A stretch of DNA of 64,000 nucleotides from an uncultured bacterium. GTDB lineage: Bacteria; Patescibacteriota; Minisyncoccia; UBA6257; GWB1-50-10. How positions within the stretch are numbered: position 1 is the first letter of the stretch; each line of letters opens with the position of its first letter. Both the position numbers and the translations under genes were made by a program. Positions 1 to 64,000 of this stretch are shown one piece after another. Below the pieces are notes generated by a model, which saw only the letters and a list, made by a program, of their open reading frames with translations, ran no database searches and was not told the DNA's origin. The stretch is taken from assembly GCA_963713955.1 (NCBI GenBank), contig OY970216.1, forward strand, positions 72,075 through 136,074, in the 5' to 3' direction.

Positions 1-1662
1 CTTCTTTGCGAGTTCCCTCTTTAATTTCTTTATGGAGTCCTCGACTTGCTCCTTTCCCCGCAGCGTCAGGTGAAATTTCGTCTTGCTCGCATCAATGACG
101 TCGAGAACGTTATTCTCGGCCTCACCGTGTCGCATAACCCAGTAATTGTTCCGGGGGGCGCCGGTGCGCCGACTGAGTTCTCCAATACTCCCCACCGCTT
201 CCTGCCCGCCGCAGGTGGCGCACTTCCAAACGGGGATTGGATTCCCCCAGTAGCGGTTCCGGGAGATGTTCCAGTCCGGTGCCGCCTCGACGCTTTTCTC
301 GTAGCGCCCGTGCTTCAAGTGCTCCGGAAACCAGTTGATCTCCCGGCGGTTCGATTTCAGGAGTTCCGGCTTTATTTTCTGGACGTTCACGAACCACGCC
401 GGGATGGCATTGTAGAAAAGGGCGTTACCGCAACGCCAGCAATGCGGATACGAGTGCGTGTGCTGGAACCGACTGAAAAGAAGACTGCGTTTCTCGAGGT
501 CATCTTTCACGATTTTCTCGGAATCCTTGAAATACTTCCCGCGCAACGATGCGGGCGCTTTCTCGTTGAAAAGACCTTTCTCGTCGAGGAGCGGGACGAC
601 AGGCAACCCTTCGCGCACGCCCAAGTTGTAGTCGTCCTCTCCGTAGACGACGGCGGTGTGGACGACACCCGTCCCCTCCTCCGCCGTCACGAAATCAGCC
701 GGATAAACCCGGTATGACTTTTCGGTTTTAAGAGCGGGGATGTCGAAAAGCGGCTCATATTCCAGTCCCAATAGTTCCTTACCCGAAAAAAGATCGAACT
801 CGTCCTTAGAAAAGGTTTCCCTTTTAGGCAGGGCTCCCGATCCGGCGAGACGCTTATACGCCCCCTCCTCCAAAACTAACCAGTGGTTGGCTTTATTGGG
901 ATCCGGTAAACAAACAAATCTGTGCTCCGGATTTACCGCCAATGCGACGTTCCCGGGAAGAGTCCAGGGCGTCGTGGTCCAAGCCAAAAGCGAGACGTTT
1001 TGCCATTCCGGTTTCTTGCTTCTGATCCTAAATCTGACAGTCACCGATTCCTCCGTCACGTCCTCATAGCTGTTGTCCATGGCTACCTCAAAATTGGAGA
1101 TCGGCGTCTCACAGCGGGGACAGTAGAGAAGCACCTTCCTCCCTTCGTAAACCAAGTTCTTTTTATAAATTTCGCTGAAGGCCCACCAGACGGATTCCAT
1201 ATAATCCACATCCATCGTCTTGTAGGAGTTGTCGAATTCAATCCACCGCGCGATCCGGCGGACCATTTTCCCCCACTCGCCGGCATATTCCAGAACCACG
1301 CTCCTGCATGTTTCATTAAATTTCTTGATGCCGACGGCCTCTATCTGCTTCTTGCCGGAGATGCCGAGCTTGCGCTCCACGATTTCTTCAACCGGCAAGC
1401 CGTGGCAATCCCATCCCCATCTTCTCCTCACGAACCGTCCCTTCATCGTCTGGTAGCGCGGGATCACATCTTTGATCGTCGAGGCTAAAATGTGGCCATA
1501 GTGCGGGAGACCCGTCGCGAACGGCGGCCCGTCATAAAACGTGAAGGGTTTCCCTTTCTCCGTTTTCTTGAGGCTTTTTTCGAAAATCTTGTTTTCCTCC
1601 CAGAACTTCAGGACTTTCTTTTCTACTTCCGGCAAAGAGAATTTATCCAAATCATCGAGCAT
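1..1662 (-). CDS. ileS: Isoleucyl-tRNA synthetase, N-terminal ~554 aa; the 3' end runs off the window
   Basis: Reverse translation from the ATG at 1662 gives MLDDLDKFSLPEVEKKVLKFWEENKIFEKSLKKTEKGKPFTFYDGPPFATGLPHYGHILAS, with the class-I HIGH-type motif (HYGH). The frame leaves the window without a stop, so it is absent from the ORF track. The plus-strand ORFs at 46-717 and 922-1488 are antisense artefacts. Confidence 0.8.
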   Translation of the reverse strand, partial: MLDDLDKFSLPEVEKKVLKFWEENKIFEKSLKKTEKGKPFTFYDGPPFATGLPHYGHILASTIKDVIPRYQTMKGRFVRRRWGWDCHGLPVEEIVERKLGISGKKQIEAVGIKKFNETCRSVVLEYAGEWGKMVRRIARWIEFDNSYKTMDVDYMESVWWAFSEIYKKNLVYEGRKVLLYCPRCETPISNFEVAMDNSYEDVTEESVTVRFRIRSKKPEWQNVSLLAWTTTPWTLPGNVALAVNPEHRFVCLPDPNKANHWLVLEEGAYKRLAGSGALPKRETFSKDEFDLFSGKELLGLEYEPLFDIPALKTEKSYRVYPADFVTAEEGTGVVHTAVVYGEDDYNLGVREGLPVVPLLDEKGLFNEKAPASLRGKYFKDSEKIVKDDLEKRSLLFSRFQHTHSYPHCWRCGNALFYNAIPAWFVNVQKIKPELLKSNRREINWFPEHLKHGRYEKSVEAAPDWNISRNRYWGNPIPVWKCATCGGQEAVGSIGELSRRTGAPRNNYWVMRHGEAENNVLDVIDASKTKFHLTLRGKEQVEDSIKKLKRELAKK

Positions 1663-1753
1663 TAACGAGTATCTTAGCGGAAACAACGCCAAAGCTCAAA
1701 TGACGCGAATCCCTTTCCACGTCGTTTGCGTCATGCAGTTCGCGTTGTTAGCG

Positions 1754-3346
1754 TCACATTTCCTCCGGCGGCACAATGCCAAGGATCCTGAAAAGATTTT
1801 GGAAAACGACGGCGGTTGCCGAAACGAGTGCGAGCTTGGGTATTTCATCCTTCTCGCCAATGACTCTCTCTTTCTCATAGAAATTATGGAACGCACGGGC
1901 GGCGTCAAGCGCATACTTCGTGAGATGGTGAACCTCGCGATTTCTAGTCGAACTTTTCACGACATCCGGAAACGATGAGAGGATTGACATAAGCTTCCGC
2001 TCCGAGGGCGAGTTGAGTGCTCCAAGGTTTTTCGCCTTGATCCTCCCGTCTCCCCCGACGCCGGCTTTCGCAAGAATTTTCTTAGCTCTCACGTACGCGT
2101 ACTCGACATAAAATACCGGATTCTTCGATGATCTTTCTTTGGCTAAATCAAGATCGAAATCCAAATGGGACTGCGTTCCCACCATCAAGAAGAAAAACCT
2201 CGCGACGTTGACTCCCACCTCGTCGACCAGGCTCTCAAAGGTCACAAATTCTCCTTTCCTTTTCGACATTTTCACGAATTCCTTCCCCCTCTTCACGAGT
2301 ATGGCCTGCGTGATCACGACCTCAGATTCCCGCAACCCCAGGATGCGCGATATCGCCTCGATCCTTTTGACATACCCGTAGTGGTCGGGGCCGAGTACCA
2401 ATATTTTCGATTTGAAGCCGCGTTTCAGAGTCTCGAAGTAGTGGCCCGTGTCGGCAAGTATGTACGTGGAAAAGTTATCGCTCGTCACGAGCACCCGATC
2501 CTTGTCGTCTCCAAACTCGGTGGTTTTAAGCCACAATGCACCTTCGGACTCGTAGGCGAACCCCGATTCTTTGATCTTCCGCAGGGCCTTACGCACTAAA
2601 CCCTTTCGATGTATGTTTTTCTCGGACGTAAAGCGATCGAAGTGTATGCCCGATTTCTCCTCGAGGACTTTTTTGATCAAAGACAAAAAGTGCTTTGCGG
2701 CCTCCTCGCCCACGATCATGGGATCACCCTGGTGTTCCTCGACGAAATGGGCGTTTTCTTCCGCCCACCTCTTGACATAATCACCGCGGTAGAACTTGTC
2801 AGAGTCGCCGATGAAACCCAGCGCGGCGATCATGGACTTCCCGAGAGTCAGAATCTGGTTCCCCGTATCGTTCACATAATACTCACGTTCGACTTTCGCC
2901 CCGGAAAATTTGAGAAGATTCGAAAGAACGTCGCCGTAGAATCCGCCGCGGCCGTTCGCAAGGGTCAAAGGGCCCGTCGGATTCGCCGACACGTACTCAA
3001 CTTGGATTTTCCCCTTTGCGATCTTCGAGGAACCGTACTTTTTTTTCTTTTTCAAAACGGCCCCGATCTCCTCCTGGAGTACATCATCCCTCAGCCAAAG
3101 GTTTATAAACCCCCCGCCGGCTATGTCCACTTTAGCCAAGATATCCCCGAGAGATTCTTTTATCTCATTGGCCAGGATCGGAGCGATTTCCTGGGGGCGT
3201 TTCAGTTCATTCTGGGCCATGAGGAAAGCGATGTTCGTAAAATAATCGGCATCGGTTATCTTCCGGTCGGGGATGTCAACTAAAAAGTCACCGGCAAGAC
3301 CGGTGATTCTGCCGAGACGGCTCTCAATTTCTTCCTTGATCGTCAT
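1754..3346 (-). CDS. argS: Arginyl-tRNA synthetase
   Basis: The 539-aa minus ORF has the ArgS-specific Arg_tRNA_synt_N region, class I motifs (ANPTGPLTL, HYGY) and a DALR anticodon-binding tail. I place the start at ATG 3346 (MTIKEEIE), which has a GAGG 5 nt upstream. The track extends the frame to a TTG at 3373. Confidence 0.9.
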   Translation of the reverse strand: MTIKEEIESRLGRITGLAGDFLVDIPDRKITDADYFTNIAFLMAQNELKRPQEIAPILANEIKESLGDILAKVDIAGGGFINLWLRDDVLQEEIGAVLKKKKKYGSSKIAKGKIQVEYVSANPTGPLTLANGRGGFYGDVLSNLLKFSGAKVEREYYVNDTGNQILTLGKSMIAALGFIGDSDKFYRGDYVKRWAEENAHFVEEHQGDPMIVGEEAAKHFLSLIKKVLEEKSGIHFDRFTSEKNIHRKGLVRKALRKIKESGFAYESEGALWLKTTEFGDDKDRVLVTSDNFSTYILADTGHYFETLKRGFKSKILVLGPDHYGYVKRIEAISRILGLRESEVVITQAILVKRGKEFVKMSKRKGEFVTFESLVDEVGVNVARFFFLMVGTQSHLDFDLDLAKERSSKNPVFYVEYAYVRAKKILAKAGVGGDGRIKAKNLGALNSPSERKLMSILSSFPDVVKSSTRNREVHHLTKYALDAARAFHNFYEKERVIGEKDEIPKLALVSATAVVFQNLFRILGIVPPEEM

Positions 3347-3403
3347 GACCTCAACATCTCTAGTATATAACAAAAAGACAGCAATCAGTATAATATAATC
3401 AAT

Positions 3404-3835
3404 ATGACGATATTTGCTGAAAACAAAAGGGCGCTCTTCAATTACGAGATTCTCGAGGCTTTTGAGGCCGGCCTGGAACTCAGGGGATTTGAGGTCAAAG
3501 CCATAACGACCGGACGGGTCAATCTTTCCGGATCATACGCCGCCGTAGTGAACGGCGAACTCTGGATAATAAACATGGACATACCGCCCTATCAGCCGGG
3601 CAACGTTCCGGCCGGATACGATGAGAGAAGATCCAGGAAACTCCTTGTCAAAAGATCGGAAATAAACCGGCTGATAGGCGCGACAAAAGGATTGACATTG
3701 ATACCGATTAAGTTGTATAATAAGCACGGAAAGATAAAGATTGAGATCGGTCTCGTAAAGCCCAGAAGTAAAAAAGACAAGCGCGAGGTCATCAAGAAAC
3801 GCGAAACAGAAAAAGAAATCAGACGATATAAATAA
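3404..3835 (+). CDS. smpB: SsrA-binding protein SmpB
   Basis: 143 aa with typical SmpB length and sequence: NKRALFNYEILE...GFEVKAI...LLVKRSEI...IKLYNKHGKIKIEIGL, and a basic C-terminal tail. A tmRNA gene follows immediately. Confidence 0.9.
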   Translation: MTIFAENKRALFNYEILEAFEAGLELRGFEVKAITTGRVNLSGSYAAVVNGELWIINMDIPPYQPGNVPAGYDERRSRKLLVKRSEINRLIGATKGLTLIPIKLYNKHGKIKIEIGLVKPRSKKDKREVIKKRETEKEIRRYK

Positions 3836-4177
3836 GGGGGCGCAAGCTTCGACAGGAAAGATCTTTAAAAGTAGCAGGCCGAGGAGCGATGAACTCGTAA
3901 AACCGTCGCAAACTAAGAACTGCCAACAATAAAGTTGCAGCCCCGGCATTGGCTTTCGCTTAATACCGGCCCCGACTTAATTTAAGCCGGGCATCGGTCC
4001 TTGACTCCCGCTAAAGGTCAACCGGTGTCATACTGCGGGATACGTCCGCTAAAAGGGCTTTCAATAAAAACGGACCAAATCCATCGGAAGCAAAACCGCC
4101 TTCATTAAATTGGAGACTAAGCTTGTAGAATACTTTTGAATAATTTCTTGGACGAGGGTCCAATCCCTCCGCCTCCA
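3836..4177 (+). ncRNA. ssrA: tmRNA (ssrA), ~342 nt; CCA not encoded
   Basis: The gene starts at the base after the smpB stop. The 5' sequence GGGGGCG-CAAGC-TTCGACAGG matches the tmRNA acceptor and UUCGAC(G/A)GG hallmark. The internal stretch GGCCGAGGAGCGATGAACTCGTAAAACCGTCGCAAAC is near-identical to E. coli GCCGAGGGGCGGUUGGCCUCGUAAAAAGCCGCAAAC, which lies upstream of the tag. A tag-like reading frame GCC AAC AAT AAA GTT GCA GCC CCG GCA TTG GCT TTC GCT TAA gives ANNKVAAPALAFA*. The 3' tRNA-like domain has a T-arm GAGGG-TCCAAT-CCCTC at 4155-4169, then the acceptor strand CGCCTCC at 4170-4176, which pairs with 5' GGGGGCG over 7 bp including one G-U, then discriminator A at 4177. Confidence 0.8.
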
Positions 4178-4178
4178 C

Positions 4179-4222
4179 AATTAAAAATACCGGCATTCAT
4201 TGCCGGTATTTTTAATTGCTTG
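4179..4222 (+). terminator. Intrinsic terminator of ssrA
   Basis: A perfect 17-bp hairpin, AATTAAAAATACCGGCA / TGCCGGTATTTTTAATT, with loop TTCAT. The 3' arm runs into a T-rich tail, TATTTTTAATTG. Confidence 0.6.
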
Positions 4223-4245
4223 ATTCGCGAAGAGGGATTGGACCG

Positions 4246-4518
4246 AGGAAAGGGCCGGAAAACCGGGAGGTTTTCCGTGGTGGAAGTACTGAAACCGCAA
4301 GGTGTCAGGGAGCGGCTTGCTGTATAGCGAGCCGCGACGGTTCACTCCCTCCACTCGATTCGCCCACCTTAAAAGGTGGGTTCACTCGTGGTAAACCATC
4401 TGCTTCGCCATAATGATAGAGCCCTCTCGCATTTGCATTTCCGGGCGTTTTTTATTACTATTCTCCTATCGCTTATCAAAGATCATACAGACCAATACCG
4501 GTAGTTCCCCGGCAAAGA
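4246..4518 (+). promoter_or_regulatory. Structured leader of the infC-rpmI-rplT operon; possible autoregulatory attenuator
   Basis: About 270 nt of non-coding sequence sits between the ssrA terminator and the infC GTG start. It contains a perfect hairpin CCCACC-TTAAAA-GGTGGG at 4363-4380 and a GC stem plus T-tract (CCGGGCGTTTTTTATT) at about 4425-4450, just upstream of infC. By analogy to L20-mediated attenuation in Firmicutes, this is an inference. Confidence 0.3.
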
Positions 4519-5007
4519 GTGAACGGTGAGATAACCGCGCCAGAACTCCGGGTTATCGACGAGAAGGGGGAAAATCTGGGTGTCCTGAGGAAGGAGGAAG
4601 CTTTGGCAAAAGCCATGAATGCCGGGCTGGATCTCATTGAAATAGCTCCGGATGCCAAACCGCCCGTCGCGAAGATCATGAGCTTCGATAAGTTCCGGTA
4701 CCAGAGAGAGAAAGAAGAAAAAAAAGCAAAGCAGGCCCAGAAGCCCAAGGAACTGAAACAAGTACAAATTTCCGCCCGCATCGCCCTGAACGATTTAGCA
4801 ATGAAAGCGAAGCAGGCCGAAAAATTCCTGTCGGAAGGCCACAAAGTGGAAATCAACGTGAGGCTCCGGGGAAGGGAAAAGGCGAACAAAGACTGGGCGC
4901 TCGGAAGACTCAAGGAATTCATCGAAACAATAACCGTCCCTTACCAAGTAACGATGGAACCGCGGCAGGGAGGGAGGGGCTACGTCATGCAGATAACCAA
5001 AAAATGA
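4519..5007 (+). CDS. infC: Translation initiation factor IF-3
   Basis: 162 aa. The product reads LRVIDEKGENLGVL...AGLDLIEIAPDAKPPVAKIMSFDKFRYQ...KVEINVRLRGRE, which matches IF3 N- and C-domains. It has a non-ATG (GTG) start, as is typical for infC, and its stop overlaps the rpmI start (ATGA). Confidence 0.9.
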   Translation: MNGEITAPELRVIDEKGENLGVLRKEEALAKAMNAGLDLIEIAPDAKPPVAKIMSFDKFRYQREKEEKKAKQAQKPKELKQVQISARIALNDLAMKAKQAEKFLSEGHKVEINVRLRGREKANKDWALGRLKEFIETITVPYQVTMEPRQGGRGYVMQITKK

Positions 5008-5171
5008 AGAAAAGCATATCAAAGAGGATAAGAATCACGAAATCGGGGAAGATCATCCGGAGAGCGATGTCCTTGGGACACTCAAGAGCCAACAAACGGA
5101 CAACCCAAATCAAGAGGAAAAAAGGCGCGCGTTCGCTTTCCATGAGCGTAAATAAGATAAAAAACAACTGA
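5004..5171 (+). CDS. rpmI: Ribosomal protein L35
   Basis: A 55-aa basic protein, MKKSISKRIRITKSGKIIRRAMSLGHSRANKRTTQIKRKKGARSLSMSVNKIKNN, that matches L35 in pattern and in its position between infC and rplT. It is below the ORF-track length cutoff. Its start overlaps the infC stop and its stop overlaps the rplT start. Confidence 0.8.
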   Translation: MKKSISKRIRITKSGKIIRRAMSLGHSRANKRTTQIKRKKGARSLSMSVNKIKNN

Positions 5172-5521
5172 TGTCCAGGGTAAAAAGAGGTACAAACGCC
5201 CACAAAAAAAGAGAAAAACTGCTCAAGAAATCCAAGGGCTACCGATGGAGCAGGAAATCCAAAGAACGAGCGGCTCGCGAAGCTTTGCTCCACGGGCTCT
5301 CCCGCAAATTCAAGGGCAGGAAAGAGAAAAAAAGAGTCTACCGCTCCCTCTGGCAAGTGAAAATAAATGCCGCAGCGAGAGCAAACGGCACAACGTACAG
5401 CCGACTCATGAGCATGCTTAAAAAGAAAGGCGTGGAGCTCGACCGAAAAATACTCGCCGATGTCGCCGAAAACGATCCGGAAGTCTTCAAGAAGATAGTC
5501 AAGTTCGCTCAGCCCTCTTAG
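5171..5521 (+). CDS. rplT: Ribosomal protein L20
   Basis: 116 aa reading MSRVKRGTNAHKKREKLLKKSKGYRWSRKS...AAREALL, a canonical L20. Confidence 0.92.
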   Translation: MSRVKRGTNAHKKREKLLKKSKGYRWSRKSKERAAREALLHGLSRKFKGRKEKKRVYRSLWQVKINAAARANGTTYSRLMSMLKKKGVELDRKILADVAENDPEVFKKIVKFAQPS

Positions 5522-5972
5522 TTATCGCGCTATATGCTTTCTTCAGATTAGCCCTCAAATTGGGGGCTTTCAGCATCTTTAAGGCATCTTTGTAGAGAAA
5601 CCAGCCGTATCCTTGGTGCTCTCTCGGCACAATCGTGATTGATTGTGTTTTTGTTTCGGCGAGGTAGTAGATGACGAGACGCGGCACCCTCTTCCTTTCC
5701 TTCGTGTAAAAAACAAATCGGTCCGACACCTTGAACCAGTTCATGAAACGCAAGTCCCGTCCCTTGATCCCCGTTTCCTCCTCCACTTCCCGGAGCGCTG
5801 CCTTGAAACTCCGCTCGCCCTCGGCGAGCTTTCCTTTGGGGAAGTTCCAGTACGGCCCGCCATGATAAAGTAAAAGGAACTTCATCCCTTCATCGGTCCT
5901 TCTAAAAACGATCACGCCGGCGGAAACCGACAACGCTCCTTCTTTTTTATCTTCCAATGGTTGGGTCGCCAT
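5499..5972 (-). CDS. NUDIX hydrolase
   Basis: 157 aa. The Nudix box reads GKLAEGERSFKAALREVEEETGI (GX5EX7REUXEEXGU). It overlaps rplT convergently by 23 nt. Confidence 0.8.
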   Translation of the reverse strand: MATQPLEDKKEGALSVSAGVIVFRRTDEGMKFLLLYHGGPYWNFPKGKLAEGERSFKAALREVEEETGIKGRDLRFMNWFKVSDRFVFYTKERKRVPRLVIYYLAETKTQSITIVPREHQGYGWFLYKDALKMLKAPNLRANLKKAYSAITKRAERT

Positions 5973-6615
5973 GGTCTCTTATGATGGGCTGTTTCAACGT
6001 TTCCTTGGGCAAAATCAAATCTGGAATGAAAAATAAAAGAGAGGCGGACAAGAAAGAAAGAAGCGCAGTCAGGACGAAGATGGAATCGAAGCCGAGGATG
6101 AGGGCAATGCTGCCGCCGACGAAAGCCATAATGGCCGAAATCGAATCGATCCCAAAATGATCCAGCGTCCATTCCACGGAGTAATGATCCTTGTCCAGAT
6201 GCCGCGAAAATATTGCCGGCCAGGACGAAGAATAGAGCGCGAAGGAAATTCCCTGAAGAGCCATCACGGCAAAAAGCTCCACGGCGCTCTTCACGGTCAA
6301 AAACAAAATCGACACACAGCCGCCTATGAAAAGACCGAGTATCAAAGCGTAAAAATCATCCTTCTCCCCTTCGTGCCGGTCGAGGTAGATCGATATCGGG
6401 ACTTCGGATATGGCCTTCACCAGGTAATAAATGGCGGCTGAAACGCCGACCGTAAAAACATTCGCCTCGCCTATCCTCTGGAGCACGAAGACGGCAAAAA
6501 CCGGGTTCAAAAGACCCCACCCTCCCCAAAAAAGATAATCGGACAGAATAAAAAACTTGACGACCCTGTTCATTTTCGACCCTTGGAAGCTGATTTTGAC
6601 GTTTAAAAATTTCAT
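5947..6615 (-). CDS. Polytopic membrane protein, probably a transporter-like half
   Basis: 222 aa with 5-6 hydrophobic helices and no catalytic motif that I recognise. Confidence 0.55.
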   Translation of the reverse strand: MKFLNVKISFQGSKMNRVVKFFILSDYLFWGGWGLLNPVFAVFVLQRIGEANVFTVGVSAAIYYLVKAISEVPISIYLDRHEGEKDDFYALILGLFIGGCVSILFLTVKSAVELFAVMALQGISFALYSSSWPAIFSRHLDKDHYSVEWTLDHFGIDSISAIMAFVGGSIALILGFDSIFVLTALLSFLSASLLFFIPDLILPKETLKQPIIRDHGDPTIGR

Positions 6616-6632
6616 GATCCCAAGGTTGTAAA

Positions 6633-9122
6633 CTAATCCTTAACGACTTGAAATTCGAAGTTTCCGTTTTGCAAAGAAATTTTGACCGTGTCACCTTTCT
6701 CGAGATTCCCTTCCAGTATTTTCTCGGCCAGAACGCTCTTTATCTTGTCGGATATGACTTTTCTCAAAGGCCGCGCGCCGAAAACCGGATCGTAGCCCAA
6801 GCGCCCGAGCTCCGCGAGAACCTCATCGTCATAAACAATGCTGATCCCCTTTTCTTCCGCAAGCGTCTCGCCGAGTTCCTTGACCGAAAGGTCGGCAATT
6901 TGCTTTATTTCTTCCTCTTTCAAGCCCCTGAAAACGACGATATCGGAAAAGCGGTTCAAAAGTTCCGGCTTGAAGTAGGCCGACAGTCTCTTCTTAATCT
7001 CGTCCGAAATTTCTTCTACCGTCTTCCCGCCCTCGATCTCCGACTTGATGAAATCGGAGTTTGCGTTCGACGTCGCGATGATGATTGTGTTTTGGAAATC
7101 GACCGTCTTCCCGAGACTGTCGGTCAAGCGGCCGTCGTCGAATACCTGGAGAAAAAGATTCAAGACGTCCGGATGCGATTTCTCGAACTCGTCGAGGAGG
7201 ACAAGCGTGTACGGATTTTCGGAAACCGCATCGGTCAAGGAGCCGGTCTTCGTGCCGTCGGGGTTGCCGATCAGAGTCCAGATGCTCATCTTGTCCTGAA
7301 ATTCCGACATGTCGAACCGCTGCATGGCCGACTTGGAGCCGAACTGGACCTCGGCTAAGATCTTCGAAAGTTCGGTCTTCCCGACACCGGTCGGCCCCAC
7401 GAAGAGAAACGAAGCGATGGGCCCACCCTGCCGCGAAAGCCCGCTCCGGTACTCGCGGAGCGCCTTTGAAACGGATGAAACGGCCGCGTCCTGGTTTATG
7501 AACTCCTTATGGATGATGCCTTCCAAGTCCAGCAGTTTCTCCGCTTCGCCCGACGTCACCCGCTGAATCGGGATCCTCGAGATTTTTTCCGCAACGGAGT
7601 CGATATCCGCGACCGCGAGTGTCTTTTTCTTGTCCTCTCTCACCTTGGCAAGCGCCTGCTTCAGGAGATCCACGGCGCTCCCCGGGAGAGGCTTGGCATG
7701 GAAATACCTCTTCGCGAGATAAACGGCCTCCCGGATCGAACTAAAAGGTACGAAAACGCCGTATTCCCGCTCAAGGATAAGACCCTGGTAGATGAGGAAC
7801 CTCGTCGCCTCCTCCTCGCTTATCTCGTCGACCCGCACAATCTCGAACTGCTCCAAGAAATCGGATCGTGGTTCAATGTATTCCTTGAATTCCCGGGGAT
7901 ACGTTTCCCCGATGACCGGTATTGCAGCGTTTTTGATGATCGGCAAAATCATGTCTATCGCGTTCATGGATGCGGCTGACGTCCTGAAAAGGTTATGGAC
8001 GTCGGGAATGAAGAGAACAATATTCCCGGCTGTCACGATCTCGTCCGTCACCTCGTTTAAGCGCGCGCTCAAGATTTCCTGGGGAGCGTTGGCAATCAGA
8101 TTATTCACCTCGAGCGAGACCAGCCGCTTGTCGAACAAAACTTCGGGGACCTCGTCCTTGATCATACTGAAAGCCAGGTGGTCTATGATCGTCGATTTCC
8201 CGACCCCTGCCTCCCCGACAAGGAGTGCGTTGGGTTTACCCGGCCTCGAAATGACCTGGATCAGATATTCGTATTCTTTCTCGTGCCCGATGAGAAGACC
8301 GATGGCCCTTCCTCTCGCGAGATCGGTCAAATCCGTGCTGAATTTGTCCAAGGTCGGCGTGGGTTTCGCTGTCCAAGCCCGGTTCATCACGCGGTGCCGC
8401 AGGAACCTCGGCTCATGAGCAAAGCCGCCCACGAGGCGCGGAAGAAATCTCACGCCGCCGAACATTCTCCTCCACTTCCCGAAAACCACCGCCGATTCCA
8501 CGTCTTCCTTCGTAAGACCCGAGGCGGTAAGTACTTTCGGCAAGTCTCCGTCTTTGACGTCAAAGATCGCGGCGAAGATGTTCCGGGGATAGATGAAACG
8601 ATCGCCGTGGAGCGCCGCATTCCGGAAGGCGCTCAAAACCAAGTCGCTGAGAACGTTAAGATACTGGTCGCCCGCGAGATCGTTTTTATTGCCGAAGATT
8701 GCCTTGGCCTTCTTCAAAAAGTTATCAGGATCGACGTCTAAACGCTTCAGGACTTCCCGAATTTCTTTCCGCTCGGCGAGAAGCGTAAGGAGGATGAGAT
8801 AAAAATTGGCGTTCGTTCCCCTCGATTTTCTGAACGCATAGCCGATTATCTTGTACGAGGCGGGTGTCAGGGCGAGCGCGACGTTGCCGCCGCCTGAGAG
8901 CTCACTCAAAGTTTTTTCACCGTCCCGCGCGTGGAGAAGTCTGTCAAGAAGGAAGAGCAAGAGCAGAGTTCCCAACGCTATCAGTCTCCCGCTCCCCGAG
9001 AGTATGAAAACGACGGCCGCCGCAACGAGAACCAGGTAAAAGCAGAAACCCACGAGCCGCACGATGAAATCGTCCGGCTGGCTTAACAATATCCTCCTGC
9101 TTTTGAAATAAATCTCGGCCAT
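6633..9122 (-). CDS. ClpB/ClpC-family AAA+ ATPase with an N-terminal membrane anchor
   Basis: 829 aa with two Walker A boxes, GEAGVGKST and GPTGVGKTE, and a sensor-2 motif GARPLRRVI-like (GARPLRKVI). Clp_N-like repeats sit after two N-terminal transmembrane helices (FCFYLVLVAAAVVFILSG, LIALGTLLLLFLL). A middle domain is present. Confidence 0.85.
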   Translation of the reverse strand: MAEIYFKSRRILLSQPDDFIVRLVGFCFYLVLVAAAVVFILSGSGRLIALGTLLLLFLLDRLLHARDGEKTLSELSGGGNVALALTPASYKIIGYAFRKSRGTNANFYLILLTLLAERKEIREVLKRLDVDPDNFLKKAKAIFGNKNDLAGDQYLNVLSDLVLSAFRNAALHGDRFIYPRNIFAAIFDVKDGDLPKVLTASGLTKEDVESAVVFGKWRRMFGGVRFLPRLVGGFAHEPRFLRHRVMNRAWTAKPTPTLDKFSTDLTDLARGRAIGLLIGHEKEYEYLIQVISRPGKPNALLVGEAGVGKSTIIDHLAFSMIKDEVPEVLFDKRLVSLEVNNLIANAPQEILSARLNEVTDEIVTAGNIVLFIPDVHNLFRTSAASMNAIDMILPIIKNAAIPVIGETYPREFKEYIEPRSDFLEQFEIVRVDEISEEEATRFLIYQGLILEREYGVFVPFSSIREAVYLAKRYFHAKPLPGSAVDLLKQALAKVREDKKKTLAVADIDSVAEKISRIPIQRVTSGEAEKLLDLEGIIHKEFINQDAAVSSVSKALREYRSGLSRQGGPIASFLFVGPTGVGKTELSKILAEVQFGSKSAMQRFDMSEFQDKMSIWTLIGNPDGTKTGSLTDAVSENPYTLVLLDEFEKSHPDVLNLFLQVFDDGRLTDSLGKTVDFQNTIIIATSNANSDFIKSEIEGGKTVEEISDEIKKRLSAYFKPELLNRFSDIVVFRGLKEEEIKQIADLSVKELGETLAEEKGISIVYDDEVLAELGRLGYDPVFGARPLRKVISDKIKSVLAEKILEGNLEKGDTVKISLQNGNFEFQVVKD

Positions 9123-9139
9123 ATTCTTAAATCATATCC

Positions 9140-9532
9140 TTAGATCGAGACGATTCCCAAAAACACGGCGACCAAAACCGGCGGTATTAAAAGCCAGACC
9201 AAATACAGGAAGAATGCCGCGATGAAGATCAGGAGATAAACTCCCGAAGCCACGACGAGCCGCACGGCCCGCAAGACAAATCCCAGGAGATACCCCACGG
9301 GCGTATAGTCCTTGTAGAGGGGAGAAAAGAGATTTTTCAGGGTTATCTTCCACGCAAAAAACTTGTCGAGATTCTCCATCCGCTCCAGGACGTAATTCAA
9401 GTAAGCCTTGAGACTCCCGACGTACCAGTGCCTCAAAAAATCGGCTATCCTCCAGAAAAATCTCTCTCCCAAATAGACCAATGCCATTTGATTCATTATA
9501 CTACCGTATCTCCATTTATCTCTACCACACAT
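9140..9532 (-). CDS. Small membrane protein immediately upstream of the Clp ATPase
   Basis: 130 aa with a C-terminal double TM (LLIFIAAFFLYLVWLLIPPVLVAVFLGIV). The start may be the internal MNQMALV. It is co-directional with the ATPase and separated from it by a 17-bp gap. Confidence 0.5.
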   Translation of the reverse strand: MCGRDKWRYGSIMNQMALVYLGERFFWRIADFLRHWYVGSLKAYLNYVLERMENLDKFFAWKITLKNLFSPLYKDYTPVGYLLGFVLRAVRLVVASGVYLLIFIAAFFLYLVWLLIPPVLVAVFLGIVSI

Positions 9533-9578
9533 CCATTTATTTCTGCGTATATTCCCCCTTCCTGTTATAATTAACCTA

Positions 9579-10802
9579 ATGAATCTGCGAAATAGAGAAT
9601 CTTTTACCTTGATTGAGTTGCTTGTAGTGATAGCGATCCTAGCCGTCCTCGCAACTGCCGTAGTCCTCGTCTTGAACCCTGTCCAGCTCCTGGCTCAGGG
9701 AAGAGATTCGACAAGGCTCTCTGATCTTGCAGCCCTGAATAGCGCCCTCTCCCTCTTCCAAGCCGATGCCTATACCCAGTCCTTAGGAACTCCTAATACA
9801 GTCTATCTATCAGTCCCTGACAATGCCTCCTCTACCTGTGGATCCCTGGGACTTCCCCTCCTTTCCTCTCCCTGGATCTATCACTGTGTTCCCAGCGCTT
9901 CCTCTACGAAAACAGATGGTTCTGGCTGGATTCCCGTCAATCTTACCCTCATTTCATCAGGATCCCCTTTATCCAAGCTCCCGATAGACCCTACGAATAC
10001 CACCTCATCGGGGTTCTACTATACCTATGTCTCAGGAGGAAGCTATGCCATGACGGCAACTCTCGAATCCCAGAAATACCTCAGTTCTACTGCATCCCAA
10101 GACAACGGCTATGATCCTGGGAGGTATGAGATCGGTTCTGACCTTTCCCTTATTGGAAGAAGTGAAGGACTCATGGGATGGTGGCCCCTCGATGGAGATG
10201 CGAGTGACAGATCAGGGAATGGGAATAATGGGACGTGGAGCGGATCCATGACAGGAGGTTCCTATTATACCCAGGGGAAGATCAATCAGGCGGGGAACCT
10301 CAATGGGACGGATGATTATGTTGCTGGGGGAGGTGCGAATATAATTTTCGGGACCTCCAGTTTCAGTGGCTCTGCGTGGGTTAAGAGTAGTGATGTTGGC
10401 GGGAATCAGCATCGAATCATTGGGAAGGATTTTAATGTTTCCACCGGCTACTCCTGGCTGAATTTTGGAAATGGCAATCCGTATTTGGAGATTAAAGACA
10501 GTGATAATGTTCATGGTGACGTGGTCTCAGGAGTAAGCATTGCAGATAATCAATGGCATTACATCACTTTTGTGGTTAATAGAACGAATAACAAAGATTA
10601 TATCTATATTGATGGTGCGCTCAAAAGTTCTGTTACTCCAAGCTTTACCGGTATTTTTGGTAACTCCTCTGCGACGAATAACTTTTGTGCTGGCGCTCAG
10701 TATGGTAACTTACCGTTGAATGGTCTCATCGACGACGTCCGGATCTACAACCGAGCATTATCCGCAGCGGAAATCCAGGCCATCTATAACGCCCAAAAGT
10801 AA
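9579..10802 (+). CDS. Prepilin-type (type IV pilin-like) protein with a C-terminal LamG/concanavalin-like domain
   Basis: The N-terminus FTLIELLVVIAILAVLA is a class III signal and methylation motif. The C-terminus has the LamG signature ...LNGLIDDVRIYNRALSAAEIQAIY. A -10-like TATAAT lies at about 9558. Confidence 0.8.
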   Translation: MNLRNRESFTLIELLVVIAILAVLATAVVLVLNPVQLLAQGRDSTRLSDLAALNSALSLFQADAYTQSLGTPNTVYLSVPDNASSTCGSLGLPLLSSPWIYHCVPSASSTKTDGSGWIPVNLTLISSGSPLSKLPIDPTNTTSSGFYYTYVSGGSYAMTATLESQKYLSSTASQDNGYDPGRYEIGSDLSLIGRSEGLMGWWPLDGDASDRSGNGNNGTWSGSMTGGSYYTQGKINQAGNLNGTDDYVAGGGANIIFGTSSFSGSAWVKSSDVGGNQHRIIGKDFNVSTGYSWLNFGNGNPYLEIKDSDNVHGDVVSGVSIADNQWHYITFVVNRTNNKDYIYIDGALKSSVTPSFTGIFGNSSATNNFCAGAQYGNLPLNGLIDDVRIYNRALSAAEIQAIYNAQK

Positions 10803-10836
10803 GTATACTTTATACTTTCTACTTGCTACTCAATAC

Positions 10837-11775
10837 TTATTCAACATATCTCACTTCTTCCTCAAGCCTGATGCCGAACTTCTTGTAGACTCTCTTCTTG
10901 AGAACCACGGAGAGCTTCTTCACATCGGCTGCTCTGGCACCTCCTTTGTTGACGAAAAGATTCCCATGGAAGCTCGCGATTTCTATCTTCCCGACACGCA
11001 TGCCTTTCGATCCCACGCTCTCCAAAAGATACCCCGCTGGTATCTTTCCTTCAATAATTTTCGACTTGTCTATCTTGGCAAGCGATTTCTTAGAAACGTC
11101 CTTCACGAGGATATTCTTGAAAAAACTCCCCGGACATTTTATCCCCGGCTTATACTTTCTCTCCCGGACTTTTATGATCTCCCGCGATTTCTTCAGAAGC
11201 TCAGCCCTACTCCCCTTCTCAAACTTCAATCCGACCCGAAGGAGCAGGTACGGTTCGTGCTTCAAAACGCTGTCTCGATACGCGAACTTGCACTCGCCCT
11301 TCGTGACCCATCTCCTTTTCTTGCCATCCCAGACTTCAATTCGTTCCACCGCCCCGGAGATAGACCTCCCGTACGCGCCGGCGTTCCCGACGACTGCTCC
11401 GCCGACGGTCCCCGGGATACCCGAGAGAGTCTCGAGGCCCTTGAAACCCCGGTTCAGGGATTTTTTTATGACGTCGCCCAAGACAACTCCCCCATCGACC
11501 GTGCACCGCGTCCCGTCAAAAGAAGTCCGCCCACCGGAAAACCTGATGGTTAAACCTCTCAATCCTTTGTCCGGGAAAACCGTGTTGCTCCCTCCCGCAA
11601 AAACGTTCGTTTTCATGCCGTTCTTCTTTGCCCATTCATAGACGCTTATGAGTTTCTCCGGCGTTTCAACAAGACAAAAATACTCGGTCCGCCCCCCAAT
11701 CTTGAAGGTACTCATCGGCGCGAGGGCCACGTTCTTTTTCACGGCGAATTGAATAAATTCCTGGTTCTTTTTCAT
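10837..11775 (-). CDS. murB: UDP-N-acetylenolpyruvoylglucosamine reductase
   Basis: 312 aa. It has an FAD-binding PCMH-type N-terminus (APMSTFKIGGRTEYF...AGGSN) and a MurB C-terminal domain. Confidence 0.88.
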   Translation of the reverse strand: MKKNQEFIQFAVKKNVALAPMSTFKIGGRTEYFCLVETPEKLISVYEWAKKNGMKTNVFAGGSNTVFPDKGLRGLTIRFSGGRTSFDGTRCTVDGGVVLGDVIKKSLNRGFKGLETLSGIPGTVGGAVVGNAGAYGRSISGAVERIEVWDGKKRRWVTKGECKFAYRDSVLKHEPYLLLRVGLKFEKGSRAELLKKSREIIKVRERKYKPGIKCPGSFFKNILVKDVSKKSLAKIDKSKIIEGKIPAGYLLESVGSKGMRVGKIEIASFHGNLFVNKGGARAADVKKLSVVLKKRVYKKFGIRLEEEVRYVE

Positions 11776-11810
11776 GAATAGACATCTCTAGTATACTAAT
11801 TACAAACCCC

Positions 11811-13169
11811 ATGAACAATGATCTCATCGTGAGCATCTCCGGCCTCCGGGGCATCGTAGGAGAAACCCTCACCCCCGATGTCGTCGTGAAATACGCGAAT
11901 GCCTTCGCGAGGTTCGTGAACCGCAAAAAAGTGATCATCGGTAGGGACGGCAGATATCACGGCGCTATGCTCGCGGATGTCCTCAAGGGGACGCTCGCCG
12001 CGAGTGGCTGCGAGGTCATTGACATCGGAATCTGCCCCACTCCAACTGTCCAGCTCGCCGTCGAGCATTCGGACGCGGCGGGCGGCGTTATCGTGACCGC
12101 AAGCCACAACCCGATGGAGTGGAATGGTTTGAAATTTCTGAACAAAGACGGTGTTTTCCTCGATGCCGAGGAAAATAAAAAGCTTCAAAAACTCGTGGAA
12201 GGGAAACTGGAATTCACTCCCCCGGAATCGATCGGCAAAACGAAGCCGGGGAACTTTTTTATCGATGAACACCTGAAGCGCGTCCTTTCCATAAAAGAGA
12301 TCGACGCAAAAGCGATCCGAAAGAGACATTTCAAAGTCGTCGTCGACGCGGTGAACGCGTCCGGATCCGTCATCGTGCCCACGCTCCTCGCCGAGCTCGG
12401 GTGCAAAGTGATCAAGATAAACTGTGAGCCGACGGGCGTGTTTCAGAGAAAGCCCGAGCCGCTGCCGGAAAACATAACTGCCGCGATGAACCGCGTGAAA
12501 AAAGAAAAAGCCGATCTCGGCATCGTGGTCGATCCAGATGTCGACCGCCTTGTTTTCGTAACCGAGAAGGGGAAACCGTTCAATGAAGAATACACAATAG
12601 TCCAAGCCGTAGACTTCATCCTGCGTAAAACCCCTCCGCGGAAGAGAATCGCAGTCGTGAATCTTTCGACCACGCGCGCCGTGGACGAAGCAACGCACAA
12701 ATACAACGGCAGATCCTTCCAGTCTCCCGTCGGGGAAATAAACGTGGTGAAGAAGATGAAGAAAGTGAACGCGGTAATCGGCGGCGAAGGGAGCGGCGGC
12801 GTGATCCTCCCCGAAGTCCATTACGGCCGCGACGCTCTGGTCGGCATCGCGCTCGCGCTCCAGAACCTTCTCGAATTCGGTGGAACACTTTCGGAACTCA
12901 AAGAAACGCTCCCGGAATTCGAGATTGTGAAAAAGAAAATCGAGATAGGAACGAAAAATCCCGAAAAAATAATAAGCGTTTTCAAAAAGCGCTACTCTAA
13001 GTTCAAAATCAACACCGAGGACGGTCTCAAAATAGATGCACCTGATTACTGGATCCACCTAAGAAAATCTAACACCGAACCGATAATAAGGGTTATAGCC
13101 GAAGCGAGAACTAGAGAAGAAGCTGAAGCTCGCGCCTCTGAAGCCGCGAAACTCGTAGAGAGCATTTAG
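11811..13169 (+). CDS. glmM: Phosphoglucosamine mutase / phosphomannomutase family
   Basis: 452 aa. It has the active-site loop TASHNP, a GEGSGG sugar-binding loop, and the four-domain architecture of alpha-D-phosphohexomutases. Confidence 0.85.
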   Translation: MNNDLIVSISGLRGIVGETLTPDVVVKYANAFARFVNRKKVIIGRDGRYHGAMLADVLKGTLAASGCEVIDIGICPTPTVQLAVEHSDAAGGVIVTASHNPMEWNGLKFLNKDGVFLDAEENKKLQKLVEGKLEFTPPESIGKTKPGNFFIDEHLKRVLSIKEIDAKAIRKRHFKVVVDAVNASGSVIVPTLLAELGCKVIKINCEPTGVFQRKPEPLPENITAAMNRVKKEKADLGIVVDPDVDRLVFVTEKGKPFNEEYTIVQAVDFILRKTPPRKRIAVVNLSTTRAVDEATHKYNGRSFQSPVGEINVVKKMKKVNAVIGGEGSGGVILPEVHYGRDALVGIALALQNLLEFGGTLSELKETLPEFEIVKKKIEIGTKNPEKIISVFKKRYSKFKINTEDGLKIDAPDYWIHLRKSNTEPIIRVIAEARTREEAEARASEAAKLVESI

Positions 13170-13172
13170 CTC

Positions 13173-13210
13173 GACCCCCTGAAAAATGAAGGGGGTTTTG
13201 TGTTTTTGTT
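13173..13210 (+). terminator. Rho-independent terminator after glmM
   Basis: GACCCCCTgaaaaatgaAGGGGGTTTTGTGTTTTTG: a 7-bp GC stem followed by a T-tract. Confidence 0.75.
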
Positions 13211-13213
13211 CCA

Positions 13214-13444
13214 CTAAAACCCCTCATACTGCTCCGTTGGATAATTCGGAGATCTCCCTTCTACGGATAAAGGGAAAAAGAGCTCTCTCTGTCTCGGGTC
13301 ACCGTTGATACTCACAAATAAGCCCTTCGGCTTCAAATCGAAGTCTATTTTGTCCATCAGAAATCCATTGATTATAAGCCGGAATAAGATTTCCTCTTCT
13401 TCATGAGTAAGATCGCGCAGTACACCATCCGTATCCATTTGCAC
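13214..13444 (-). CDS. Small hypothetical protein (76 aa)
   Basis: An ORF with ATG in the gap between the glmM terminator and the next gene. There is no recognisable motif and coding status is uncertain. Confidence 0.3.
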   Translation of the reverse strand: MQMDTDGVLRDLTHEEEEILFRLIINGFLMDKIDFDLKPKGLFVSINGDPRQRELFFPLSVEGRSPNYPTEQYEGF

Positions 13445-13494
13445 CTCTTCATTTATGAATGATCGTTATCGCTATCATGCCATAGCAAAAAGTT

Positions 13495-14433
13495 TTGTCA
13501 ACCAAATGGCAGGGAGGAAACAAAATTGGTAAGATAATGACTATGTCGATCACGATCGACGGAAAAGTCTTCTACCACGTGAAAACTAGGGCGTACACGC
13601 CGGTCTCGATATACAAAAACGAGGATTCGTTTCTGAGAATCGGCCCCAAAGATTTGATAATGCCGGAGCTCGACCTGCATAAACGCCTCCTGAGGTTCGC
13701 GTTCCCGGTACCCCAAATCGTTTCCGAGGGAGAAATTGACGGGAAGTATTACTACATCGAAGCCTCGCTAGGAGAAAACCTCCTAGGGGAGATGTTCTGC
13801 GAAGACTGCGAGAAATCCGGGACGATTTCCGGCGCGAACTTCCAGAAGTTTCTCTCGGTCACGGAGAAATTCGCGAAGGCACAGCTCAAAACGGCAGAGA
13901 GCGAAACCGCATTCGAAAGCTTCTACCACGGTGTCCACATCGACTACATCCTGAAAGAGCTGCCGTATCTGAAAGAAAAAACGCTCGCGGCTTTCGAAAA
14001 AATCAAAAGCCGGCTATCGGTCATGCCGACTGTACTGACACACGGTGATTTCAACGCATACAATCTATTCGAAGGAGGTGTCATCGACTTCGGAAATTCA
14101 TTCGAGGCTCCGGCCGGATACGATCTCATGAGCAACATCTACCAAACCTATCTCTTCCCGAAAGGCGAGGGCTTCGAGATGACCCGGGGATATGAGTTTT
14201 CGGCAAAGCAAATAGAAGAATACTTTTCTCTTTTGGACGACGTTTACGCACAAAACAACCTCCCGAAACTTTCCGATTTCGCCGATGACTTTATACTCGT
14301 GAGGACAATATGGTCTGCCGTCAGAATGCAGAAAAAGCCCAAGATACAGAAATGGCGATACGAAAAGTTCGAAAAGATTCTGGAGGGTTACCTATCGGGC
14401 AAAAACTTGGCGGAGATTATGAAAAACGACTAG
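13495..14433 (+). CDS. Aminoglycoside/choline-kinase-like phosphotransferase (APH fold)
   Basis: 312 aa. It carries the Brenner-type catalytic motif LTHGDFNAYNL and a DFG-like segment VIDFGNS. The start could be the internal MTMSITIDG. Confidence 0.65.
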   Translation: MSTKWQGGNKIGKIMTMSITIDGKVFYHVKTRAYTPVSIYKNEDSFLRIGPKDLIMPELDLHKRLLRFAFPVPQIVSEGEIDGKYYYIEASLGENLLGEMFCEDCEKSGTISGANFQKFLSVTEKFAKAQLKTAESETAFESFYHGVHIDYILKELPYLKEKTLAAFEKIKSRLSVMPTVLTHGDFNAYNLFEGGVIDFGNSFEAPAGYDLMSNIYQTYLFPKGEGFEMTRGYEFSAKQIEEYFSLLDDVYAQNNLPKLSDFADDFILVRTIWSAVRMQKKPKIQKWRYEKFEKILEGYLSGKNLAEIMKND

Positions 14434-14978
14434 GCGGGGATGATATACTCCCAGCCGGGGCGCCAGGATTTTGTTCTCCGCCAATCCTCCGTGAATGCCT
14501 CTTCCCACGTCTTACTCTTGAGAAGAACTTCCAGGGCGAGCTGCGGGGCTTGATGCGCGACTACCGCGATGTGCTTACCGTCGCAATTTTTCTTCAGGAA
14601 CTCCGTGAAATCCGCAATCCTCCGTTCGACGTCCAAATAGCTTTCCCCGTTGGGGAACGGGGCGCGGATGTATCTGCCGAGATCGTTCTTAAACTCTTTC
14701 TCCGGCTTCAAGGTGAAATCCCCGTAGTTGCATTCTCTCAGCCGACTGTCCGCGATGATCCGGTATTCGTCCCCGAAGCCGAGTTCCGCGGAATCGACGG
14801 CTCGCTTCAAATCGGAGCAAAAAACGGCGTCGAAGCGCTCGCCCGCGACAAGGACGCCGAGTTCCTTCGCCTGTTTCCTCCCCAATTCCGAAAGTTCGCC
14901 GCCCGCCCATCCCGTCGCGAGATCCCGCTCGTTATCCGTCGTCGTCCCATGGACGAAATAAGTGATTCTTACTGACAT
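14430..14978 (-). CDS. Histidine phosphatase (phosphoglycerate-mutase-like) family
   Basis: 182 aa. It has the N-terminal RHG-type motif (YFVHGTTTDN), a conserved catalytic H in AVVAHQAP, and the typical length. Confidence 0.75.
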   Translation of the reverse strand: MSVRITYFVHGTTTDNERDLATGWAGGELSELGRKQAKELGVLVAGERFDAVFCSDLKRAVDSAELGFGDEYRIIADSRLRECNYGDFTLKPEKEFKNDLGRYIRAPFPNGESYLDVERRIADFTEFLKKNCDGKHIAVVAHQAPQLALEVLLKSKTWEEAFTEDWRRTKSWRPGWEYIIPA

Positions 14979-15060
14979 AGTAGAGGTTTATCCTTAATAT
15001 TTTACTCTCTGATGCGTGTTGAAGCGAACCTAAACTTCCTACCTTCCTTCTCGCAAAACC

Positions 15061-15089
15061 TTGACTTAACAATAGATATATATTATAGT
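15061..15089 (+). promoter_or_regulatory. Sigma70-type promoter: TTGACT, 17-bp spacer, TATAGT
   Basis: The hexamers and spacing were read directly. The promoter drives the 15253 gene through an ~160-nt leader. Confidence 0.6.
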
Positions 15090-15252
15090 TTAAAGCTATC
15101 GTGGTAGTCTGGCTTTTGCTAATAAGCACTTCTTGTCTTGGTAAAAGCCAGATTGGCACAAAAACAAAAAGATCATTCAAAAACTTTCCGCTGTGGGTCG
15201 TCAAAGAAGCTGATCTGGTAACCCAAAACAGCGGAAACAAAAGGAGTTATGT

Positions 15253-16434
15253 ATGAAAAAGTTAGTTGCTTTTCTCGTCCCCTTGGCGATAGCGACCGTC
15301 GTGACGATTGTCGTTAAAGCACAGGGTACCTATTCTCCGCAGGATAGCTCGTACCTCGAGCAGTTCCGCGGGGAACCGGCGTCGAAAATCGTGCCACAAG
15401 TATGGCTCGACGAATGCAGGCTAAACCGCATACGATACCCGGACAGCAATATGGTCCGCGCAGGCGACACTCTCCTTCTACCTACCAACAAACGGTACAT
15501 CGTGGAAGGCAATCAAGGATCAGACCATATGTGGAGAGCGGCAATGTCCTTCGCGCAAAACACGGTGCTACCCTACTTAAACCATCACCAGAATGTGGTA
15601 TCCACGGTCGCAAACACCTCCAAAACCGCGATACTAGACCCGATTTTATTTTGGTTTCTGATAGCGGCGGTTCTACTCATTCTACTCGTAATGCTCTGGT
15701 TCATTCGGAAAAACCTTCTCGACCGCAGACATCCTTTTGTCGCGCGGCAAAATATCCCAGACTTCGAAAACGCCTCGGATGAAGAGGTTGAAGAAGTCGT
15801 GGAGAATGCGCTGAGACAGATCTACGGACGAAACTTTGAAATTGTAGGTCCTATCCAGAGAGGGTACATCGACGGCACAATGACAAGCTTCTTTGCCAAC
15901 GGATCGCAGCGGAATGAAGAGTTCCATGACGAGCCGGGATTCAGAGCTCGCCTCCGTTTCAACGATAGGCATGAGAGACTTGTTGTCTCCCGCTGGTCCT
16001 GCTTCAACCCCTGCTGGACAGCTCAAGACGCTCAGTTCAGCGGCACCTTCACACCGGTAGACGAAATGCACCCCCAAAGGATTGATAGGATCACGAACGA
16101 GGAGTTGGGTGACCTGACTCAAAACATAAGGCGCACCAATCGCGGAGAAGAACCGGCGGTGGATCCAATACCCCCTGCGGAACCTAAGGAAGAAGCAAGG
16201 GTAGAGGGGAGGCCAGGGCAAGAACCTAAACCCGAATCCCAAAAGGAAACTCCTGCTCCAGCTGTCGAGAAGACGGAAGAGGGGAAGCTGCACTTCACAA
16301 AGGTGCAGATCAGCAATGAAAAAGGATTGAATCTTGAAGGCAACTTTGACCTCACGCCGAAGGAACTTCAAGAGCTTATCACTCGAGTCACCTCCCCAGG
16401 AAAGACGGGAGAGGGGGAAGAGAAAGATAAGTAA
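15253..16434 (+). CDS. Secreted/membrane protein with an N-terminal LysM-like segment and a Pro/Glu-rich C-terminal tail
   Basis: 393 aa. There is a signal peptide MKKLVAFLVPLAIATVV, a LysM-like element ...MVRAGDTLLLP, an internal TM LIAAVLLILLVMLWFI, and a low-complexity EPKEE/PKPES tail. Confidence 0.55.
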   Translation: MKKLVAFLVPLAIATVVTIVVKAQGTYSPQDSSYLEQFRGEPASKIVPQVWLDECRLNRIRYPDSNMVRAGDTLLLPTNKRYIVEGNQGSDHMWRAAMSFAQNTVLPYLNHHQNVVSTVANTSKTAILDPILFWFLIAAVLLILLVMLWFIRKNLLDRRHPFVARQNIPDFENASDEEVEEVVENALRQIYGRNFEIVGPIQRGYIDGTMTSFFANGSQRNEEFHDEPGFRARLRFNDRHERLVVSRWSCFNPCWTAQDAQFSGTFTPVDEMHPQRIDRITNEELGDLTQNIRRTNRGEEPAVDPIPPAEPKEEARVEGRPGQEPKPESQKETPAPAVEKTEEGKLHFTKVQISNEKGLNLEGNFDLTPKELQELITRVTSPGKTGEGEEKDK

Positions 16435-16446
16435 AAGTTACACCCA

Positions 16447-16474
16447 GGCCTTGCGAAGATTTACTCGCAAGGCC
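16447..16474 (+). terminator. Hairpin terminator after the 15253 gene
   Basis: GGCCTTGCGA-AGATTTACT-CGCAAGGCC: a 10-bp stem with a weak U-tract. Confidence 0.5.
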
Positions 16475-16654
16475 CGTGCTCATTTATGGGATATCTTTCG
16501 CGCTTAATGGCACGTTCTTTAATCGTCCGCGCGGAGCGAAGCCATTGGTTTGGTGAGGCTAAATTCGATACGGCGGTTTTTCAGAAAGAGGTTCGGGCCA
16601 AAGATTTTTTGAGAGAGGGGCTTTTGTTCATATATCATAATACTTTTATAGGTA

Positions 16655-16683
16655 TTGACGCGGGGAATACGCCCATATATAAT
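16655..16683 (+). promoter_or_regulatory. Sigma70-type promoter: TTGACG, 17-bp spacer, TATAAT, for the AT-rich three-gene island
   Basis: Canonical hexamers, followed by an AGGAG-type RBS (aaggagctagg) before the ATG at 16723. Confidence 0.6.
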
Positions 16684-16722
16684 GGGCTTACCAGCTTATA
16701 AGGAGCTAGGTAGAAACGTATT

Positions 16723-17415
16723 ATGAAAGATGACCTAACACGACAATTTATAGTTGATGAAAGTGATACGCGCCGAAATACCCAGGAGCTTATTAAGAAA
16801 GTTCTCAAATTTGGGAAGGTATCTAAAACCGGAGATATCATTATTGAAGATAGGAGCCTGTCTAAAGACAATATTCTAAAACTCGCTCTTGTAGTTCGTT
16901 TTTTAGCTCATAGCCTAGATGAAAGTATCCCCGAGAGTATTCGTCCCAGTGACTTAACAAAGGTGATGAGCGAGCGAATTGAAGCCGTTGGCTCAAGGCT
17001 TAGCGTGTTAGTAAAATCAAATTTTGCTAAAAAGGATGGCTATGGGAAGTATGTAGTTCATCATTACAAAATCGAGAAGTTCTTGGCTGAACTTGAGTAT
17101 GGAAATGTGGCCGATGATCCAGACAAGACGGATCAGAATAAAAGGGGGCGCAAAATAAAAATAAGTCAGAAGAGGGGCAGGCCAGTTTATGGCGTTGGCG
17201 CAGATATACAGAATCTAATTGACTCTGGTTTTTTCCGGACACCTAAATTTGTTGCAGACGTTAAGAAAAAATTGGAGGAGGAGGTGAAATTTCATGACGT
17301 TAGAGTTATAGATACGGCTATCCGCAAGACTTTCATTATCAATAAAAAGCTTCTTAAGAGGATACCCAATACCGAGAAGGGCAAGGCGAAGTGGAAATAC
17401 GTTGTAAGAAGTTAA
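16723..17415 (+). CDS. Hypothetical protein, island gene 1 (230 aa)
   Basis: A long ORF in AT-rich sequence, by eye about 40% GC against a flanking ~52%. It has a basic K/R-rich middle (KRGRKIKISQKRGRPVYG) and no domain I recognise. Confidence 0.6.
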   Translation: MKDDLTRQFIVDESDTRRNTQELIKKVLKFGKVSKTGDIIIEDRSLSKDNILKLALVVRFLAHSLDESIPESIRPSDLTKVMSERIEAVGSRLSVLVKSNFAKKDGYGKYVVHHYKIEKFLAELEYGNVADDPDKTDQNKRGRKIKISQKRGRPVYGVGADIQNLIDSGFFRTPKFVADVKKKLEEEVKFHDVRVIDTAIRKTFIINKKLLKRIPNTEKGKAKWKYVVRS

Positions 17416-17425
17416 TTACACGACT

Positions 17426-17860
17426 ATGAATCCCAAAAATCTCGCAGCAAAACTTGAGAATATAAAGATGCTAGCCGACGAGTGTTTGGCCGCTTTAAAT
17501 CTTTTGGAGGGTACATCCTCGTTAAAGAAGGCTCATAGAGCCCTCCTTAAAGAAAATAGACTTAATTTGAAGCCTGATTTTACTATGCCGATCAGACCTT
17601 TCATCAAGAAATATGCGAAGGGTATGAGTGGCCCTAAAAAATTTACACTAATCCTTGCTTATATGGCTAAGGGCGATAAGAGTATTCAGGTACCGCTTGA
17701 AGGTATTAAAAATGCTTGGGATAAAATGACTTCGAGCTCATTGCTCGGTATGAAATTTAATCGTTTCTATTCTGGTCAGGCTAAAGATAATGATTGGGTA
17801 GAGTCTAAAAAGAGCGGAAGCTATAATCTGCGTCCATTGTGGATGGATATATTCACATGA
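17426..17860 (+). CDS. Hypothetical protein, island gene 2 (144 aa)
   Basis: It lies 10 bp downstream of gene 1, in the same AT-rich composition. Confidence 0.55.
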   Translation: MNPKNLAAKLENIKMLADECLAALNLLEGTSSLKKAHRALLKENRLNLKPDFTMPIRPFIKKYAKGMSGPKKFTLILAYMAKGDKSIQVPLEGIKNAWDKMTSSSLLGMKFNRFYSGQAKDNDWVESKKSGSYNLRPLWMDIFT

Positions 17861-18621
17861 AACCTCACGATAAAATCAAATCTTTATTGATCGGAAGTTT
17901 CAACCCAAAACAGATTGACGGGATTCTGAAATATTATATGCAGGCCATAGAGAAATACCACGAGGGAGATTGGGAGGGTGTTGCGTTGAAGGGAGGCAAG
18001 TTTGTTGAATCATTAACTAAGGCGTTAATGATCTACTGTGGCATCTCTTTACCTCGACAGAGAGCTTTTAAAGCGGGAACGGTTCTCAAAAATCTTGAAC
18101 AAACAGATGCTTCGAGGTATGACGATGTAATCAGAATTGTCATACCAAAGGCGGGTATACTAATTTATGAGATTGTGAATAACCGAGGTGGTAGACACGA
18201 CGCAGACGATATTGATCCAAATAGTATGGATTCCGAAATCATATTGCCAACTATGTCGTGGATTCTTGCGGAAATGGTGCGTTTTGCTAATAAAGGAAAG
18301 AGTACTGATCAGGCGAGAGATACCATCCAATCCTTAACGAGGAAGACTTATCATTCATTTGAGGAGATAGACGGCAGGCCATATACAAATATCAACGACT
18401 TGGATGCGTCCAGTACGGCAATATTACTACTTTACTATAAATATCCAGCTAGAATCTCTCGAAAGGATTTGATTGGATTTGTGGAAAGACATGGCTTTAA
18501 AAATAATGCGGCGAGTGTTGCGGTGCATCGTATTAAGTCGTTCGTAGACGATGACAATGGCAACTTTAAATTGAGGAGTACAGGGGTGCAAAGAGCAGAG
18601 GAAATATTGAAAGAAGCTTAG
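17857..18621 (+). CDS. Hypothetical protein, island gene 3 (~254 aa)
   Basis: Its ATG overlaps the gene-2 stop (ATGA), which suggests translational coupling. The track ORF starts at 17839, and I prefer 17857. It contains NRGGRHDADD, which is only loosely Rx3-4H-like. Confidence 0.55.
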   Translation: MKPHDKIKSLLIGSFNPKQIDGILKYYMQAIEKYHEGDWEGVALKGGKFVESLTKALMIYCGISLPRQRAFKAGTVLKNLEQTDASRYDDVIRIVIPKAGILIYEIVNNRGGRHDADDIDPNSMDSEIILPTMSWILAEMVRFANKGKSTDQARDTIQSLTRKTYHSFEEIDGRPYTNINDLDASSTAILLLYYKYPARISRKDLIGFVERHGFKNNAASVAVHRIKSFVDDDNGNFKLRSTGVQRAEEILKEA

Positions 18622-18743
18622 CCATTATTTCAATGCCCTCCTACTTCCTCTACGCCCGTAAATCTACCGACATCGAAGACAAGCAAGTCCGCGATTTTCA
18701 CTCCGAGAAAACTTTCCTGGGGGTAAGCTCTATAGTACCTTAG

Positions 18744-18815
18744 TGCGCCCACGGGGAATCGAACCTCGATTTTATCCTTCGGAGGGATACGCTCTATCCG
18801 TTGAGCTATGGGCGC
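18744..18815 (-). tRNA. tRNA-Arg (anticodon CCG)
   Basis: The reverse complement GCGCCCATAGCTCAACGGATAGAGCGTATCCCTCCGAAGGATAAAATCGAGGTTCGATTCCCCGTGGGCGCA folds as a cloverleaf. The 7-bp acceptor is GCGCCCA/TGGGCGC, the D-arm is GCTC...GAGC, the anticodon stem is TATCC/GGATA with loop CTCCGAA, and the T-loop is TTCGATT. CCA is not encoded. Confidence 0.85.
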
Positions 18816-20118
18816 TCACACCCATGATGATACCGAGGGTAAGCCAAAACATCAACTCTCCCGACTCCAGGTCCCAAAAGAAATGATCCACGAGGCCGAA
18901 GAGAAGCCACGAGAGACCGATCACGAGCGGGAAGAATAGATCGAGACCGGCCTCGTTTTTCCTTTCACTCCAGAACTCTCTGGCGATGGGCCAGAAAACG
19001 TTCCAGAGAAAAATCACGAACAAAACAAGGCCAATGACACCGGTCTCCGCGGCGACCATGAGGTACAAGTTATGGACGGGCTGCCATTCCCAGTCCTGCT
19101 TTAACCCTTCGCCTTGGTACAGACCGGCGTTCAAACCGGCGATGATCTGGTTTCCCGGCCCCACGCCGAAAACGGGGTTCGCCTTCACGAGGTTGAGTGC
19201 GATAAGCCCGTAATCTATCCGATACGTCACGGATGGCTCGTCCGGCGAGAAGCTGTCTCGCGCCGTCGACAAACGGCCAAACCCCAAAATGACGAAGAGA
19301 ATGAATAAGACGAGAATGCCCACGAGCGACAGTGTCCTCTTTCTTAAAAATCCGGCCGAGATGCCATAAACCGCCGTCGCCACTGCGAAGAACGCGAAAA
19401 CGATGAATCCGGATCTCGAGAACGTGAGAATGAGGGCCGAGAATATCAAAAACATGCCGGCGATGACGGCGAACTTCGTGACTTTGCTCCCAGACATAAA
19501 ATCCTCTCTCAGGAACAAATAGGCAAGCCCCGCAAACCCAAAGACAAGAAAGGCCGCCAGGATGTTCGCGTGCGGCATTGTGCCGTAGACTCTGAGAAAC
19601 GTTCCGAAATCGGTGAAGACCCTTGCGATGCCCGACGTCGCCGGACCGAGAACCGATTCCCCGAGCAACTTGAGTCCAATGCTCCCCTGATTCCTGAACT
19701 GGAGAAGGCCGACGATTGCTTGAAAAACCGCGGAGGCGCCGATGACGGCAAAAACGTTTTTCAGCTTCAGACGCCCCTCCCTCAAAAGCGAGGCGAAGAC
19801 GAGAGAAAATAAACCAAAAAGGACGAGGTGAGCGAAGACGTAAAAAGCGAGGCCAGGGCTGAAAGAAAGAAAAGAAGAGACAAGACTAACGACGAGGAAC
19901 AAGAAGAGAATCGTCGATTGCTTGCCGAGATGTATTTTTTCAAGATTCAGGACGACGGCGAGCGCGAGAAGGATATCAAGAGCATAAATAAAAACGGATC
20001 CGTAGGATATTTGGATGTTGAACGGCAGGGAGAAGGAGTAAATGAATTTCTTGGTGCCGATCGGGACGAGGAACAGGATCAGGAAAAAAAGCAGCTTATT
20101 AAACTTCGACATAGGCAA
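18772..20118 (-). CDS. O-antigen ligase / Wzy-like polytopic membrane protein
   Basis: 448 aa with 10 or more TM helices and a large periplasmic loop, which is the pattern of the O-antigen ligase (Wzy_C) family. The last ~15 codons read into tRNA-Arg, so the true stop may be assigned differently. Confidence 0.6.
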   Translation of the reverse strand: MPMSKFNKLLFFLILFLVPIGTKKFIYSFSLPFNIQISYGSVFIYALDILLALAVVLNLEKIHLGKQSTILFLFLVVSLVSSFLSFSPGLAFYVFAHLVLFGLFSLVFASLLREGRLKLKNVFAVIGASAVFQAIVGLLQFRNQGSIGLKLLGESVLGPATSGIARVFTDFGTFLRVYGTMPHANILAAFLVFGFAGLAYLFLREDFMSGSKVTKFAVIAGMFLIFSALILTFSRSGFIVFAFFAVATAVYGISAGFLRKRTLSLVGILVLFILFVILGFGRLSTARDSFSPDEPSVTYRIDYGLIALNLVKANPVFGVGPGNQIIAGLNAGLYQGEGLKQDWEWQPVHNLYLMVAAETGVIGLVLFVIFLWNVFWPIAREFWSERKNEAGLDLFFPLVIGLSWLLFGLVDHFFWDLESGELMFWLTLGIIMGVSAHSSTDRAYPSEG

Positions 20119-20183
20119 ATTTTAAGCTATCAGCCGGGAATCTTCCAGCTTTAAACCACCTCATCAACTAAGAAAACCTACCA

Positions 20184-20270
20184 GAGTGAGGCGCGGTGAG
20201 GCGAAAAAGTGTGCGCTCCGGGGCGCTAGCCCAAGTCTTACCCACTTTTTCGCCTCACCGCGCCTCACTC
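20184..20270. repeat. Palindromic repeat element, copy 1 (core plus 28-bp inverted arms)
   Basis: GAGTGAGGCGCGGTGAGGCGAAAAAGTG-[TGCGCTCCGGGGCGCTAGCCCAAGTCTTACC]-CACTTTTTCGCCTCACCGCGCCTCACTC. Related copies are at 38190, 61066 and 62213. Confidence 0.8.
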
Positions 20271-20283
20271 GACACCCGCAACC

Positions 20284-20553
20284 TCAAACCAAATAAACCC
20301 TGTCCCCGTCCCGCGCCTTGTCTTTTACCTTGATGCCCACCTCTTCGCCAGGTCCGGCCTTCTCGACCGAATCGTGCTCTACCTGCATTGACTGCACGGT
20401 ATCCTCGAAATCGGTGGTCGCCCCCACGATCTTTATCCGGTCGCCGACATGGAGCGTGCCGCTCAACTTTATCGCCGCGACGCCGATGTGGCCGAAATAA
20501 TGGCTTACCACGCCGACCTTCTCGGCTTTTTCCTTGGCATTTTCGCTGGCCAT
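20284..20553 (-). CDS. Small beta-barrel protein resembling EF-Tu domain 2 (89 aa)
   Basis: MASENAKEKAEKVGVVSHYFGHIGVAAIKLSGTLHVGDRIKIVGATTDFEDTVQSMQVEHDSVEKAGPGEEVGIKVKDKARDGDRVYLV. The GDxIxIxG...GxGxxVGIKV pattern matches the translation-factor beta-barrel fold. Confidence 0.5.
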   Translation of the reverse strand: MASENAKEKAEKVGVVSHYFGHIGVAAIKLSGTLHVGDRIKIVGATTDFEDTVQSMQVEHDSVEKAGPGEEVGIKVKDKARDGDRVYLV

Positions 20554-20588
20554 AGTTTTCTTTTCATTCTACGACCTTTCCCCTTAGT

Positions 20589-21227
20589 TTATAAAATTTT
20601 CCCGTGGATGCCGTCCTCCTTTTCTTCAGTCACAATGAGATCTAGGACTTTATCCATAAGATCTGAGGGGTCGCTTGAAAAAACCACGTTCGAGGCTCCT
20701 TTGTGCGCACCCTCCAAGATACCTTTCACCATGTCGGCCGTGCCGCCCGTTCCCTCCAAGACGCCAATCGGTTTCTGATCCTCAAAGGCTATCGTAAACT
20801 CATTCAGGGTCCCCATTCTTCCGCAGATGACTATGACCGCATCGGCTGATCTCGTCAGAAAGAGGTTCCGTCCCGAATAGTCGAAACCGGTGTAGATAAT
20901 GAGATCGTGGTAATCGAGAGGCAGGTGATACGTCTTCACGTGAGCCAGCTTGGAAACGGCTGGCGAGAGGCCGATCACAATCCCCCCGGCTTCCTTCGCC
21001 CCCTTGGCGGCCCAGTAGGGCATGCCGGTCGTGGCTCCCGTCACGAGAATGAGGTCTCGCTTCGCTATTTCCCGACCTATCGCTTCCGCTTTTTCGAACG
21101 AATCTCTCGAGCAGTGGCCGGTCTCGGCGGCTCCCGAGACGCAGATTTTGTACTTCAGGTGGTATGTATGGTTGTGGTTATGGTTGTGAGGTCTCCCCAG
21201 ACCGTTCTTGTCCTTTTTAATGTTCAT
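20589..21227 (-). CDS. LOG/SLOG-family Rossmann-fold protein (TIGR00725-like)
   Basis: 212 aa. It has ICVSGAAETGHC...LILVTGATTGMPYWAAKGAKEAGGIVIGLSP...GGTGTL, which matches LOG/DprA-like SLOG nucleotide-binding proteins. Confidence 0.6.
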   Translation of the reverse strand: MNIKKDKNGLGRPHNHNHNHTYHLKYKICVSGAAETGHCSRDSFEKAEAIGREIAKRDLILVTGATTGMPYWAAKGAKEAGGIVIGLSPAVSKLAHVKTYHLPLDYHDLIIYTGFDYSGRNLFLTRSADAVIVICGRMGTLNEFTIAFEDQKPIGVLEGTGGTADMVKGILEGAHKGASNVVFSSDPSDLMDKVLDLIVTEEKEDGIHGKIL

Positions 21228-21249
21228 CTTTCAATTATAGCAGCATGGT

Positions 21250-22548
21250 CTATATTTTTGAATTCGCAAAGCGCTCGGCGATGAGTTCTCTCATCACCTC
21301 CCGTTCATTCCAAGGAATCGTTTTCCCTTTCGCCACGTGGATCGACGTTTCACTTCCCTTGCCGGTCGCGACCACAACGTCTCCGGGCTCTGCGTCATAA
21401 AGCGCTTTCCGGAGCGCTGCTCTTCGGTCCAGTATTTTCCAGTAGTTTTTCGAGATTTGGAACTTGTTGTTTGAAGCTTGAGAAAAACCGGCTTCTATCT
21501 CGTCAACAATGGACTCCGGGTTTTCGTCATACGGATCTTCGTCCGCCAGAATCACTTCATCGCAGTATTTCGCCGCAATACCGCCCATGACGCTTCTTTT
21601 CCACTTGTCTCTCCCACCGCCAGCCGAACCTAGAACGCAAATCATTTTGTTTTTCCCGGAACTCAAAAAAGACTTTCTCAAGGAGGAATAAATGTTCTCG
21701 AGGGAATCGGGCGTATGGGCATAATCCACAACCGCGACGAACGGCTCCTTCTCCACGATGTCGAACCTGCCCGAAAGCCCGCCGAACCCGGCGAGCGCGT
21801 CCTTCACGACGCTCTCCGCTATCCCCTCAGACTCCGCAAACTTTGCCGCAGCGGCGGCGTTCAGGATATTAAAGTCGGGTATGAGCCAGTCAGCCACGGC
21901 CTTCCTGCCTTCAATCGTCCGGAGATTCCATCCCCATCTTTCAGCCTTTCCAACGAACTCACGAGCGGTGAAGTAAAAGACTTGCGAGCTCCCATCCCCC
22001 TCAACCACCTTCCTGAAATACTCCCTGTTTTCGTCGACACCGTTTATGAAAAAAAACTTTTTCCTCTTCCGCGACCTCAAGACGTCCTTGAAAAACCTAA
22101 CCTTGGCTTCCCGGTACTTTTCGAACGAACCGTGGGACTCGATGTGCTCGGGGGAAAGGTTGGTGAAAAAAGCTGCGTCCCAATCTATGAACCGGTCACG
22201 CCACTGGACGACACCCTGGGAGGTGACCTCAACCAAGGCGTATTCCGCGCCGGCTTTGACCGCTTTTCTCAAAAATCCCTGTATATGGAGGCGGCCGGGC
22301 ATGGTATTGCCAGTCGGGTTTTTCTCCTCGACTCCGACGATTCTTTCCTTCACGGACGAGAGGAGCGCGGTCTTCTTGCCGGCTTTTTCGAGAACTGCAT
22401 CAATAATCTCAAGGGTGGACGATTTACCCTTGGTACCCGTGACGCCGACGACAAAAAGCTTCCTGCTGGGCCGGAAATAAATCAGATTGCCGAGCCACGC
22501 GAGCAGGAAGTGGTACGGGGGCCTCAAAAAATCCATCACGTTCTTCAT
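21250..22548 (-). CDS. Mur-ligase family protein (MurE/MurT-like, central and C-terminal domains)
   Basis: 432 aa. It has the P-loop VGVTGTKGKSST, then DYAHTPDSLE (a Mur ligase middle-domain motif) and a C-terminal domain. Confidence 0.7.
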   Translation of the reverse strand: MKNVMDFLRPPYHFLLAWLGNLIYFRPSRKLFVVGVTGTKGKSSTLEIIDAVLEKAGKKTALLSSVKERIVGVEEKNPTGNTMPGRLHIQGFLRKAVKAGAEYALVEVTSQGVVQWRDRFIDWDAAFFTNLSPEHIESHGSFEKYREAKVRFFKDVLRSRKRKKFFFINGVDENREYFRKVVEGDGSSQVFYFTAREFVGKAERWGWNLRTIEGRKAVADWLIPDFNILNAAAAAKFAESEGIAESVVKDALAGFGGLSGRFDIVEKEPFVAVVDYAHTPDSLENIYSSLRKSFLSSGKNKMICVLGSAGGGRDKWKRSVMGGIAAKYCDEVILADEDPYDENPESIVDEIEAGFSQASNNKFQISKNYWKILDRRAALRKALYDAEPGDVVVATGKGSETSIHVAKGKTIPWNEREVMRELIAERFANSKI

Positions 22549-22557
22549 TTCGTTTCG

Positions 22558-23148
22558 CTATTTCTTGCTCCCGAGCATCCTCAGGGCGCTTTTCAATTTC
22601 TCCTCCAGGGAATCCTCCGGAGCATTCCCGATTTCCGCCAGGACGCTCTTAATCGAATTCCGGTCGTACCCGAGTCCCGCGAGCGCGTCCTCAACCTCGA
22701 CGTTGATCTCGGCCGCGCGATCCAATCCCTTTACCTCCGACAGATTTATCCTATTCTGGAGCTCGAGGATGATCCGCTCCGCCGTCTTCCTGCCGATGCC
22801 CGGCGCCCGAGAGAGAACGTCCGCTTTCTTCCCCACGATCGCAGCCATGACGTTCGGGAAGGAATCGAGATCCAATATCAAAAGTGCCGTCTTCGGGCCC
22901 ACGCCGGAAACCGATATGAGCATCTCGAAAAAATTCAACTCTCCTTCGTTCAAAAACCCGTAAAGCTCCAGTGCATCCTCCTTAACGTGCAGGTGACAGA
23001 AAACCTTCACCACTCCGCTATCTCTGGGGAGTTTGTATATCGTCTGCGTGTTGGAAAAAACTTTGAACCCAATGCCCGAAACCTCAATCACGAAAAAGTT
23101 TTCTTTTTTTTCGGAAACATTTCCGGAAACAGTGTAGATCATTACCAA
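22558..23148 (-). CDS. ruvA: Holliday junction DNA helicase subunit RuvA
   Basis: 196 aa. It has the OB-fold N-terminus (FFVIEVSGIGFKV), tandem HhH motifs (LISVSGVGPKTALLIL; APGIGRKTAERIILEL) and a C-terminal RuvB-interaction domain. Confidence 0.88.
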   Translation of the reverse strand: MVMIYTVSGNVSEKKENFFVIEVSGIGFKVFSNTQTIYKLPRDSGVVKVFCHLHVKEDALELYGFLNEGELNFFEMLISVSGVGPKTALLILDLDSFPNVMAAIVGKKADVLSRAPGIGRKTAERIILELQNRINLSEVKGLDRAAEINVEVEDALAGLGYDRNSIKSVLAEIGNAPEDSLEEKLKSALRMLGSKK

Positions 23149-23161
23149 TCATTATAGTAGA

Positions 23162-23190
23162 TTGACAAGTTATTCTCAAAAATATAGTAT
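23162..23190 (+). promoter_or_regulatory. Sigma70-type promoter: TTGACA, 17-bp spacer, TAGTAT, upstream of rpsT
   Basis: Canonical hexamers, followed by an ~135-nt leader that contains the inverted repeat CTTCGAATA...TATTCGAAG. Confidence 0.5.
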
Positions 23191-23331
23191 TTACGCATCA
23201 TGCCCCGTAGGACAACTTCGAATAGCGTCCTCAACGCCTAAAATTATTCGAAGGTGAGGGGCACATCAAATTCAATCAAGAAACTAAAGGTCTATCACAA
23301 CAATACATAATTCGAAGTTGTACTACAGGGT

Positions 23332-23601
23332 ATGCCAATAACAAGTTCGGCAAAAAAGGCGTTCCGGCAAAGCACGCGGAGAAGGGAATTGAACCTGGAG
23401 AGGAAAAAAAACCTGCGGGCCGCGATAAATTCTTTCCGGAAGCTCGTTGAAGCTGGGAAAACGGAGGAAGCGAAACAGGCGCTCTCAAAAGTTTATCAAG
23501 CAGCCGACAAGATGGCCAAGGTAAAATTCATCAAGAAAGGCAAAGCCGCAAGAATAAAATCCCGCCTTTCAAAGAAACTAAGCTCCCAAAACAAACCCTA
23601 G
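23332..23601 (+). CDS. rpsT: Ribosomal protein S20
   Basis: 89 aa reading MPITSSAKKAFRQSTRRRELNLERKKNLRAAI..., a typical S20. Confidence 0.9.
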   Translation: MPITSSAKKAFRQSTRRRELNLERKKNLRAAINSFRKLVEAGKTEEAKQALSKVYQAADKMAKVKFIKKGKAARIKSRLSKKLSSQNKP

Positions 23602-24387
23602 GAGCGCCTCCGGGAAGTCCAACTTCCCGCTTTTTATCGATATGTCGAGATCGGCGAGCTTCAAAAGGCTCGAGCCAGTTGCCGAAAAAGCCAGCGAATT
23701 GAATATATACGAGGGATCCGCGCCCTCCATGAAAAGCTTTTCCAGAGCGGCGACTTTCTCGGCGGCTCTTTCGGCGCCGAGGATCCGGCGGGTCATAAGC
23801 CACACCTCGTCGAATTCCGGGAAAGAGGATGCCGCAGATAGATCTTGGACCGAAAGGACACTCTTCCCGAGGAAGCCGAACTTCTCGATTTCGTTCACGG
23901 CGATCCAGCTCCTTCCTTCCTTTTGATTCTCCAGGAACGAAACGAAGAATTTCAGCGCCTCCGGGGAAAAAGAAAAGTTTCTCGCCTTTGCTTCATCAAC
24001 GATAAACGAGGCAAGTTCCCGGCCGGCGAGCTCCTTGAACTCGTCGGAAACGGCGGATTTCTTCAAAAGAAAATCGAAAGCTTTGACCGGTTTCTTCTCA
24101 TCCAAACCGAAAATGAAAACCGAATCGTCGGCAACTTTGTCTTTCAGGAATTTTGTCCATTCCTTCTCGCCGGATTCGGTCACGTTCCTCACGACGGCAA
24201 CTTTCGTACCTCCGAAGATCGACTGTTGGTTTATAAAATCTTTCACGTCACGCCAGGCATCCGGATTTTCTTCCAAGTCAACCTCAATTTCCTCGGTGGA
24301 TGAAACACGGTTCCTCAGCGCCGAAAAAAGCTCCGCAAGCCTGCGTTTTCTCCTCAACGAATCGGGGCCGTAGAGATAGTAAATCAT
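23578..24387 (-). CDS. holA: DNA polymerase III delta subunit
   Basis: 269 aa. The N-terminus is MIYYLYGPDSLRRKR and the fold is a short-form clamp-loader delta. Confidence 0.7.
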   Translation of the reverse strand: MIYYLYGPDSLRRKRRLAELFSALRNRVSSTEEIEVDLEENPDAWRDVKDFINQQSIFGGTKVAVVRNVTESGEKEWTKFLKDKVADDSVFIFGLDEKKPVKAFDFLLKKSAVSDEFKELAGRELASFIVDEAKARNFSFSPEALKFFVSFLENQKEGRSWIAVNEIEKFGFLGKSVLSVQDLSAASSFPEFDEVWLMTRRILGAERAAEKVAALEKLFMEGADPSYIFNSLAFSATGSSLLKLADLDISIKSGKLDFPEALLGFVLGA

Positions 24388-24430
24388 GAAACGCTTTCCT
24401 TATTATTCTATTCTTCCCACCAAATCGCTG

Positions 24431-24478
24431 CAATATAAAAAGGCGAAAGGCGGATCGTGTATCCGTACACGTCCGCCT
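24431..24478 (-). terminator. Rho-independent terminator for the 24485 gene
   Basis: On the minus strand, GGCGGACGTGTACGGATACACGATCCGCC is followed by TTTCGCCTTTTTAT. Confidence 0.65.
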
Positions 24479-24484
24479 TAAAAC

Positions 24485-25054
24485 TTATTTCCCCAAATTG
24501 AGGATGGAAGCAGTCCCTCGGGTGATGGGGCCCATTCGCTGCGGCTGAGAGAATCCTCCATTGTAGCTGGTGGCATTTATTGCTTCAGTCAGCCCCGGCA
24601 GATCACGCACATCCCAATGATCGCTCTCGCCCCACCCCGGAGCATTGGAGAATGTAAATTGTCGACTTTCCCCATACCACCTACCATTGAAGTAGGTGCT
24701 AAGGGTTACAGTCACGTTACTCCCGTAAGCAAGGGGATTGCTTACGCAAAGATAGTATCCAGGAAAACCGTTCGGTATCATACCAATCAGTTCGGGACCG
24801 AAAAATCCATCTTGGGTCACGAAGACTGGAAGATTAAACGGCAAATAGTCGACCACCCTTATCCCACTCCCTGTCGCGGGGATGTTGGCCCGGATCGTGA
24901 TTCCGGGACCACTCGGAGTCAGCCAGCATTCGCTTTGCGCTCCGCACCCCCCGAGAACAAGAGCTACAACGATAAGGAAGGTGGCGATGATAACTGCCAC
25001 AATCGTTTTCTTCGCAACCCACACCCCGGGATTGCTAATCTTCTTCGTTTCCAT
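24485..25054 (-). CDS. Membrane-anchored hypothetical protein
   Basis: I place the start at METKKISN (25054), which has a perfect AGGAGG 10 nt upstream; the track extends it to 25147. It has a signal anchor VAVIIATFLIVVALVLGGCG, which may be a lipobox-like GGCG. Confidence 0.55.
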   Translation of the reverse strand: METKKISNPGVWVAKKTIVAVIIATFLIVVALVLGGCGAQSECWLTPSGPGITIRANIPATGSGIRVVDYLPFNLPVFVTQDGFFGPELIGMIPNGFPGYYLCVSNPLAYGSNVTVTLSTYFNGRWYGESRQFTFSNAPGWGESDHWDVRDLPGLTEAINATSYNGGFSQPQRMGPITRGTASILNLGK

Positions 25055-25192
25055 CTTACTTAACCTCCTTGCCGATCTGTAAAAGGTCGGCTTTTCGTTA
25101 TCTGAAATTTTTATCTTTTTCAAATTCTCACTGATAAAATTATACATCTTTCCCGCAAAAACGTCAACTGTTACTTCTCCAAATGCCCTTGA

Positions 25193-25220
25193 TTACTTGT
25201 TACTGGTTACTAGTTACTTG
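25193..25220 (+). repeat. Four tandem heptamers TTACTTG-TTACTGG-TTACTAG-TTACTTG abutting the pilB -10 TATAAT (25221-25226)
   Basis: Read directly. A further GTTACTT lies at about 25170. Confidence 0.8.
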
Positions 25221-25233
25221 TATAATTTATGTA

Positions 25234-26904
25234 ATGCTCCAATCGGAAAAAGAAATAGATGAGGAACTCCAAAAGCAGAGGCGAAATGCCGAGGAGGCGG
25301 ATGCGAAGAGGCGCGCCGAGAAAAACGGCCTCCCCTACCTCAATTTAATTTCAGCCAAGGTGCCGACCGAGATAAAGGCGATGTCGCTCGTTTCAGAAGC
25401 GGAGGCGCAGAAGGCGCTCCTCGCCCCGTTCCAGATATTGGGAAGGAAAGTGAGGGTTGCCGTTTTTGACCCGAACCTCGAAGAAACCGCCGAGATCGTG
25501 AAAAAACTCGGGGAAAGCCACGAAGTACTCCTCAACGTCTCCTCAATGACGAGCCTCAACCACGCCTGGGGATATTACAAATATGTGGTTCCCGAAAAGG
25601 AGATCAGCGGGCGCGTCGAGATAAACGAAAAGACCTTGAATGAACTCAAGGATAAAGTGAAAAGTCTGGATGATTTGAAAAATCTCCTCGCCGGCTTTTC
25701 GAGCCCCTATCTCTCGCAGATGCTCGAGATTATCCTCTCGGGAGCTCTGGCCCTCGGCGCTTCCGACATACACCTCGAACCAGCGGAAGAAAACGGCATC
25801 CTGCGGCTCCGCATCGACGGTCTTCTCCATACCGCCTACGAAAAGTTCAATCCTTTCATGTACAAGTCGATCGTGACGAGAATCAAGCTCCTATCCAATC
25901 TCAAAATCAACATCGTGAACGAAGCCCAGGACGGCCGGTTCACCATCAGCCTTACCGACCGGGACATAGAAATACGAACATCAATCATACCGTCGGACTA
26001 CGGTGAAACCGTCGTCCTCCGACTTCTCGATCCGACATCTCTCAAGGTCAATCTCGAAGAGCTGGGGTGGCGGAAGGACGACCTCGCGATCATGGAAGAG
26101 GAAATAAAAAGACCCAACGGCCTCATCCTGAATACCGGGCCGACCGGATCCGGCAAAACGACGACGCTCTACGCATCCCTAAGGAAAGTTTTCAATCCGG
26201 AGATGAAAATCATAACGGTTGAAGACCCCATCGAATACCATCTACCGGGCATTTCCCAAACACAAATAAACCCCGAAGCCGGCTACACGTTCGCCTCGGG
26301 CCTCCGATCGATATTGCGGCAAGACCCCAATATCATCCTTGTTGGGGAAATAAGGGACAAGGAGACGGCCGAGATAGCCCTGAATGCATCCCTGACGGGG
26401 CACCTTGTTTTCTCAACTCTTCACACAAACGACGCCGTGGGCGCAATCCCCCGCCTCATCGATCTCGGGGTGCCGGTGAACGTACTCGGACCCGCACTCA
26501 GCCTCATCATAGCTCAGAGGCTCACGAGGCTTCTCTGCCCGGTCTGCAAAAAGCCGGTCACCGTGGAGGAATCACTCAAACAGAACATCACGAGATTCTT
26601 AAACGGCCTCCCGGCAAGGGTCAACAAGAAGGATTACTCAAACTACAAAATATACGAAGCGAAAGGCTGTGATGCCTGCGGCCACCTGGGATACAAGGGC
26701 AGGACTTCAATCTTCGAACTCTTCGTCACCGACGAGAAGGTGGAGGAGACCATTTACAAAAATCCGACGGAGATAGAACTTAAGGATCTTGCCGAGAAAC
26801 AAGGAATGGTCACGATGCAAGAAGATGGGGTATTAAAAGTCTTGAGGGGTGAAACCAGCTTCGCTGAAGTGGAACGGCTTACGGGGCCGATCATCTGGAA
26901 ATAA
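25234..26904 (+). CDS. pilB: Type IV pilus assembly ATPase PilB / GspE family
   Basis: It has Walker A LNTGPTGSGKTTTLYASL, Asp and His boxes, and a tetracysteine motif CPVCKK...CDACGH. The N1 domain is present. I place the start at ATG 25234 (MLQSEK), downstream of the promoter; the track ORF begins at 25183. Confidence 0.88.
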   Translation: MLQSEKEIDEELQKQRRNAEEADAKRRAEKNGLPYLNLISAKVPTEIKAMSLVSEAEAQKALLAPFQILGRKVRVAVFDPNLEETAEIVKKLGESHEVLLNVSSMTSLNHAWGYYKYVVPEKEISGRVEINEKTLNELKDKVKSLDDLKNLLAGFSSPYLSQMLEIILSGALALGASDIHLEPAEENGILRLRIDGLLHTAYEKFNPFMYKSIVTRIKLLSNLKINIVNEAQDGRFTISLTDRDIEIRTSIIPSDYGETVVLRLLDPTSLKVNLEELGWRKDDLAIMEEEIKRPNGLILNTGPTGSGKTTTLYASLRKVFNPEMKIITVEDPIEYHLPGISQTQINPEAGYTFASGLRSILRQDPNIILVGEIRDKETAEIALNASLTGHLVFSTLHTNDAVGAIPRLIDLGVPVNVLGPALSLIIAQRLTRLLCPVCKKPVTVEESLKQNITRFLNGLPARVNKKDYSNYKIYEAKGCDACGHLGYKGRTSIFELFVTDEKVEETIYKNPTEIELKDLAEKQGMVTMQEDGVLKVLRGETSFAEVERLTGPIIWK

Positions 26905-26937
26905 TAAATCCGCGCTTTGGGGCGCGGAGTCATGTCT

Positions 26938-27058
26938 TTGACCGGAGGTCTGTGGGCATAACGCCGCAAGGAGAGGCTTTATGTAAGATTTTCCCGAGGA
27001 GAAGCCCAGCCGAAACCAAGCAATCCGAAATCTGAGGTAAATCTCCTGCCCACAGGCC
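26938..27058 (+). ncRNA. Candidate structured small RNA (possibly SRP RNA-like); identity uncertain
   Basis: A 12-bp terminal inverted repeat GGTCTGTGGGCA...TGCCCACAGGCC encloses ~95 nt. The segment GAGGAGAAGCCCAGCCGAAACCAAGC loosely resembles the SRP domain IV motif GGAAGCAGCCAAGGC. Confidence 0.3.
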
Positions 27059-27170
27059 CCCAACCAAACACGGGAGTAATGCTAGCACAAACGCATTTAA
27101 ATGTCAACCCCGCCGGGGACCACATCCGCAAGCTTGCGAAAACCCACAAAAATCCTATATTAGGAAGGTA

Positions 27171-28178
27171 ATGGCACAAAGCAAGGAAGAGAAAACAAAA
27201 AACACGGAGCCGGAAAACCTGGAGCAGCTCTTGAGGCCGAAAAGTTTCGGTGAGTACGTTGGCCAGGAAAAAGTAAAAACAAACCTCAAACTCATCATAG
27301 AGGCGGCCAAGGGGCGAAACGAGAGCCCCGATCATTTGCTCTTCTATGGGCAGGCGGGTCTCGGGAAAACGACTTTGGCTTACATTATTGGGAAAGAAAC
27401 CGGAGTTGGCATTCGTTCCACCTCCGGGCCGGCTCTCGAAAAGCCCGGCGACATAGCGGCAATACTCTCCAATCTGGAGCCGAACGAAATTCTCTTCATC
27501 GACGAGATACACCGCATCAATAAGCTGGTAGAAGAAATCTTTTACCCCGCGCTCGAATCGAGAAAACTCCATCTCGTGATCGGCAAGGGGCCCTCAGCAA
27601 AAACGTTCACCTTGGATCTGCCGCCCTTCACGGTCATCGGCGCCACGACGAAAATAAACCTCCTTTCCGCTCCGCTCCGATCAAGATTCGGCGCCACGTT
27701 CAAGCTCGACTACTACCAAAACGAGGACGTGGAAAAGATCATCAAGCGCTCGGCTCGGATCCTGAAGGTCGCCGCGACCGACGGGGCAATCAAGAAACTT
27801 GCCGGAGCATCACGGTTCACCCCGCGGGTTGCAAACCGCCTTTTGAAACGCACCCGGGACTACGCCCAAGTCAATAAAAAAGAAACGATAGACGAGGAGG
27901 TGGTTAAAAAAACACTCGAGATGCTGGAAGTAGACTCCTTGGGACTCGAGGAAACCGATCGGGAACTCTTAAGAATTATCATCAATAAATTTAACGGCGG
28001 ACCGGTCGGCCTCAAAACACTCGCGGCGGCCTTGAACGAAGAAATGGAAACAATTGAGGAGGTTTACGAGCCGTTCCTCATGAAAATAGGATTTCTTCAG
28101 AGGACGCCGTCGGGCCGGGTTGCGACAAGGCTGGCATACGAGCATCTGGGACTTGATAAAGAAAAGAAACTCCTTTGA
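27171..28178 (+). CDS. ruvB: Holliday junction DNA helicase RuvB
   Basis: 335 aa with Walker A GQAGLGKTTLA, Walker B LFIDEIHR, sensor and arginine finger motifs, and a C-terminal winged helix. Confidence 0.92.
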   Translation: MAQSKEEKTKNTEPENLEQLLRPKSFGEYVGQEKVKTNLKLIIEAAKGRNESPDHLLFYGQAGLGKTTLAYIIGKETGVGIRSTSGPALEKPGDIAAILSNLEPNEILFIDEIHRINKLVEEIFYPALESRKLHLVIGKGPSAKTFTLDLPPFTVIGATTKINLLSAPLRSRFGATFKLDYYQNEDVEKIIKRSARILKVAATDGAIKKLAGASRFTPRVANRLLKRTRDYAQVNKKETIDEEVVKKTLEMLEVDSLGLEETDRELLRIIINKFNGGPVGLKTLAAALNEEMETIEEVYEPFLMKIGFLQRTPSGRVATRLAYEHLGLDKEKKLL

Positions 28179-28627
28179 CGTTCGAAACTAAATCGGCGAA
28201 CGAAACGTTGAAATTGGCGAAACTCTTCGGCCAGACCGTGCGGAAAAGCGGCAAGGGACCATTCGTCGTCGCCCTCGAAGGCGATCTCGGCGCCGGGAAA
28301 ACAACCTTCATAAAAGGCCTGGCCCGCGGCTTGGGCCTCACAAGGAGAATCACGAGCCCCACATTCCTCATGGTGAGGAGATACGAACTTCCGGCAGATT
28401 CCGGCGAATTCAAAAACCTCTACCACATCGACGCCTACCGAATGCATTCCGCGCGGGATCTCAAAGTGACGGGAGGCGCGGAGGCGCTCCGCGGCAAGAA
28501 GAACATCGTCGCCGTGGAGTGGGCCGACCGCATCAAAAGATACCTTCCCCCGGATGCCGTATCCGTAAAAATAACACACCGGGAGGAAAACGAGCGGGCG
28601 CTTTCCTTCGCGCGAAAGAAAAAATAA
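28175..28627 (+). CDS. tsaE: tRNA t6A biosynthesis ATPase TsaE (YjeE)
   Basis: 150 aa with P-loop GDLGAGKTTFIKG and the conserved ...HIDAYR motif. The TTG start overlaps the ruvB stop. Confidence 0.8.
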   Translation: MTFETKSANETLKLAKLFGQTVRKSGKGPFVVALEGDLGAGKTTFIKGLARGLGLTRRITSPTFLMVRRYELPADSGEFKNLYHIDAYRMHSARDLKVTGGAEALRGKKNIVAVEWADRIKRYLPPDAVSVKITHREENERALSFARKKK

Positions 28628-31071
28628 TGAAGAAGCTTCTTCTCATTGACGCCAATTCGTTGATCCATCGGGCTTTCCATGCTCTTCCGCCCTTGACCTC
28701 AAAAGAGGGTAGGCCGTCCGGCGCCCTGTACGGCCTCGCGAGCATTCTCCTCAAAGTCATGCGGGAAGAAAAACCGGATTACGTCGCGGCGGCTTTCGAC
28801 CGTCCCGAGCCGACGTTCCGGAAGGAGATGTTCGGCGACTACAAAGCGACGAGACCTAAAGCGCCCGACGAGCTCGTGTCCCAGATCGTGGAAGCAAGAA
28901 ATCTTTTCGAGGCATTCCAAATAAAAAGTTTTGAAAGCCCCGGCTTCGAGGCGGACGATATCATCGGAACCGCCGCCGCGAAATTCGGCGGAGAGAAGGA
29001 TCTCACGGTAAAAATCCTGACCGGAGACCTCGACGCGCTCCAGCTCGTAAGAGGGGGGAAGGTGGTCGTCGAGATTTTGAAAAAGGGCGTGAGTGAAACG
29101 GCGACCTACGACGAGGCGGCCGTCACCGAACGGTACGGGCTCACACCCCAAAAACTCCCCGACTACAAAGGACTTGTGGGGGACAAATCAGACAACATCC
29201 CCGGCGTCAAAAACATCGGGCCGAAAACAGCGGAAGAGCTCATTAAGAGATACGGCGACCTCGAGGGCATATTCGCCGCGTCGGACCCTGGCGACAAGGC
29301 GAAGGCGAAAATCGTTCCCTCCCGGGAGATCGCCTTCCTTTCCCGGAAGCTCGCCACGATCAAAACGGACGTCCCCGTCGAACTTTCTCTCAACCATCTC
29401 AAATTCGACGGGCTGGACGAGCGCTCACTCGTCCCCTACTTCGAAGAGCGGGGGTTCGAGAGTCTGATCAAACGGCTGCGCCCCGGAGAGAAAACTGATG
29501 CGCGCGAAAACGAGAGCGAAGCGGAGGAAACGAAAACGCTGAACGCCTTCTTCGTGGAGCCGGGAAGCGACCTCGGTCCGGCCAAGTTCCTCAGCAAGAA
29601 CGCGGCGGTCGCCTGGGAGTGGAAACCGATTATGAAAAACCTGATAAAGGATTCCAAGCCGATCCCGCCGAACGTTTTCGACATCACGGTTGCCGCATGG
29701 CTTCTCAATCCCGACTCGGGGAGCGTGCCGCGAGAGGAGATAAGCAAAAAATACGGCTCCTTTTCTTGGAAAAACTTGTTCGCAATCCTGGAGAGGAAAA
29801 TCGAAAAAAACGGCCTGGCGGACGTCTTTTACCGAATAGAGATGCCGCTCATCGAAGTTCTGGCTCGGATGGAACTCTGGGGAATCAGCATAGACAAAAA
29901 AGCAGCGGCTGAAACGCGCCGAGAACTCGAGGGGGCCCTCGGGAAAGCGGCCGCCGAAATATACGCCGGTGCCGGCGCCACTTTCAACATCAACTCCCCG
30001 AAGCAGGTTTCCGAAATCTTGTTCGAAAAACTGAACCTGAAGTCTTCTAAGGGAAGGAAAACGAAAAGCGGACGGTTTTCCACCTCGTCCGACGCCCTGT
30101 CAAAATTGAAAGGGATGAAAATTGTGGATGCGATACTCGAATACCGGGGAATGTCCAAAATGATGTCGACCTACCTCGATCCGATCGTGAACCTCACCAA
30201 TGAAGACGGAAGGTTGAGGACGACGTTCCTCCAGACGGGAACATCCACGGGGCGCCTCGCGTCGGAAAAACCGAATCTCCAGAACATACCTCAAGAGTCC
30301 ATTTGGTCAAAAAAAATAAGGGATGTCTTCGTGGCCGAGGACGGTTTCTCGCTCGTTTCCTTCGACTACTCTCAACTGGAACTCCGCCTCCTGGCTCACG
30401 TTTCGGGGGACAAAAACCTCAAGGAAGCATTCGCCAAGAACCTGGACATCCACAAGATCACGGCTTCCCAGATTTTCGGCGTGCCGCCGAACCTCGTGAC
30501 CAAAGAAGAACGGAGAATCGGGAAAACGCTCAACTTCGGCATCGTCTACGGAATGGGAGCGAGGGCCCTGAGTGAAACCGGCGGGATTGGGCTCAAGGAG
30601 GCTGAAACGTTCATCAAGAAATACTTCGAGCGATTCCCTGCGATAAAAACCTGGCAGGAGAAGGTGAAAAAAGAAGTTGCCGTAAAGGGTTTCGCGGAGA
30701 ACATGAACGGAAGAAAGAGATGGTTCACGGAGAGTTTCAACCCCATGACCAGATCGGAAAACGAGCGGGCGGCCGTCAACATGCCCATCCAAAGCTTGGA
30801 GGCGGACATTCTGAAAACAGCGATGACGCGTGCGATGTCATTCATGAAGGAGAATGGCCTCGCCGATTCCCGCATGAGACTCCTTCTCACCATTCACGAC
30901 GAATTGCTCTTTGAAATGCAGGATGATATTCTAAGGGAAATAATACCCAGGATATCGAACATCATGGAAAAAACCGACGGCGTGAGCGTCCCCTTGACAG
31001 TCGAGGTAGGGCGGGGCAAAAAGTGGGGCTCACTCAAAAAACATGAACCTGAACCCGGCAAAATTCTTTAA
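28627..31071 (+). CDS. polA: DNA polymerase I
   Basis: The ATG at 28627 overlaps the tsaE stop. The 5'-3' exonuclease domain (LLIDANSLIHRAFHAL...GFEADDIIGT) is followed by family-A polymerase motifs A (DYSQLELR), B (RRIGKTLNFGIVYG) and C (HDEL). Confidence 0.9.
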   Translation: MKKLLLIDANSLIHRAFHALPPLTSKEGRPSGALYGLASILLKVMREEKPDYVAAAFDRPEPTFRKEMFGDYKATRPKAPDELVSQIVEARNLFEAFQIKSFESPGFEADDIIGTAAAKFGGEKDLTVKILTGDLDALQLVRGGKVVVEILKKGVSETATYDEAAVTERYGLTPQKLPDYKGLVGDKSDNIPGVKNIGPKTAEELIKRYGDLEGIFAASDPGDKAKAKIVPSREIAFLSRKLATIKTDVPVELSLNHLKFDGLDERSLVPYFEERGFESLIKRLRPGEKTDARENESEAEETKTLNAFFVEPGSDLGPAKFLSKNAAVAWEWKPIMKNLIKDSKPIPPNVFDITVAAWLLNPDSGSVPREEISKKYGSFSWKNLFAILERKIEKNGLADVFYRIEMPLIEVLARMELWGISIDKKAAAETRRELEGALGKAAAEIYAGAGATFNINSPKQVSEILFEKLNLKSSKGRKTKSGRFSTSSDALSKLKGMKIVDAILEYRGMSKMMSTYLDPIVNLTNEDGRLRTTFLQTGTSTGRLASEKPNLQNIPQESIWSKKIRDVFVAEDGFSLVSFDYSQLELRLLAHVSGDKNLKEAFAKNLDIHKITASQIFGVPPNLVTKEERRIGKTLNFGIVYGMGARALSETGGIGLKEAETFIKKYFERFPAIKTWQEKVKKEVAVKGFAENMNGRKRWFTESFNPMTRSENERAAVNMPIQSLEADILKTAMTRAMSFMKENGLADSRMRLLLTIHDELLFEMQDDILREIIPRISNIMEKTDGVSVPLTVEVGRGKKWGSLKKHEPEPGKIL

Positions 31072-32365
31072 GAACTTCCTCTTTTACTCCCGGCGCGGCG
31101 GGTCCGGCTTCATCGTCCTCCTCGCTCTTTTCATCGCACTCGCGGTTGTAAACGCCGTCTTCGCTCCCGGTATCTTGGCTCTCGCGGATCTTATCCTTTT
31201 TCTCGTAACTCTTGTTTACCTCACCGCCTCGTACCAAAAAATACTCAAGGCGAGTTTTGAAAACAAGACCAAAAATCTGGAACTCGAATCCGTGATCCAA
31301 AACATAAAGGACGGCATCTTGGTTTACGATTCAAATTCCACAATACTCGACGCAAATAAGGCGGCTCTGGAAATATTCGGTCTCACAAAAAATGAAATGT
31401 TGGGACTTAAGGTGGAACCCGGCATGTCGGCTGATCCCAAGTTCAAAGTACTGACTCAGACGGTTTTCCCTTCGCTCGCCTCGTCTATCAACACAGTCTC
31501 GGACTCTGGCTGGCCCAAGGTAGTGGATCTGACGTTCGAGGACCCTCACCTTGAACTCAGAACCGCACTGAATCAGATTCTGAACGACCGAGGAGAAGCG
31601 GTGGGTTTCCTCAAAATAATAACCGACAACACGAGAGAAAGCACAATCCTCGAGTCGAAGAGCGAATTCTTAACGGTCTCCGCCCACCAGCTCCGGACAC
31701 CGCTTACGGCCATAAACTGGACGTTCGAAAGCCTGAAGTCGCTCCTTGGAGAAAACCCCGCCGAAAAGAAAGAGGAGGTGGCAAATTTGATCAACGAGGG
31801 GTGGGGTCTTTCCCGGAGATCGCTTAAAATCATCGATGACCTCCTCGACGCGACAAAAATAGAAGAAGGTAAATTTGGGTTCACCTTCACGAAGGTGAAC
31901 CTCGTCGATCTCATGAAAACTCTCAAAAAATCCGCCGAGACGATAGCCAAGGAATACGGCATAAAGGTTTCCCTCACCTCCAGGTCCGACCGGTACGAGG
32001 TACGGGCGGACGAAGAGAGGCTTGGTATGGCCATAACCAACATTCTCGACAACGCCATAAAGTACAACGTGAAGGGAGGCGCCGTGGACATTCTCGTAGA
32101 AGAGGGGAGCCCAGGGGGTGGGACGGTGAAGATTAGTATATCCGACACGGGAATAGGAATACCCAAGGAAAGCCTCGGAAAGATTTTCCAAAAATTTTAC
32201 CGAAGCGAGAACGCCCAGAGCGTGGAACCCAACGGGAGCGGACTCGGTATGTATATCACAAAGAACATCATTGAGGCGCACGGAGGGAAAATTCACGTCG
32301 AGTCCCAAATCGGGAGGGGTACGACGTTTTGGTTCACGTTGCCACTCGACAAAGGCCAACTATAA
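31043..32365 (+). CDS. Sensor histidine kinase (TM, PAS, HisKA, HATPase_c); no adjacent response regulator
   Basis: There are two N-terminal TM helices, a PAS-like region, the H-box SAHQLRTPLTAI, an N-box NILDNAIKYN, and a G2 box GSGLGMYI. It overlaps the polA 3' end by 29 nt. Confidence 0.85.
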   Translation: MNLNPAKFFKNFLFYSRRGGSGFIVLLALFIALAVVNAVFAPGILALADLILFLVTLVYLTASYQKILKASFENKTKNLELESVIQNIKDGILVYDSNSTILDANKAALEIFGLTKNEMLGLKVEPGMSADPKFKVLTQTVFPSLASSINTVSDSGWPKVVDLTFEDPHLELRTALNQILNDRGEAVGFLKIITDNTRESTILESKSEFLTVSAHQLRTPLTAINWTFESLKSLLGENPAEKKEEVANLINEGWGLSRRSLKIIDDLLDATKIEEGKFGFTFTKVNLVDLMKTLKKSAETIAKEYGIKVSLTSRSDRYEVRADEERLGMAITNILDNAIKYNVKGGAVDILVEEGSPGGGTVKISISDTGIGIPKESLGKIFQKFYRSENAQSVEPNGSGLGMYITKNIIEAHGGKIHVESQIGRGTTFWFTLPLDKGQL

Positions 32366-32419
32366 CAGCACGGGCGGCGTGCAGGGGGTTTTCGTGAACG
32401 CGGAGCTCCAAAACCAGAC

Positions 32420-32893
32420 ATGATCATCATGGGCATAGATCCGGGGAACGTGAGAGCCGGGTACGGATTCATAAAAAAATCACCCGGAGGCCTTTACCAC
32501 ATCGGGAGCGGCATTTTAAACATACGAAGATCGGGGAACGCGGGCGCGGAACTCTACTCACTCGAGAAGGATCTCTTAAGATTGGTCGATAAATACAAAC
32601 CCGGCGTAGCGGGGCTGGAAAAGCTTTTCGTATCGAAAAATCTCAAAACGGTCATGGGCGTCGCCGAGGCCAGGGGAATAATTCACAAGGTCATTTTCCA
32701 GAAAAAGATCAGGCTTGCGGAACTCGCGCCCCAGACCGTCAAACTGGCCGTAACAGGAAGTGGGCGCGCCGACAAAAAGGCGGTCGCAAAAATGGTGGGT
32801 CTCCTTCTTAAAATAAACACAAGTGCACTTTTGGACGACGTGACTGATGCACTCGCCATCGCGATAGCAGCGAGCGCGGGGTTTGACATTTAA
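32420..32893 (+). CDS. ruvC: Crossover junction endodeoxyribonuclease RuvC
   Basis: 157 aa beginning MIIMGIDPGNVRAGYGF, an RNase H-like fold with catalytic D7 and E/D residues. Confidence 0.85.
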   Translation: MIIMGIDPGNVRAGYGFIKKSPGGLYHIGSGILNIRRSGNAGAELYSLEKDLLRLVDKYKPGVAGLEKLFVSKNLKTVMGVAEARGIIHKVIFQKKIRLAELAPQTVKLAVTGSGRADKKAVAKMVGLLLKINTSALLDDVTDALAIAIAASAGFDI

Positions 32894-32951
32894 AAAACGT
32901 TAACTATAATTTCAATTCAATAATGAAAAGGTCGCTCTTCACTAAAAAGTC

Positions 32952-33155
32952 ATGACAACAGCCGACTTAAAAACTCTCAACTTCGCTTTTGCTCAGAAAC
33001 ACGGCGACGACGATGAAAACGAAGGATTGGGTGGCAATGCCGGGAACGACGTCGACGAAGACGGCGAGAAAGAATTGGAATTGGGAGAAAATATGGACGG
33101 AGACGAATTGGAGCTCGACGACGATGATTTTATAGAAGAATCGGAAGATCTCTAA
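32952..33155 (+). CDS. Highly acidic 67-aa protein (about 45% D/E)
   Basis: MTTADLKTLNFAFAQKHGDDDENEGLGGNAGNDVDEDGEKELELGENMDGDELELDDDDFIEESEDL. It has its own TATAAT at about 32905 and its own terminator. Confidence 0.5.
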   Translation: MTTADLKTLNFAFAQKHGDDDENEGLGGNAGNDVDEDGEKELELGENMDGDELELDDDDFIEESEDL

Positions 33156-33166
33156 AGGAACTTTTT

Positions 33167-33212
33167 GCCCCGCACTTTCCCCGAATCACTTGAGGGTGCG
33201 GGGTTTTTGTTT
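33167..33212 (+). terminator. Rho-independent terminator after the acidic-protein gene
   Basis: CCCCGCAC...GTGCGGGG stem followed by TTTTTGTTT. Confidence 0.7.
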
Positions 33213-33291
33213 CACTTCGAGGCTTATCCTCGTAAGCGCGGCTGGAAAACCAAGTTCAATTGTAATAGTATAGTCTCTATAAACCAACTAG

Positions 33292-35448
33292 ATGTCCTTC
33301 AAAATAAAAAAGAGAGGCGGGAAAAGAATTGTGCCGGAAGCGATGTTGGTTCTCTCATCGCTTCTCACGATCGCGGTCGCTGCCTCCGTCGTATACGTCA
33401 TCATACTCGTGAGGACTCTCCCGACGCCGGATCAATTCCAATTCCACCAGACAAGCCAATCGACCAAGATTTACGACAAAACCGGTACCGTGCTCCTCTA
33501 CGAGATACACGGCGAGGAAAAAAGGACCGTCATACCATTTTCCGACATACCGGCATATCTCAAGGAAGCAACGATCGCCATTGAGGACGCAAACTTTTAC
33601 ACAAGGCCGGCTTTCGATTGGGAGGGGATACTCCGATCAATTTGGGCCGACATAAGGGCCGGCGCGCCGGTTCAGGGCGGATCAACCATAACCCAGCAGC
33701 TTGCCAAAAATATATTCCTCACGTCAGCAAAAACGCTGAGCCGCAAAGTAAAGGAATTGATTTTAGCCGTAGAACTGGAATCGAAATATTCCAAAGATCA
33801 GATCTTGGATTATTACCTGAACCAGATACCGTACGGCTCCAACGCCTACGGCGTCGAAGCCGCGAGTGAGACTTACTTCGGAAAGCCGGCAAAAGACCTC
33901 GACCTGGCGGAATCGGCAACCATCGCGAGCCTCCCCCAAGCCCCGAGTTACTATTCTCCCTGGGGCGACCACGTGAGCGAGCTTGTTTCGAGGCAGCACT
34001 ACGTTTTGGAAAGAATGGCCGATCTCAGCTATGTAACGAAAAGTGAGACCCAGGCCGCCGAGAACGAAAAACTGGACTTCGCTCCCGCGTCGCTTGGGTC
34101 TATAAAGGCCCCCCACTTTGTCATGGCCGTCAAGGACTATCTCACCAACAAATACGGCGAAGACATGGTCATGAATGGCGGGCTTAAAGTGATCACGACT
34201 CTCGATTGGAGTATGCAACAGGCCGCCGAGGAAACAATAAAAACCGGCGTCCTGCGGAACGCGAAGCTCTACGACAGTAAAAACGCGGCACTCTTGGCTG
34301 AGGATCCGAAAACGGGCCAAATCCTCGCCCTCGTGGGATCTGCTGATTACTTCGATGAGAGTATTGATGGAAACTTTGACATGCCCCTCCAGGGGCTCCG
34401 ACAACCGGGCTCATCCCTGAAACCTTTCGTTTATTTGAAGGCTCTGGAGGACGGCTATTCGCCGAACACGGTCGTCTGGGATGTCCCCACTGAATTTGTG
34501 CCCGGAAACCCGATATGCAAAACTATACCCGACTTCAACGACAATTCAACTGATTACCGGACTAACTGCTTCCATCCCCAAGATTTCGAGAACTTCCAGG
34601 GACCAGTTGAATTCGAGCAGGCGCTCCCTCAATCGATAAACGTCGCAGCCGTCAAGGTGCTCTACCTTGTGGGCCTCCAGAACATCCTCGACGAATTAAA
34701 AAACTTCGGGATAACGACTCTCAACGACCCCTCCCGTTACGGTCTTTCTCTGGTTCTTGGGGGGGGTGAAATAAAATTAATAGATCTTATAAAAGCCTAC
34801 TCCGTTTTGTCGCAGGAGGGGATCCTCCACGACCAAAGCATGATTTTGGAAGTCGACGATTCTAATGGAACTGTCTTGGAAAAATACCAGGACAGTTCGA
34901 GGGTAGTCGATAATCCAACTTATATACGATGGATAAATTACATCCTTTCCAACGCCGATCTCCGGGCACCCCTTTACCAAGCGAGTTTAAATCTCACCGT
35001 ATTCCCCGGCCACGCTGTCGCCCTGAAGACGGGGACAACCAATGACTACCGGGATGCTTGGGCGATGGGCTACACTCCGTCGCTTGCCGTCGGCGTCTGG
35101 GCAGGCAATAGCGACAACACCCCAATGCAGAGAAATGGGTCGAGTATTCTGGCGGCCGTACCCATGTGGAGCGATTTTCTAAACAAAGTTCTTCCTTCTT
35201 ACCCCGATGAGCAATTCACGTCGCCGGATCCCTTATCCCCATCCCCCAAACCCATGCTGAACGGGCAGTACGTAAACAATTCTCAAATTCACTCTATATT
35301 GTACTACGTGGACAAAAACAATCCCACGGGACCAGTGCCCGCAAGTCCGGCAAGCGATCCCCAATTCATTGATTGGGAGGCTGGCGTCCTCAATTGGGCC
35401 TCTCAAAACATACCCAACCTTTCCTCCTACAATAGATTTACCCCCTGA
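33292..35448 (+). CDS. Class A penicillin-binding protein (PBP1A-type glycosyltransferase plus transpeptidase)
   Basis: The signal anchor is followed by the GT51 motifs IAIEDANFY and GGSTITQQLAKN. The transpeptidase domain has SSLKP-like (GSSLKPF), SxN and KTGT (KTGTT) motifs. Confidence 0.9.
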   Translation: MSFKIKKRGGKRIVPEAMLVLSSLLTIAVAASVVYVIILVRTLPTPDQFQFHQTSQSTKIYDKTGTVLLYEIHGEEKRTVIPFSDIPAYLKEATIAIEDANFYTRPAFDWEGILRSIWADIRAGAPVQGGSTITQQLAKNIFLTSAKTLSRKVKELILAVELESKYSKDQILDYYLNQIPYGSNAYGVEAASETYFGKPAKDLDLAESATIASLPQAPSYYSPWGDHVSELVSRQHYVLERMADLSYVTKSETQAAENEKLDFAPASLGSIKAPHFVMAVKDYLTNKYGEDMVMNGGLKVITTLDWSMQQAAEETIKTGVLRNAKLYDSKNAALLAEDPKTGQILALVGSADYFDESIDGNFDMPLQGLRQPGSSLKPFVYLKALEDGYSPNTVVWDVPTEFVPGNPICKTIPDFNDNSTDYRTNCFHPQDFENFQGPVEFEQALPQSINVAAVKVLYLVGLQNILDELKNFGITTLNDPSRYGLSLVLGGGEIKLIDLIKAYSVLSQEGILHDQSMILEVDDSNGTVLEKYQDSSRVVDNPTYIRWINYILSNADLRAPLYQASLNLTVFPGHAVALKTGTTNDYRDAWAMGYTPSLAVGVWAGNSDNTPMQRNGSSILAAVPMWSDFLNKVLPSYPDEQFTSPDPLSPSPKPMLNGQYVNNSQIHSILYYVDKNNPTGPVPASPASDPQFIDWEAGVLNWASQNIPNLSSYNRFTP

Positions 35449-36544
35449 TCGGCATCACGATATACCGGGTTCCCTGCTCCTTGGGACTCGCTATTTCCGC
35501 TGCTTTGTCCGGAGAATTAAGATTCAAGCTTATTTCCTTGCCACCGTAAATCCTCAACCCGTCAAGGAGATACTTCCAATTGAAGATGGTGGTGAATTCA
35601 TCCCCTTTTATTTTTGCCGGTATATTGTAGCGACTCTCGCCAACCGAGCTCTCGGATGAAAAAACTTCCAAAAACTTCCCGTTCTCGCCCGCTTTCAACT
35701 TGATATCATTGGCCTTGCCGGAAAAGGTCCCCACGAGTTTTATAGCGTTGGCAAATTCCTCTTTATCGAGAAGGACTTCGGTCTTGAAGCCTTTCGGGAC
35801 TATCGATTTGTAATCGGGGAATGATCCGTCTATCGTCCGGGAGATGATTTTTTCCTTCTCGCTCTCAATCAGCACTTGGTTCGAGTCAACAAAGAGCGAA
35901 ACTTCATCGGAACCACCAAACATCCGGAGGGCTTCCTGAACCGTCCTGATTGGCATGATCAGCGAGAAATCCTCCAGAGTCGACTCAAATCTTCCGTCCC
36001 CAATTTTCACCTCAGAAAGGCGGAAACTGTCCGTACCGACGAAGGTGAGGGCCCCGTCGGACTGGCTCAAGTAAACTCCGCTTATTTCCGGCCTTATCGC
36101 CGAATACTGCACGGAAATGGACGAGTTCCTCAAGACGTACCTAAACTCATCTGTTTTTATTTTTATGTTCTGTTTCCGGTTCGCCACCTCGGGGATGATC
36201 GGAAATTCCTTCGGGTCCCCATCCTGGATAACCCCCTCGTAATTATCAGAACTTACCAATATCTTTCCCCCTCTCCCCTCGACCGTTATTCTTTCGGAGT
36301 TCAGGTTTCTCACAACGGAACTAAAAACAGAAAACGGAACGACCAGCTCGCCACCCTCAAGGACTTTCCCGGAAGTGGAATACTCCACCGCTATCTCGAG
36401 GTTTGTCGAAACAAAAACGATGTCTCCCCCCTGCGCTTTGATGAGAAAATTTTTCAATATCGGTAAATTGACGTTTTCGCCGACGCCCCGCTCAACGCTC
36501 GACAGCGCTTCTAATAGGTTTGTTCTTAATATAATTACTTTCAT
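35438..36544 (-). CDS. dnaN: DNA polymerase III beta sliding clamp
   Basis: 368 aa beginning MKVIILRTNLLEALSSV, with a three-domain beta-clamp pattern. It lies directly downstream of dnaA. Confidence 0.88.
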   Translation of the reverse strand: MKVIILRTNLLEALSSVERGVGENVNLPILKNFLIKAQGGDIVFVSTNLEIAVEYSTSGKVLEGGELVVPFSVFSSVVRNLNSERITVEGRGGKILVSSDNYEGVIQDGDPKEFPIIPEVANRKQNIKIKTDEFRYVLRNSSISVQYSAIRPEISGVYLSQSDGALTFVGTDSFRLSEVKIGDGRFESTLEDFSLIMPIRTVQEALRMFGGSDEVSLFVDSNQVLIESEKEKIISRTIDGSFPDYKSIVPKGFKTEVLLDKEEFANAIKLVGTFSGKANDIKLKAGENGKFLEVFSSESSVGESRYNIPAKIKGDEFTTIFNWKYLLDGLRIYGGKEISLNLNSPDKAAEIASPKEQGTRYIVMPIRG

Positions 36545-36695
36545 AAGTAGTAGTTGTTCCTGTGTTTTTGTGTATAACTCAATTATACTCCTCTTTTACG
36601 TCGTTTTGCGCCCTCTGCTTTTCTAATAACCTGGGGACAAAATATTCATTTGCGTTTTTCTGTCTTTGATTTTCTTTTAACCTTCCCCACCCTTT
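36545..36695. promoter_or_regulatory. dnaA-dnaN intergenic region with DnaA-box-like 9-mers
   Basis: TGTGTATAA matches the DnaA box at 8 of 9 positions, and TTATACAAT matches at 7 of 9, within an AT-rich stretch. Confidence 0.3.
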
Positions 36696-38066
36696 CTACA
36701 TCTTATACAATCTCTCTTTGATGAGCATTACTTTCTGGTTGAGTGCCGGATTTTGATTCATCCCGGATAATATTTTTTCGCAGGCGTGTATGGCCGTGGT
36801 GTGGTCCCTCTTGCCAAGCTTTTCTCCGATGTGCGGGTAAGACAACTTCAGGACGTCGCGCATGAGGAACATGGCTATCTGCCTCGGTTCGACGATTTCT
36901 TGTTTCCTGCCTTTACTGGTCATTTCCGAAGCGGGTATCTCAAAAAAATCTGCAACGGTCCTAATAATATCCCCTGCCGTTATATTCTTGGGCGTTACCT
37001 GTATCGCCTCGCTTATTATTTCATCAAGTTTTTTGCTGTCTATTTTTTGGTTTTTATACTGCTCATAGAACATAACCTTGTTCAAAACGCCCTCCAATTC
37101 CCTCATATTTCTCTGCACCTTGGAGGCTATTTCTTCAAGGATACTCTCTTCCACGAAGATCGATTGGACCTGTGATTTTGTTTTAAGGATGGCGAGGCGC
37201 ATCTCGTAGTCCGGATATGTTATGTCCGCAATCATGCCGCCCTCGAATCTTGATCGTAATCTCTCTTCTAGCGTCGGTATGGCCGACGGCGGCCGGTCGG
37301 AAGAGATGATTATCTGTTTGCTGTTTTCGTAGAGCGTGTTGAAGGTGTAAAAAAATTCCTGCTCCGTCGCCGTCTTGCCGCCGATGAATTGAACGTCGTC
37401 TATGATGAGGACGTCGACGTCGCGGTATCTTTTCTTCATATCCTCGGTTCTCCTGTTGCGGAGGGCCCACACCACGTCGTTTATGAATTTCTCCGACGAG
37501 GTATAGAGAACCCTCACGGAATTTTTGTAGTGTCCCGCTATCTCGTTCCCAGTCGCTTGGAGGAGATGCGTTTTGCCGAGCCCCACGCCGCCGTAAATGA
37601 AGAAGGGGTTGTACTTTTTCCCGACGTTCTTGACGATGGCTTGGGCTGCGGCGACTGCAAGCTCATTGGAGGATCCGACGACGAAATTTTTAAACGTATA
37701 CTTTGGGTTGAGATTCGTCTTGGGGTCAACTTTCACGTCGAGAAGAGTTGATTGGAGATCTTCTCCTCGTTTTTTCTGGTCCTTTTCCGTATTGAGGGTT
37801 CCGTTTTGCGAACCCCGGTTTACGACCACATAGTCGACGTTCTTTATCGATCCCTCAAAACTCCTCAGCGAGGTGAGGATGATTTTGTGATATCTGTTTT
37901 TGACCCATTCCTTGGCAAAATTATTCGGCAGTCCCACGAGCACAACCCCCTCTTTTTTATCGAGGCTGACGAGTTGACTGTTTTTAAGCCATGTCAGAAA
38001 GTTCGGCTTTGATATCTGCAATTCCACGTCGCCCAAAACACTTTTCCAAATTTCTTTTTCTTCCAT
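36696..38066 (-). CDS. dnaA: Chromosomal replication initiator DnaA
   Basis: 456 aa with Walker A GGVGLGKTHLL, an AAA+ core, and the C-terminal DNA-binding domain (...TAIHACEKI...). Confidence 0.92.
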   Translation of the reverse strand: MEEKEIWKSVLGDVELQISKPNFLTWLKNSQLVSLDKKEGVVLVGLPNNFAKEWVKNRYHKIILTSLRSFEGSIKNVDYVVVNRGSQNGTLNTEKDQKKRGEDLQSTLLDVKVDPKTNLNPKYTFKNFVVGSSNELAVAAAQAIVKNVGKKYNPFFIYGGVGLGKTHLLQATGNEIAGHYKNSVRVLYTSSEKFINDVVWALRNRRTEDMKKRYRDVDVLIIDDVQFIGGKTATEQEFFYTFNTLYENSKQIIISSDRPPSAIPTLEERLRSRFEGGMIADITYPDYEMRLAILKTKSQVQSIFVEESILEEIASKVQRNMRELEGVLNKVMFYEQYKNQKIDSKKLDEIISEAIQVTPKNITAGDIIRTVADFFEIPASEMTSKGRKQEIVEPRQIAMFLMRDVLKLSYPHIGEKLGKRDHTTAIHACEKILSGMNQNPALNQKVMLIKERLYKM

Positions 38067-38297
38067 GGGTTTGCTTTCTTAAGGGAATGAAAACCTTATG
38101 ACAATGATAAAGGTATTTCGAAAAGTTGCAACATCGATTCTCACGGCTGCTGTGGTTTAACTGTGGACGGGGTGTTGATAATTTATGACGAGTCTCGGTG
38201 AGGCGAAAAAGTGGGTAAGACTTGGGCTAGCGCCCCGGAGCGCACACTTTTTCGCCTCACCGAGACTCTTCCTTTGGTGTGAGAGTGATGGTACAAT
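38067..38297. promoter_or_regulatory. dnaA-rpmH divergent intergenic region; candidate oriC portion and divergent promoters
   Basis: The dnaA(-)/rpmH-rnpA-yidC-jag(+) arrangement is classical. Imperfect DnaA-box-like sequences occur (TGTGGTTTA, TGTGGACGG). The region contains copy 2 of the palindromic repeat. Confidence 0.4.
38190..38268. repeat. Palindromic repeat element, copy 2 (core inverted relative to copy 1)
   Basis: GAGTCTCGGTGAGGCGAAAAAGTG-[GGTAAGACTTGGGCTAGCGCCCCGGAGCGCA]-CACTTTTTCGCCTCACCGAGACTC. Confidence 0.8.
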
Positions 38298-38432
38298 ATG
38301 AAAATGTCGAGAACATACCAGCCAAAGAAGAAGAAGAGGGCAAGAACCCACGGTTTTTTGAGAAGAGCGAAGAAAAACCCCCACATCCTGAAGAGTAGAA
38401 GGAGGAAGGGGAGAAAGAGGCTCTCGGTATAA
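38298..38432 (+). CDS. rpmH: Ribosomal protein L34
   Basis: MKMSRTYQPKKKKRARTHGFLRRAKKNPHILKSRRRKGRKRLSV, 44 aa, and below the ORF-track cutoff. Confidence 0.9.
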   Translation: MKMSRTYQPKKKKRARTHGFLRRAKKNPHILKSRRRKGRKRLSV

Positions 38433-38434
38433 CC

Positions 38435-38674
38435 GTGGAGGTTTTGCTGAAAAGAGTGGGTGGTGGAGGGAGGAAGAGATCTCTCCTTGTTGTCGGCAAG
38501 TCTGTTTCGAAAAAATCCGTCGAGAGGAATCTGATTAAAAGGAGGGTGAGAGCGATCTTAAGGCCGTTTGAGGGGAAGGGAGAAGTTTTCTCTCTTGTTG
38601 TGAAAAAGGGAGCTCTCCACCTCAGCTTTCAGGAGCTGAAAAGAGAGATAGAGTCGCAAATAAAAGTTCGATAA
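38435..38674 (+). CDS. rnpA: RNase P protein component
   Basis: A 79-aa basic protein directly after rpmH, with ...NLIKRRVRAILRPF.... The true start may be a non-ATG codon slightly upstream. Confidence 0.7.
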   Translation: MEVLLKRVGGGGRKRSLLVVGKSVSKKSVERNLIKRRVRAILRPFEGKGEVFSLVVKKGALHLSFQELKREIESQIKVR

Positions 38675-38679
38675 ATTTC

Positions 38680-39360
38680 ATGCAGGGCTTCATCAGCACC
38701 ACACTCTCAGCACCACTCCTCAGTGTCCTTGTTTTCATTTACAACACCATTGCTTTCCACGATCTCGGATTCGCCGTGATCATCCTTACGATTCTCGTGA
38801 GGATCGTTCTGCTTCCCTTCTTCTATAAGGGCGCCCGGGATCAGACAATCATGCAGCAGCTCCAGCCCCACGTGAAACATATCCAGGAAAAGCACAAAGA
38901 CGATAAGGGGAAACAGGCAGAAGCGCTCATGAAACTTTACAAAGAGCACAAGATAAATCCCTTCTCGAGCATCTTACTTCTCATCATACAAATACCCATC
39001 TTCATAGCTCTCTTTGATCTTTTCACCAATAAGATCAAGAGTTATGGTTTTGTGTCCCCGACGTTCCTTGGTTTATTTGATCTCACTTCCAAGAATCTCG
39101 TTGTCGTCATCGTCGCGGCGCTCTTCCAGTATTTTCAGACTAAGTCGATGATGGGGAAGCAGAACGTCAGCGGTTCGGCGGCGCAAGTGCAGAAAGTAAT
39201 GCTTTTCGCGGCCCCCCTCATCACCATTTTGATATTCGGGAACCTCCCGTCGGCGATAGGTCTTTACTGGCTCACATTCTCGGCCTTTTCTTTCATTCAG
39301 CAGATCTACATAAACAAGAAATTGCCGTCATTGCCGGCCATCGCCAGTCCCAAGAAGTGA
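38680..39360 (+). CDS. yidC: Membrane protein insertase YidC/Oxa1 (short form)
   Basis: 226 aa with 5 TM helices and conserved IILTILVRIVLLPF...LYKEHKINP. Confidence 0.85.
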   Translation: MQGFISTTLSAPLLSVLVFIYNTIAFHDLGFAVIILTILVRIVLLPFFYKGARDQTIMQQLQPHVKHIQEKHKDDKGKQAEALMKLYKEHKINPFSSILLLIIQIPIFIALFDLFTNKIKSYGFVSPTFLGLFDLTSKNLVVVIVAALFQYFQTKSMMGKQNVSGSAAQVQKVMLFAAPLITILIFGNLPSAIGLYWLTFSAFSFIQQIYINKKLPSLPAIASPKK

Positions 39361-39409
39361 ATCGGTGCGGGGTTGAAAAAGAGCCCAAAATAAGAGATAA
39401 TGGACGTCA

Positions 39410-39838
39410 ATGACGGGAATTTCGGATTATGTGAAAAGATTTTTCAGCTTAATGGGATTTGAGAGAGTCGACATCAACGTTGACGAGAGCTTGAGAAAAA
39501 TATCGATCGTGGTGGACGACGAGTTTTTCAGGTCCCAGATACCGAACGTTTTGCAACCCATAGAACACCTCATGAATCTCGCATTGAAAAGGGGCGAGAA
39601 ACAGCCGTTTATCGTCGATGTTAATTATTATCGCCGCGAGCGGGAGCGGTTGATCGTGGAACTTGCCAAGGCGGGGGCTAAGAAAGCGAAAATGTCCAAA
39701 TCCGAAGTGGCGCTGCCGCCCATGAATTCTTATGAAAGGCGCCTCGTTCACATGGAAATAGCGACGAACCCTGATTTGAAAACAGAGAGCTTTGGTGTGG
39801 GGAGAGAAAGGCACATTGTGATTGTGCCGATAAGCTAG
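39410..39838 (+). CDS. jag: Jag/KhpB-type R3H domain RNA-binding protein
   Basis: 142 aa with the C-terminal R3H motif SYERRLVHMEI, in its conserved position after yidC. Confidence 0.8.
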   Translation: MTGISDYVKRFFSLMGFERVDINVDESLRKISIVVDDEFFRSQIPNVLQPIEHLMNLALKRGEKQPFIVDVNYYRRERERLIVELAKAGAKKAKMSKSEVALPPMNSYERRLVHMEIATNPDLKTESFGVGRERHIVIVPIS

Positions 39839-41004
39839 GAAGGGAGCCTCACTTGGTAGAGCGAGTTGTCGTACCTGTTTATGAAGTAGAGATTCCCATT
39901 CCAGACAGTGACGTCTTTCGCGTCCATGATCGGTACGTTTGGCGCGCCGCTCAAGAGTACCGAGTTGGTATTTCCGGTCGCCGGGTTGTAATCGTAGAGA
40001 ACGTCGACGGAGTAGAAGGCCCTCTCAAGGTAATCATCCGGCATGACCAGGTTGGAAGTTATGTTCGTTGGGGAGAAGCAATAAAGATCCGAAGAAGAAG
40101 GCGTTGCCGATGAGTCGCATTTGTCCGGCAGCGTCGGGAACGGGAATTTGAAACTAGCAAGCGTGTCCGTATTTATCGTAATCGATCCGTTTCCAGTATT
40201 CTCGTATATCAAAGATCCATTGCTTGTCGGGATGGCATACAGGCCGGATTGGGGAGATAAAATCTCATTCAGGGAAAGGTTCTTGAGATTCATTTCCCAG
40301 ACGGAGGCGGCGTAACTTGCCGACGGCTCCTCGGTCACGATGAGCGTTGTGGAGGCGTGGAAAGCGAGATTTGCGCCGCTCATATAAAAGTTAGGCACTA
40401 TCACTTTTACCATGGGGGGATTCTTACTGAGATCCACATAAGACAGGGCATAGGATCCGGCGTTCGTCGTGACGCCGATGAGCTGATTAGTATTCGCTCC
40501 CCACACCACGTTTATGAGTGTTTGCGGGAGAGAAGACCATGACCCGTCGCCCGAGTTGTACACCGCCCAGCGCGGATTGCTCTGCCCCCCGAACGACACG
40601 AGGACTTTTGATCCGTCTAGGGAAGGCTCAACTGTGTTGAGACCGCTCAGGGTCTGATTCGATTCCGTCGAGTTTTGCCCACTCCCCGCGACCAAAACCT
40701 CTCCGTCGTTGGAGATGTATTTGACCTCGCCGGAATTTTTATCGAGCCAATATTTAAACACGTCGTGGTCTGATATCTTCATGACGATGGGGAGTGTTGA
40801 AGTACCGATCCCCGTCGTTGTTGTGGCGCCCGCTGCGCCGCCAGTTGCTCCGGTTGTTGTTCCTTGCGGGAGGGATCCGGTTTGGCCGGTCGAGGTAGTT
40901 GTTGTCGGCGGTGCTGGCTTGGGAACGAAGAACGTCCAGATGAAATACAGTGCCAAGATCACCCCGGCTACAATCCCCGCGTAAATTATCGTTTTTTTGG
41001 TCAT
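39835..41004 (-). CDS. Signal-anchored secreted protein (Thr/Gly-rich linker plus beta-rich domain); distal gene of the T4SS-like operon
   Basis: 389 aa. The N-terminal TM is YAGIVAGVILALYFIW, followed by a TTTTSTGQTG low-complexity stretch. Confidence 0.5.
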   Translation of the reverse strand: MTKKTIIYAGIVAGVILALYFIWTFFVPKPAPPTTTTSTGQTGSLPQGTTTGATGGAAGATTTTGIGTSTLPIVMKISDHDVFKYWLDKNSGEVKYISNDGEVLVAGSGQNSTESNQTLSGLNTVEPSLDGSKVLVSFGGQSNPRWAVYNSGDGSWSSLPQTLINVVWGANTNQLIGVTTNAGSYALSYVDLSKNPPMVKVIVPNFYMSGANLAFHASTTLIVTEEPSASYAASVWEMNLKNLSLNEILSPQSGLYAIPTSNGSLIYENTGNGSITINTDTLASFKFPFPTLPDKCDSSATPSSSDLYCFSPTNITSNLVMPDDYLERAFYSVDVLYDYNPATGNTNSVLLSGAPNVPIMDAKDVTVWNGNLYFINRYDNSLYQVRLPS

Positions 41005-41008
41005 GGCG

Positions 41009-41944
41009 TTATTTCAATTGAATGTGTACCTGGTCCTCCGTCTCCGTGGTACTGCATTTTATGCTTGTGCCCTGCACGGCGCTACAGATATCTTGGTGGG
41101 CCGAGGTGGTGTCAATGAAGGCGATACTTTGTTGAAGAGTATTAGCGTTGGCTTTCAGATAAGCTATCAGATTTGAGTCGCTTCTTAGGTCAAATACCGG
41201 TTCATTGGGGCCATGTGAAGCGTGGCCGGGTTCCGTACCCCCGGTTATCGTTACGTTGCAGTTGCAATTCGCTTTCAAGGTCGTCAAGAAGCTTACCGCG
41301 GAATCAGGCAGAAAGGCGACGCTGGTGCATCCCGTCGTGCACATGTTGGTGCAGTTGTTGTTCGTGCTGCTGTAAGATACGCCCGCTTTCTGGAGCGTGC
41401 CCATAATTTGGTCTTGGCTTTGGATGGTTGACGATGTGGGTTGGCCGACCGGATTGCAATCCTGTGGATATTGTGTCGCATAGCTCTCGGGCGTTGAAGC
41501 GCCGGCCGCCGGCTGGGCGCCGCTCGGGGCGGATGGTAGAGTCACCGCCGGAGCACTTGGCGGCGTGAGCGTGGTCAAATTGGGATTTATGGTTTTGAGA
41601 ATGAGGAAGGCGCTGAAGAGTATCACGAGGCCGAGAAGGGCGGACGTGATGAAGCTTCTCCCCTCCCGCTCCTTGTCGACGCTCCCCGAGATGGATATGT
41701 AAATCGATCCCCAGATGATCATGCCGACGGCCAGAATCCCCCCGACGCCGAGCGCGAACGTGTAGAGCGTTTGGATGTATCCTTCGAGCGTTGTCTGATC
41801 GACTGAATTGCAAACGCCGTTCACCACATTGATGCAGGGCGGGGAGTTGTAGAGAGTGAGACTGAGACCCGCAGCCCTGGTAACCGCGGGAGCAGTAACC
41901 AAGACGAGGACCACAACCAGTTTTTTAATCGTGTTATTTGACAT
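41009..41944 (-). CDS. T4SS-associated membrane protein with a Cys-rich C-terminal domain
   Basis: I place the start at MSNNTIKK (41944), which has a signal peptide; the track ORF begins at 42007. It has two TM helices (FALGVGGILAVGMIIW; ALLGLVILFSAFLIL) and then a Cys-rich extracellular domain (CTNMCTTGCTS...CNCNV). Confidence 0.45.
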   Translation of the reverse strand: MSNNTIKKLVVVLVLVTAPAVTRAAGLSLTLYNSPPCINVVNGVCNSVDQTTLEGYIQTLYTFALGVGGILAVGMIIWGSIYISISGSVDKEREGRSFITSALLGLVILFSAFLILKTINPNLTTLTPPSAPAVTLPSAPSGAQPAAGASTPESYATQYPQDCNPVGQPTSSTIQSQDQIMGTLQKAGVSYSSTNNNCTNMCTTGCTSVAFLPDSAVSFLTTLKANCNCNVTITGGTEPGHASHGPNEPVFDLRSDSNLIAYLKANANTLQQSIAFIDTTSAHQDICSAVQGTSIKCSTTETEDQVHIQLK

Positions 41945-42623
41945 AGAGGGTTGTTTGGGGTGAAGCCAATTCATAGGGGTTGTTGATGTTCCCGACGGAC
42001 GCACCAATGCTCACGCTCTGCCCGCTCGGCTGGTTCCCGACGTTCAGCGAAAGAGTGTTGTCTGAGCCGCCTGACGCTTGTTGTGATCCGTTTATGGTCC
42101 AGGAAAACGAGAAATCATTAAATGAGGATACGTTGAAAAAGTAAGGGATGAGAGATAAATTGATCGTTGAATTGGCGGGTATGAGCCCATTTGGGTAGGG
42201 CGCGTCGATGACGGCTTTGTACGAAGTGATGGGGATATTTTCAGAGCCCGAGATCGTCGTCCCGTCGGGCATTTGCACTTGTACGCTTACAAAATGTGAC
42301 CCGCCCGCCGTCTGGGTGACTTTGGAACTTGCTTGTTGCTGGCCAACCCCCCCGTCAAGGAAATTTTGATCCAAGTACCACAGGACGGGATCGTTCGAGA
42401 GATCAACCACCTTGCCGTTATTCAGGACTATGAGACTTAGGGATATCGATGATCCGTTGGTTGCGAGGACTTTGCCCGGGAAATCCGACGGGCTGTAGCC
42501 GCTCGAAGACCAGGTGATAATTGTCGAATACGAATTTCCGGGAGACGATTGGGCACCCGCCGTCGCCGCAGCGAGAATCACAAGGAACGCCGTGAGGATC
42601 GTTAGTTGTCGGTTGATGGTCAT
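41934..42623 (-). CDS. Secreted hypothetical protein (229 aa)
   Basis: The signal peptide is LTILTAFLVILAAATAGAQS, and the rest is a beta-rich Ser/Asn-rich region. Confidence 0.45.
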   Translation of the reverse strand: MTINRQLTILTAFLVILAAATAGAQSSPGNSYSTIITWSSSGYSPSDFPGKVLATNGSSISLSLIVLNNGKVVDLSNDPVLWYLDQNFLDGGVGQQQASSKVTQTAGGSHFVSVQVQMPDGTTISGSENIPITSYKAVIDAPYPNGLIPANSTINLSLIPYFFNVSSFNDFSFSWTINGSQQASGGSDNTLSLNVGNQPSGQSVSIGASVGNINNPYELASPQTTLYVK

Positions 42624-43069
42624 GGTAATTTTGAAAGAGCTCCCGCGACCTTGCTGGCGCCGGTTTTTTTCATAATCCCGGATATTGTTTTGTTGCTGTT
42701 CATGATGTCTGTGATCGCAAAGCCAACGGTTTTAAGGAAGAAAGCTCCCACGAGCGGTACTGAGCCAGCTAAGCCGGTGATAAGAAAGGCGTAATTTTTG
42801 ATGTGCTTCAGGAACAAATAGAACTGGATGAGAAGCGTCACGACTAAGCTCATGGCGGCGAGGAGGAAATAAGTGGGGATGCCGACGTAAGGGACCGCCT
42901 GGATGAGATCCCCCATGATTGCCACGAAGTCGACGAAAAGGAGAAGGGGGTAGATAATCAGACGCTCGCCCCAGCCAATCTCTATCACGGGTTCATCGCC
43001 GACGATCTTCTTCGCGGCGCTATCAATTCCTTCCTTGTCGAAGTCTAATGGTTTTAAATCTTCAGGCAT
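42620..43069 (-). CDS. Small polytopic membrane protein
   Basis: I place the start at the internal MPEDLKPLDF; the track ORF extends to 43150, inside virB4. It has 3 TM helices. Confidence 0.45.
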   Translation of the reverse strand: MPEDLKPLDFDKEGIDSAAKKIVGDEPVIEIGWGERLIIYPLLLFVDFVAIMGDLIQAVPYVGIPTYFLLAAMSLVVTLLIQFYLFLKHIKNYAFLITGLAGSVPLVGAFFLKTVGFAITDIMNSNKTISGIMKKTGASKVAGALSKLP

Positions 43070-44825
43070 TGTTTTCTTCTTTAATTCCTTTTGCCTCCAG
43101 AATCTGCTCGGGGTTCGTGGTGACGATCTGATCTTCCGTGTAGGAAGCAATGACCCTGATGGCCGCGTGCTTCAACCCCGCGAACATGAGACCCTCCCCG
43201 ACTGCGGCCTCGAGGAGCAGCGCCGACTCCCCTTCCGTGAGGCCGAATGCCTTCGTGAGAGATTCGATGCTCGTCGGCGATTGTTTGAGCAAGAGCTGCA
43301 TGGCGGAGTTCGTGATAATGGGTCTCCCGTATTCGGATTTCAGGAAGTCATCGACGTCCTGCGTGATGGTCGTGACACCCAGGTAGTACTTCCGGGCGCG
43401 CTTCACGAGGCCGAAGAGAAACGAAGCACTGTCCTTGTATTTCATCATTGACCAAGCCTCGTCGATGACGAGGAGACGCTGTTTCAATTCCGCCCGTATG
43501 AGGTTCCAGACGAAGTTCAGTACGATATACATGGCGATGGGCCGGAGCTCTTCCTCCAAGTCCCGTATCGAGAAGACGATGAGGCGGTTTTTGATGTCGA
43601 CATTCGTCGGCGCGTTCGTGAACCCCGAATACGAGCCGTGCGTGTACTTGTCGAGCCGCTCCGCGATCCCCGTGCCGCCCTCGGTGTTCCGAAGGATCGT
43701 TTGGAGATCCTCGAGGAGCGGTGCGTTGAATTCCTTGAGCGTTCCGAAGTTTTCCGCCGTGATGTCCCGCGACGTGTACGTTTCCGTGATCGCCCGATCG
43801 AGGAGCGATTCTTCTTCGGGCGTTATAACGCCCAGCATCAATTTTACGAGGCCGGTGAGGTTCAAGATGTGGGATTTAAAAACGTCAGCTGGCTCCTCGC
43901 CTTCCGGGATGATTGGGATGTCGAAGGGGTTCACGTGGTTTTTGGACGTGAGGGATATTTTGAAGTAGCTCCCTCCGATTGAATCCGCGAGGTTTTGATA
44001 TTCGTTTTCGGGATCGATCACGATGACGTCGGTGCCGACCATGAGTGACCGGAGTATTTGGAGTTTGGTGGCGTACGATTTCCCGGAACCGGACTTGGCG
44101 AACACGACCATGTTGGCGTTCTCGAGCGAGAATCGGTCGAAAATGATGAGCGTGTTATTCTGCATGTTGATGCCGTAGAGAATCCCGTTGTCGGAGGTGA
44201 GATCGGCCGAGGCGAAGGGAAAAAGCGACGAAGCTGGGCCGCTGTTCAGGGGAGTCCTAACCTCGAGTAGATCCTTCGCAATCGGGATGACTGAATTTAA
44301 TCCTTCCGTTTGGCGGAAGAGCGCGGGCTTGGCGTAGACGAGCCTGCTCTCGAGCGCGTTTATGATCTGGTTTTCCGTTTTTGCCAACTCTTCAAGGTTC
44401 TGGGCGTAGATCGTGAAGTACACGCCGATCTCGAAAAGCTTTTCCCGGGCCTGCTGGAGAGAATCCCTGAGATTTTCTATGTCCTGGTAGGCGGTTTCGA
44501 GGACCGGGTCGCGCACCACGCCTTTCTCGGTCTTTTCGTTTATCTCCGCTTCTATTTGAGCGACTTTTTTTCTGAGGTTCCTCAGGGCTAGGGCCGTATC
44601 CATGGGATGGACGAAGATCGATATATCCATCATGGTTGGCATGTTGATGATGGGCGAGAACCACCCGGTTGAAATGAACCGCGGGTAGGTGAAAATGAAG
44701 AAGGTCTTTGCGTAATAATCGCCGATTTTCAGGTAATTGGCGCTGACCTCGACGCCGGACGGCGCGATCACGTTGAACAAATCCTCTTCTCCCGGCTGAT
44801 ATGCTTTTGGTATTTGGACCTTCAT
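43062..44825 (-). CDS. virB4: Type IV secretion ATPase, VirB4/TrbE/CagE family
   Basis: 587 aa with Walker A FAKSGSGKS and Walker B LLVIDEAW, which is the VirB4-characteristic DEAW. It has a C-terminal ATPase domain and the typical length. Confidence 0.8.
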   Translation of the reverse strand: MKVQIPKAYQPGEEDLFNVIAPSGVEVSANYLKIGDYYAKTFFIFTYPRFISTGWFSPIINMPTMMDISIFVHPMDTALALRNLRKKVAQIEAEINEKTEKGVVRDPVLETAYQDIENLRDSLQQAREKLFEIGVYFTIYAQNLEELAKTENQIINALESRLVYAKPALFRQTEGLNSVIPIAKDLLEVRTPLNSGPASSLFPFASADLTSDNGILYGINMQNNTLIIFDRFSLENANMVVFAKSGSGKSYATKLQILRSLMVGTDVIVIDPENEYQNLADSIGGSYFKISLTSKNHVNPFDIPIIPEGEEPADVFKSHILNLTGLVKLMLGVITPEEESLLDRAITETYTSRDITAENFGTLKEFNAPLLEDLQTILRNTEGGTGIAERLDKYTHGSYSGFTNAPTNVDIKNRLIVFSIRDLEEELRPIAMYIVLNFVWNLIRAELKQRLLVIDEAWSMMKYKDSASFLFGLVKRARKYYLGVTTITQDVDDFLKSEYGRPIITNSAMQLLLKQSPTSIESLTKAFGLTEGESALLLEAAVGEGLMFAGLKHAAIRVIASYTEDQIVTTNPEQILEAKGIKEENNA

Positions 44826-45496
44826 TTTGTTATCCCCATTCCCTGTTTCTCGACGAGTTGAGGATTATAGAGGTTGTAGAAAAGTTCCGTGAGTTCCTCG
44901 TCTTCAAGGGGGACCGCTTTCAGACCCATCTGCGTGAGACCGCTCACAATCCCTTCCGATCGGTTCCTTAACTGCTCGAGATTCTCCTGGATTTTTACGC
45001 CCTCGGCCTGCTTCTGCTCCGTCGTTTTGCCTTTTTTGAAGAAGCTGCCGAAGAGTCCGGAAGCGCCGGCGGCGGGTTCGGGAGTTGGATTGTAAGGCAC
45101 GACCACGAAGAAATTCTTGCTGATGATGGCGTTCTCCTCGATGAAAGACTTTATGAAATTCGTGTACTCGTCTATTTGTATTTTCAAGAGTTCGTTTTGT
45201 TCGTTCTTTTTCCGTTCAGCCATGTTCTCGAGGTATTTCTGGATGTTGACTTTCCGCGAGTGTATGAAAAACTGCGTCCGGAAATCGAGAGAATTCAGGA
45301 ATTTTTGGAAGCTGCCCACGATGGCGTTTTGTTCATCTTCGGATTTGAGATCGAAATTAACGCCGCTCACCATGATAACGTGAACCATTCCGCCGTCTTT
45401 CAGGTAGACGACGCCGTCTTTTATCCTTTTCACCTCCACCAGGTTTTGCGTTGGTAAACTTTTCTCCGCCATCTTTGTTATTTTATCAGTAGTCAA
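44822..45496 (-). CDS. Hypothetical protein, T4SS operon (224 aa)
   Basis: Translationally coupled by a 4-nt overlap with virB4. I recognise no domain. Confidence 0.45.
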   Translation of the reverse strand: MTTDKITKMAEKSLPTQNLVEVKRIKDGVVYLKDGGMVHVIMVSGVNFDLKSEDEQNAIVGSFQKFLNSLDFRTQFFIHSRKVNIQKYLENMAERKKNEQNELLKIQIDEYTNFIKSFIEENAIISKNFFVVVPYNPTPEPAAGASGLFGSFFKKGKTTEQKQAEGVKIQENLEQLRNRSEGIVSGLTQMGLKAVPLEDEELTELFYNLYNPQLVEKQGMGITK

Positions 45497-45977
45497 TACG
45501 TTTCGCCACCTTTCGTTCGCCCGTGAGGTAGGTCACGACTTCGTATTTTTCTTTTCCCCCGCCCCCCCCTGCCTTTTCCTTACTGAAGATTTTGCCGACG
45601 GTGACTTTGAGCGCGAGCGATTTCAGCCGATCGCCGACGCCTATTTTCTTCCTGAGATTTGTCAGATCTTCATCGCTGAGTTCGAGAGTTGTTTTTGCTG
45701 CTTGCCGTTGCCAGGTGTAGGTCCGCTGGTTCAGGGAATATTTAAGAAGAGAACTCATGACTTTTATCATATCCTGGCCATTCACTTTGACGAACGCGAG
45801 CGCGACGGCAATGCCCACGGCGATGAGCGTCACCAGAGCCCAAAGGAGCCCACTGAAGATGTTGTACGCGATGAAACTCACCGCGGCAGCCCCGGCGAGA
45901 TAGAAAAACTGGATGAGCGTCAAAGGGCCGATGATCTTCGGCTTCTGCTCTATGAATTGAGGTACTTGGAATTCCAT
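45486..45977 (-). CDS. VirB3/PrgI-like small membrane protein
   Basis: 163 aa with two adjacent TM helices near the N-terminus (LTLIQFFYLAGAAAVSFIAY; LLWALVTLIAVGIAVALAFV), directly upstream of the virB4 pair. Confidence 0.5.
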   Translation of the reverse strand: MEFQVPQFIEQKPKIIGPLTLIQFFYLAGAAAVSFIAYNIFSGLLWALVTLIAVGIAVALAFVKVNGQDMIKVMSSLLKYSLNQRTYTWQRQAAKTTLELSDEDLTNLRKKIGVGDRLKSLALKVTVGKIFSKEKAGGGGGKEKYEVVTYLTGERKVAKRIDY

Positions 45978-45978
45978 G

Positions 45979-46896
45979 CTAACCGGGTTGGTTTCTAAGA
46001 TCTATGATGTTGCCTTCCAGTTGGGGGCCCTTTTCTGGGCTTTCCTTTTTCTCCGGCGGCTTCTTCATGATCGTGTTGAGAAAAGATTTTGCTGCGGTGG
46101 TGGCACTTTCCGCCGGCTTTATCCCGTTAGAGACCACACCCGCGCTTGGCGCGATTGGTGCTATCTCTTCCGTTTTCAAAAACTCACCTCCCGGCTCGAA
46201 AGGTGTGAGCGTAGATCGACCCTCCGTATAGTGCACAACTCTCGTGGCTGATTTTTTCTCGGGGGATTCTACCGTTGCTCTCACCGTTTTTGCTGCCGTC
46301 GTTCCCGTAAGTTTCCGGGATTTGAAGAAACCGAACGAGAATGCGGGCATCCCCTTCACGTCACCCCCGACAGTTGCTTTTTCTTCTCCCGGCTTTTCTT
46401 GCAGTATGAAAGGTTTTGAGAAGTCCGTCGTCTTTTTCGTTTCTGGCTCAACGGCACCTCTGATGATGGGTATTTCTTCCGGTACTTTATTTACTTCTCC
46501 TGTTGATTCGGGTTGTATTGTCTTCTCTTCGGATTCTAGGTATTCCTTGAGGCCGAGCTTCTCCACATCTTCCGCATCACTTACTTTTATTTCGCTGATG
46601 TCGATTCCCCACCGGAAAAGCGGATACCGCTCTGATTCCAATATTCGTTCCTTTATTGCCTTGGCGATGGAAGCGGCTATCTTCCCGCCGATGCCGGTCT
46701 CCGCGAGTGTTTCGACGAAAAAATGGGCGGGCACCTCTTTCGAGATGAGATCATAATATGCTCTCGGAAGGAGTGAGACGCTGGTGATGCCCGCTTCCTC
46801 GCGGATCTCGTCGAGTATTTTGTCGATCCTTTCGGAAAATAGGCTGTTTTTTATGTTTTGTGGCACATCCCCCAAATCCATATGTTTGTTTGTCAA
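45979..46896 (-). CDS. Hypothetical Glu/Lys-rich protein (305 aa), T4SS operon
   Basis: Long ORF with no motif that I recognise. Confidence 0.45.
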   Translation of the reverse strand: MTNKHMDLGDVPQNIKNSLFSERIDKILDEIREEAGITSVSLLPRAYYDLISKEVPAHFFVETLAETGIGGKIAASIAKAIKERILESERYPLFRWGIDISEIKVSDAEDVEKLGLKEYLESEEKTIQPESTGEVNKVPEEIPIIRGAVEPETKKTTDFSKPFILQEKPGEEKATVGGDVKGMPAFSFGFFKSRKLTGTTAAKTVRATVESPEKKSATRVVHYTEGRSTLTPFEPGGEFLKTEEIAPIAPSAGVVSNGIKPAESATTAAKSFLNTIMKKPPEKKESPEKGPQLEGNIIDLRNQPG

Positions 46897-46907
46897 CCCC
46901 AGGTTTG

Positions 46908-49166
46908 TTAAGTTTGATCTTCGAATGGCGACACATAATCGTCCTCGGTTGCGTTATCGTTCCCATCACCGCCGTTACCCGTTGCAGTACTGACATCCTC
47001 CTTCTTGTATTTTCTCTTGAAGAATCCCTGCCAGGAAATCTGTTTTTTCATTTGGGAGCGCAGGCCGAGGGAGCTTCCCCTATTTTCCTTAGTCCCTTCA
47101 TTTGGGCTCCCGGATTCCATAAGAGTTTTTCTGATTGCCTCCAACTCTTTCTTAAGGTCTATTCTCGTCCTCGTTAAGGCCTCTACTTGGTCCTTATCCT
47201 TACTATCGTTGGCTTCCTTTATATCATTTAAGTTTTTATCCAGTTCTGATTCTTTTTGTTCAAACCTGGTGAACTCCTTGCTTACGGCCTCTTCATTATC
47301 AAATCCTCCTTTACCCTTTCCGGAAATGAATGGGCTTTGTAACCCAGCATCAACCATATCTTGTTGTTCGTTAGTTCCTTTGGTTCCTATTTGAGTAAGT
47401 TGGCCATAGGTCATATAGGGAGCTATAGCATACAGTGTCTCCGGATCCATTTTAGACGCGTCCTCCACTTTACTCGTATACTTTCGCAGTTTTTCTCCAC
47501 GCGTAAGTTTTTTGTCGTCGTTGGCATTGGCCGCTATAACCGGATCGTATTTGGTGAAGTCGTCCTGCATCCCGTATCTCTTTATCATCCCCGTTAATTG
47601 TTTTTTCTTACCATCGCTTAACTTATTCAACCCACCCTTCTCGGCTAAGGCCAGGGCCGCCGGCAGATCGTCTCGCGTCAAGGAGACTATTTGTCTCTCG
47701 AGTTTATTTATGAGTTCGCCTTTGGTATACTTCTTGTTTTTTTCGAAACCCTCCTGGGTTACCTTCTTGGCTCTTTCTTTCACTCCTATGGAAGCCCCGG
47801 CCATGCCGGTTAAAGCAGCGCCCAAGATGGGGATTTTCCCCGCACCGCTTTCGGCCCACTGCTCAAACCACGATCGTCCTCTTCCCTCCTTGTCTTTTGT
47901 GACCCCGGCGGTGGCGGCTCTCCTGCCAAGGGCCGATAATCCCGCACCGGCTGCGCCTATGGTCGCACCTTTCATTATGCCCTTTGCCTTCTCGCCCGTC
48001 TTCTTGGCGACGCCGAGGAGCGCATGACCGCCCCAGACGCCCATGCTGTTCGCAGCCAAGAGTCCGCCGACGAGGAATCCGCAAAGAACCAAAGCATTTG
48101 TGACTTGCACCACAAATCCGTTTATAAGGGTGGAGCCGACCTGTGAGTTCGGATTCGAACTTAGTATAGATTGAGTAAACCCCTTAATCGTTTCTGCCGT
48201 TATTAATGTTAAATATAAGAAAAATGACAAGAATGGCGCTACGAAGGCCCACTGCATAAACTTTTGCCACCACTGCCTGCCTAAACTTTGGAGATTAGGT
48301 ATGGGCAATATTCCAAAAAGCCAGGGGAAAGGAGCCACCGTGAGGAGAAGGGTGAGCCATACAAATCGCGTAAGAAGCATCAAGCCATTAGCCAAAAGAA
48401 CGAGAGCCATGAGAAACGTGAAAGCAGCTATGAAAAACAAACTGACGGCCCCCATAAGGGAACCGGTTATTTCTGCGGCGCCGGACGTGTTGATATTTTG
48501 TATAGTGCTTGTGTCAATATTCAGCCAGCCCTGTGGGTTAAGGGCGGCCACTATGGATGATCCTATGTCATGGGATTGCGCATAGGTGCCGTTTCCTAGC
48601 GACTTGTCGACAAAGAACTTTGTCACAACATTCGTGAAGTCAAGTATCGCTCCGCCGATCATCAAGCTGAAGTTCACGACGATGGCCGCGGCGATGAGCT
48701 TGGGAAGCATTTTCTGGGCGCTGTACTGATTCAGGCGGAGGATCGTCATGAAGGCGATCACGATGAGCGCAAGAACGAAACCGAGATTCGCGATGTCGCG
48801 TGAAACCGTCCAACCCGAAAGAACGATGGGGAGCCGGGTGATGTAGGTGTTGAATTGGAACAAGAACGTTATGAGCATCGCGCCGAGGTAGAGTACCAGG
48901 CCGGCTATGTTCTGCAGCAGCCACAGGATGCCGTTTATGATGGGCCAGAAAAACCAATTACTAAGCCCGCTCAGTATATCATTCCCCAGGTTAACCGACG
49001 CGAAGGTGCCGGCGGCGGTGGTGGGTCCACCGGCGGCGGCCAATTGGAGTAAGTCGGTAAATATGTCGGCATGGGCAGTCTTGGGCAACGATAAGCAGAC
49101 AGTTGAAAAGACAATCAGAGTGATAAGTGCGGATCCGGAGATTTTATAAAGTGCCTTTCTATGCAT
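46908..49166 (-). CDS. VirB6/TrbL-like polytopic membrane protein
   Basis: 752 aa with a signal peptide, 7 or more TM helices across the N-terminal 450 aa, and a charged coiled-coil-like C-terminal tail. Confidence 0.5.
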   Translation of the reverse strand: MHRKALYKISGSALITLIVFSTVCLSLPKTAHADIFTDLLQLAAAGGPTTAAGTFASVNLGNDILSGLSNWFFWPIINGILWLLQNIAGLVLYLGAMLITFLFQFNTYITRLPIVLSGWTVSRDIANLGFVLALIVIAFMTILRLNQYSAQKMLPKLIAAAIVVNFSLMIGGAILDFTNVVTKFFVDKSLGNGTYAQSHDIGSSIVAALNPQGWLNIDTSTIQNINTSGAAEITGSLMGAVSLFFIAAFTFLMALVLLANGLMLLTRFVWLTLLLTVAPFPWLFGILPIPNLQSLGRQWWQKFMQWAFVAPFLSFFLYLTLITAETIKGFTQSILSSNPNSQVGSTLINGFVVQVTNALVLCGFLVGGLLAANSMGVWGGHALLGVAKKTGEKAKGIMKGATIGAAGAGLSALGRRAATAGVTKDKEGRGRSWFEQWAESGAGKIPILGAALTGMAGASIGVKERAKKVTQEGFEKNKKYTKGELINKLERQIVSLTRDDLPAALALAEKGGLNKLSDGKKKQLTGMIKRYGMQDDFTKYDPVIAANANDDKKLTRGEKLRKYTSKVEDASKMDPETLYAIAPYMTYGQLTQIGTKGTNEQQDMVDAGLQSPFISGKGKGGFDNEEAVSKEFTRFEQKESELDKNLNDIKEANDSKDKDQVEALTRTRIDLKKELEAIRKTLMESGSPNEGTKENRGSSLGLRSQMKKQISWQGFFKRKYKKEDVSTATGNGGDGNDNATEDDYVSPFEDQT

Positions 49167-49167
49167 G

Positions 49168-51114
49168 TTATGGAGCTTTTATCTGGAGTATGCCTGTCCA
49201 AGCCGGAAGTTTCTGGAGTACGCCCTTCAAACCGCCGACGCCGACCTTGGTCAGTTTGTTGATAATGGCGTTTTGCAAGATGCTCCCGATGTCGGTAAGA
49301 TCCTGAGCATTGATTATGGAAGTTATGTCGGCTTGAGTCGCCTGCTGGGCCAATCCGGCGGAGATGTTAGAAGGCTGGGCGATGCTCCACGCGCTGTTAC
49401 CTTGGCTATCTAGACAATCATAAAACATATCACTACTACTACTGGTGAAGAATCTATTGTTCGCGTCTTTGTATGCGGAAGATTGCATGTTTTGTCCTGC
49501 GTCTTTGGGGATGCTTACAACGTTGCCGTTGCCGTCGGTCGTGGTAGTCAAATCCACTGGGTAACCGTAGTACAAATTATTGTTTACCCACTGTTGTGTT
49601 ACGGGAGACGTACCGGTTAGGGAGGATGTAGTGGTGAATTTCAGCCAACTATCGCACTCATACTGATTCTTATATCCGTTGCCTTGGTTCATTTGGTTCT
49701 GTAATTGCGTGGTAGCCGCCGCACTGGCTTGGGACGCGAGCTGTTGAGTTATTGCCGACTCGCCGTAGTAATTGTTCTGAGGCATCATGATCTCCTGATA
49801 CCCGACCCAACCGCCGGTCCGGAAGTCGTTATAGAATCCCTGGATGTTGTTTTGTAGAACCTGGTTTAGGGTGCAACTCACCTGCTGGTAGAAGGGATTT
49901 GTTTCTCTTGCGACACTTGGTATCTGAAGAGTCACTGATAGTCTGAACGGCTGGCAGAGTTGCGGAGCTATGTTTGAGATAAGGCGGTCGACGGCGTTGA
50001 GGCCGGCATCAGCCAAATCTTTCCATGGCCTCTGGAAATACTGCGGTGCGTTCACGGATATGGTACCGTTCTTGATTTGTATCCCGCCGTTTTGGATCCA
50101 GTCGACCGTCTCGGTTGTGAATTGGTAAAGAAGCGATCGTTTTATCGTTTCGACGGTTTGTTTCAAGAGGAGATCGCACTTGGCTCTCGTGTCGGCTATG
50201 GTCTCCTGGTTTTTTTGTTCGGCGTTCACCTGTTTGGTGGCTTCCGTACTTTTGTTCACGGCTGATTCTACGCTTTGGTCATAAACCGGCACTGTGCTAA
50301 GATTCAGCAGCGCTTTGGTTTCTGATGTAAGCTGGCCGGCCACGTTGTTGCTCACTTGAGTAAGCACCTGTTTTGCCTGATTTTCCACCCCCTGCTTGAT
50401 GTCGTTGATCTGACCATTGATTGATTTTAGCGGTTCGTTGTTGGGATTGGTCAGTATTTTTTGAGCGACGTTCTGGATATTAGCGCTACTGAAAAAATTT
50501 CCCAGTTGGCTGACGGAAACACTGGACGTACCGAAGATGTTAGTTAGAAGCGTTGAGGTCACAAATCCACTCAAGTCTATTTTGTAACTGCTTAAAGCAC
50601 TCGCGAACTTGTTTTGCAGTTGAGGCAGAAGCATAGCGCCTACATTCTTAGCTATCTGTTCCGGGCTCCCAACCGTCGTGTACCAAGCGTATTTCTGCGC
50701 TATTTCCGCCGCCGCGGTGCATGATTCCATCCCTGGAGGGTTTTGCGTTTCCTGGTTTGATAGAATTCCTGCGCCGGTTATCGGGCCGCCGGAGCAGACC
50801 CACCCGATAACGGGAGGACTGTCCGTAATGTGGGTCGAGCTTGCATAGTTCAAGGTATAGACCGGCAGCGTCGGCGTGGCGAAGGGGGTTGAGCCCGATA
50901 AGTCCGGTGCCTGTTCAAACACCGTGTTTGGAGGGTTCGTGAAATCGCTGTCGTTGGTTGGGTCCACCGGAGAACCGTCCTTTGTCCACACCAAAGTGTA
51001 CGCCGTGCAGTTGCCGGTTGTCGTTTGAGCTTCGGACTCATAGGGGAAATAAGCGGAAGACAGGGCGATCGCGACCACTGGGATCAAGGCAAGTTTTTTA
51101 ACCCAGTTTTTCAT
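49168..51114 (-). CDS. Large secreted protein (648 aa), T4SS operon
   Basis: It has a signal peptide, is Gln/Asn/Thr-rich, and has no catalytic motif that I recognise. Confidence 0.45.
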   Translation of the reverse strand: MKNWVKKLALIPVVAIALSSAYFPYESEAQTTTGNCTAYTLVWTKDGSPVDPTNDSDFTNPPNTVFEQAPDLSGSTPFATPTLPVYTLNYASSTHITDSPPVIGWVCSGGPITGAGILSNQETQNPPGMESCTAAAEIAQKYAWYTTVGSPEQIAKNVGAMLLPQLQNKFASALSSYKIDLSGFVTSTLLTNIFGTSSVSVSQLGNFFSSANIQNVAQKILTNPNNEPLKSINGQINDIKQGVENQAKQVLTQVSNNVAGQLTSETKALLNLSTVPVYDQSVESAVNKSTEATKQVNAEQKNQETIADTRAKCDLLLKQTVETIKRSLLYQFTTETVDWIQNGGIQIKNGTISVNAPQYFQRPWKDLADAGLNAVDRLISNIAPQLCQPFRLSVTLQIPSVARETNPFYQQVSCTLNQVLQNNIQGFYNDFRTGGWVGYQEIMMPQNNYYGESAITQQLASQASAAATTQLQNQMNQGNGYKNQYECDSWLKFTTTSSLTGTSPVTQQWVNNNLYYGYPVDLTTTTDGNGNVVSIPKDAGQNMQSSAYKDANNRFFTSSSSDMFYDCLDSQGNSAWSIAQPSNISAGLAQQATQADITSIINAQDLTDIGSILQNAIINKLTKVGVGGLKGVLQKLPAWTGILQIKAP

Positions 51115-51859
51115 CTTGTATTTTCTGGTCTATCTCCTTTTGTATCTGGGAAAAGGCGGAATCAAATTGGTTCGACCCTCCTTGATACAGGGCTATCATG
51201 AATCGAAGCGGATCGTCGCCGGATTTGGCGAGAGATTCAAAAACGTTTCTCTGGTGTATCAGGAGGGTTAAAAGATCTTTGTGTATACCAACCCAAGAAG
51301 GGGGAACTTTGATAAGTTCCAAAAGTTGTACAGCGGTGTCGAAGTTCTGCGCGGCAGTCGTGAAGGTGGACACGAGATCGGTGGTTGGCGTGGAGCTTGC
51401 ACTGAAAGTCGGGATGTCGGAAATAACCTGGTCTGCGTAGAGGAGATAGAACATCTGTGCTGACTTTGAGTCATCCGTGCCGACTGCGATGTCGGAACTC
51501 GTCACCACCTCGCTGGCATACTCATTGTCTATTATTTGGGATATTGTGTCTTGAATATCGGCTGAATTGGATGGGATAATACTGGGGGAGCCTTTGTTTT
51601 GATAAAGATTGTTATTTACTGCATTCTCGAAAGTTTTATTGGCGAAGTCGAGTGTCAGGTTCTCGAGCGGTGACGACTGGTAAGCCAGAGTCGGATCCGG
51701 CAGTTGGTTTTCTTGGCCCTTTACCACCCGTATCGAAGACCCATTGTTTTTCGAAGCTGGGCTGAATATCAGGTAGGCGCTCCAGGAGAGTGCAACGGCT
51801 AATATGACCGCACTTATCACCTTCCTGTTTCTTTTGGTTAGTTTCCTTTTGATTTTCAT
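51098..51859 (-). CDS. Signal-anchored hypothetical protein (253 aa)
   Basis: The N-terminal TM is VISAVILAVALSWSAYLIF. Confidence 0.45.
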   Translation of the reverse strand: MKIKRKLTKRNRKVISAVILAVALSWSAYLIFSPASKNNGSSIRVVKGQENQLPDPTLAYQSSPLENLTLDFANKTFENAVNNNLYQNKGSPSIIPSNSADIQDTISQIIDNEYASEVVTSSDIAVGTDDSKSAQMFYLLYADQVISDIPTFSASSTPTTDLVSTFTTAAQNFDTAVQLLELIKVPPSWVGIHKDLLTLLIHQRNVFESLAKSGDDPLRFMIALYQGGSNQFDSAFSQIQKEIDQKIQDEKLG

Positions 51860-51950
51860 AGCTCACTTTTGCATGCGCCTTTTGAAATTAACGCTAAAAA
51901 CCGCAGGCACACCAATTCCTGACTTTAATTATACAATATTAGAACGGTAC

Positions 51951-52340
51951 TTAAAATGGTAGGAGAGAGGTTCCTATAGAGAAAATTGGATAAGCTACTT
52001 GCGGTACCGGTATCGGAGGTGTTGTAGCGGTATAACATGGGAGTGGTGTAGTGAGATATAATCCAAGCGTCCATGCCCCAGTGAAAAATACCCTGTAACT
52101 ATAAGTGATAGTGGTTGGTAAAATGATCAACCATAACCCCGTCGGCGATATCCCGGACCTAATTGACATTGGGGCGTTCATTGCCGGCGGTATTCCGCAA
52201 AGTATATCTGGGACCGGATTTAATAGAACCTTATCACCAAAAGGGGTATAAATACTTATGGCTTCTACTTCTTTAGCGCCGGCAGCACCCACCGCGATAA
52301 AAAACACCGCTATCAATGTCAAAATCAACGTTTTCTTCAT
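51951..52340 (-). CDS. Small hydrophobic secreted protein; candidate T4SS pilin (VirB2/TrbC-like)
   Basis: 129 aa with a signal peptide MKKTLILTLIAVFFIAVGAAGA and a central hydrophobic segment. It is the first gene after ksgA in the operon. Confidence 0.35.
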   Translation of the reverse strand: MKKTLILTLIAVFFIAVGAAGAKEVEAISIYTPFGDKVLLNPVPDILCGIPPAMNAPMSIRSGISPTGLWLIILPTTITYSYRVFFTGAWTLGLYLTTPLPCYTATTPPIPVPQVAYPIFSIGTSLLPF

Positions 52341-52348
52341 ACTTTGAT

Positions 52349-53170
52349 TTAATTATACAACATTCCGAACATTTTTATTGTGTTTTCAAGAGAGATATCT
52401 TGCGGCCGGTCGTTCGGGTCGATGTTTATTTCTTTTAATTTACTCGCTATTGCCTCCTTGTCGCGGGTGGGTGCTAGATTATTGAGTATTGTTTTTCTCG
52501 GTTGTTTGAATAACGCACGAAGAAACTTGTAGTACTCGGCCTCCCGAGCGCCTTCAGTGCACGGGAGGCTTCGGGGGGTGAGTCTTATGACGGTGGAATC
52601 GACTTTGGGCGGCGGAGAGAATTCTTTCTTGCCGACGCGAGCGATAATCTTCGGCGATGACCAGGACTGGGTCACGGCAGCGAGGAGGTTCATGTTCGGA
52701 GGTTTTGCGACAATTCTCTCGGCAACCTCTTTTTGGATCAACAAGGTTATGATCTTCGGTTTGTGCCCGAGTTCGCTCAAAATCCGGAGCAGGTGTCCGG
52801 TGATGTAGTAGGGGATGTTGCCGACCACCTTGTAGTCGGAATTTTTAATTTCTAATTTCGAATTTCTAGTCAACGATGGCAGAATGGTCAGGGCATCGCC
52901 GTTTACGATTTCTAGCTTCGGCATTTCACCGTTAGAAGTTGATTCGGCGTTAGGAATCAGGAACTTGGCGTTCTCTTTCAATGAACTTACCAGGGAATGG
53001 TCTTTCTCTACGGCTACGACTTTGATCGGATGTTTCAATAGTTGTCCTGTCAGCTCCCCGTGCCCCGGCCCAATCTCGATAACGATATCACCGCCTTGCA
53101 AATTTAAGGAGTCCACGATCTCTCGCAGTATCTTCTTATTTTTCAGAAAGTGTTGACCGAGATATCGCAT
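52349..53170 (-). CDS. rsmA: 16S rRNA (adenine1518/1519-N6)-dimethyltransferase
   Basis: 273 aa beginning MRYLGQHFLKN, with a SAM motif VIEIGPGHGELT. Confidence 0.88.
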   Translation of the reverse strand: MRYLGQHFLKNKKILREIVDSLNLQGGDIVIEIGPGHGELTGQLLKHPIKVVAVEKDHSLVSSLKENAKFLIPNAESTSNGEMPKLEIVNGDALTILPSLTRNSKLEIKNSDYKVVGNIPYYITGHLLRILSELGHKPKIITLLIQKEVAERIVAKPPNMNLLAAVTQSWSSPKIIARVGKKEFSPPPKVDSTVIRLTPRSLPCTEGAREAEYYKFLRALFKQPRKTILNNLAPTRDKEAIASKLKEINIDPNDRPQDISLENTIKMFGMLYN

Positions 53171-53172
53171 GT

Positions 53173-54102
53173 TTGTGTTGTTTGCATATGTTCGCGTGTT
53201 GGTGTTATACTACTACTATTAGTACTTTGCTCAAATATGCAAAGACCTATGCGAGGTCTTCTTTGAGGTCCGGGATCTTCTGGGCCGCCTTTTTATTTGT
53301 GTCGGTGGCTATTGTATTTTCTGTTTTGAAAGTACGTGCGGATGGCGGCGGATCTGCGACAGACCCGAATTTCGGGGGACCCATCGAGACCCCCCCGGAT
53401 TCGTACGTTTATTCCGTAAGCGGCGGAACCGCTGCCGTCGACGATGCCGCGCTGGGCAATCTTTTTGTTTCGGAATCAGGCGTCATCGGCGGTCAAAATC
53501 CGCTGATCGGCATGATTCCGCTGGGGAACGGGATCGTCAAATATAAAGTCAAAAAGGGAGACACCGTGTCCGGCATCGCTGAAGAATTCAGGACCGTGGC
53601 GGAGAACGTGCAGGCGACAAACGGGAATGCTCTCAAGAGCGTCCGTCCGGGCGATTGGGTCATCATAGCGACGGTGGTTACTTCAAGCACCGCTCCTTCA
53701 GCAGGGGTATCAAATCTCCCCGATCTTAAAAACTATTTCAGCCTTCCGGCGGTGGGATGGAATTGGGGACAACTCCATGATTACAATGCCGTGGATATCG
53801 CGAATCAGTGCGGGACGCCTGTCTCCGCGGCCGCGGAGGGACTTGTGATATCGGATCCGAATCTGGGAGACGGATCAAGCGGATGGAATGACGGATACGG
53901 CGTCTTTGTTTTTATTGAACATCCAAACGGGACCAAGACGAGGTACGCTCACCTTGCGAAGGCGCTCACCAAGATCGGCGACTACGTGAAGAAGGGGCAG
54001 GAAATCGGGCTTATGGGCAACACTGGCAACACCCATGGACCAACGGGTTGCCATCTCCATTTCGAGGTTTACGGCGCGAAGAACCCGTTCGCCATACAAT
54101 AA
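53173..54102 (+). CDS. LysM-domain M23 family metallopeptidase
   Basis: It has a LysM motif YKVKKGDTVSGIAEEF and an M23 catalytic HLHFEV motif. The true start is probably downstream of 53173, a possible TTG near 53227 after a TATACT -10, because no intergenic space would otherwise remain before the divergent rsmA. Confidence 0.75.
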   Translation: MCCLHMFACWCYTTTISTLLKYAKTYARSSLRSGIFWAAFLFVSVAIVFSVLKVRADGGGSATDPNFGGPIETPPDSYVYSVSGGTAAVDDAALGNLFVSESGVIGGQNPLIGMIPLGNGIVKYKVKKGDTVSGIAEEFRTVAENVQATNGNALKSVRPGDWVIIATVVTSSTAPSAGVSNLPDLKNYFSLPAVGWNWGQLHDYNAVDIANQCGTPVSAAAEGLVISDPNLGDGSSGWNDGYGVFVFIEHPNGTKTRYAHLAKALTKIGDYVKKGQEIGLMGNTGNTHGPTGCHLHFEVYGAKNPFAIQ

Positions 54103-54146
54103 ATAGTATCAAGTAGTTAGTATTGTTATTCATACTAAGTACTAAT

Positions 54147-55679
54147 TTACTCTTCTTTGATTCTGTACTGAAACGCTTCGGCGAGGTGCGATACGGTGAC
54201 TTCCGGGGAATTTTCCAGGTCGGCGATGGTTTGAGCAACCTTGAGCGTCCGATAGTATCCTCTCGCCGATATGAGGTTTTTGTCCATCACCTCTTTCAAA
54301 AATTCCTCGGCTGATTTTCCCATCTTTATGACTTCGTCGGCCTCTCTTGAGTTCATTTCCGAATTTGTGTAAATCTCCGCGTTCAGTTTTACGAACCTCT
54401 CCTTTTGGATGTTTCTTGCGGCCGATACCTTCCCTCTCGTGCCGTCGTCACCCGTTTTTACGGCGGACATAAGTTCCCCGCTCTTTACCCTTGGGACGCT
54501 CGCTTGAATGTCTATCCGATCGAGGAGCGGCCCCGACAGTTTCTTGTGGTATCTGAAAACTTCGTTCGCGGTGCAAACACACTCTTTCTTGGGATCTCCG
54601 AAATAGCCGCAGGGGCAGGGATTTTTGGCTGCGACGAGCATGAAGCGGGCCGGATACTCGACCACCTTCTTGGCTCTCGACACGGTTACTCTTCCGCTTT
54701 CAATGGGTTGTCGCAGGGCCTCAAGGACGTCGCGGTGGAATTCCGGCAGTTCGTCAAGGAAAAGGACCCCCCGGTGAGCCAGGCTTATCTCGCCTGGTCT
54801 TGGGTTTTGCCCGCCCCCCACGATGGCTATGAGAGAAGAAGTGTGGTGGGGCGATCTCGTGGGTCTCGAGCTTACTGAATGTATTCCCTCGGTCAGGAGT
54901 CCGGCAGCGCTCCAAATCTCTGTCATCTCTATGATCTCCTCATAGGACGGCGGCGGAAGGATCGACGCGAGAGCTTCGGCGAGCATGGTCTTCCCGGTAC
55001 CCGGGGGGCCGGACAACAAAACGTTGTGCCCGCCGGCGGCCGCTATAGTGAGCGCTCTCTTGGCTGCCGCTTGGCCCTTGACGTCCCAGAGATTTATGCG
55101 TGCCTTCGGCGGGGCATCGCCGACGATTGTTTTCGGTTGCGCCTTTATTTTTCTGAACCCTTCCAGGTGTTCCATAATCTCCGCGAGGCTCCCGACAGGC
55201 ATTATTTTTAAATCCTCCACCATCGCCGCTTCCTCGGCGTTTTCTTTCGGCAGAAAAAACTCCCGGAACCCTTTCCTCTTTGCGGATACGGCCATGTTCA
55301 AGGCACCGCTGATCGGCCGGAGCGTGCCGTCGAGGGAGAGCTCTCCGGCAAACATCTTTCTTCCGCTTTCAAACTCGGCTATCTGTTCGCTCGCGAGGAG
55401 ATAAGAAAGGGCTATCGGCAGGTCAAAATGCGATCCGATTTTTTTGACGTCGGCTGGCGCAAGGTTAATGGTTATCTTCCGGTTTTCTTTGGTGGGAGGT
55501 TTGATACCCGAGTTTTTGAGGGCCGAATTGACCCTTTCTTTGGCTTCGGAAACGGCCTTATCGGCCAGTCCCACGATGTTGAAGGAGTGGAGGCCGACGT
55601 TCAAATCGGCCTCCACTTCGATGAGGTCGGCGTTTATTCCTTCCAATTCCGCGGAGAAAAGTTTTGGAACCCGAAGCAT
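54147..55679 (-). CDS. comM: Mg-chelatase-like AAA+ protein YifB/ComM
   Basis: 510 aa with an N-terminal Lon-like ChlI domain, Walker A GPPGTGKTMLA, and the C-terminal Mg_chelatase_C. Confidence 0.85.
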   Translation of the reverse strand: MLRVPKLFSAELEGINADLIEVEADLNVGLHSFNIVGLADKAVSEAKERVNSALKNSGIKPPTKENRKITINLAPADVKKIGSHFDLPIALSYLLASEQIAEFESGRKMFAGELSLDGTLRPISGALNMAVSAKRKGFREFFLPKENAEEAAMVEDLKIMPVGSLAEIMEHLEGFRKIKAQPKTIVGDAPPKARINLWDVKGQAAAKRALTIAAAGGHNVLLSGPPGTGKTMLAEALASILPPPSYEEIIEMTEIWSAAGLLTEGIHSVSSRPTRSPHHTSSLIAIVGGGQNPRPGEISLAHRGVLFLDELPEFHRDVLEALRQPIESGRVTVSRAKKVVEYPARFMLVAAKNPCPCGYFGDPKKECVCTANEVFRYHKKLSGPLLDRIDIQASVPRVKSGELMSAVKTGDDGTRGKVSAARNIQKERFVKLNAEIYTNSEMNSREADEVIKMGKSAEEFLKEVMDKNLISARGYYRTLKVAQTIADLENSPEVTVSHLAEAFQYRIKEE

Positions 55680-55701
55680 TAGGTTACCCCCTCGATATGT
55701 T

Positions 55702-56043
55702 TTATTTCCCCCTTTGCGCCATTTTACACTTTTTACAGAGAATAGATTCAGGATCTACTTCAAGCACTTCCATTTCTATCTTCCCGCCGCATTTCTCGCA
55801 GATGCCGTAGGTGCCGTTTTCCATCATTTCGAGCGCTTTACCTATCTGCTTCAATCTCGCGTCTTGGCTCTGTTTTACGCTCAAATAATTGGCCATCTCC
55901 TCCGATTCGTCCGTTTCTTCCTCCAAGTGATCCGTATCGTCCCCGAAATCGAGTTCCGATTCGAATCTCTTCATGTTCCCTTCTATGAGATTCTTTTCTG
56001 CGAGGAGCCTCTCTTTTAATTTTTCCAGTTCTTTTTTGTTCAT
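55702..56043 (-). CDS. DksA/TraR-family C4 zinc-finger protein
   Basis: 113 aa with a coiled-coil, an acidic tip, and CEKCGGKI...CKKC. Confidence 0.75.
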   Translation of the reverse strand: MNKKELEKLKERLLAEKNLIEGNMKRFESELDFGDDTDHLEEETDESEEMANYLSVKQSQDARLKQIGKALEMMENGTYGICEKCGGKIEMEVLEVDPESILCKKCKMAQRGK

Positions 56044-56122
56044 TATGTTTTTATTAGTATTAAAAACCTGATCCTTTATGTTATGGGGATCGCGGGGATA
56101 AGTGCGCGTCTTTTTGTCCGGT

Positions 56123-57211
56123 TTACTGCAGACTTTGAACAGCTAGTTTGTACCCGTCGTAAGAAGAAGATATAACAAGGACGTCATTCTTCCAGCCGTA
56201 ATCCAGGCCGTATCCGTTTTTACTGAAGAGGACGTATCTATTGAAAGTCGTCGCATCACCGCTCTTCCAGGCACCCTCCGTTCCGGGATCTTCACCCCAA
56301 AAATTCTTCAGATTCGTATTTGCTTCAAAAATCTGCCCGAACGTTGCCTTCTCATCCACCAGGGAAGATGTGGCCGAAAGCTTGGCGACAAGCCCGAGGG
56401 AGCGATTACCTTGCGCGTCAACGTAGGCAAACTCGGCTGTATAGGCCGGATCAAAAGCCTGGTTCAGTCCCGACTGCGTAAGATCCATCGATATGAGCGA
56501 TTTCATGATGTCGGAGAAAGCAATCGGATTCCCATTTTGATCCTGGGGAACAACCTCCACGAGAGCGGGGGTTTTCGTCGTCGTGAGATCAACTGTTTTG
56601 AGGTTGATTGAGCTTACGATGACCGGGGAATTTATAGAGGCGTCCGTTGTCTGGAAAAGTGATGAGTGGACGATCGGTGCGGGAGTAGTTGTCGGGGAAG
56701 AGGTTTCGTTGGTGGAAGTGGGAACGGGAGGCGTAGCATTTCCGCCGATCGGCGGGAGTGCGTTATTGTTCGCCGGCGTGTTCGTTGCCGGAGGATTTGT
56801 CGCGACTGTCGGCGCCTTGGTTCCTCCAAACATGGGGTAGACGAGGAAATATCCTATGGCGGCGAGCGCTATGACAACGAGAAAAACCACCACGCCCACC
56901 ATCATCCCCTTTCCTTTTTTTGGTTTTGGCACCCCTCCCGGCGGGAGCCCTTCTTGTGTTCCGCTCGTGTCCATTGCCGGTCCTGGAATCTGGAAATCGG
57001 TGCTCTCGGATTTTTGCGCGGGCGCCTGCGGGGCTGGACCCGAAGCTGCCGGCGCATAAGACTGCGGCACGCTGCCGCTTCCGACCGAGTTCAAGTCCGA
57101 GGCCATCGTTCTCACGTCGACGTTCTGATTCTGCCCGCCAGCCGGACTGACAGGACCGCCCCCTCCCATCGGGGCAGACGGCGGATTTGGGTTAAAGTTT
57201 TGATCTGCCAT
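56123..57211 (-). CDS. Pro-rich membrane-anchored hypothetical protein
   Basis: I prefer the start MADQNFNP at 57211; the track ORF begins at 57244. It has a P/G/A/Q-rich N-terminus, a single TM (MMVGVVVFLVVIALAAIGYFLVYPMF) and a C-terminal globular domain. It sits downstream of pnp. Confidence 0.5.
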   Translation of the reverse strand: MADQNFNPNPPSAPMGGGGPVSPAGGQNQNVDVRTMASDLNSVGSGSVPQSYAPAASGPAPQAPAQKSESTDFQIPGPAMDTSGTQEGLPPGGVPKPKKGKGMMVGVVVFLVVIALAAIGYFLVYPMFGGTKAPTVATNPPATNTPANNNALPPIGGNATPPVPTSTNETSSPTTTPAPIVHSSLFQTTDASINSPVIVSSINLKTVDLTTTKTPALVEVVPQDQNGNPIAFSDIMKSLISMDLTQSGLNQAFDPAYTAEFAYVDAQGNRSLGLVAKLSATSSLVDEKATFGQIFEANTNLKNFWGEDPGTEGAWKSGDATTFNRYVLFSKNGYGLDYGWKNDVLVISSSYDGYKLAVQSLQ

Positions 57212-57240
57212 TGTGATCTTATTATAGCATATTTCTCTTT

Positions 57241-59271
57241 TCAATTCGCCTGCTTCAGGGACAATCCTATCTTGCCATCCTCCACTTTTATGATTTTTGC
57301 CTTGACTTTATCGCCGATTTTCACCACATCCTCTACCTTCTTGACATAGCCATTCTTGAGTTCCGAGACGTGGATCATGCCGTCTTGACCTCCGCCGAGG
57401 TCGACGATGGCGCCGAAGTCGAGGATTCTTACGACCGTACCTTCCACTATTTCTCCCACGGCGTATTCTTTCACAACCCCCTTCACGAGTTCGACGGCTC
57501 GCTTCACGAGCTCGTCTTCGTACCCCGCGACATAGACCTTCCCGTCCTCTTCTATGTCTATGGTTATCTTGTTATCCATGGAGTTCAAGATTCCGTTTAT
57601 CACTTTCCCGCCCGGCCCGATGAGCTCTCCTATTTTCTCCGGGGGTATTTGCACGATCGTTATTTTTGGCGCGTAGGGCGAGAGTTCTTTCCGGGGAGCG
57701 TTCATCGTCTTGTCCATGAAATCCAATATCTGAAACCGGGCTTTCTCGGCCGCCTCGAGGGCTTCCCTGAATATTTTCTGGGTGATGCCGCCGATTTTCA
57801 CGTCCATTTGTATGGCGTTCACGCCGTCTCTCGTGCCGGAAACCTTGAAATCCATGTCGCCGTAATGATCTTCGGGCCCCTGGATGTCGGTCAAGAGTTG
57901 GTATTCGTTCTCCCGCTCGCCGCTCAAGAGTCCTATCGATATCCCCGCCACTTGTTTTTTTAGGGGAACGCCGGCGTCCATGAGAGAAAGAGACGCGGCG
58001 CACGTGGAGGCCATTGAAGAAGATCCGTTTGAAGAAAGAGTTTCGGCGACTATCCGTATCGTATACGGGAACTCTTCGATCGACGGCAAGACGGCGCTGA
58101 TCCCCTTGCTGGCTAAGTTCCCGTGGCCGATTTCGCGTCTCCCGGGCCCTCTTGATCGGTACGTTTCTCCGACCGAAAATCCCGGGAAGTTGTAGTGGAG
58201 TATGAACCTCTTTTTGCCGGTCGTCTCCATGGTTTCCACTATTTGTTCCGCTCCGGGGGTGGCGAGGGTCGTGATGGCCAAGACTTGCGTCTCGCCCCGA
58301 ATGAAGAGCGCCGAACCGTGCGTGCGCCGGAAAAGCCCCACCTCCGCGTACAAGTCCCGTACCTCGTCGAATTTCCTGCCGTCGGCCCTCTTGCCGTGCT
58401 TTAACGCCAGATCGTGGACGAAAGTGTCCACCGTTTCCTCGAAAACGATCTCGGCGGCTTTGAGTGATTCTTCGGTTTCTCCCGATTCTTTCAGATGTTC
58501 GAAAAGTTTTGACTTTAATTCTTCCGTTTTTTTCTCCTTGAGCGTCGCCTCGAGGTCGTTTTTGACGAATGCGTCTATCTTGTTTTTGAGATTTGGGTCG
58601 CCGGTCTGGAGGGTCACGTCCGCTTTCGGTTTCCCGATCTCCTTTATTATCCCCTTTTGGAATTCTACGAGTTTTTTTATGTTTTCGTGCACTCTCGAGA
58701 ATGTTTCCTCGGCTTCCCCGATTTTCGCTTCGTGCCCCTCGAATTCTATCATGTTCACGAATGCTTCGGTTCCGGCGAAGAATCCTTTTGTGCTTTCGTC
58801 TTTTTCTACCTTGAGCCCCGCCACCGGGCCGTTCCATGGGATGTCAGAGATCGAGAGAGCCGTTGACGTCGAGAGAAGCGCGATTTCATCCGGGTCGTTT
58901 TTCTCGTCGTATGCGAGAACCGTCACGACGACCTGCACCTCCCGTCGCAAGCGTGGATCGAAAAGCGGCCGGATTGTCCGGTCGATGAGGCGCGACGAAA
59001 GGATTGCTTCGTCAGACGGTCTCCCTTCTCTTCTGATGAACCGGCTGCCGATGATCTTGCCGGCCGCGTAGAATCGCTCTTCGTAGTCAACAGTCAGAGG
59101 AAAAAAATCGCCGGGCTTGTCGGCGTCGCTCATAACGACCGTCGCGAGGACGGCCGTGTCTCCCGATCTGCCGATGACCGCGGCGTTTGCCTGGCCGGCG
59201 ATCTTCGAAATTTCGAGAGAAAAATCTTTCCCGTCGATGTTCGTCTGGTACGTCTTTTTGTCTAAGTTCAT
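57241..59271 (-). CDS. pnp: Polyribonucleotide nucleotidyltransferase (PNPase)
   Basis: 676 aa with two RNase PH domains (FFPLTVDYEERFYAAGKI...RREGRPSD), then KH and S1 domains. Confidence 0.92.
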   Translation of the reverse strand: MNLDKKTYQTNIDGKDFSLEISKIAGQANAAVIGRSGDTAVLATVVMSDADKPGDFFPLTVDYEERFYAAGKIIGSRFIRREGRPSDEAILSSRLIDRTIRPLFDPRLRREVQVVVTVLAYDEKNDPDEIALLSTSTALSISDIPWNGPVAGLKVEKDESTKGFFAGTEAFVNMIEFEGHEAKIGEAEETFSRVHENIKKLVEFQKGIIKEIGKPKADVTLQTGDPNLKNKIDAFVKNDLEATLKEKKTEELKSKLFEHLKESGETEESLKAAEIVFEETVDTFVHDLALKHGKRADGRKFDEVRDLYAEVGLFRRTHGSALFIRGETQVLAITTLATPGAEQIVETMETTGKKRFILHYNFPGFSVGETYRSRGPGRREIGHGNLASKGISAVLPSIEEFPYTIRIVAETLSSNGSSSMASTCAASLSLMDAGVPLKKQVAGISIGLLSGERENEYQLLTDIQGPEDHYGDMDFKVSGTRDGVNAIQMDVKIGGITQKIFREALEAAEKARFQILDFMDKTMNAPRKELSPYAPKITIVQIPPEKIGELIGPGGKVINGILNSMDNKITIDIEEDGKVYVAGYEDELVKRAVELVKGVVKEYAVGEIVEGTVVRILDFGAIVDLGGGQDGMIHVSELKNGYVKKVEDVVKIGDKVKAKIIKVEDGKIGLSLKQAN

Positions 59272-59273
59272 TA

Positions 59274-59840
59274 TTAACTTATTCTTCTCTTTGGTTTTCG
59301 ACTCATTCTTTCTTCTCCTCCTTCTCCTCGCTCGCCGATTCGGAGGAGAACCCGCGGGATGCGCTCGATGTCCGTGAAACCATCGGCTGCATCTTTGAGC
59401 CTCGCCGAAGCGGTATGCCCGAACGCCGCTACCTCAACGTCTTTCCCGAAGCCCCACTTGAGATACTGGACCAGGGGTACGAAGTCGCCGTCGCCGGTCA
59501 CGAGGATCACGGCGTCCAAGGCGGCTGCACTCCGGACGGCATCGATCGCGATGCCGACATCCCAATCGCCTTTCTTGGTTCCATCAGGGTAAACCTGGAG
59601 ATCTTTCGAACGGAGCTCGAGACCGGTCTTTCGGAGCGCTTCGAAGAACGACTCCTCTCCGGTCGCGGGGTCGCTTTTCACGACGTAGGCGTAGGCGCGG
59701 ACAAGCTGCCGCCGCCCGACGAGATATTTCAAAAGTTCGTTGAAGTTGACCCGTGCGTGGTACAGGTTTTTTGCCGAGTGGTAGATGTTTTGGACATCGA
59801 TGAAAATTCCCACCCGCTGATTCGAATTTGTGCTCGCCAT
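59274..59840 (-). CDS. NYN-domain (LabA-like) putative RNase
   Basis: 188 aa beginning RVGIFIDVQNIYHSAK, with ...LVTGDGDFVPLV, which are PIN-like NYN acidic residues. It is inserted between rpsO and pnp. Confidence 0.7.
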   Translation of the reverse strand: MASTNSNQRVGIFIDVQNIYHSAKNLYHARVNFNELLKYLVGRRQLVRAYAYVVKSDPATGEESFFEALRKTGLELRSKDLQVYPDGTKKGDWDVGIAIDAVRSAAALDAVILVTGDGDFVPLVQYLKWGFGKDVEVAAFGHTASARLKDAADGFTDIERIPRVLLRIGERGEGGEERMSRKPKRRIS

Positions 59841-59846
59841 TTAATG

Positions 59847-60113
59847 TTACGCTTCAATCTCGAGTTTTTTGGCAATTTTCGAGTAGCTCTTCTCGTCGTT
59901 CTCCCTGAGATATTGCATGAGCTTCCTCCTCTTTCCAACCATCATGAGGAGCCCCCTGCGGGAGGTGAAATCCTTTGGATTTTTCTTCAAATGATCCGCC
60001 AAGAGCTTGATCCGTCTCGATAAGAGTGAGATTTGTACCTCGCTCGATCCGGTGTCCTTTTCGTGCCTTGCGGAATCCTTCATCACGTTCTGTTTTTGTC
60101 GTTTCGTAAGCAT
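59847..60113 (-). CDS. rpsO: Ribosomal protein S15
   Basis: I place the start at MLTKRQKQ (60113), which gives 88 aa; the track ORF extends to 60149. It has DTGSSEVQISLL...HLKKNPKDFTSRRGLLMMVGKRRKLMQYL. Confidence 0.88.
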   Translation of the reverse strand: MLTKRQKQNVMKDSARHEKDTGSSEVQISLLSRRIKLLADHLKKNPKDFTSRRGLLMMVGKRRKLMQYLRENDEKSYSKIAKKLEIEA

Positions 60114-60171
60114 TTGAGTTAGTTTACCGTAAAAATGGGAGTTTGTCAAAATCCGGTGTAGAATTGAACTG

Positions 60172-61056
60172 ATGACTGAGATTGAAAAGTATTTGAAGGA
60201 ATATCTGGATTATCTGGAGATTGAAAAGAACCGGTCGCGGAAGACGCGGGAGAACTACGAACGGTATCTGAAACTTTTCGTGAAACAGACGGGCGTCAAG
60301 TCCCCTCTCGGCATAAACGAAGATGTCGTGAGGGATTTTCGGTTAGAGCTTAACCGGCGCGGTATCAAGAAAATAACCCAGGGGTACTATGTGATCGCGC
60401 TCAGGAATTTTTTGAAGTATTTGGTAAGGAGGAAATTAAAGGTGCTTTCGCCGGACATGATAGAACTCCCGAAAGTAACCCGGGCTGACATCGAGGTTTT
60501 GAGCTATGAAGAGCTCGAGCGGCTCCTCGCGGCCCCGAAGGGAGACAGTCTGCGCGTCTTGAGGGACAAAGCGATCCTCGAGACGTTTTTCTCGACCGGT
60601 CTCCGGCTTTCAGAACTCTGCAATCTCACTCGGTTCGTCGATCTGAAGCGCGGCGAGATATCGGTTCGCGGCAAGGGAGACAAAATACGGGTCGTCTTTC
60701 TATCGGATGACGCCAAAGACGCGATAAACGGGTATCTGAAAAAAAGGCAGGACGCCCTGGAGCCGCTTTTCGTGAGCTTGGACAAGAAAGAGAAAACCAT
60801 CGGGAAAATCACGCCGCGGAGCGTAGAAAGACTGGTCTCTTTTTATGCGCGGAAAGCGGGCATCCCGAAAAAAGTCCATCCCCATCTCTTGCGTCATTCT
60901 TTTGCCACAGACCTTTTGATAAACGGTGCGGACCTGCGTTCCGTCCAGGCAATGCTCGGTCACGCGAACATCTCGACGACCCAAATCTATACCCACCTCA
61001 CGAACAGGGAACTCAAGGAAGTCCACGAAGCGTTCCACGGAAAGAGGAGAAAATGA
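60172..61056 (+). CDS. xerD: Tyrosine site-specific recombinase XerC/XerD
   Basis: 294 aa. An N-terminal SAM-like domain is followed by a catalytic domain with R...HxxR (HLLRHSFAT) and a catalytic Y in ISTTQIYTHL. Confidence 0.85.
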   Translation: MTEIEKYLKEYLDYLEIEKNRSRKTRENYERYLKLFVKQTGVKSPLGINEDVVRDFRLELNRRGIKKITQGYYVIALRNFLKYLVRRKLKVLSPDMIELPKVTRADIEVLSYEELERLLAAPKGDSLRVLRDKAILETFFSTGLRLSELCNLTRFVDLKRGEISVRGKGDKIRVVFLSDDAKDAINGYLKKRQDALEPLFVSLDKKEKTIGKITPRSVERLVSFYARKAGIPKKVHPHLLRHSFATDLLINGADLRSVQAMLGHANISTTQIYTHLTNRELKEVHEAFHGKRRK

Positions 61057-61065
61057 ACGGCAGTC

Positions 61066-61134
61066 TTGGTAAGCCGAAAAAGTGTGCGCTCCGGGGCGCT
61101 AGCCCAAGTCTTACCCACTTTTTCGTCTTACCAA
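61066..61134. repeat. Palindromic repeat element, copy 3
   Basis: TTGGTAAGCCGAAAAAGTG-[TGCGCTCCGGGGCGCTAGCCCAAGTCTTACC]-CACTTTTTCGTCTTACCAA. The arms differ from copy 1 by paired compensatory changes. It sits between convergent xerD and the PAP2 gene, whose stop codon lies inside the element. Confidence 0.8.
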
Positions 61135-62183
61135 CCCCGCCTTCTGAAGAGTAGGTTAACAAGGAACACCGCGACGATTCCCATTATGATGCCTGCCGGT
61201 GCGTCGACGAAGTAGTGCTGGGCGAGATAGAACGTACCGAATGTCGAGAGGATAAGGAAAGGAGCGAAAAATGCCGCCACAACCGGCACGGCCTCAACGA
61301 GATAAATGAAGGCAATCGCCGCCCATGCTGCGTGAGCGCTGGGGAAGGTCGTCGTCGGTGCGACATCCAGGTCCTTTTTTATATCTCTCACTTTCGAAAA
61401 AAAGTTTTTCATTTCTGGGATGGGGGGAAAGCTTTTTAGAGCCGAAGAAACATTTGGCGGATCGGGAAGGTTGTAGACGTTGTCGATGAATCGGTCTTGG
61501 GGACTCATGGCAGGCACGAGGAGCCATAGAGGAATCATGATGAGAATGCTTAAAATGAAGGCTAGGGCGTATTGGGAGAAAACCTTCTTACTTTTGAAGA
61601 AGATGATGATGGCCGATATGAGGAGGATCGATGTGAGATTCAGAAACGAGAACTCGACCGTTTTTACGAACCAGATCGGCGGATTCGCCATCGCGAAGTG
61701 AATGAAAGGGTATGCGCCCGTAAGCCAGAAATCCGCCGCGAGAAGCTTCAAGTCGATAAGTCGGTTCTTATTGAATACGTCGATGAATTCTATGAGATAC
61801 GATATGAGAAAGAAATTGAGGACGATTGGAATCGTGATCCTCACACCTAGGGCAAGTTCCCTCAGGGACTTTTTTATTTCATCCTCGAAATGCTTGAGAG
61901 GCATTTTTTCTTCGAGCTCTCTCCTATTAAACCTAACCATGAGAAGATTCACGATGAGGTACACGCCGAGAGCCGCGTAGGCTATCCAGAGAATCTCGCT
62001 CCCCCAATATCTCAGCTCCCCGAAAACGAACCCCGTGTAGAACACGAAAAAGTTTTCTTTCGGTGGAGGAAGCACGTTCGAGAAATTGAGATAAAGAACA
62101 ATCGGCGCGAGAATGAGCGCTAGAAGATAGAAAATCTTTTCTGTCTTTCTCAAAATTCTTATGTCTTCAAGTTTCTGGTTCAT
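61128..62183 (-). CDS. PAP2-superfamily membrane phosphatase
   Basis: 351 aa, polytopic, with the C-terminal PAP2 motif ...TFPSAHAAWAA.... Confidence 0.7.
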   Translation of the reverse strand: MNQKLEDIRILRKTEKIFYLLALILAPIVLYLNFSNVLPPPKENFFVFYTGFVFGELRYWGSEILWIAYAALGVYLIVNLLMVRFNRRELEEKMPLKHFEDEIKKSLRELALGVRITIPIVLNFFLISYLIEFIDVFNKNRLIDLKLLAADFWLTGAYPFIHFAMANPPIWFVKTVEFSFLNLTSILLISAIIIFFKSKKVFSQYALAFILSILIMIPLWLLVPAMSPQDRFIDNVYNLPDPPNVSSALKSFPPIPEMKNFFSKVRDIKKDLDVAPTTTFPSAHAAWAAIAFIYLVEAVPVVAAFFAPFLILSTFGTFYLAQHYFVDAPAGIIMGIVAVFLVNLLFRRRGW

Positions 62184-62212
62184 GGCTTATCCGCGAATTG
62201 CGACAGCCGATG

Positions 62213-62288
62213 CTCGGCAAGCCGAAAAAGTGTGCGCTAGGGCCGCGCTTGCCAAGCCTTACCCACTTTTTCGTCTCACCGAGCCTCG
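62213..62288. repeat. Palindromic repeat element, copy 4 (diverged core)
   Basis: CTCGGCAAGCCGAAAAAGTG-[TGCGCTAGGGCCGCGCTTGCCAAGCCTTACC]-CACTTTTTCGTCTCACCGAGCCTCG. Confidence 0.7.
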
Positions 62289-62720
62289 TCTTGATATGCT
62301 TTTTCGTCTGGTGAAAAGTTTTAATAGTATGCTCGTATGATATTTTTCCGGTTCATGAGGCTTAAGTTTTATTATTTCCGGCACCGGATCGAATTCGTTA
62401 AGGTGCAACCTCAAATCCGCTTCCAACGCTCCCTGATCGTACCCGATCGCGATTGTGTCCGGGCGTTCGTTTTTTGCCGACTGCCAGGTTCCGAGCTTGG
62501 TGTCTCCGGGAGCGACTCGGTCCACGGCACCGGATGACAGGAGCGCTCGAGAACGCTCTGCGAAATCGGCATGGGGCTTATGCCCCTTCAGTTTCTCAAC
62601 AACTGCGTCCTGTGCCAAGACAGCGACGAGCTCGTCGCCGAATCTCCTCGCTTGTTCCAGGAACTTGCGATGACCTTCGTGCAATTCATCAAACACCCCG
62701 AAAACCAAAACTTTTTTCAT
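62259..62720 (-). CDS. Cytidylyltransferase-like nucleotidyltransferase (HxGH family)
   Basis: I place the start at MKKVLVFG (62720), which has the motif VFGVFDELHEGH (GxFDxxHxGH). The track ORF runs on through the tRNA-Leu gene. The C-terminal ~10 codons are supplied by repeat copy 4. Confidence 0.7.
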   Translation of the reverse strand: MKKVLVFGVFDELHEGHRKFLEQARRFGDELVAVLAQDAVVEKLKGHKPHADFAERSRALLSSGAVDRVAPGDTKLGTWQSAKNERPDTIAIGYDQGALEADLRLHLNEFDPVPEIIKLKPHEPEKYHTSILLKLFTRRKSISRRGSVRRKSG

Positions 62721-62728
62721 GATTTTAG

Positions 62729-62811
62729 TGCCCCCGAGAGGATTCGGACCTCTAACCCTTTCGGGACAGCGTCCTAAGCGCTGCGCGTGTGCCAAATTTC
62801 GCCACGGGGGC
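62729..62811 (-). tRNA. tRNA-Leu (anticodon TAG), class II with a long variable arm
   Basis: The reverse complement is GCCCCCGTGGCGAAATTTGGCACACGCGCAGCGCTTAGGACGCTGTCCCGAAAGGGTTAGAGGTCCGAATCCTCTCGGGGGCA. The acceptor is GCCCCCG/CGGGGGC, the anticodon stem is CAGCG/CGCTG with loop CTTAGGA, the variable hairpin is CCC-GAAA-GGG, and the T-arm is AGAGG-TCCGAAT-CCTCT. Confidence 0.85.
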
Positions 62812-62826
62812 AATGCCCGTAACCCT

Positions 62827-62878
62827 TATATTATCAGACTATTTTAGATTTGACAAATAGCAAAAAATGTTGTAGTAT
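62827..62878. promoter_or_regulatory. Back-to-back promoters sharing a palindromic -35
   Basis: On the plus strand: TTGACA (62850-55), 17-bp spacer, TAGTAT (62873-78), driving the 62987 gene. On the minus strand: TTGTCA, about 18-bp spacer, TAATAT (reverse complement of 62827-32), driving tRNA-Leu. Confidence 0.5.
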
Positions 62879-62986
62879 TTAAGCAGATCTAAATCAAGAA
62901 ACTCCCGGTTCTGGGAGCTTAAATCGGGCAAAAGAGTTTACTGAAACGAAACATAAAAAGTTTAAAAGAAAAGGAGAAGTAGAAAA

Positions 62987-63553
62987 ATGGCTAGACAAGG
63001 AAATCAGGGAAATGCCTTACTTTCCCTCTTGCTCGAGTTCACCGAGCCGCGGCTCGTGAGCGGATTGTACGTGCAAACAATGCATGTTCGTCCTGCCCCC
63101 GATAGTGCCTCGCTGGTTGGCAAACTTGTCGACTTTCGCTTGGACAAATCCCCTTACGGATCGTCTAAACGATTAAGTCCCGATGCAGCAGTTGATTTTG
63201 TCGCATTAAAACCTGGACAGAAGTACCAGTTCGAAGCAATGGTCGGTGTAGAAGCTATTGCTTCTGAATCCCGGATGATGCCGGAAATGTCTCAAAAAAC
63301 CTCCGGAGCATCCATTCTCAACTATTCGGTATCACGAGACCACAATAACTTTCTGTTGGCCATGAATGTGGTTAACGCAGAGAGCAAAGATGAAGTGGTC
63401 GTGGTTGATGGAGTTGAGGAGAAACACATTGAGATTAAAGATGGTTATGTATCTTACCCTTTCTCTTTAGGGAAGGGTGAAAGACGAGAAATAACCTTCG
63501 GCTTTAGAGGACGCGGAGAAATGAAGAAAATTAAATTGAGAGGAAAGAGGTAA
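62987..63553 (+). CDS. Hypothetical protein (188 aa)
   Basis: A strong RBS AAAGGAGAAG precedes the ATG. No domain that I recognise. Confidence 0.5.
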   Translation: MARQGNQGNALLSLLLEFTEPRLVSGLYVQTMHVRPAPDSASLVGKLVDFRLDKSPYGSSKRLSPDAAVDFVALKPGQKYQFEAMVGVEAIASESRMMPEMSQKTSGASILNYSVSRDHNNFLLAMNVVNAESKDEVVVVDGVEEKHIEIKDGYVSYPFSLGKGERREITFGFRGRGEMKKIKLRGKR

Positions 63554-63556
63554 GTC

Positions 63557-64000
63557 ATGAAATGGATCGAAAATTCAATTGGAGCTCCTCTTCATTGGTT
63601 AAGTTCAATGGATTGGGGATCGTTTTTCTTCTCGTTGTTACGAGTGTCAGTAGTAATAATCGTAGTAGGCGGAGTCATTGTTCTCTTTCTACGATTTGTT
63701 GTGCCCATCCTTGTTTCTATCGCGGATTGGGCTCTCGGAATAATAAGGCGAAGTCCGGTTGTAACATTGATCGGAGTATCATCGGCCGTTGCGGTTGTCA
63801 TTCTCCCTGCCTATGTCCTACCAATTCTCGTCGCCATCTCAATATTTCTTCTTGTCGGGGCACTGCTCGTGATTTTCAACCAGCCAGGTGAGGATCAAGA
63901 AAGAAGATGGGACAGGATATTCTACGTGGCGCTTCTTGCCACAGCCATGATTATGGTTGTGGTCACGGCGATCGTGGAACATCCGCTCATTGACATTCTC
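63557..64000 (+). CDS. Polytopic membrane protein; the 3' end runs off the window
   Basis: From ATG 63557 the frame MKWIENSIGAPLHWLSSMDWGSFFFSLLRVSVVIIVVGGVIVLF... stays open to the window end and has 4 or more TM helices. It overlaps the preceding stop (ATGA). The track ORFs 63562-63891(+) and 63592-63801(-) are in other frames and are probably spurious. Confidence 0.5.
   Translation, partial: MKWIENSIGAPLHWLSSMDWGSFFFSLLRVSVVIIVVGGVIVLFLRFVVPILVSIADWALGIIRRSPVVTLIGVSSAVAVVILPAYVLPILVAISIFLLVGALLVIFNQPGEDQERRWDRIFYVALLATAMIMVVVTAIVEHPLIDIL

Follow-up and report, generated by a model that had tools for sequence, protein, structure and literature searches.

We describe three small co-directional genes, designated orfA, orfB and orfC, from a 64,000-nucleotide stretch of DNA (the window hereafter) of an uncultured bacterium of the Patescibacteriota. 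The foreign, horizontally acquired nature of the block that carries these genes is strongly supported, and we consider it reasonably probable that the trio is an abortive-infection or toxin-antitoxin-like module, with an RNase of the HEPN type as its effector, residing on a decayed mobile element. The trio belongs to a cassette family that may well constitute a hitherto undescribed system of anti-phage defence or of the toxin-antitoxin type, for which it is a strong candidate.

The gene block and its foreign origin

The three genes, all on the plus strand, are tightly packed: orfA (16723-17415, 230 aa) is separated by 10 bp from orfB (17426-17860, 144 aa), whose stop codon overlaps the start of orfC (17857-18621, 254 aa from the ATG, or 260 aa from an upstream GTG) in a shared ATGA at 17857-17860. 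This arrangement is exactly as given in a preliminary description of this DNA, and the signals named there were also all located: a sigma-70-type promoter (TTGACG-17-TATAAT, 16655-16683, plus strand), matching the consensus in 11 of 12 positions; an AGGAG ribosome-binding site (16702-16706, plus strand, 16 nt 5' of the orfA ATG) and a hairpin after the upstream gene (approximately 16447-16474), both read from the sequence; and a tRNA-Arg(CCG) gene (18743-18815, minus strand; ARAGORN and Rfam), the 3' end of which points towards the trio, 121 bp from the orfC stop where about 120 bp had been stated. The only RNAs that Rfam recognizes in the window are this tRNA and a tmRNA. The proposed start of the island at 16486 has to be given up, as this is the ATG of a 71-aa ORF (16486-16701) that is probably no gene, since it runs through the promoter and is antisense to the remnant of a recombinase gene. 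The trio itself consists of real genes under purifying selection, as follows from the low dN/dS values (0.04-0.18) against a copy of 90% identity: 0.10 for orfA, 0.18 for orfB and 0.04 for orfC, the most constrained of the three.

One line of evidence for horizontal acquisition is composition. The GC content falls to 0.385-0.41 over positions 16600-18600, versus 0.50-0.55 in the flanks, and the three genes (GC 0.399) have GC3 values of 0.39-0.41, versus 0.58-0.73 in the neighbouring genes, so the AT-richness noted at first sight holds on calculation (0.40 against 0.50). The trio is the lowest-GC 1.9-kb stretch of the entire window (0.395, compared to a mean of 0.503 with a standard deviation of 0.027), approximately four standard deviations below the mean.

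A second line comes from alignment. The block at 16530-18688 (plus strand) and locus L098 align over 2,163 bp at 90.1% nucleotide identity (blastn), their flanks being unrelated on both sides, and in L098, L178 and L179 a 502-aa protein with Resolvase, Recombinase and Zn-ribbon domains is encoded after the trio, intact in L179 (Resolvase, E 1.3e-20; Recombinase, 3.8e-14; Zn_ribbon_recom, 2.7e-09). The complete element is a 3.6-kb unit with inverted ends of 153 nt (94% in L179), beside a tRNA-like 3' half, and a fragment of an element of this L179/L098 type, as also indicated by GC and GC3, is what the window holds. On its left side, positions 16530-16640 (minus strand), identified by alignment to the element copy and by translation, correspond to the inner part of the left inverted repeat and duplicate, in inverted orientation, the 3'-terminal part of the serine recombinase ORF, with the minus-strand translation ..QKIFGPNLFLKNRRIEF..ASLR; the outer approximately 43 of the 153 nt are gone from this arm. 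On the right, a stub of the large serine recombinase gene remains at 18634-18688 (plus strand), made up of its first 18 codons (MPSYFLYARKSTDIEDKQ..), the remainder being deleted. The stub is identified by the L098 alignment and by the full-length gene in L098 and L179; the tblastn match of the L094 recombinase to it is weak (E 0.033, on a short match). The promoter is the element's own, the L179/L098 copy reading TTGACA-17-TATAAT, and is flanked in the window by the arms of a 28-nt inverted repeat (16623-16650 / 16711-16738). These features are best explained by a decayed piece of this small integrative element, from which the recombinase and both true ends were lost and in which the cargo operon was kept under the element's promoter. 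Neither an intact recombinase nor intact element ends are present around the trio.

The heptamer GTCCGCG occurs at the left breakpoint (16525-16531, plus strand) and in an identical copy at the right breakpoint (18687-18693), a post-hoc observation that may reflect junction microhomology. Three candidates for att sites or element ends were considered. The octamer CGGGGAAT, suggested earlier as a direct repeat of the tRNA 3' end, is not an att site, as its place is within the promoter spacer, it shows no conservation in the 90%-identical copy and it occurs at chance level (for a tRNA of 73 nt and a region of 280 bp, an estimated 0.3 shared 8-mers are expected); a repeat search found no longer tRNA-derived repeat. 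The palindrome CGCTTCGC-GGA-GCGAAGCG was considered as the att crossover because the homology between the window and L098 begins at its centre, a proposal weakened by the L179 inverted repeat reaching 43 nt further out. The 54-bp spacer at 18689-18742, taken as the outer end of the right inverted repeat, shows similarity no better than shuffled sequence.

A third line is provided by the locus in relatives. In a syntenic relative, L028, the stop codon of glmM abuts tRNA-Arg, with nothing between them. The block in the window ends 54 bp from the 3' end of this tRNA, measured from the end of the L098 homology; the gap in L028 is larger than the block, all of 13170-18742 (5.6 kb) being missing there. 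L028 was the only syntenic locus when an exact empty site was sought in close relatives: L014 stops 0.8 kb past glmM, the sequence there being unrelated, and in Kryptoniota and Bacteroidota MAGs glmM is approximately 70% identical, with the genes downstream of it not syntenic. We predict that the empty site in the host lineage should read AATCGTCCGCGATTTTCAC. The early proposal of horizontal acquisition is thus borne out by composition, by a 2.16-kb block found elsewhere in unrelated context along with a recombinase, by the recombinase stub and by the glmM-tRNA junction of L028.

The block resembles the tRNA-targeting islands of large serine recombinases in its putative defence-gene cargo and in its position at the 3' end of tRNA-Arg, the recombinase ORF entering or ending beside a tRNA in L094, L174 (annotated as tRNA-Ser) and L179 (the tRNA-like 3' half only). 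It differs from them in that its ends are not intact and no more than the 18-codon stub is left of the recombinase, and the 153-nt inverted terminal repeats of L179 are themselves unusual for such islands. A 3.6-kb serine-recombinase unit with inverted ends of this length is an unusual vehicle in itself.

Protein architecture and the cassette family

The model of OrfC consists of an N-terminal domain of HEPN fold (residues ~1-160), with the four-helix up-down bundle and the insert between helices 2 and 3 characteristic of the HEPN superfamily, and a C-terminal winged helix (~165-254). In Foldseek searches HEPN domains rank at the top with E-values that are not significant (0.23 or worse), and the proteins closest in structure belong to HEPN-T, in which non-catalytic members occur. 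Two motifs were placed by alignment and model. One is E51-x3-K55 (18007-18021, plus strand) in helix 2 (residues 39-60 of the model), in which E51 is invariant and K55 is at least 90% conserved in an alignment of 115 sequences, in agreement with the Ex3[KR] second motif of HEPN domains. The other is N109-R110-G-G-R113-H114-D115 (18181-18201, plus strand), in which N109, R113 and H114 are invariant and all positions are either invariant or at least 90% conserved in 115 diverse sequences, and which falls exactly at the canonical HEPN active-site position in the model (for the definition of this position and of the second motif, see PMC3710099). The NRGGRHDADD segment had originally been called only loosely HEPN-like, a caution eased by its position in the fold but not by its spacing: R110 and H114 are separated by three residues, one under the canonical Rx4-6H, or, alternatively, the adjacent R113-H114 serve as the pair. 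From the model, OrfC is predicted to be the effector RNase, of the HEPN type. Pfam matches to HEPN families are present in 13 of the 115 members of the OrfC family, all weak (the best being PF05168 with a sub-threshold E of 0.0012), and Abi_C is indicated in two, P0117 (a precomputed PF14355 flag) and P0322 (E 0.084); the Pfam gathering score for Abi_C/AbiJ (PF14355) or any HEPN family is reached by no family member (n=115), and OrfC itself gives no Pfam hit.

The two remaining proteins appear to be winged-helix proteins. In the model of OrfB, a long helix at the N-terminus (residues 3-45) precedes a winged helix (56-135), the three-helix core and beta-hairpin wing being present both here and at the OrfC C-terminus. 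OrfA, judged from its sequence, likely comprises a winged helix, a basic K/R-rich linker and a second winged helix: it has weak winged-helix matches in Pfam, and hhalign shows homology between its C-terminal domain and the winged helix encoded by 'gene 1' in the four-gene cassettes (96.8-97%, E ~1e-10). Neither OrfA nor OrfB matches a nucleotidyltransferase. That the tandem winged-helix proteins are of the Kleisin/KITE type (Wadjet-like) was considered and rejected, as no SMC ATPase is present anywhere in these cassettes.

As far as sequence comparison can tell, the cassette family is both widespread and unnamed. The families include 24 members for OrfA, at least 122 for OrfB and at least 134 for OrfC, the latter extending to at least 958 clusters, with source labels of Patescibacteria, Proteobacteria, Acidobacteria and archaeal MAGs. 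Searches of Pfam, PADLOC, PHROGs and NCBIfam gave no match at threshold for the trio, for the 115-member alignments or for distant relatives. No component of PADLOC-DB v2.0.0 is matched by the trio, the hits of distant OrfC relatives being noise; a profile search of PDB sequences gave no match for OrfB and OrfC and noise only for OrfA; and in viral contigs no relatives were found with the OrfC and OrfB profiles. The OrfC homologue is always encoded by the last gene of the cassette, preceded by genes for one to three small winged-helix proteins; the arrays that it ends are of 3-4 genes, for example A-B-C in the window and L179 and gene 1-gene 2-B-C in L013. Homologues of OrfA are also found paired with other winged-helix-fused proteins, either DUF4145-like HEPN (E 5.7e-4) or PLD-like, and such swapping suggests that the last gene encodes the effector rather than a regulator.

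Genomic context and competing explanations

The neighbourhoods of homologous cassettes provide circumstantial support for a role in defence or as a toxin-antitoxin system. Of the 34 loci for which 3 kb or more of flank is available, 13 have restriction-modification-type neighbours, beside the cassette or with the cassette inside the operon, and seven have a serine recombinase; these are raw counts obtained from a few seed proteins, and independent loci are fewer, as L114 duplicates L004 and L118 duplicates L096 among the former, and the near-identical cassettes of L173-L175 account for three of the seven recombinase loci. In L003, L004, L013, L096, L112, L122, L139 and L153 the cassette is part of a type I hsd operon or adjoins one, and in L003, L122 and L139 it is located between hsdS/hsdM and hsdR. 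Other neighbours are a type III-like restriction-modification system and AbiU2 (L007), GmrSD and a methylase (L094) and AIPR (L003). The early suggestion of a defence or toxin-antitoxin island therefore gains from these neighbours of the homologues and from the HEPN fold and motif position, but not from the window, in which no restriction-modification or other defence gene adjoins the trio.

The same contexts bear on an alternative that we regard as unlikely, though the best of those considered, that the trio is purely an addiction module, stabilizing a serine-recombinase element or island by post-segregational killing and having no anti-phage role. The closest relatives of the trio are linked to a large serine recombinase, as are the seven loci counted above, genes for T4SS and relaxase are found near the cassettes of L004, L007 and L178, a HEPN toxin architecture is suggested by the model, and in the window the module has outlived the recombinase, as an addictive module should. 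However, there is no recombinase at most loci, and many copies are embedded in chromosomal operons for type I restriction-modification, as is typical of genes for defence. Addiction and defence could also coexist.

A more doubtful proposal is that the proteins are non-catalytic DNA-binding regulators, the winged helices forming a repressor complex and the HEPN domain serving as a ligand- or nucleotide-binding module, with neighbouring restriction-modification, other defence or element genes as targets. The invariance of E51, N109, R113 and H114 in such diverse sequences, exactly at catalytic positions, argues against this, as do the strongest constraint falling on orfC, the exchange of the last gene for DUF4145-like HEPN or PLD-like proteins in cassettes linked to orfA, and the copy in the window, which has no neighbouring operon to control. 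Small winged-helix or HTH proteins are often recombination directionality factors, and in L179 the trio is located directly 5' of the recombinase, co-oriented with it and within the inverted repeats, but the idea that the trio encodes accessory factors of the serine recombinase (for directionality, inversion control or DNA bending) acting on the 3.6-kb unit is very improbable, given that a recombinase is not detectable in 27 of the 34 loci, that the family is present inside hsd operons, that recombination accessory proteins with a HEPN fold are not known, and that the copy in the window is still under purifying selection with its recombinase gone.

Proposed mode of action and comparison with known systems

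As an abortive-infection or toxin-antitoxin-like module, the trio might act as follows. OrfC would dimerize via its HEPN domain, creating a metal-independent RNase site from E51/K55 and R110/R113/H114. OrfB, the translation of which is coupled to that of OrfC, would along with OrfA bind OrfC and/or nucleic acid through the winged helices, keeping the nuclease silent, and OrfA and OrfB may autoregulate the promoter as well. The RNase would be released upon phage infection, or when a partner is lost or inhibited, for example, in cassettes embedded in a type I locus, the restriction enzyme encoded next to them. The freed RNase would cut cellular RNA and cause growth arrest. Abortive-infection or toxin-antitoxin behaviour of this kind would also stabilize the carrier element.

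Among known systems, the type IX retron may present the closest mechanistic analogy, likened here by its description. It offers an experimental precedent with dual HEPN and winged-helix effectors: in Retron-Kva2, the HEPN nuclease, the motif of which is non-canonical, has its active site blocked by msDNA together with the winged-helix protein, and on infection it is freed and cleaves rRNA and tRNA (bioRxiv 10.64898/2026.07.14.738597). Unlike in the retron, no reverse transcriptase ORF is present at 13-22 kb of the window and no ncRNA or msDNA is recognized in the window by Rfam, and the winged-helix protein of the retron is of three domains and 245 aa. Another comparison is with CnuE of the McrBC-related CoCoNuT systems, a winged helix-HEPN RNase fusion, for which shortened RxH motifs and links to type I superoperons are described (PMC11090510). 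OrfC shares with CnuE the fusion of the two domains, the x3 spacing of its putative motif recalls the shortened motifs there, and relatives of the cassette are likewise linked to type I restriction-modification; however, the domain order of OrfC is reversed, and the cassette lacks homologues of McrB/McrC, a helicase and coiled-coil proteins.

The anticodon nucleases PrrC and RloC are similar in that some cassette relatives reside in type I loci (L003, L122 and L139) and in that the predicted suicide effector is a HEPN RNase, the PrrC-like placement suggesting activation upon disabling of the restriction enzyme. In contrast to PrrC and RloC, OrfC, at 254 aa, has no ABC-ATPase domain fused N-terminally to its HEPN domain, the cassette is multi-gene, and the copy in the window stands alone beside a tRNA rather than in a type I restriction-modification operon. 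The HEPN-MNT toxin-antitoxin systems (HepT/MntA, SO_3166/SO_3165; type II/VII) differ in their minimal nucleotidyltransferase antitoxin, in place of which the trio has winged-helix partners, and OrfC differs from their HEPN proteins in its additional C-terminal winged helix and in the motif, R-x3-H versus Rx4H. The resemblance to AbiJ/Abi_C (PF14355) and DUF4145 (PF13643) consists in a weak, sub-threshold similarity around the active-site motif, while the order of domains in the cassette protein is HEPN-winged helix, not N-terminal sensor-HEPN, and small dedicated partners are present.

For the family as a whole we suggest, tentatively, a modular anti-phage system, made of an array of paralogous small winged-helix proteins and a winged-helix-fused nuclease, that occurs in bacteria and in MAGs labelled as archaeal, that would travel on miniature elements with a serine recombinase and long inverted ends, and whose embedded forms would be a second-line suicide RNase monitoring the integrity of the type I complex, in the role of PrrC but with a winged-helix sensor. 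If functional as proposed, OrfC would found a HEPN family of its own, distinguished by the shortening of the active-site motif, and would be a suicide RNase controlled, in a new manner, by winged-helix arrays and not by nucleotidyltransferases, ATPases or msDNA, as well as one more back-up effector that works in conjunction with type I restriction. The OrfC family, with its at least 958 clusters, is not represented in Pfam, NCBIfam, PHROGs or PADLOC v2, nor is it matched in sequence by a solved structure, and the 1.9-kb operon, with its near-consensus promoter, is a compact and experimentally tractable target.

Composition and origin of the block

The trio comprises orfA (16723-17415, 230 aa), orfB (17426-17860, 144 aa) and orfC (17857-18621, 254 aa), all on the forward strand, with 10 bp between orfA and orfB and with the orfB stop and the orfC start sharing an ATGA. 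The genes are preceded by a promoter, TTGACG-17-TATAAT (16655-16683), that matches 11 of the 12 consensus positions, and by an AGGAG placed 16 nt 5' of the orfA ATG, and they are followed by tRNA-Arg(CCG) (18743-18815, reverse strand), whose 3' end is turned towards the operon and lies 121 bp away from the stop codon of orfC. In all these respects the preliminary description, which had claimed three packed ORFs of these sizes behind a near-consensus promoter and about 120 bp from the tRNA, was accurate. It had also called the sequence AT-richer than its flanks, and both windowed GC and codon usage agree: GC is 0.385-0.41 over 16600-18600 versus 0.50-0.55 on both flanks, GC3 is 0.39-0.41 in the trio versus 0.58-0.73 in eight adjacent genes, and no other 1.9-kb stretch of the 64-kb window has a GC as low as that of the trio, which is approximately 4 sd under the mean. 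A 28-nt imperfect inverted repeat (79%; 16623-16650 and 16711-16738), which flanks the promoter and the orfA start, could be bound by the winged-helix proteins as an operator.

The block is foreign and was formerly mobile. Identity to the metagenomic contig L098, at 90.1%, is confined to 16530-18688 of the window, both flanks being unrelated, and the same arrangement is carried by the sister contigs L178-L180. In these contigs the trio is directly followed by the gene for a 502-aa protein, a large serine recombinase with significant matches to Resolvase (E 1.3e-20), Recombinase (E 3.8e-14) and Zn_ribbon_recom (E 2.7e-09). In the window this gene is reduced to its first 18 codons (18634-18688, MPSYFLYARKSTDIEDKQ), homology to L098 ending at 18688, with the tRNA beginning 54 bp further. 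The unit in L179 (3346-6961) measures 3,616 bp between 153-nt inverted repeat arms, 94% complementary, of which the right one corresponds to the 3' end of the recombinase ORF and stops at a reverse-strand tRNA-like 3' half, not called by ARAGORN. The 3.6-kb unit of L098, L178, L179 and L180 may represent either a segment capable of inversion or a serine-recombinase transposon of an unusual type. Of the left arm, the window retains the inner ~110 nt (16530-16640), whose reverse-strand translation is a recognisable recombinase C-terminus, and since the promoter lies just inside this arm and is conserved, it is part of the element. A nearly identical orfA fragment bears the label Nitrososphaerales archaeon.

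Neither breakpoint of the window block matches a true element end, and the 54-bp spacer before the tRNA, considered as an inverted-repeat end, has no similarity to the inverted repeat. The heptamer GTCCGCG, noticed post hoc at both breakpoints (16525-16531 and 18687-18693), is possibly junction microhomology from illegitimate recombination, or coincidence. As to the direct repeat of the tRNA 3' end (CGGGGAAT) proposed earlier, it falls between the -35 and -10 boxes of the promoter, shows no conservation and does not represent an att repeat.

Folds, conservation and family size

The proteins had initially been left without an assignable motif, and indeed neither the trio nor its distant family members produce a match at threshold in Pfam, NCBIfam, PHROGs or PADLOC-DB v2, and profile searches of PDB sequences with the trio yield no meaningful match. 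The AlphaFold model of orfC (pLDDT 88.7) begins with a helical bundle and ends in a winged helix, and Foldseek places HEPN domains on top, with E-values that are not significant. E51 is invariant and K55 is at least 90% conserved, both within helix 39-60, while the stretch N109-R110-G-G-R113-H114-D115, which comes after helix 90-108, is entirely or almost invariant; thus the segment previously described as loosely HEPN-like occupies the HEPN active-site position in the model. As the spacing from arginine to histidine is one residue under canonical, the predicted catalytic competence of orfC is likely, not proven. For orfA, with weak Pfam matches to Cullin_Nedd8 and HTH_12, and a C-terminal domain homologous to the winged helix of G1, a small protein of related four-gene cassettes (hhalign 97%, E 1e-10), the sequence suggests two winged helices with a basic linker between them.

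Between the window and the L098 copies dS is 0.33-0.44, and dN/dS is 0.10 for orfA, 0.18 for orfB and 0.04 for orfC; judged from sequence comparison, the trio genes are functional. The families include 24 proteins for orfA, at least 122 for orfB and, in a word-seeded search, at least 134 for orfC. When the orfC profile is searched exhaustively, the number rises to 958 cluster representatives (50% identity), of which 682 score E 1e-10 or better (full-length matches are ~250-260 aa, many of the listed representatives being truncated). Members are labelled Nomurabacteria, Pacebacteria, Parcubacteria, Buchananbacteria, Betaproteobacteria, Terriglobia, Pseudolabrys, Promethearchaeota and Nitrososphaerales, labels that come from MAGs and are subject to possible binning errors. 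The orfB and orfC profiles retrieve no relatives from the viral contigs searched.

Cassettes, neighbourhoods and predicted function

Approximately 90 loci were scanned with HMMs for orfA, orfB, orfC, G1 and G2, the latter a second small winged-helix protein. In all but two, orfC is the last gene, the exceptions (L141 and L151) having a weak G2-like ORF after it, and the same-strand genes before it are G1-G2-B, G1-B, G1-G2, G1-G2-G2 or A-B, with G1, G2 and the orfA C-terminus representing paralogous winged-helix domains. Homologues of orfA are also found with other last genes, in which a winged helix is joined to a DUF4145-like HEPN domain (E 5.7e-4), a PLD-like domain (E 0.021, HxR..D..GNSxN motif) or a C-terminal domain with R-x5-H, all sub-threshold assignments to be read as leads. 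Such cassettes, headed by orfA homologues and ending in one of these genes instead of orfC, are encoded in Parcubacteria-type and other MAGs (L010/L011, 8001-9840; L183, 6001-7369; L185, 6001-7963). Together these suggest an effector-swapping system family broader than the orfC family. G1 carries a conserved N-terminal module of ~30 residues ahead of its winged helix (..G.KITVEGTPDEVAALV..; L003, 2696-3052; L013, 7329-7685, and relatives; L185, 6702-7232), which matches no family and is lacking in the window orfA.

The cassette neighbourhoods are typical of defence islands. One example is L003, where hsdS and hsdR flank the cassette and an AIPR gene follows further downstream; likewise, it adjoins hsdRMS in L004, L013, L096, L112, L139 and L153. 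Other examples are L007, with a type III-like restriction-modification system and AbiU2, and L094, with an EcoRI-type methylase, GmrSD and a serine recombinase overlapping tRNA-Ser. Among loci with a flank of at least 3 kb, 13 of 34 have a restriction-modification-type neighbour and 7 of 34 a serine recombinase, these being raw counts, lower bounds from a small seed-protein set, and inclusive of duplicates (e.g., L114 = L004, L118 = L096, near-identical L173-L175) that reduce the number of independent loci.

The best-supported reading is that the trio is a predicted abortive-infection or toxin-antitoxin-like module, for which the analysis shows folds, motifs, selection, modularity and context, and for which we infer nuclease activity, inhibition, trigger and phenotype as follows. 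As a dimer, orfC would make up a HEPN RNase; its translationally coupled partner orfB would, together with orfA, use winged-helix contacts to protein or nucleic acid to restrain this enzyme and/or to detect the trigger; and release of orfC would lead to RNA cleavage and growth arrest. An addiction module without an anti-phage role would be compatible with most of these data, and we regard it as an unlikely though serious competitor. That the genes encode non-catalytic regulators is improbable, as the catalytic-type residues are invariant and effectors are swapped, and a role as recombinase accessory factors is very improbable, as many loci have no recombinase.

For the abortive-infection or toxin-antitoxin-like module, the experimental precedent is the recently solved type IX retron, in which a winged-helix protein and msDNA encircle the active site of a HEPN protein that lacks the canonical motif and, once activated, cuts rRNA and tRNA (bioRxiv 10.64898/2026.07.14.738597), and PrrC is the obvious analogy for the hsd-embedded copies. 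Yet the cassette, while likened to HEPN toxin systems, departs from every named family compared in a defining feature: it has no nucleotidyltransferase, unlike HEPN-MNT, no ABC ATPase, unlike PrrC/RloC, and no RT or ncRNA, unlike the type IX retron; compared to CoCoNuT CnuE its domain order is reversed and McrBC is missing; and it gives no threshold match to Abi_C or DUF4145 and no match to PADLOC v2 systems. It is classified here as a HEPN-based conflict system whose HEPN family and partner architecture are new; the literature searched describes no HEPN-winged-helix protein after small winged-helix arrays, though an earlier description may exist.

The tRNA flank and a dispersed repeat

L028, a syntenic relative of the host, has an identical tmRNA tag and is collinear with it, the nucleotide identity being 64-76% across 21 kb. 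Nothing separates the glmM stop of L028 from the 3' end of tRNA-Arg(CCG), and therefore all of window 13170-18742 is missing there: the empty site sought in relatives does lack the trio, but it lacks this whole segment and not the block alone. The remainder, 13170-16529, encodes a 76-aa ORF, an APH-type kinase, a His_Phos_1 phosphatase and a 393-aa low-complexity membrane protein, with host-like codon usage (GC3 0.58-0.72), and was either inserted earlier beside this tRNA or deleted from L028; its absence from L028, along with its codon usage, marks the flank as a site of repeated gene gain or loss. The host lineage is itself uncertain, its syntenic relatives carrying inconsistent lineage labels, and the host glmM is ~70% identical to those of Kryptoniota and Bacteroidota MAGs.

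A predicted Wzy_C (O-antigen ligase-like) ORF on the reverse strand overlaps tRNA-Arg by 44 nt at its 3' end (18772-18815), an overlap also present in L028. Elsewhere in the window, a palindromic intergenic repeat of ~85 nt, whose inverted arms match perfectly over 28 nt (GAGTGAGGCGCGGTGAGGCGAAAAAGTG...) and whose hairpin is predicted at -56.7 kcal/mol, is dispersed at 20184-20270, 38196-38262, 61075-61125 and 62252-62287, one copy lying between the Wzy_C gene and an 89-aa EFTu_D2 gene, and the repeat resembles a REP or MITE element.

Follow-up and report, generated by a model that had tools for sequence, protein, structure and literature searches.

Several described systems resemble the element reported here. 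The REP and BIME elements of proteobacteria, which are associated with RAYT transposases (Y1 HUH enzymes whose genes are typically flanked by REPs), are short hairpins dispersed between genes; a REP unit of 20–40 nt has a variable loop on a stem of conserved sequence, next to a GTAG tetranucleotide. MITEs retain the conserved terminal inverted repeats of a parent IS and are flanked by target-site duplications. ERIC (IRU) and Correia/NEMIS elements are imperfect palindromes of approximately 100–150 nt in transcribed spacers that keep terminal inverted repeats and make TA target duplications, and they reportedly affect mRNA in an orientation-dependent way. Hairpins at gene 3′ ends are also found as attC sites, which lie in arrays next to intI and attI, and as intrinsic (Rho-independent) terminators, GC-rich hairpins with a small loop that directly follow stop codons and lead straight into a U-tract. 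The ssoA single-strand origins of rolling-circle plasmids are long strand-specific hairpins with an RSB site and with the CS-6 motif TAGCGT in the loop.

Patescibacteria (CPR) have tiny genomes, and their non-coding DNA is little known. We analysed a 64-kb stretch of DNA (the window, meaning all 64,000 nucleotides) from an uncultured bacterium whose DnaA is 69–84% identical to proteins named Patescibacteria group, Minisyncoccia, Paceibacterota or Jorgensenbacteria. It carries a hairpin element of unusual design, with an invariant tip, a stem that is free in sequence but paired, a fixed folding strand, and better conservation than the essential genes beside it. An earlier note on this DNA had proposed a four-copy family with a core identical in copies 1–3, inverted in copy 2 and diverged in copy 4. 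All four copies lie where they had been reported or within a few bases, copies 3 and 4 being wider than described, and a repeat finder recovers the same pattern of cores. A covariance model run with filters off and every position scored finds exactly four copies in the window, with scores of 100, 100, 94 and 69 bits for copies 1 to 4 (E values 1e-24 to 1e-15). Each is a long inverted repeat enclosing a 31-nt non-palindromic core, and the repeat finder pairs the arms over 26–28 nt at 82–100% complementarity. Every copy folds better than its shuffles on both strands (z −3.3 to −10.7), and the similarity and folding of the four are far beyond chance. The two strands of an element are distinguished as the T orientation, which reads TGCGCTCC...CTTACC, and its complement, the G orientation, which reads GGTAAGACTTGG...GGAGCGCA. 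The features in the window are as follows.

20184..20270, minus strand: copy 1, full hairpin; the G strand is the minus strand; 28-nt arms, 100% complementary; 100.2 bits
20209..20245, minus strand: apical module of copy 1, consisting of GUG, the 31-nt core and CAC
38190..38268, plus strand: copy 2, full hairpin; the G strand is the plus strand; extendable to 38187–38271 at 96%; 100 bits
38211..38247, plus strand: apical module of copy 2
61055..61144, minus strand (G strand): copy 3, full hairpin; 93.7 bits
61082..61118, minus strand: apical module of copy 3
62205..62291, minus strand (G strand): copy 4, full hairpin with a degenerate apical motif; 69.4 bits
62230..62266, minus strand: apical module of copy 4, diverged

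Copy 1 lies 14 nt downstream of an 89-aa, EF-Tu-domain-2-like gene (20284–20553, minus strand) and upstream of a Wzy_C gene. Its outer arms carry a symmetric duplication of GTGAGGCG, present in both arms. Copy 2 occupies the dnaA-rpmH spacer, flanked toward dnaA by a DnaA-box cluster and the dnaA promoter and toward rpmH by the rpmH −10 box. Copy 3 lies between a convergent XerC/D-like recombinase gene (stop at 61056) and a PAP2 gene, whose TAA stop codon (61128–61130) falls inside the 5′ arm of the element, in arm GGTAAGACG. Copy 4 lies between the PAP2 gene and a cytidylyltransferase-like gene, and the nucleotidyltransferase ORF ends at the UAA of the copy 4 core (GGGUAAGG). Copy 4 is a sister copy of copy 3, with which it has an A·G arm mismatch in common, and its apical motif has CUAG in place of GGAG. 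The gene contexts, including the two stop codons within copies 3 and 4, had been read correctly from the start.

The surroundings of copies 3 and 4 suggest an integron- or attC-like single-stranded site for a tyrosine recombinase, with the PAP2 gene between the two copies, near the XerC/D-like gene, as a cassette. Copy 3 abuts this Phage_integrase-family gene, copies 3 and 4 flank a single gene in the same orientation, and the element resembles attC in forming a hairpin at gene 3′ ends with variable paired arms and a folding strand usually antisense to the upstream gene. However, it is the tip and not the stem base that is conserved, the alignment contains no R″/R′ GTTRRRY boxes, and copies are dispersed by syntenic core genes (ligA, dnaE, gyrB, dnaA) without arrays. 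In the window, moreover, PAP2 is encoded in the same sense as the folding strand, the recombinase gene is convergent and not promoter-proximal, and other loci show no integrase with their copies. We regard this as the least probable of the explanations considered. The recombinase gene itself (60172–61056, plus strand) ends 2 nt inside the base of copy 3.

Other features of the window were recorded alongside the four copies. A tmRNA gene lies at 3836–4180 (plus strand, 124.6 bits) and a tRNA gene at 18744–18815 (minus strand). The latter overlaps the listed Wzy_C ORF (18772–20118), whose true end probably differs. Weak model matches of 9–13 bits that lack the core, at 4176–4220 (following the tmRNA gene), 15096–15164, 16434–16487 and 55576–55627, are probably ordinary terminators. 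A public contig from a related assembly of the same species (L163) starts inside copy 4, which occupies its positions 1–43; the repeat thus breaks short-read assemblies.

The dispersed family extends well beyond the window, with approximately 60 further copies in Patescibacteria (CPR) genome and metagenome contigs. A first genome scan with the loose palindromic pattern CGAAAAAGTGN{20,45}CACTTTTTCG returned 111 loci, 106 of them unrelated hairpins and five of them true relatives, from MAGs labelled Minisyncoccia or just 'bacterium'. A core-anchored pattern retrieved 50 metagenome stretches, mostly from Hainich groundwater (0.1 µm fraction) and peat. The phage, plasmid and IMG/VR collections held no copy, and eight viral pattern matches failed the covariance model. 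At gathering thresholds, Rfam 15 recognised in the window only the tmRNA and one tRNA, while E-value scans with the whole element, the tip alone and subfamily B gave generic miRNA-hairpin matches or nothing. A literature search that included literal sequences found nothing relevant to the element. The family is thus apparently undescribed, being absent from Rfam 15 and from the literature searched. Two unrelated high-copy palindromic families were also caught, solely via a common 10-nt arm, CGAAAAAGTG. One is from a gut MAG (HRGM_Genome_1129; L007, L016, L018 and others), reads ...GTGGCTTGTCAATTTCTATCAATTGACAAGCCAC... and has at least 25 copies; the other is from the Chloroflexia MFD01299 (L022, L025, L034 and others) and reads ...GTGATGATTTTGCGGGCTTTGCCCGCAAAATCATCAC...

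A unit is approximately 85–100 nt long. Its tip is a 37-nt asymmetric apical module, GUGGGUAAGACUUGGSCUAGCGSCCCGGAGCGCACAC, which is nearly invariant among 54 distinct copies, as are the A5 and U5 tracts beside it. Below the module, the stem of 20–30 bp is hypervariable in sequence yet complementary throughout the family; the rest of each arm (17–43 nt) is almost wholly different among lineages and still paired, with 5′ and 3′ lengths equal within 1–3 nt over that whole range. Diverged subfamilies, likewise picked up in the same contigs by the covariance model, are without A5/U5 and GUG/CAC and have instead a tandem G·A step and a covarying P2 helix (GGGGU/ACCCC, AGGCU/AGCCU and GGG/CCC among subfamilies). 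The apical parts are the short helix P2, an internal loop UAAGA/AG(C/A), and a helix P3 with conserved U·G and U·C oppositions, closed by an unconserved terminal loop (UAGC, AAGC, GUC, or expanded as in L145 and L174). Only ...UAAGAC-UUGGSC-loop-GSCC(C/U)GGAG... is common to all subfamilies, which would place the functional heart in P2, the internal loop and P3, excluding the terminal loop. The UAAGA internal loop may be T-loop-like and may resemble J11/12 of RNase P. On our own inspection, a kink-turn reading of the internal loop does not fit the register.

The stem is maintained by paired changes. Standard pairs occupy 93.3% of alignment cells compared with 78.6% in column shuffles, and double changes occur in 21 of 32 pairs; one pair, for example, is AU in 20 copies, CG in 17, UA in 11 and UG in 4. 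In the small apical helix, the S-S pair is G-C in 35 copies and C-G in 19. The covariation score is 0.441, against 0.158 in shuffles and at most 0.089 in slid registers, and none of 500 shuffles reached the observed value on any of the five measures, although part of the signal may reflect hairpin-templated DNA correction. The fold is therefore supported beyond both kinds of control. Compensatory arm changes had been claimed from the window copies, where the evidence is thin: the arms of copies 1 and 3 differ at one truly compensatory position, G-C to A-T, and at a second position, where a G to C change opposite C to T leaves an uncompensated mismatch. The claim holds through the double substitutions that abound in the ~60 copies outside the window, which alone provide strong evidence for compensation. 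The further claim that selection acts on structure is likely correct, but covariation alone is no proof of selection at the RNA level, since symmetric indels such as the arm duplication of copy 1 show that hairpin-templated DNA correction contributes.

In its extreme form, this process would maintain the palindrome by mutation alone, with intrastrand template switching copying one arm to the other and everything except the core being neutral junk. The symmetric multi-base duplication in both arms of copy 1, the arm lengths that change together and the existence of mosaic copies all speak for such a process. It predicts perfect complements without strand bias, however, and the mismatches in the family are strongly polarised. 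Ungapped stems read in the T orientation contain 37 A·C and only 5 G·T oppositions, and in the aligned structure the G orientation has 86 G·U/U·G against 17 A·C/C·A. Known mutational asymmetries of transcription and replication would be expected to produce the opposite sign or none, and template switching leaves the invariant core unexplained. Maintenance by mutation alone is thus improbable.

The strand bias is also evident in folding energies. With the core swapped for a neutral tetraloop, the G strand gives the more stable arms in 44 of 54 copies and the T strand does so in 3 of 54 (mean ΔΔG −5.9 kcal/mol, Wilcoxon p = 4e-9), and the apical module is compact on the G strand only. The bias is −6.2 kcal/mol where the adjacent gene is on the T strand (n = 26) and −5.8 kcal/mol where it is on the G strand (n = 6), and it is also seen in the diverged variants. 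Being equal in both gene contexts, it is a property of the element and not of host transcription: what is constrained is specifically the G strand, as set by the way the core is oriented. We also considered, and rejected, replication-oriented insertion or a mutation bias, as orientations are mixed within contigs and inconsistent across the two sides of dnaA.

We next consider the genes beside the elements. The elements are intergenic, and as a rule a real gene terminates close by, its stop codon −20 to +11 nt from the base of the stem. In 26 copies only the T strand carries an adjacent gene; in 6 only the G strand does, in 8 both do and in 14 neither does; diverged variants add 10 and 2 to the first two classes, giving 36 and 8. 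The well-folding strand is usually antisense to the abutted gene. The window is an exception, with copies 1, 3 and 4 G-sense. The adjacent genes are varied housekeeping genes, encoding GyrB, DnaE, UvrA, UvrB, LigA, SMC, LepA, SerRS, TruB, Nfo, RF, peptidases and others. Approximately 30% act on DNA (DnaE, GyrB, UvrA, UvrB, LigA, SMC, Nfo, a T4SS coupling protein, DnaA and XerC/D), as counted in L121, L124, L126, L129, L132, L134, L141, L146 and L157 together with dnaA and the XerC/D gene of the window. This association is above our expectation and non-exclusive, and gene length may be its cause. A DNA-metabolism regulon was entertained when the ten largest neighbours proved to be mostly GyrB, DnaE, UvrA, UvrB, LigA and SMC, and was dropped when the next twenty were ordinary housekeeping genes, leaving a weak enrichment. 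The element-adjacent GyrB gene of L129 (5390–8641, minus strand) holds an intein, its Intein_splicing domain lying between the GyrB and Toprim domains.

A position at stop codons is what an ordinary intrinsic terminator would occupy, possibly a bidirectional one, with a loop sequence shared by chance. The hairpins are very stable, they lie after stop codons and before the next promoter, A5 and U5 tracts flank the apical module, and the ligA-gatC spacer discussed below has no other terminator. The element is nevertheless not a canonical terminator, because no U-tract follows the full hairpin. In the two directions, 17% and 15% of copies have a T-run of at least four close to the 3′ end of the stem, compared with a background of 12%, and a consensus terminator scan does not call the elements. 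Canonical terminators with a GC stem and a T-run do occur in the same contigs, in some cases immediately beside an element (L122, L128, L152 and L175). Copy 2 sits between two divergent promoters. A terminator would also leave unexplained why the 37-nt tip is invariant and why the strand opposite the mRNA folds better. The terminator modules suggested in the earlier note are therefore very unlikely.

The same note had offered sRNA modules as an alternative, and independently transcribed small RNA genes would indeed account for a conserved, covarying, structured core and for strand-specific folding. The AT-rich spacer 5′ of the G strand contains a −10-like hexamer directed into the element in 50% of copies, compared with 18% of background. 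These boxes show no positional peak or preferred distance, however, and a self-contained sRNA gene is unlikely with a promoter at no fixed distance. There is likewise no terminator; copies overlap stop codons, are present or absent and decay, and occur many to a genome with different stems. We consider a small RNA gene family slightly more probable than an intrinsic terminator, and less so than a palindrome kept by mutation.

Copies come and go among related genomes. Orthologous spacers are found both with and without the element, and no replacement hairpin is present where it is absent. A subfamily-B copy of L121, for example, is missing from the orthologous spacer of L154. The truB-nfo spacer has a copy in L150 and in L128, in opposite orientations, at different offsets and with different arms, and none in L141; L141 in turn has a copy elsewhere that L150 is without. 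Copy density differs too, with 1 copy in 85 kb of relatives compared with 4 in 74 kb here. Copy 4 and a copy at 15652–15740 of L176 are decayed.

Copy 2 is similarly lineage-specific. Its position in the dnaA-rpmH region had been reported correctly, yet it is missing from this spacer in five syntenic relatives (L172–L176; DnaA 71–84% identical). Copy 2 is an insertion beside the DnaA boxes, not a component of the origin. The spacer (38104–38306) contains a dnaA promoter, TTGCAA-16-TATCAT, at 38131–38104 on the minus strand, and DnaA-box-like repeats TGTGGTTTA, TGTGGACGG and TGTTGATAA at 38152–38181, a cluster of the TTATCAACA type. On the rpmH side, an extended −10 box, TGgTACAAT, lies at 38289–38297. 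As this is only ~7 nt before the second ATG (38304), rpmH is probably leaderless, with a protein start of MSRTYQP. The GC-skew minimum is at about 36–38 kb of the window. Between 21000 and 60000, most genes on both sides point toward the dnaA-rpmH locus, except for the dnaA-dnaN and rpmH-rnpA-yidC-jag operons, and would be head-on to forks leaving it. The five relatives have the same gene layout, with a T4SS-like cluster (PrgI, TraC/VirB4, TraG and T4SS pilin) adjoining.

The copies are also mosaic. Copies 1 and 2 share 73 identical inner nucleotides and differ in their outer arms, and copies 2 and 4 have the outer arm GACGAG(T/G)CTCGG in common. Together with the symmetric indels, this mosaicism points to exchange of segments between copies and to hairpin-templated DNA correction. 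Some outer arms resemble an A-tract, GC stem and T-tract, which raised the idea of insertion into pre-existing terminator hairpins. This idea was rejected on the basis of empty orthologous sites, including the copy 2 site, that have no hairpin, and of the outer arms common to copies 2 and 4.

A mobilising activity was sought in several ways. No direct target-site duplication is visible by eye around the four window copies and none is consistent in the flanks of 54 copies, while the empty-site alignments are too diverged to give exact junctions. No transposase, RAYT, reverse transcriptase or other mobilising gene was found next to any copy, and when approximate sequences of IS608 TnpA and the E. 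coli RAYT were compared by tblastn with element-bearing loci totalling ~0.55 Mb, the one match, to PilT, was false. The duplications and the transposase that would mark a transposable family thus did not appear in the sequence covered. Copy orientations are mixed within single contigs, which does not fit the replication-oriented insertion of IS200/IS605-type single-stranded DNA transposons.

Where copies remain in place, they are conserved in a distinctive way. Four genomes (L123, L134, L146 and L157) carry the element in the same orientation between ligA and the conserved TATATAAT promoter of gatC. The cores of these copies are 97–100% identical, their arms 35–63% and the coding flanks 48–71%. 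Such a pattern is hard to explain for dead copies: either the resident copies are under selection or their cores are continually renewed from other copies. In the same four genomes, a conserved (T/G)ATATAAT box stands 8–10 nt before the gatC start codon, which suggests that the gatC leader is very short or absent, as for rpmH and nfo.

One reading of this conservation is that purifying selection maintains the apical module at every resident copy as a functional structured motif, which acts on the strand antisense to the abutted gene and belongs to a new class of factor-recognised element. This reading would fit a module that in resident copies has changed less than the ligA, gatC and dnaE coding sequence beside it, and we regard it as possible although rather unlikely. 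It could take two forms. The module may be an RNA that insulates genes from antisense or read-through transcription where genomes are very compact and promoters leaderless, or the folding G-strand form may be a cDNA or ssDNA copy made from host sense transcripts.

The first form can be elaborated as a host-functional structured G-strand RNA, a gene-boundary insulator that would stop or process G-direction transcripts and protect the 3′ end of the adjacent gene. Its targets would be read-through from the upstream gene or divergent or antisense transcription from the next promoter, and its apical module would serve to bring in an RNase, a termination factor or a similar protein. Such a role is consistent with cores that at orthologous sites are more conserved than neighbouring essential genes, with the preference of the G strand in folding, and with the closeness of the stem base to the stop codon of a gene on the other strand (−20 to +11 nt). 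The 5′ side of the G strand faces the next promoter, as with the gatC box, and is enriched in −10-like hexamers, though this enrichment may merely reflect AT-rich spacers. The module of subfamily A has a terminator-like A5-hairpin-U5 arrangement that is more compact in the G direction, and the invariant U·G pairs and tandem G·A are motifs of an RNA type. Against an insulator, the promoter is at no fixed distance, the full hairpin has no U-tract after it, A5/U5 are absent from subfamilies B and C, and orthologous spacers that lack the element manage without a replacement hairpin. We judge the insulator unlikely, if well ahead of the terminator and sRNA accounts.

Our first-ranked explanation, held tentatively and at a little below even confidence, is that the family consists of Patescibacteria-specific, non-autonomous proliferating hairpin repeats of a new REP/ERIC-like class. 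A host-level G-strand RNA at gene boundaries ranks second, and the terminator, sRNA, attC-like and mutational accounts rank lower. New copies arise in intergenic spacers, directly at stop codons; others decay or disappear, and segments are exchanged among copies. Under the repeat explanation, the stem would be free to change in sequence provided that pairing stays, and would carry a compact, nearly invariant apical module whose internal loop is recognised by a putative trans-acting factor. Given that the constraint is on the G strand and tied to core orientation, the element would work single-stranded, as RNA or as ssDNA of G polarity. Selection could account for the orientation bias if copies were tolerated mainly where the well-folding strand stays out of the mRNA of the upstream gene.

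Two kinds of observation weigh against this explanation. No mobilising gene was found beside any copy, and no target-site duplication was seen. The ligA-gatC pattern, moreover, points to purifying selection on each resident copy, and thus to a host-level function in place of a purely selfish repeat, which would need recurrent gene conversion because the core was kept while arms and flanks diverged. That the folding strand so often runs against the adjacent gene is a concrete, testable puzzle. The family also offers a handle on a putative nucleic-acid-binding activity in uncultured organisms and a marker for strain-level genome dynamics.

Comparison with known systems places the element near several of them. 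It is like REP and BIME elements in being short, dispersed and intergenic, in forming hairpins at gene ends in either orientation, and in varying in copy number among relatives. That resemblance, and the one to MITEs, had been anticipated, and the intergenic position against gene ends and the gain, loss and decay among relatives agree with it. The architecture is reversed, however, since here a 37-nt tip is conserved and a 20–30 bp stem is hypervariable. No RAYT was found in the element-bearing loci searched, and there are no BIME-like clusters. With respect to MITEs, the outermost 6–12 bp are the part that differs most, no parent IS is seen, and the flanks of 54 copies hold no consistent direct repeat. 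ERIC and Correia/NEMIS elements are alike in being imperfect palindromes of transcribed spacers that are conserved across species despite differing positions and are present or absent at orthologous sites; they have no sequence similarity to the element, in which the termini are least conserved and no duplication is seen.

Among the structure-defined hairpins, attC sites are similar in that one strand folds, usually antisense to the upstream gene. They conserve the stem base (R and L boxes, extrahelical bases) and vary at the tip, whereas the element does the reverse, has no RYYYAAC...GTTRRRY boxes and is dispersed among core genes. Intrinsic terminators share the stable hairpin right after stop codons, and subfamily A has A and U tracts beside its apical module; unlike them, the element has no U-tract behind the hairpin, its loop is large and conserved, and one copy is flanked by divergent promoters. 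As in ssoA, TAGCG occupies the terminal loop of many copies, but here the loop is the least conserved part of the tip, no plasmid matches, and the element is chromosomal and multi-copy. Failing the defining features of REP, MITE, attC, terminators and every Rfam family tested, the element is a member of no named family and is filed under the palindromic-repeat kind. It combines the generic mark of a mobile or proliferating repeat, namely presence or absence at orthologous sites with a lineage-varying copy number, with that of a structured single-stranded element, covariation beyond shuffled and slid controls.

Follow-up and report, generated by a model that had tools for sequence, protein, structure and literature searches.

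The genes o3 to o13 (51859 down to 39835, minus strand) of the window analysed here, that is, the whole 64-kb stretch of DNA, very probably encode a chromosomal type IV secretion system (T4SS) of the Patescibacteria type, derived from conjugation machinery of the monoderm MPF-FATA class, lying beside the replication origin of a Paceibacteria-like CPR bacterium and devoid of DNA-processing genes. The initial annotation had proposed a minimal T4SS of the CPR kind without DNA-processing genes, and this central claim holds; the cluster matches the T4SS published for Patescibacteria (PMC12102498; PMC10633639). The cluster is one more example of a known system, described between 2023 and 2025 (Wang et al. 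2023; Quiñonero-Coronel et al. 2025), to which it makes only small additions: seven conserved subunits without family match and variable C-terminal extensions of the pilin.

Gene order, boundaries and chromosomal position

ORF calling over the window gave 13 consecutive minus-strand ORFs, numbered here o1 to o13 from 53170 down to 39835. They had been described as overlapping or separated by less than 20 bp; the run of ORFs was confirmed, and the spacing fails at the 91-bp gap between o2 and o3 (51860–51950). The other spacings are +8 bp for o1/o2, −17 for o3/o4, +1 for o4/o5, +11 for o5/o6, +1 for o6/o7, −11 for o7/o8, −4 for o8/o9, −89 for o9/o10 (−8 from the ATG), −4 for o10/o11, −74 for o11/o12 (−11 from the ATG), and +4 for o12/o13.

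Relatives of the o9 ATPase number more than 558 in genome contigs. The 80 that were retrieved, with 56–91% identity, define our synteny set and all come from Patescibacteria (mostly Paceibacteria) or unclassified MAGs. In 52–70 of these 80 loci the o3–o13 order is kept beside jag-yidC-rnpA-rpmH/dnaA-dnaN, the same genes recurring in the same order in up to 70 independent genomes, which is beyond chance. The window neighbours are dnaN (35438–36544), dnaA (36696–38066), rpmH and rnpA (at about 38.3–38.7 kb), yidC (38680–39360) and jag (39410–39838), and their arrangement is the same in approximately 55 loci. Traits of a mobile element are lacking: species after species has the cluster at the same place beside oriC, and its GC content (0.49–0.53) is similar to that of the flanks. 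Because both gene order and origin-side position are conserved, o3–o13 is, judging from these sequence comparisons, a vertically inherited chromosomal system and not a mobile element.

The first ORF is ksgA/rsmA, which encodes the 16S rRNA adenine dimethyltransferase (52349–53170, minus strand; PF00398, 1.4e−51). The initial annotation placed it at the head of the operon and considered such co-transcription unusual, a view that we could not retain: ksgA precedes the cluster in 46 of the 48 loci with sufficient flank, in 19 of those 46 it is cut off from o3 by between one and three genes on the opposite strand, and its adjacency to Patescibacteria T4SS genes had already been reported (PMC12102498). 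It is a conserved neighbour, not a T4SS component, and the transcription unit probably does not have to include it; read-through from ksgA into the T4SS genes may occur. The following ORF, o2 (51951–52340, minus strand), encodes a small secreted protein with a signal peptide and the motifs PFGG ... W.LG.Y ... GTS, for which neither Pfam nor NCBIfam gave a match. In 21 loci a homologue stands between ksgA and o3, in one orientation or the other, and o2 is probably outside the core T4SS gene set.

In the 91 bp that separate o2 from o3, a motif scan located a −10-like element (TTGTATAAT; TGTATAAT at 51928–51935, minus strand), a candidate promoter of the T4SS operon. The string 'TTGTATAAT.AAA.TCAGG' upstream of o3 is common to the window and locus L006. 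The −10-like motif occurs five times in the window versus 0.54 expected, and 31 of 48 loci have a TAnAAT hexamer in the 120 nt ahead of o3, versus 19% of random windows. Given the separation of ksgA in 19 loci, the gap with its −10-like element and the TAnAAT enrichment, the T4SS operon proper most likely starts at o3. Its end may be marked by a terminator-like hairpin just past the o13 stop codon (39810–39828, minus strand), found in a pattern scan that returned as many terminator-like sites in the region as expected from shuffling; the promoter and terminator calls are both at or near chance level.

VirB-like core and lineage-specific subunits

Family profiles (Pfam, NCBIfam) were searched for each ORF, as had been suggested at the outset, and curated cut-offs were passed by o9, o7, and o12. 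The o9 protein (43062–44825, minus strand; 587 aa) represents the C-terminal two-thirds of a VirB4 ATPase. Its Walker A (FAKSGSGKS) and Walker B (VIDEAW) motifs are both intact, it scores 382.6 bits (3.7e−114; profile positions 189–728 of 752) against NF045971, "VirB4-like conjugal transfer ATPase, CD1110 family", whose cut-off is 325 bits, and it also matches PF19044 (3.5e−29). Motifs and profile score both bear out its earlier assignment to the VirB4 family, and the eventuality, raised with that assignment, that no VirB4/TrbE profile would match it did not materialize. The best plasmid VirB4 proteins share approximately 34% identity or less with o9, the nearest being CD1110-family proteins from Firmicutes and Actinobacteria.

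The preceding gene, o8 (44822–45496, minus strand; 224 aa), encodes a TrsD-like protein that corresponds to the N-terminal domain of VirB4; it matches NF045975 (VirB4_plasma; 1.1e−12, profile positions 92–233) and NF041427 (TrsD; 4.5e−9). Because loci L010 and L011 carry unsplit homologues, with residues 1–210 of which o8 is collinear (49% identity to the 793-aa protein of L010), VirB4 is encoded as two genes, o8 for the N-terminal domain and o9 for the ATPase. The o8–o9 spacing differs among loci. Upstream of o8 lies o7 (45486–45977, minus strand; 163 aa), a PrgI/VirB3-like protein with two transmembrane (TM) segments that scores 37.6 bits (3.3e−9) against PF12666 (PrgI; cut-off 27) and is present in 70 loci. 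The VirB3/PrgI identity proposed earlier is retained, and the direct adjacency to the ATPase gene is not, as o8 stands in between. The 752-aa o5 protein (46908–49166, minus strand) was found to be VirB6-like, as first annotated (VirB6/TrbL-like, polytopic): TrwI is its top structural match, and about seven TM helices are predicted in residues 60–390, followed by a hydrophilic helical C-terminal domain of about 360 aa.

The pilin is encoded by o12 (41009–41944, within an ORF spanning 41009–42007; minus strand), whose product consists of a signal peptide and two hydrophobic helices, forming a VirB2-like domain, then a C-terminal extension of about 190 aa with 10 cysteines. It matches PF18895 (T4SS_pilin) with 38.6 bits (1.2e−9; cut-off 26.6), and 30 of 31 members of its family match this profile. 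The pilin-like role had been given to a small secreted protein, which must be corrected: the only pilin signature is that of the Cys-rich two-TM o12, and o2 has no pilin match. The extension is variable in the family (total length 85 to 561 aa) and includes a recognizable M15 peptidase in five members; the extension of the window protein gave no significant M15 match and its HxH motif is altered.

This altered motif, together with a VirB4 divided between two ORFs, would suit an ancient conjugative element that has lost its function and survives as a decaying remnant. Such a scenario is barely credible, because the eleven genes are all intact and syntenic in 50–70 species, the Walker motifs are preserved, the VirB4 split is ancient and conserved (separate o8 in 77 of 80 loci, at varying distance from o9), and homologues are essential in Southlakia.

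Seven further items, namely o3, o4, o6, o10, o11, o13, and the o12 extension, are conserved in Paceibacteria and match no Pfam or NCBIfam family. The first gene of the block in all 52 loci reached by iterated HMM searches is o3 (51098–51859, minus strand), predicted to encode a bitopic protein with one N-terminal TM segment and about 220 mostly helical residues outside the membrane; no informative PDB or Pfam match was obtained for it. The 648-aa secreted protein o4 (49168–51114, minus strand), with eight cysteines and a conserved core (W339 ... P357 ... C387 ... NN447–448), is encoded immediately upstream of the VirB6-like gene in 55 loci. Weak matches were obtained, to TrbJ (NF010448, 2.3e−5) for three of 25 family members and to DUF4141 for four of 25, a lead, if a weak one, to a possible VirB5/TrbJ-like stalk or tip protein; the AF2 model (pLDDT 48.7) is not usable. 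Between VirB6 and PrgI, 66 loci encode o6 (45979–46896, minus strand), which is soluble and has no TM segment; about 100 aa at its N terminus are conserved, its tail is of low complexity, and a DPYREP motif is found at the C terminus. The small membrane protein o10 (42620–43069 from the likely ATG at 43069, ORF 42620–43150; minus strand), with three predicted TM segments, immediately follows VirB4 in 60 loci. The β-rich o11 protein (41934–42623, minus strand; 70 loci) is secreted or anchored and probably made of Ig-like repeats, its consensus matching Ig_3 weakly (4.4e−5) and the PDB match to Hoc being weak too. The last gene of the block, o13 (39835–41004, minus strand; 58 loci), encodes a protein that is anchored through its N terminus and combines a Thr-rich linker with what is probably a TolB-like β-propeller, according to weak profile matches to TolB chains (E = 0.0024) and TIGR02800 (TolB, 2.6e−4). 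The cluster yielded neither a VirB1-like nor a VirB8-like component, and VirB7–10-like proteins were not recognized.

Search for DNA-processing genes in the window

The absence of relaxase, VirD4 and VirB11, already asserted in the initial annotation, was upheld: none was found among the 40 ORFs of the 64-kb window scanned with Pfam, a set that covers every ORF above 335 aa and all but about 20 of the shorter ones (most of these 20 below 270 aa). The P-loop proteins of the window are ClpB/ClpC-like, PilB, RuvB, DnaA, and ComM, with no VirD4/TcpA-type coupling protein. Another part of the approximately 805-kb genome could carry a coupling protein gene.

These results bear on the idea of a working conjugation system, either an ICE or a chromosome-mobilizing system with relaxase and coupling protein at another place in the genome. 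VirB4, PrgI, and VirB6 indeed have homologues among the MPF-FATA conjugation proteins, most Patescibacteria genomes encode a T4CP homologue, usually at a great distance from virB4 (PMC12102498), and the window encodes a tyrosine recombinase (60172–61056). However, this recombinase is Xer-like and housekeeping genes lie between it and the cluster, the window scan gave neither relaxase nor T4CP, and the origin-side position and gene order are identical across many species, with no deviant GC content. Moreover, only 103 genomes out of 3,035 were reported to have a relaxase, and the VirB4 phylogeny follows taxonomy (PMC12102498). We therefore consider conjugation very unlikely.

Putative function and relation to known systems

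The chromosomal Patescibacteria-type system would most likely serve to pass macromolecules between epibiont and host in a contact-dependent manner. In the mechanism that we infer, VirB4 would dock via VirB3 on the VirB6 platform and power channel assembly; a pilin-based fibre, unusual in a monoderm, would also be assembled, and o3, o4, o6, o10, o11, o13, and the o12 extension would form or decorate the wall-crossing part of the machine, which contacts the host. Export of proteins or effectors is our tentative functional assignment, with chances that we put just short of even. Uptake from the host of DNA, nucleotides or further building blocks for which the reduced genome has no synthesis, as by Helicobacter pylori ComB or archaeal Ced, is a less likely alternative, yet one to be taken seriously. 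Transposon sequencing showed the T4SS to be essential for epibiotic growth in Southlakia epibionticum (PMC10633639), which was shown only in Saccharimonadia, while comEC is dispensable in this species (PMC10633639; PMC12857230), and uptake has been proposed (PMC11665869; PMC12857230). The lack of relaxase and T4CP in the cluster and a weak match of o9 to CedB (5.1e−13) point in the same direction; however, the CedB score (NF041017, 48.5 bits) is far under the cut-off of 700, and CedA-like or ComB7–10-like genes were not recognized. A more elaborate proposal, which we regard as doubtful, is that in Paceibacteria the T4SS core (VirB3, VirB4, VirB6, and VirB2-like pilin) is part of an 11-gene apparatus, strictly conserved and specific to the lineage, encoded head-on to replication beside oriC and forming a putative wall-spanning, host-piercing organelle that would import host material. 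It would include the possible VirB5-like o4, the Ig-like o11, the TolB-like o13, and pilins with variable enzymatic or adhesive C-terminal domains (M15 peptidase in some species).

Among known systems, those of the Patescibacteria clade (PMC12102498; S. epibionticum SEML1_0006–0019, PMC10633639) share with the window an MPF-FATA-like VirB4 accompanied by a separate TrsD-like gene, PrgI/VirB3, VirB6, and a PF18895 VirB2-like pilin close to virB4, the lack of relaxase and T4CP in the cluster, and a location near dnaA/dnaN with KsgA, RnpA, and RpmH, which is the Paceibacteria pattern. They differ in that the window block has no recognizable VirB1 or VirB8 and contains the seven Paceibacteria-conserved items described above. 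Saccharimonadia have an array of 2–11 short pilins, whereas the window has a single pilin-domain gene with a long Cys-rich C-terminal extension. The MPF-FATA CTn2/CD1110 type, exemplified by the Clostridium botulinum plasmid pCDC3875, has a CD1110-family VirB4, the same order of VirB6-like, PrgI, and VirB4 genes, and a monoderm architecture without VirB7, VirB9, and VirB10. In contrast to the window, pCDC3875 encodes a VirD4-like T4CP and an SLT hydrolase and is assigned to the MOBP type by MOB-suite, its VirB4 (about 34% identity) is unsplit and its VirB6 is short (260 aa); the window lacks DNA-processing genes and has a pilin. The R388/Agrobacterium VirB systems (MPF-T) resemble the cluster by the VirB6 fold, with TrwI the top match for o5, by the VirB2-type pilin and by a possible VirB5-like gene followed by VirB6, but they are diderm machines with VirB7–10, VirB11, and VirD4, none of which is in the window, and the additional C-terminal domain of about 360 aa is particular to o5. 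Bordetella Ptl, Brucella VirB, H. pylori ComB, and archaeal Ced likewise work with neither a relaxase nor a coupling protein in their loci, and their functions are nonconjugative; they belong to other MPF classes and envelopes, with no specific homology beyond VirB4. Finally, the Mycoplasma ICE module has the same trio of pilin-like protein, polytopic membrane protein and VirB4, although on a mobile ICE with DNA-processing genes. Profile matches to this trio, all under curated cut-offs and weak, link o12 to Mbov_0395 (pilin-like; 3.6e−4), an o5-family member to Mbov_0396 (TM protein), and both o8 and o9 to Mbov_0397 (VirB4).

Core components of the cluster

Thirteen consecutive ORFs (o1–o13) occupy the minus strand from 53170 down to 39835, as the initial annotation had reported, with a GC content of 0.49–0.53, the same as in the remaining window. 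The tight spacing that it described, below 20 bp throughout, holds for most junctions (+8, +91, −17, +1, +11, +1, −11, −4, −89, −4, −74, and +4 nt; −89 and −74 become −8 and −11 if counted from ATG), the sole loose one being a 91-bp gap between o2 (51951–52340) and o3 (51098–51859). The VirB4-family ATPase was recovered in o9 (43062–44825), which has intact Walker A and B motifs and exceeds the cut-off of NF045971, “VirB4-like conjugal transfer ATPase, CD1110 family” (382.6 bits, cut-off 325), of which it covers only positions 189–728 of 752. The N-terminal third missing from o9 is, as judged from alignments, encoded by o8 (44822–45496), which overlaps o9 by ATGA and matches positions 92–233 of VirB4_plasma (1.1e-12) and TrsD (4.5e-9). 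Two more distant Patescibacteria carry an unsplit VirB4 of 793 and 790 aa (L010:9335–11716 and L011:9350–11722), whose residues 1–210 align to o8 (49% identity) and 223–787 to o9 (63% identity). Because this single protein is collinear with both ORFs, what had been read as one VirB4 gene is a VirB4 split in two, and a separate o8 is present in 77 of 80 related loci. Immediately upstream of o8, the proposed two-TM VirB3/PrgI-like protein, o7 (45486–45977), passes the PF12666 cut-off (37.6 bits, cut-off 27).

The 752-aa o5 (46908–49166), proposed to be a VirB6/TrbL-like polytopic protein, has no match in Pfam or NCBIfam when its own sequence is searched, and the proposal finds its support in homologues and in the family consensus. 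Homologues carry precomputed PF04610 (TrbL) and PF19590, which we take to be TrbL_3, and family members match TrbL, TrbL_4, and the CD3337/EF1877, MMCAP2_0566, Mbov_0396, and pLS20_p028 membrane proteins from conjugation systems of Gram-positive bacteria and Mycoplasma. Built from 63 Paceibacteria homologues, the consensus scores 1.1e-5 against TrbL (25.7 bits, cut-off 25.9). An hhalign comparison of the o5 profile with a single CD1112 VirB6 sequence was insignificant (E 0.057), and against PDB sequences the profile gave nothing beyond coiled-coil noise, which came from the C-terminal domain. The assignment makes o5 an “extended” VirB6 whose C-terminal domain is long and helical.

The pilin had been sought in a small secreted protein; o2 has no pilin signature, and it is the Cys-rich two-TM protein o12 (41009–41944) that matches PF18895 T4SS_pilin (38.6 bits, cut-off 26.6). 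This match to a VirB2-like domain, together with a layout of signal peptide and two hydrophobic helices, therefore designates o12 as the pilin. The helices are followed by an extension of ~190 aa with 10 Cys. This C-terminal part varies within the family, whose members total 85–561 aa, and in five species it is a clear M15/LAS peptidase (SxHxxGxAxD ... HxH; L005:6319–8004, L007:6335–7297, L038:13628–14437, L063:3655–4446, and L072:13662–14552), a fusion absent from the text of PMC12102498. The Cys-rich extension of o12 has a degenerate motif, with QVH instead of HxH, and is missed by an HMM of the five clear M15 members, which the related L033 matches only at E 0.013; its resemblance to M15 thus appears to be at the motif level only.

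The other subunits are less readily classified. The bitopic, helical o3 gave nothing significant when its profile was compared with PDB sequences, and neither did the profiles of o4 and o11. No family was found in Pfam or NCBIfam for the soluble o6 or for o10, which has three TM segments, nor for the family consensus of o2, o4, o6, and o10; o11 shows weak Ig-like signals and o13 weak TolB-type beta-propeller signals. The secreted o4 has 8 Cys and a strongly conserved core. Its family matches TrbJ (3 of 25 members), the VirB5 homologue of RP4, and DUF4141 (4 of 25), and its gene directly precedes that of VirB6, mirroring the virB5–virB6 order. With an AF2 model at pLDDT 48.7, a VirB5-like identity for o4 is a lead only.

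Conservation of the block beside the replication origin

Relatives of o9, sought in one genome per species, numbered more than 558. The best 80, at 56–91% identity, all belong to Patescibacteria (Jorgensen-, Kaiser-, Taylor-, and Zambryskibacteria and Paceibacterota among them) or to unclassified MAGs, while the best plasmid VirB4s reach about 34% identity only. By tblastn and iterated HMMs, the order from o3 to o13 is the same across loci for every gene. Homologues were counted for o3 in 52 loci, o4 in 55, o5 in 63, o6 in 66, o7 in 70, o8 in about 77, o9 in 81, o10 in 60, o11 in 70, o12 in 69, and o13 in 58; numbers that come from the iterated HMMs refer to 81 sources, of which the window is one, and contig ends explain most shortfalls. 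The 80-locus comparison thus defines eleven genes that always co-occur, and that the cluster is a decayed relic appears most improbable.

After the block there always come (jag)-yidC, on the opposite strand, then a gene of ~110 aa, dnaA, and dnaN. In the window (38067–53170 region), dnaN and dnaA point leftward and rpmH, rnpA, yidC, and jag rightward, rpmH and rnpA lying upstream of yidC. The position of oriC was inferred from gene order together with the cumulative G-C minimum, which falls at 37.5–38 kb; E. coli-type DnaA boxes (TTATCCACA) form no cluster there. Given this placement, the cluster ends ~1.7 kb short of oriC, in whose direction it is transcribed, so that the 12-kb T4SS block would be head-on to the replication fork. 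The head-on arrangement beside oriC is kept across Paceibacteria (about 55 related loci). The T4SS is vertically inherited and chromosomal, not a mobile element. The two loci with unsplit VirB4 have a pilin of 85 aa without extension and no recognisable o3, o4, o11, or o13; they represent a simpler variant of the cluster at the same site next to jag-yidC-dnaA.

ksgA, o2, and the start of the operon

The ksgA gene (o1, 52349–53170; PF00398, 1.4e-51) is upstream in 46 of the 48 loci having enough flank, directly adjacent to the block in 22, separated by a same-strand gene in 5 (window included), and by one to three opposite-strand genes in 19. The o2 family consists of small secreted proteins of about 120–135 aa with a signal peptide, the motifs PFGG, CxC, and W.LG.Y.PG..C, a C-terminal GTS, and no Pfam or NCBIfam match; it lies between ksgA and the T4SS block, on either strand, in 21 loci (L015, L016, L021, L046, L055, L061, L068, L071, L072, L075, and others). 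This shows that ksgA and o2 are neighbours and not parts of the system.

Within the 91-bp gap that precedes o3 lies TTGTATAAT. The octamer TGTATAAT has five copies in the window where 0.54 would be expected, an about tenfold enrichment (3714–3721 (+), 25139–25146 (−), 25219–25226 (+), 51928–51935 (−), and 52352–52359 (−)), the last of these preceding o2; the motif and its flanks are common to the window and L006. TGNTATAAT is found at 9563–9571 (+), 21234–21242 (−), and 57221–57229 (−). In 31 of 48 loci a TAnAAT hexamer lies no more than 120 nt ahead of o3, versus 19% of random windows. Since opposite-strand genes intervene in 19 loci and a motif precedes o3, an operon headed by ksgA is not supported as proposed; the T4SS operon most likely begins with o3, although transcription may read through from ksgA. 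A promoter/terminator consensus scan of 39000–54500 gave counts equal to shuffle expectation. Several −10-like elements sit just 7–12 nt ahead of annotated start codons, suggesting that transcripts in this organism have short leaders or none.

An M23/LysM peptidase ORF (53173–54102, +, TTG start) is divergent from ksgA, with 2 bp between longest-ORF starts (53170–53173); probably, either its true start is further downstream or the promoters lie within the adjacent coding sequences. Considered as the system's VirB1, it was rejected as a conserved part because it adjoins ksgA in only 5–6 loci.

Relation to known systems and proposed use

The cluster corresponds exactly to a system already described, in which the VirB4 proteins of Patescibacteria are reported to form one monophyletic clade within MPF-FATA, TrsD, PrgI/VirB3, VirB6, and PF18895 pilins are abundant near virB4, and DnaA, DnaN, KsgA, RnpA, and RpmH are frequent neighbours in Paceibacteria (Quiñonero-Coronel et al. 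2025, PMC12102498). In that survey, relaxases were present in just 103 of 3,035 genomes and T4CP homologues were mostly distant from virB4 (PMC12102498). The homologous SEML1_0006–0019, pilins included, are essential for Southlakia epibiotic growth and, as their authors noted, lack coupling and relaxase proteins (Wang et al. 2023, PMC10633639). The initial reading, a minimal CPR T4SS without DNA-processing parts, therefore matches a published system and was essentially right except for the role given to ksgA, the observation itself being real once the gap, the VirB4 split, and the pilin are corrected.

The reported absence of relaxase, coupling protein, and VirB11 was borne out for the window: Pfam scans of 40 of its roughly 60 ORFs, among them every one longer than 335 aa, turned up neither a relaxase nor VirD4/TcpA nor VirB11. 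Among conjugative systems, the closest are those of the CTn2/CD1110 type, such as pCDC3875, whose order is VirD4 – x – VirB6 – PrgI – x – VirB4 – x – SLT hydrolase; that the cluster of the window itself serves conjugation is highly unlikely. Reviews propose effector delivery or host-molecule uptake for Patescibacteria T4SS (PMC11665869, PMC12857230). The most likely use is non-conjugative exchange with the host; within it we tentatively favor export or contact functions, with import of host material as the somewhat less likely alternative.

Our data establish that the four core components are present and conserved. By analogy with the R388 structure and with VirB3–VirB4 and VirB5–VirB6 contacts, the split VirB4 would dock via PrgI onto the VirB6 platform and would supply the energy with which a channel and a pilin-based fibre assemble, while the conserved secreted or anchored proteins would build a wall-spanning, host-contacting part. 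Patescibacteria T4SS are among the few machines known as essential to the CPR epibiotic lifestyle, and the window supplies a clean case from Paceibacteria, its flanks complete. The eleven-gene list offers a practical base for structural and genetic work on Paceibacteria rather than a new type of system, and the remaining interest lies in this core, its seven subunits without a family, the pilin extensions, and the head-on site beside oriC.

Scanned genes outside the cluster are housekeeping: ArgRS, Clp ATPase, MurB, PGM, a type IV pilin-like protein, PilB, RuvB, PolA, a histidine kinase, PBP1, DnaN, DnaA, YidC, Jag, the M23/LysM peptidase, ComM, a DksA-like protein, PNPase, a Xer-like recombinase, and PAP2. 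The PilB-type ATPase (25183–26904, +; T2SSE, 386 bits), a type IV pilus gene, was rejected as VirB11, being 573 aa long and 14 kb off amid housekeeping genes. Another type IV pilus gene (9579–10802, +) encodes a fusion between a LamG/ConA-like lectin domain and a pilin-like protein that has a methylation motif at its N terminus. The ksgA/M23 pair is closely preceded, on its upstream side, by a competence-associated ComM-like Mg-chelatase family protein (54147–55679, −) and by a DksA/TraR-type zinc-finger protein (55702–56043, −).
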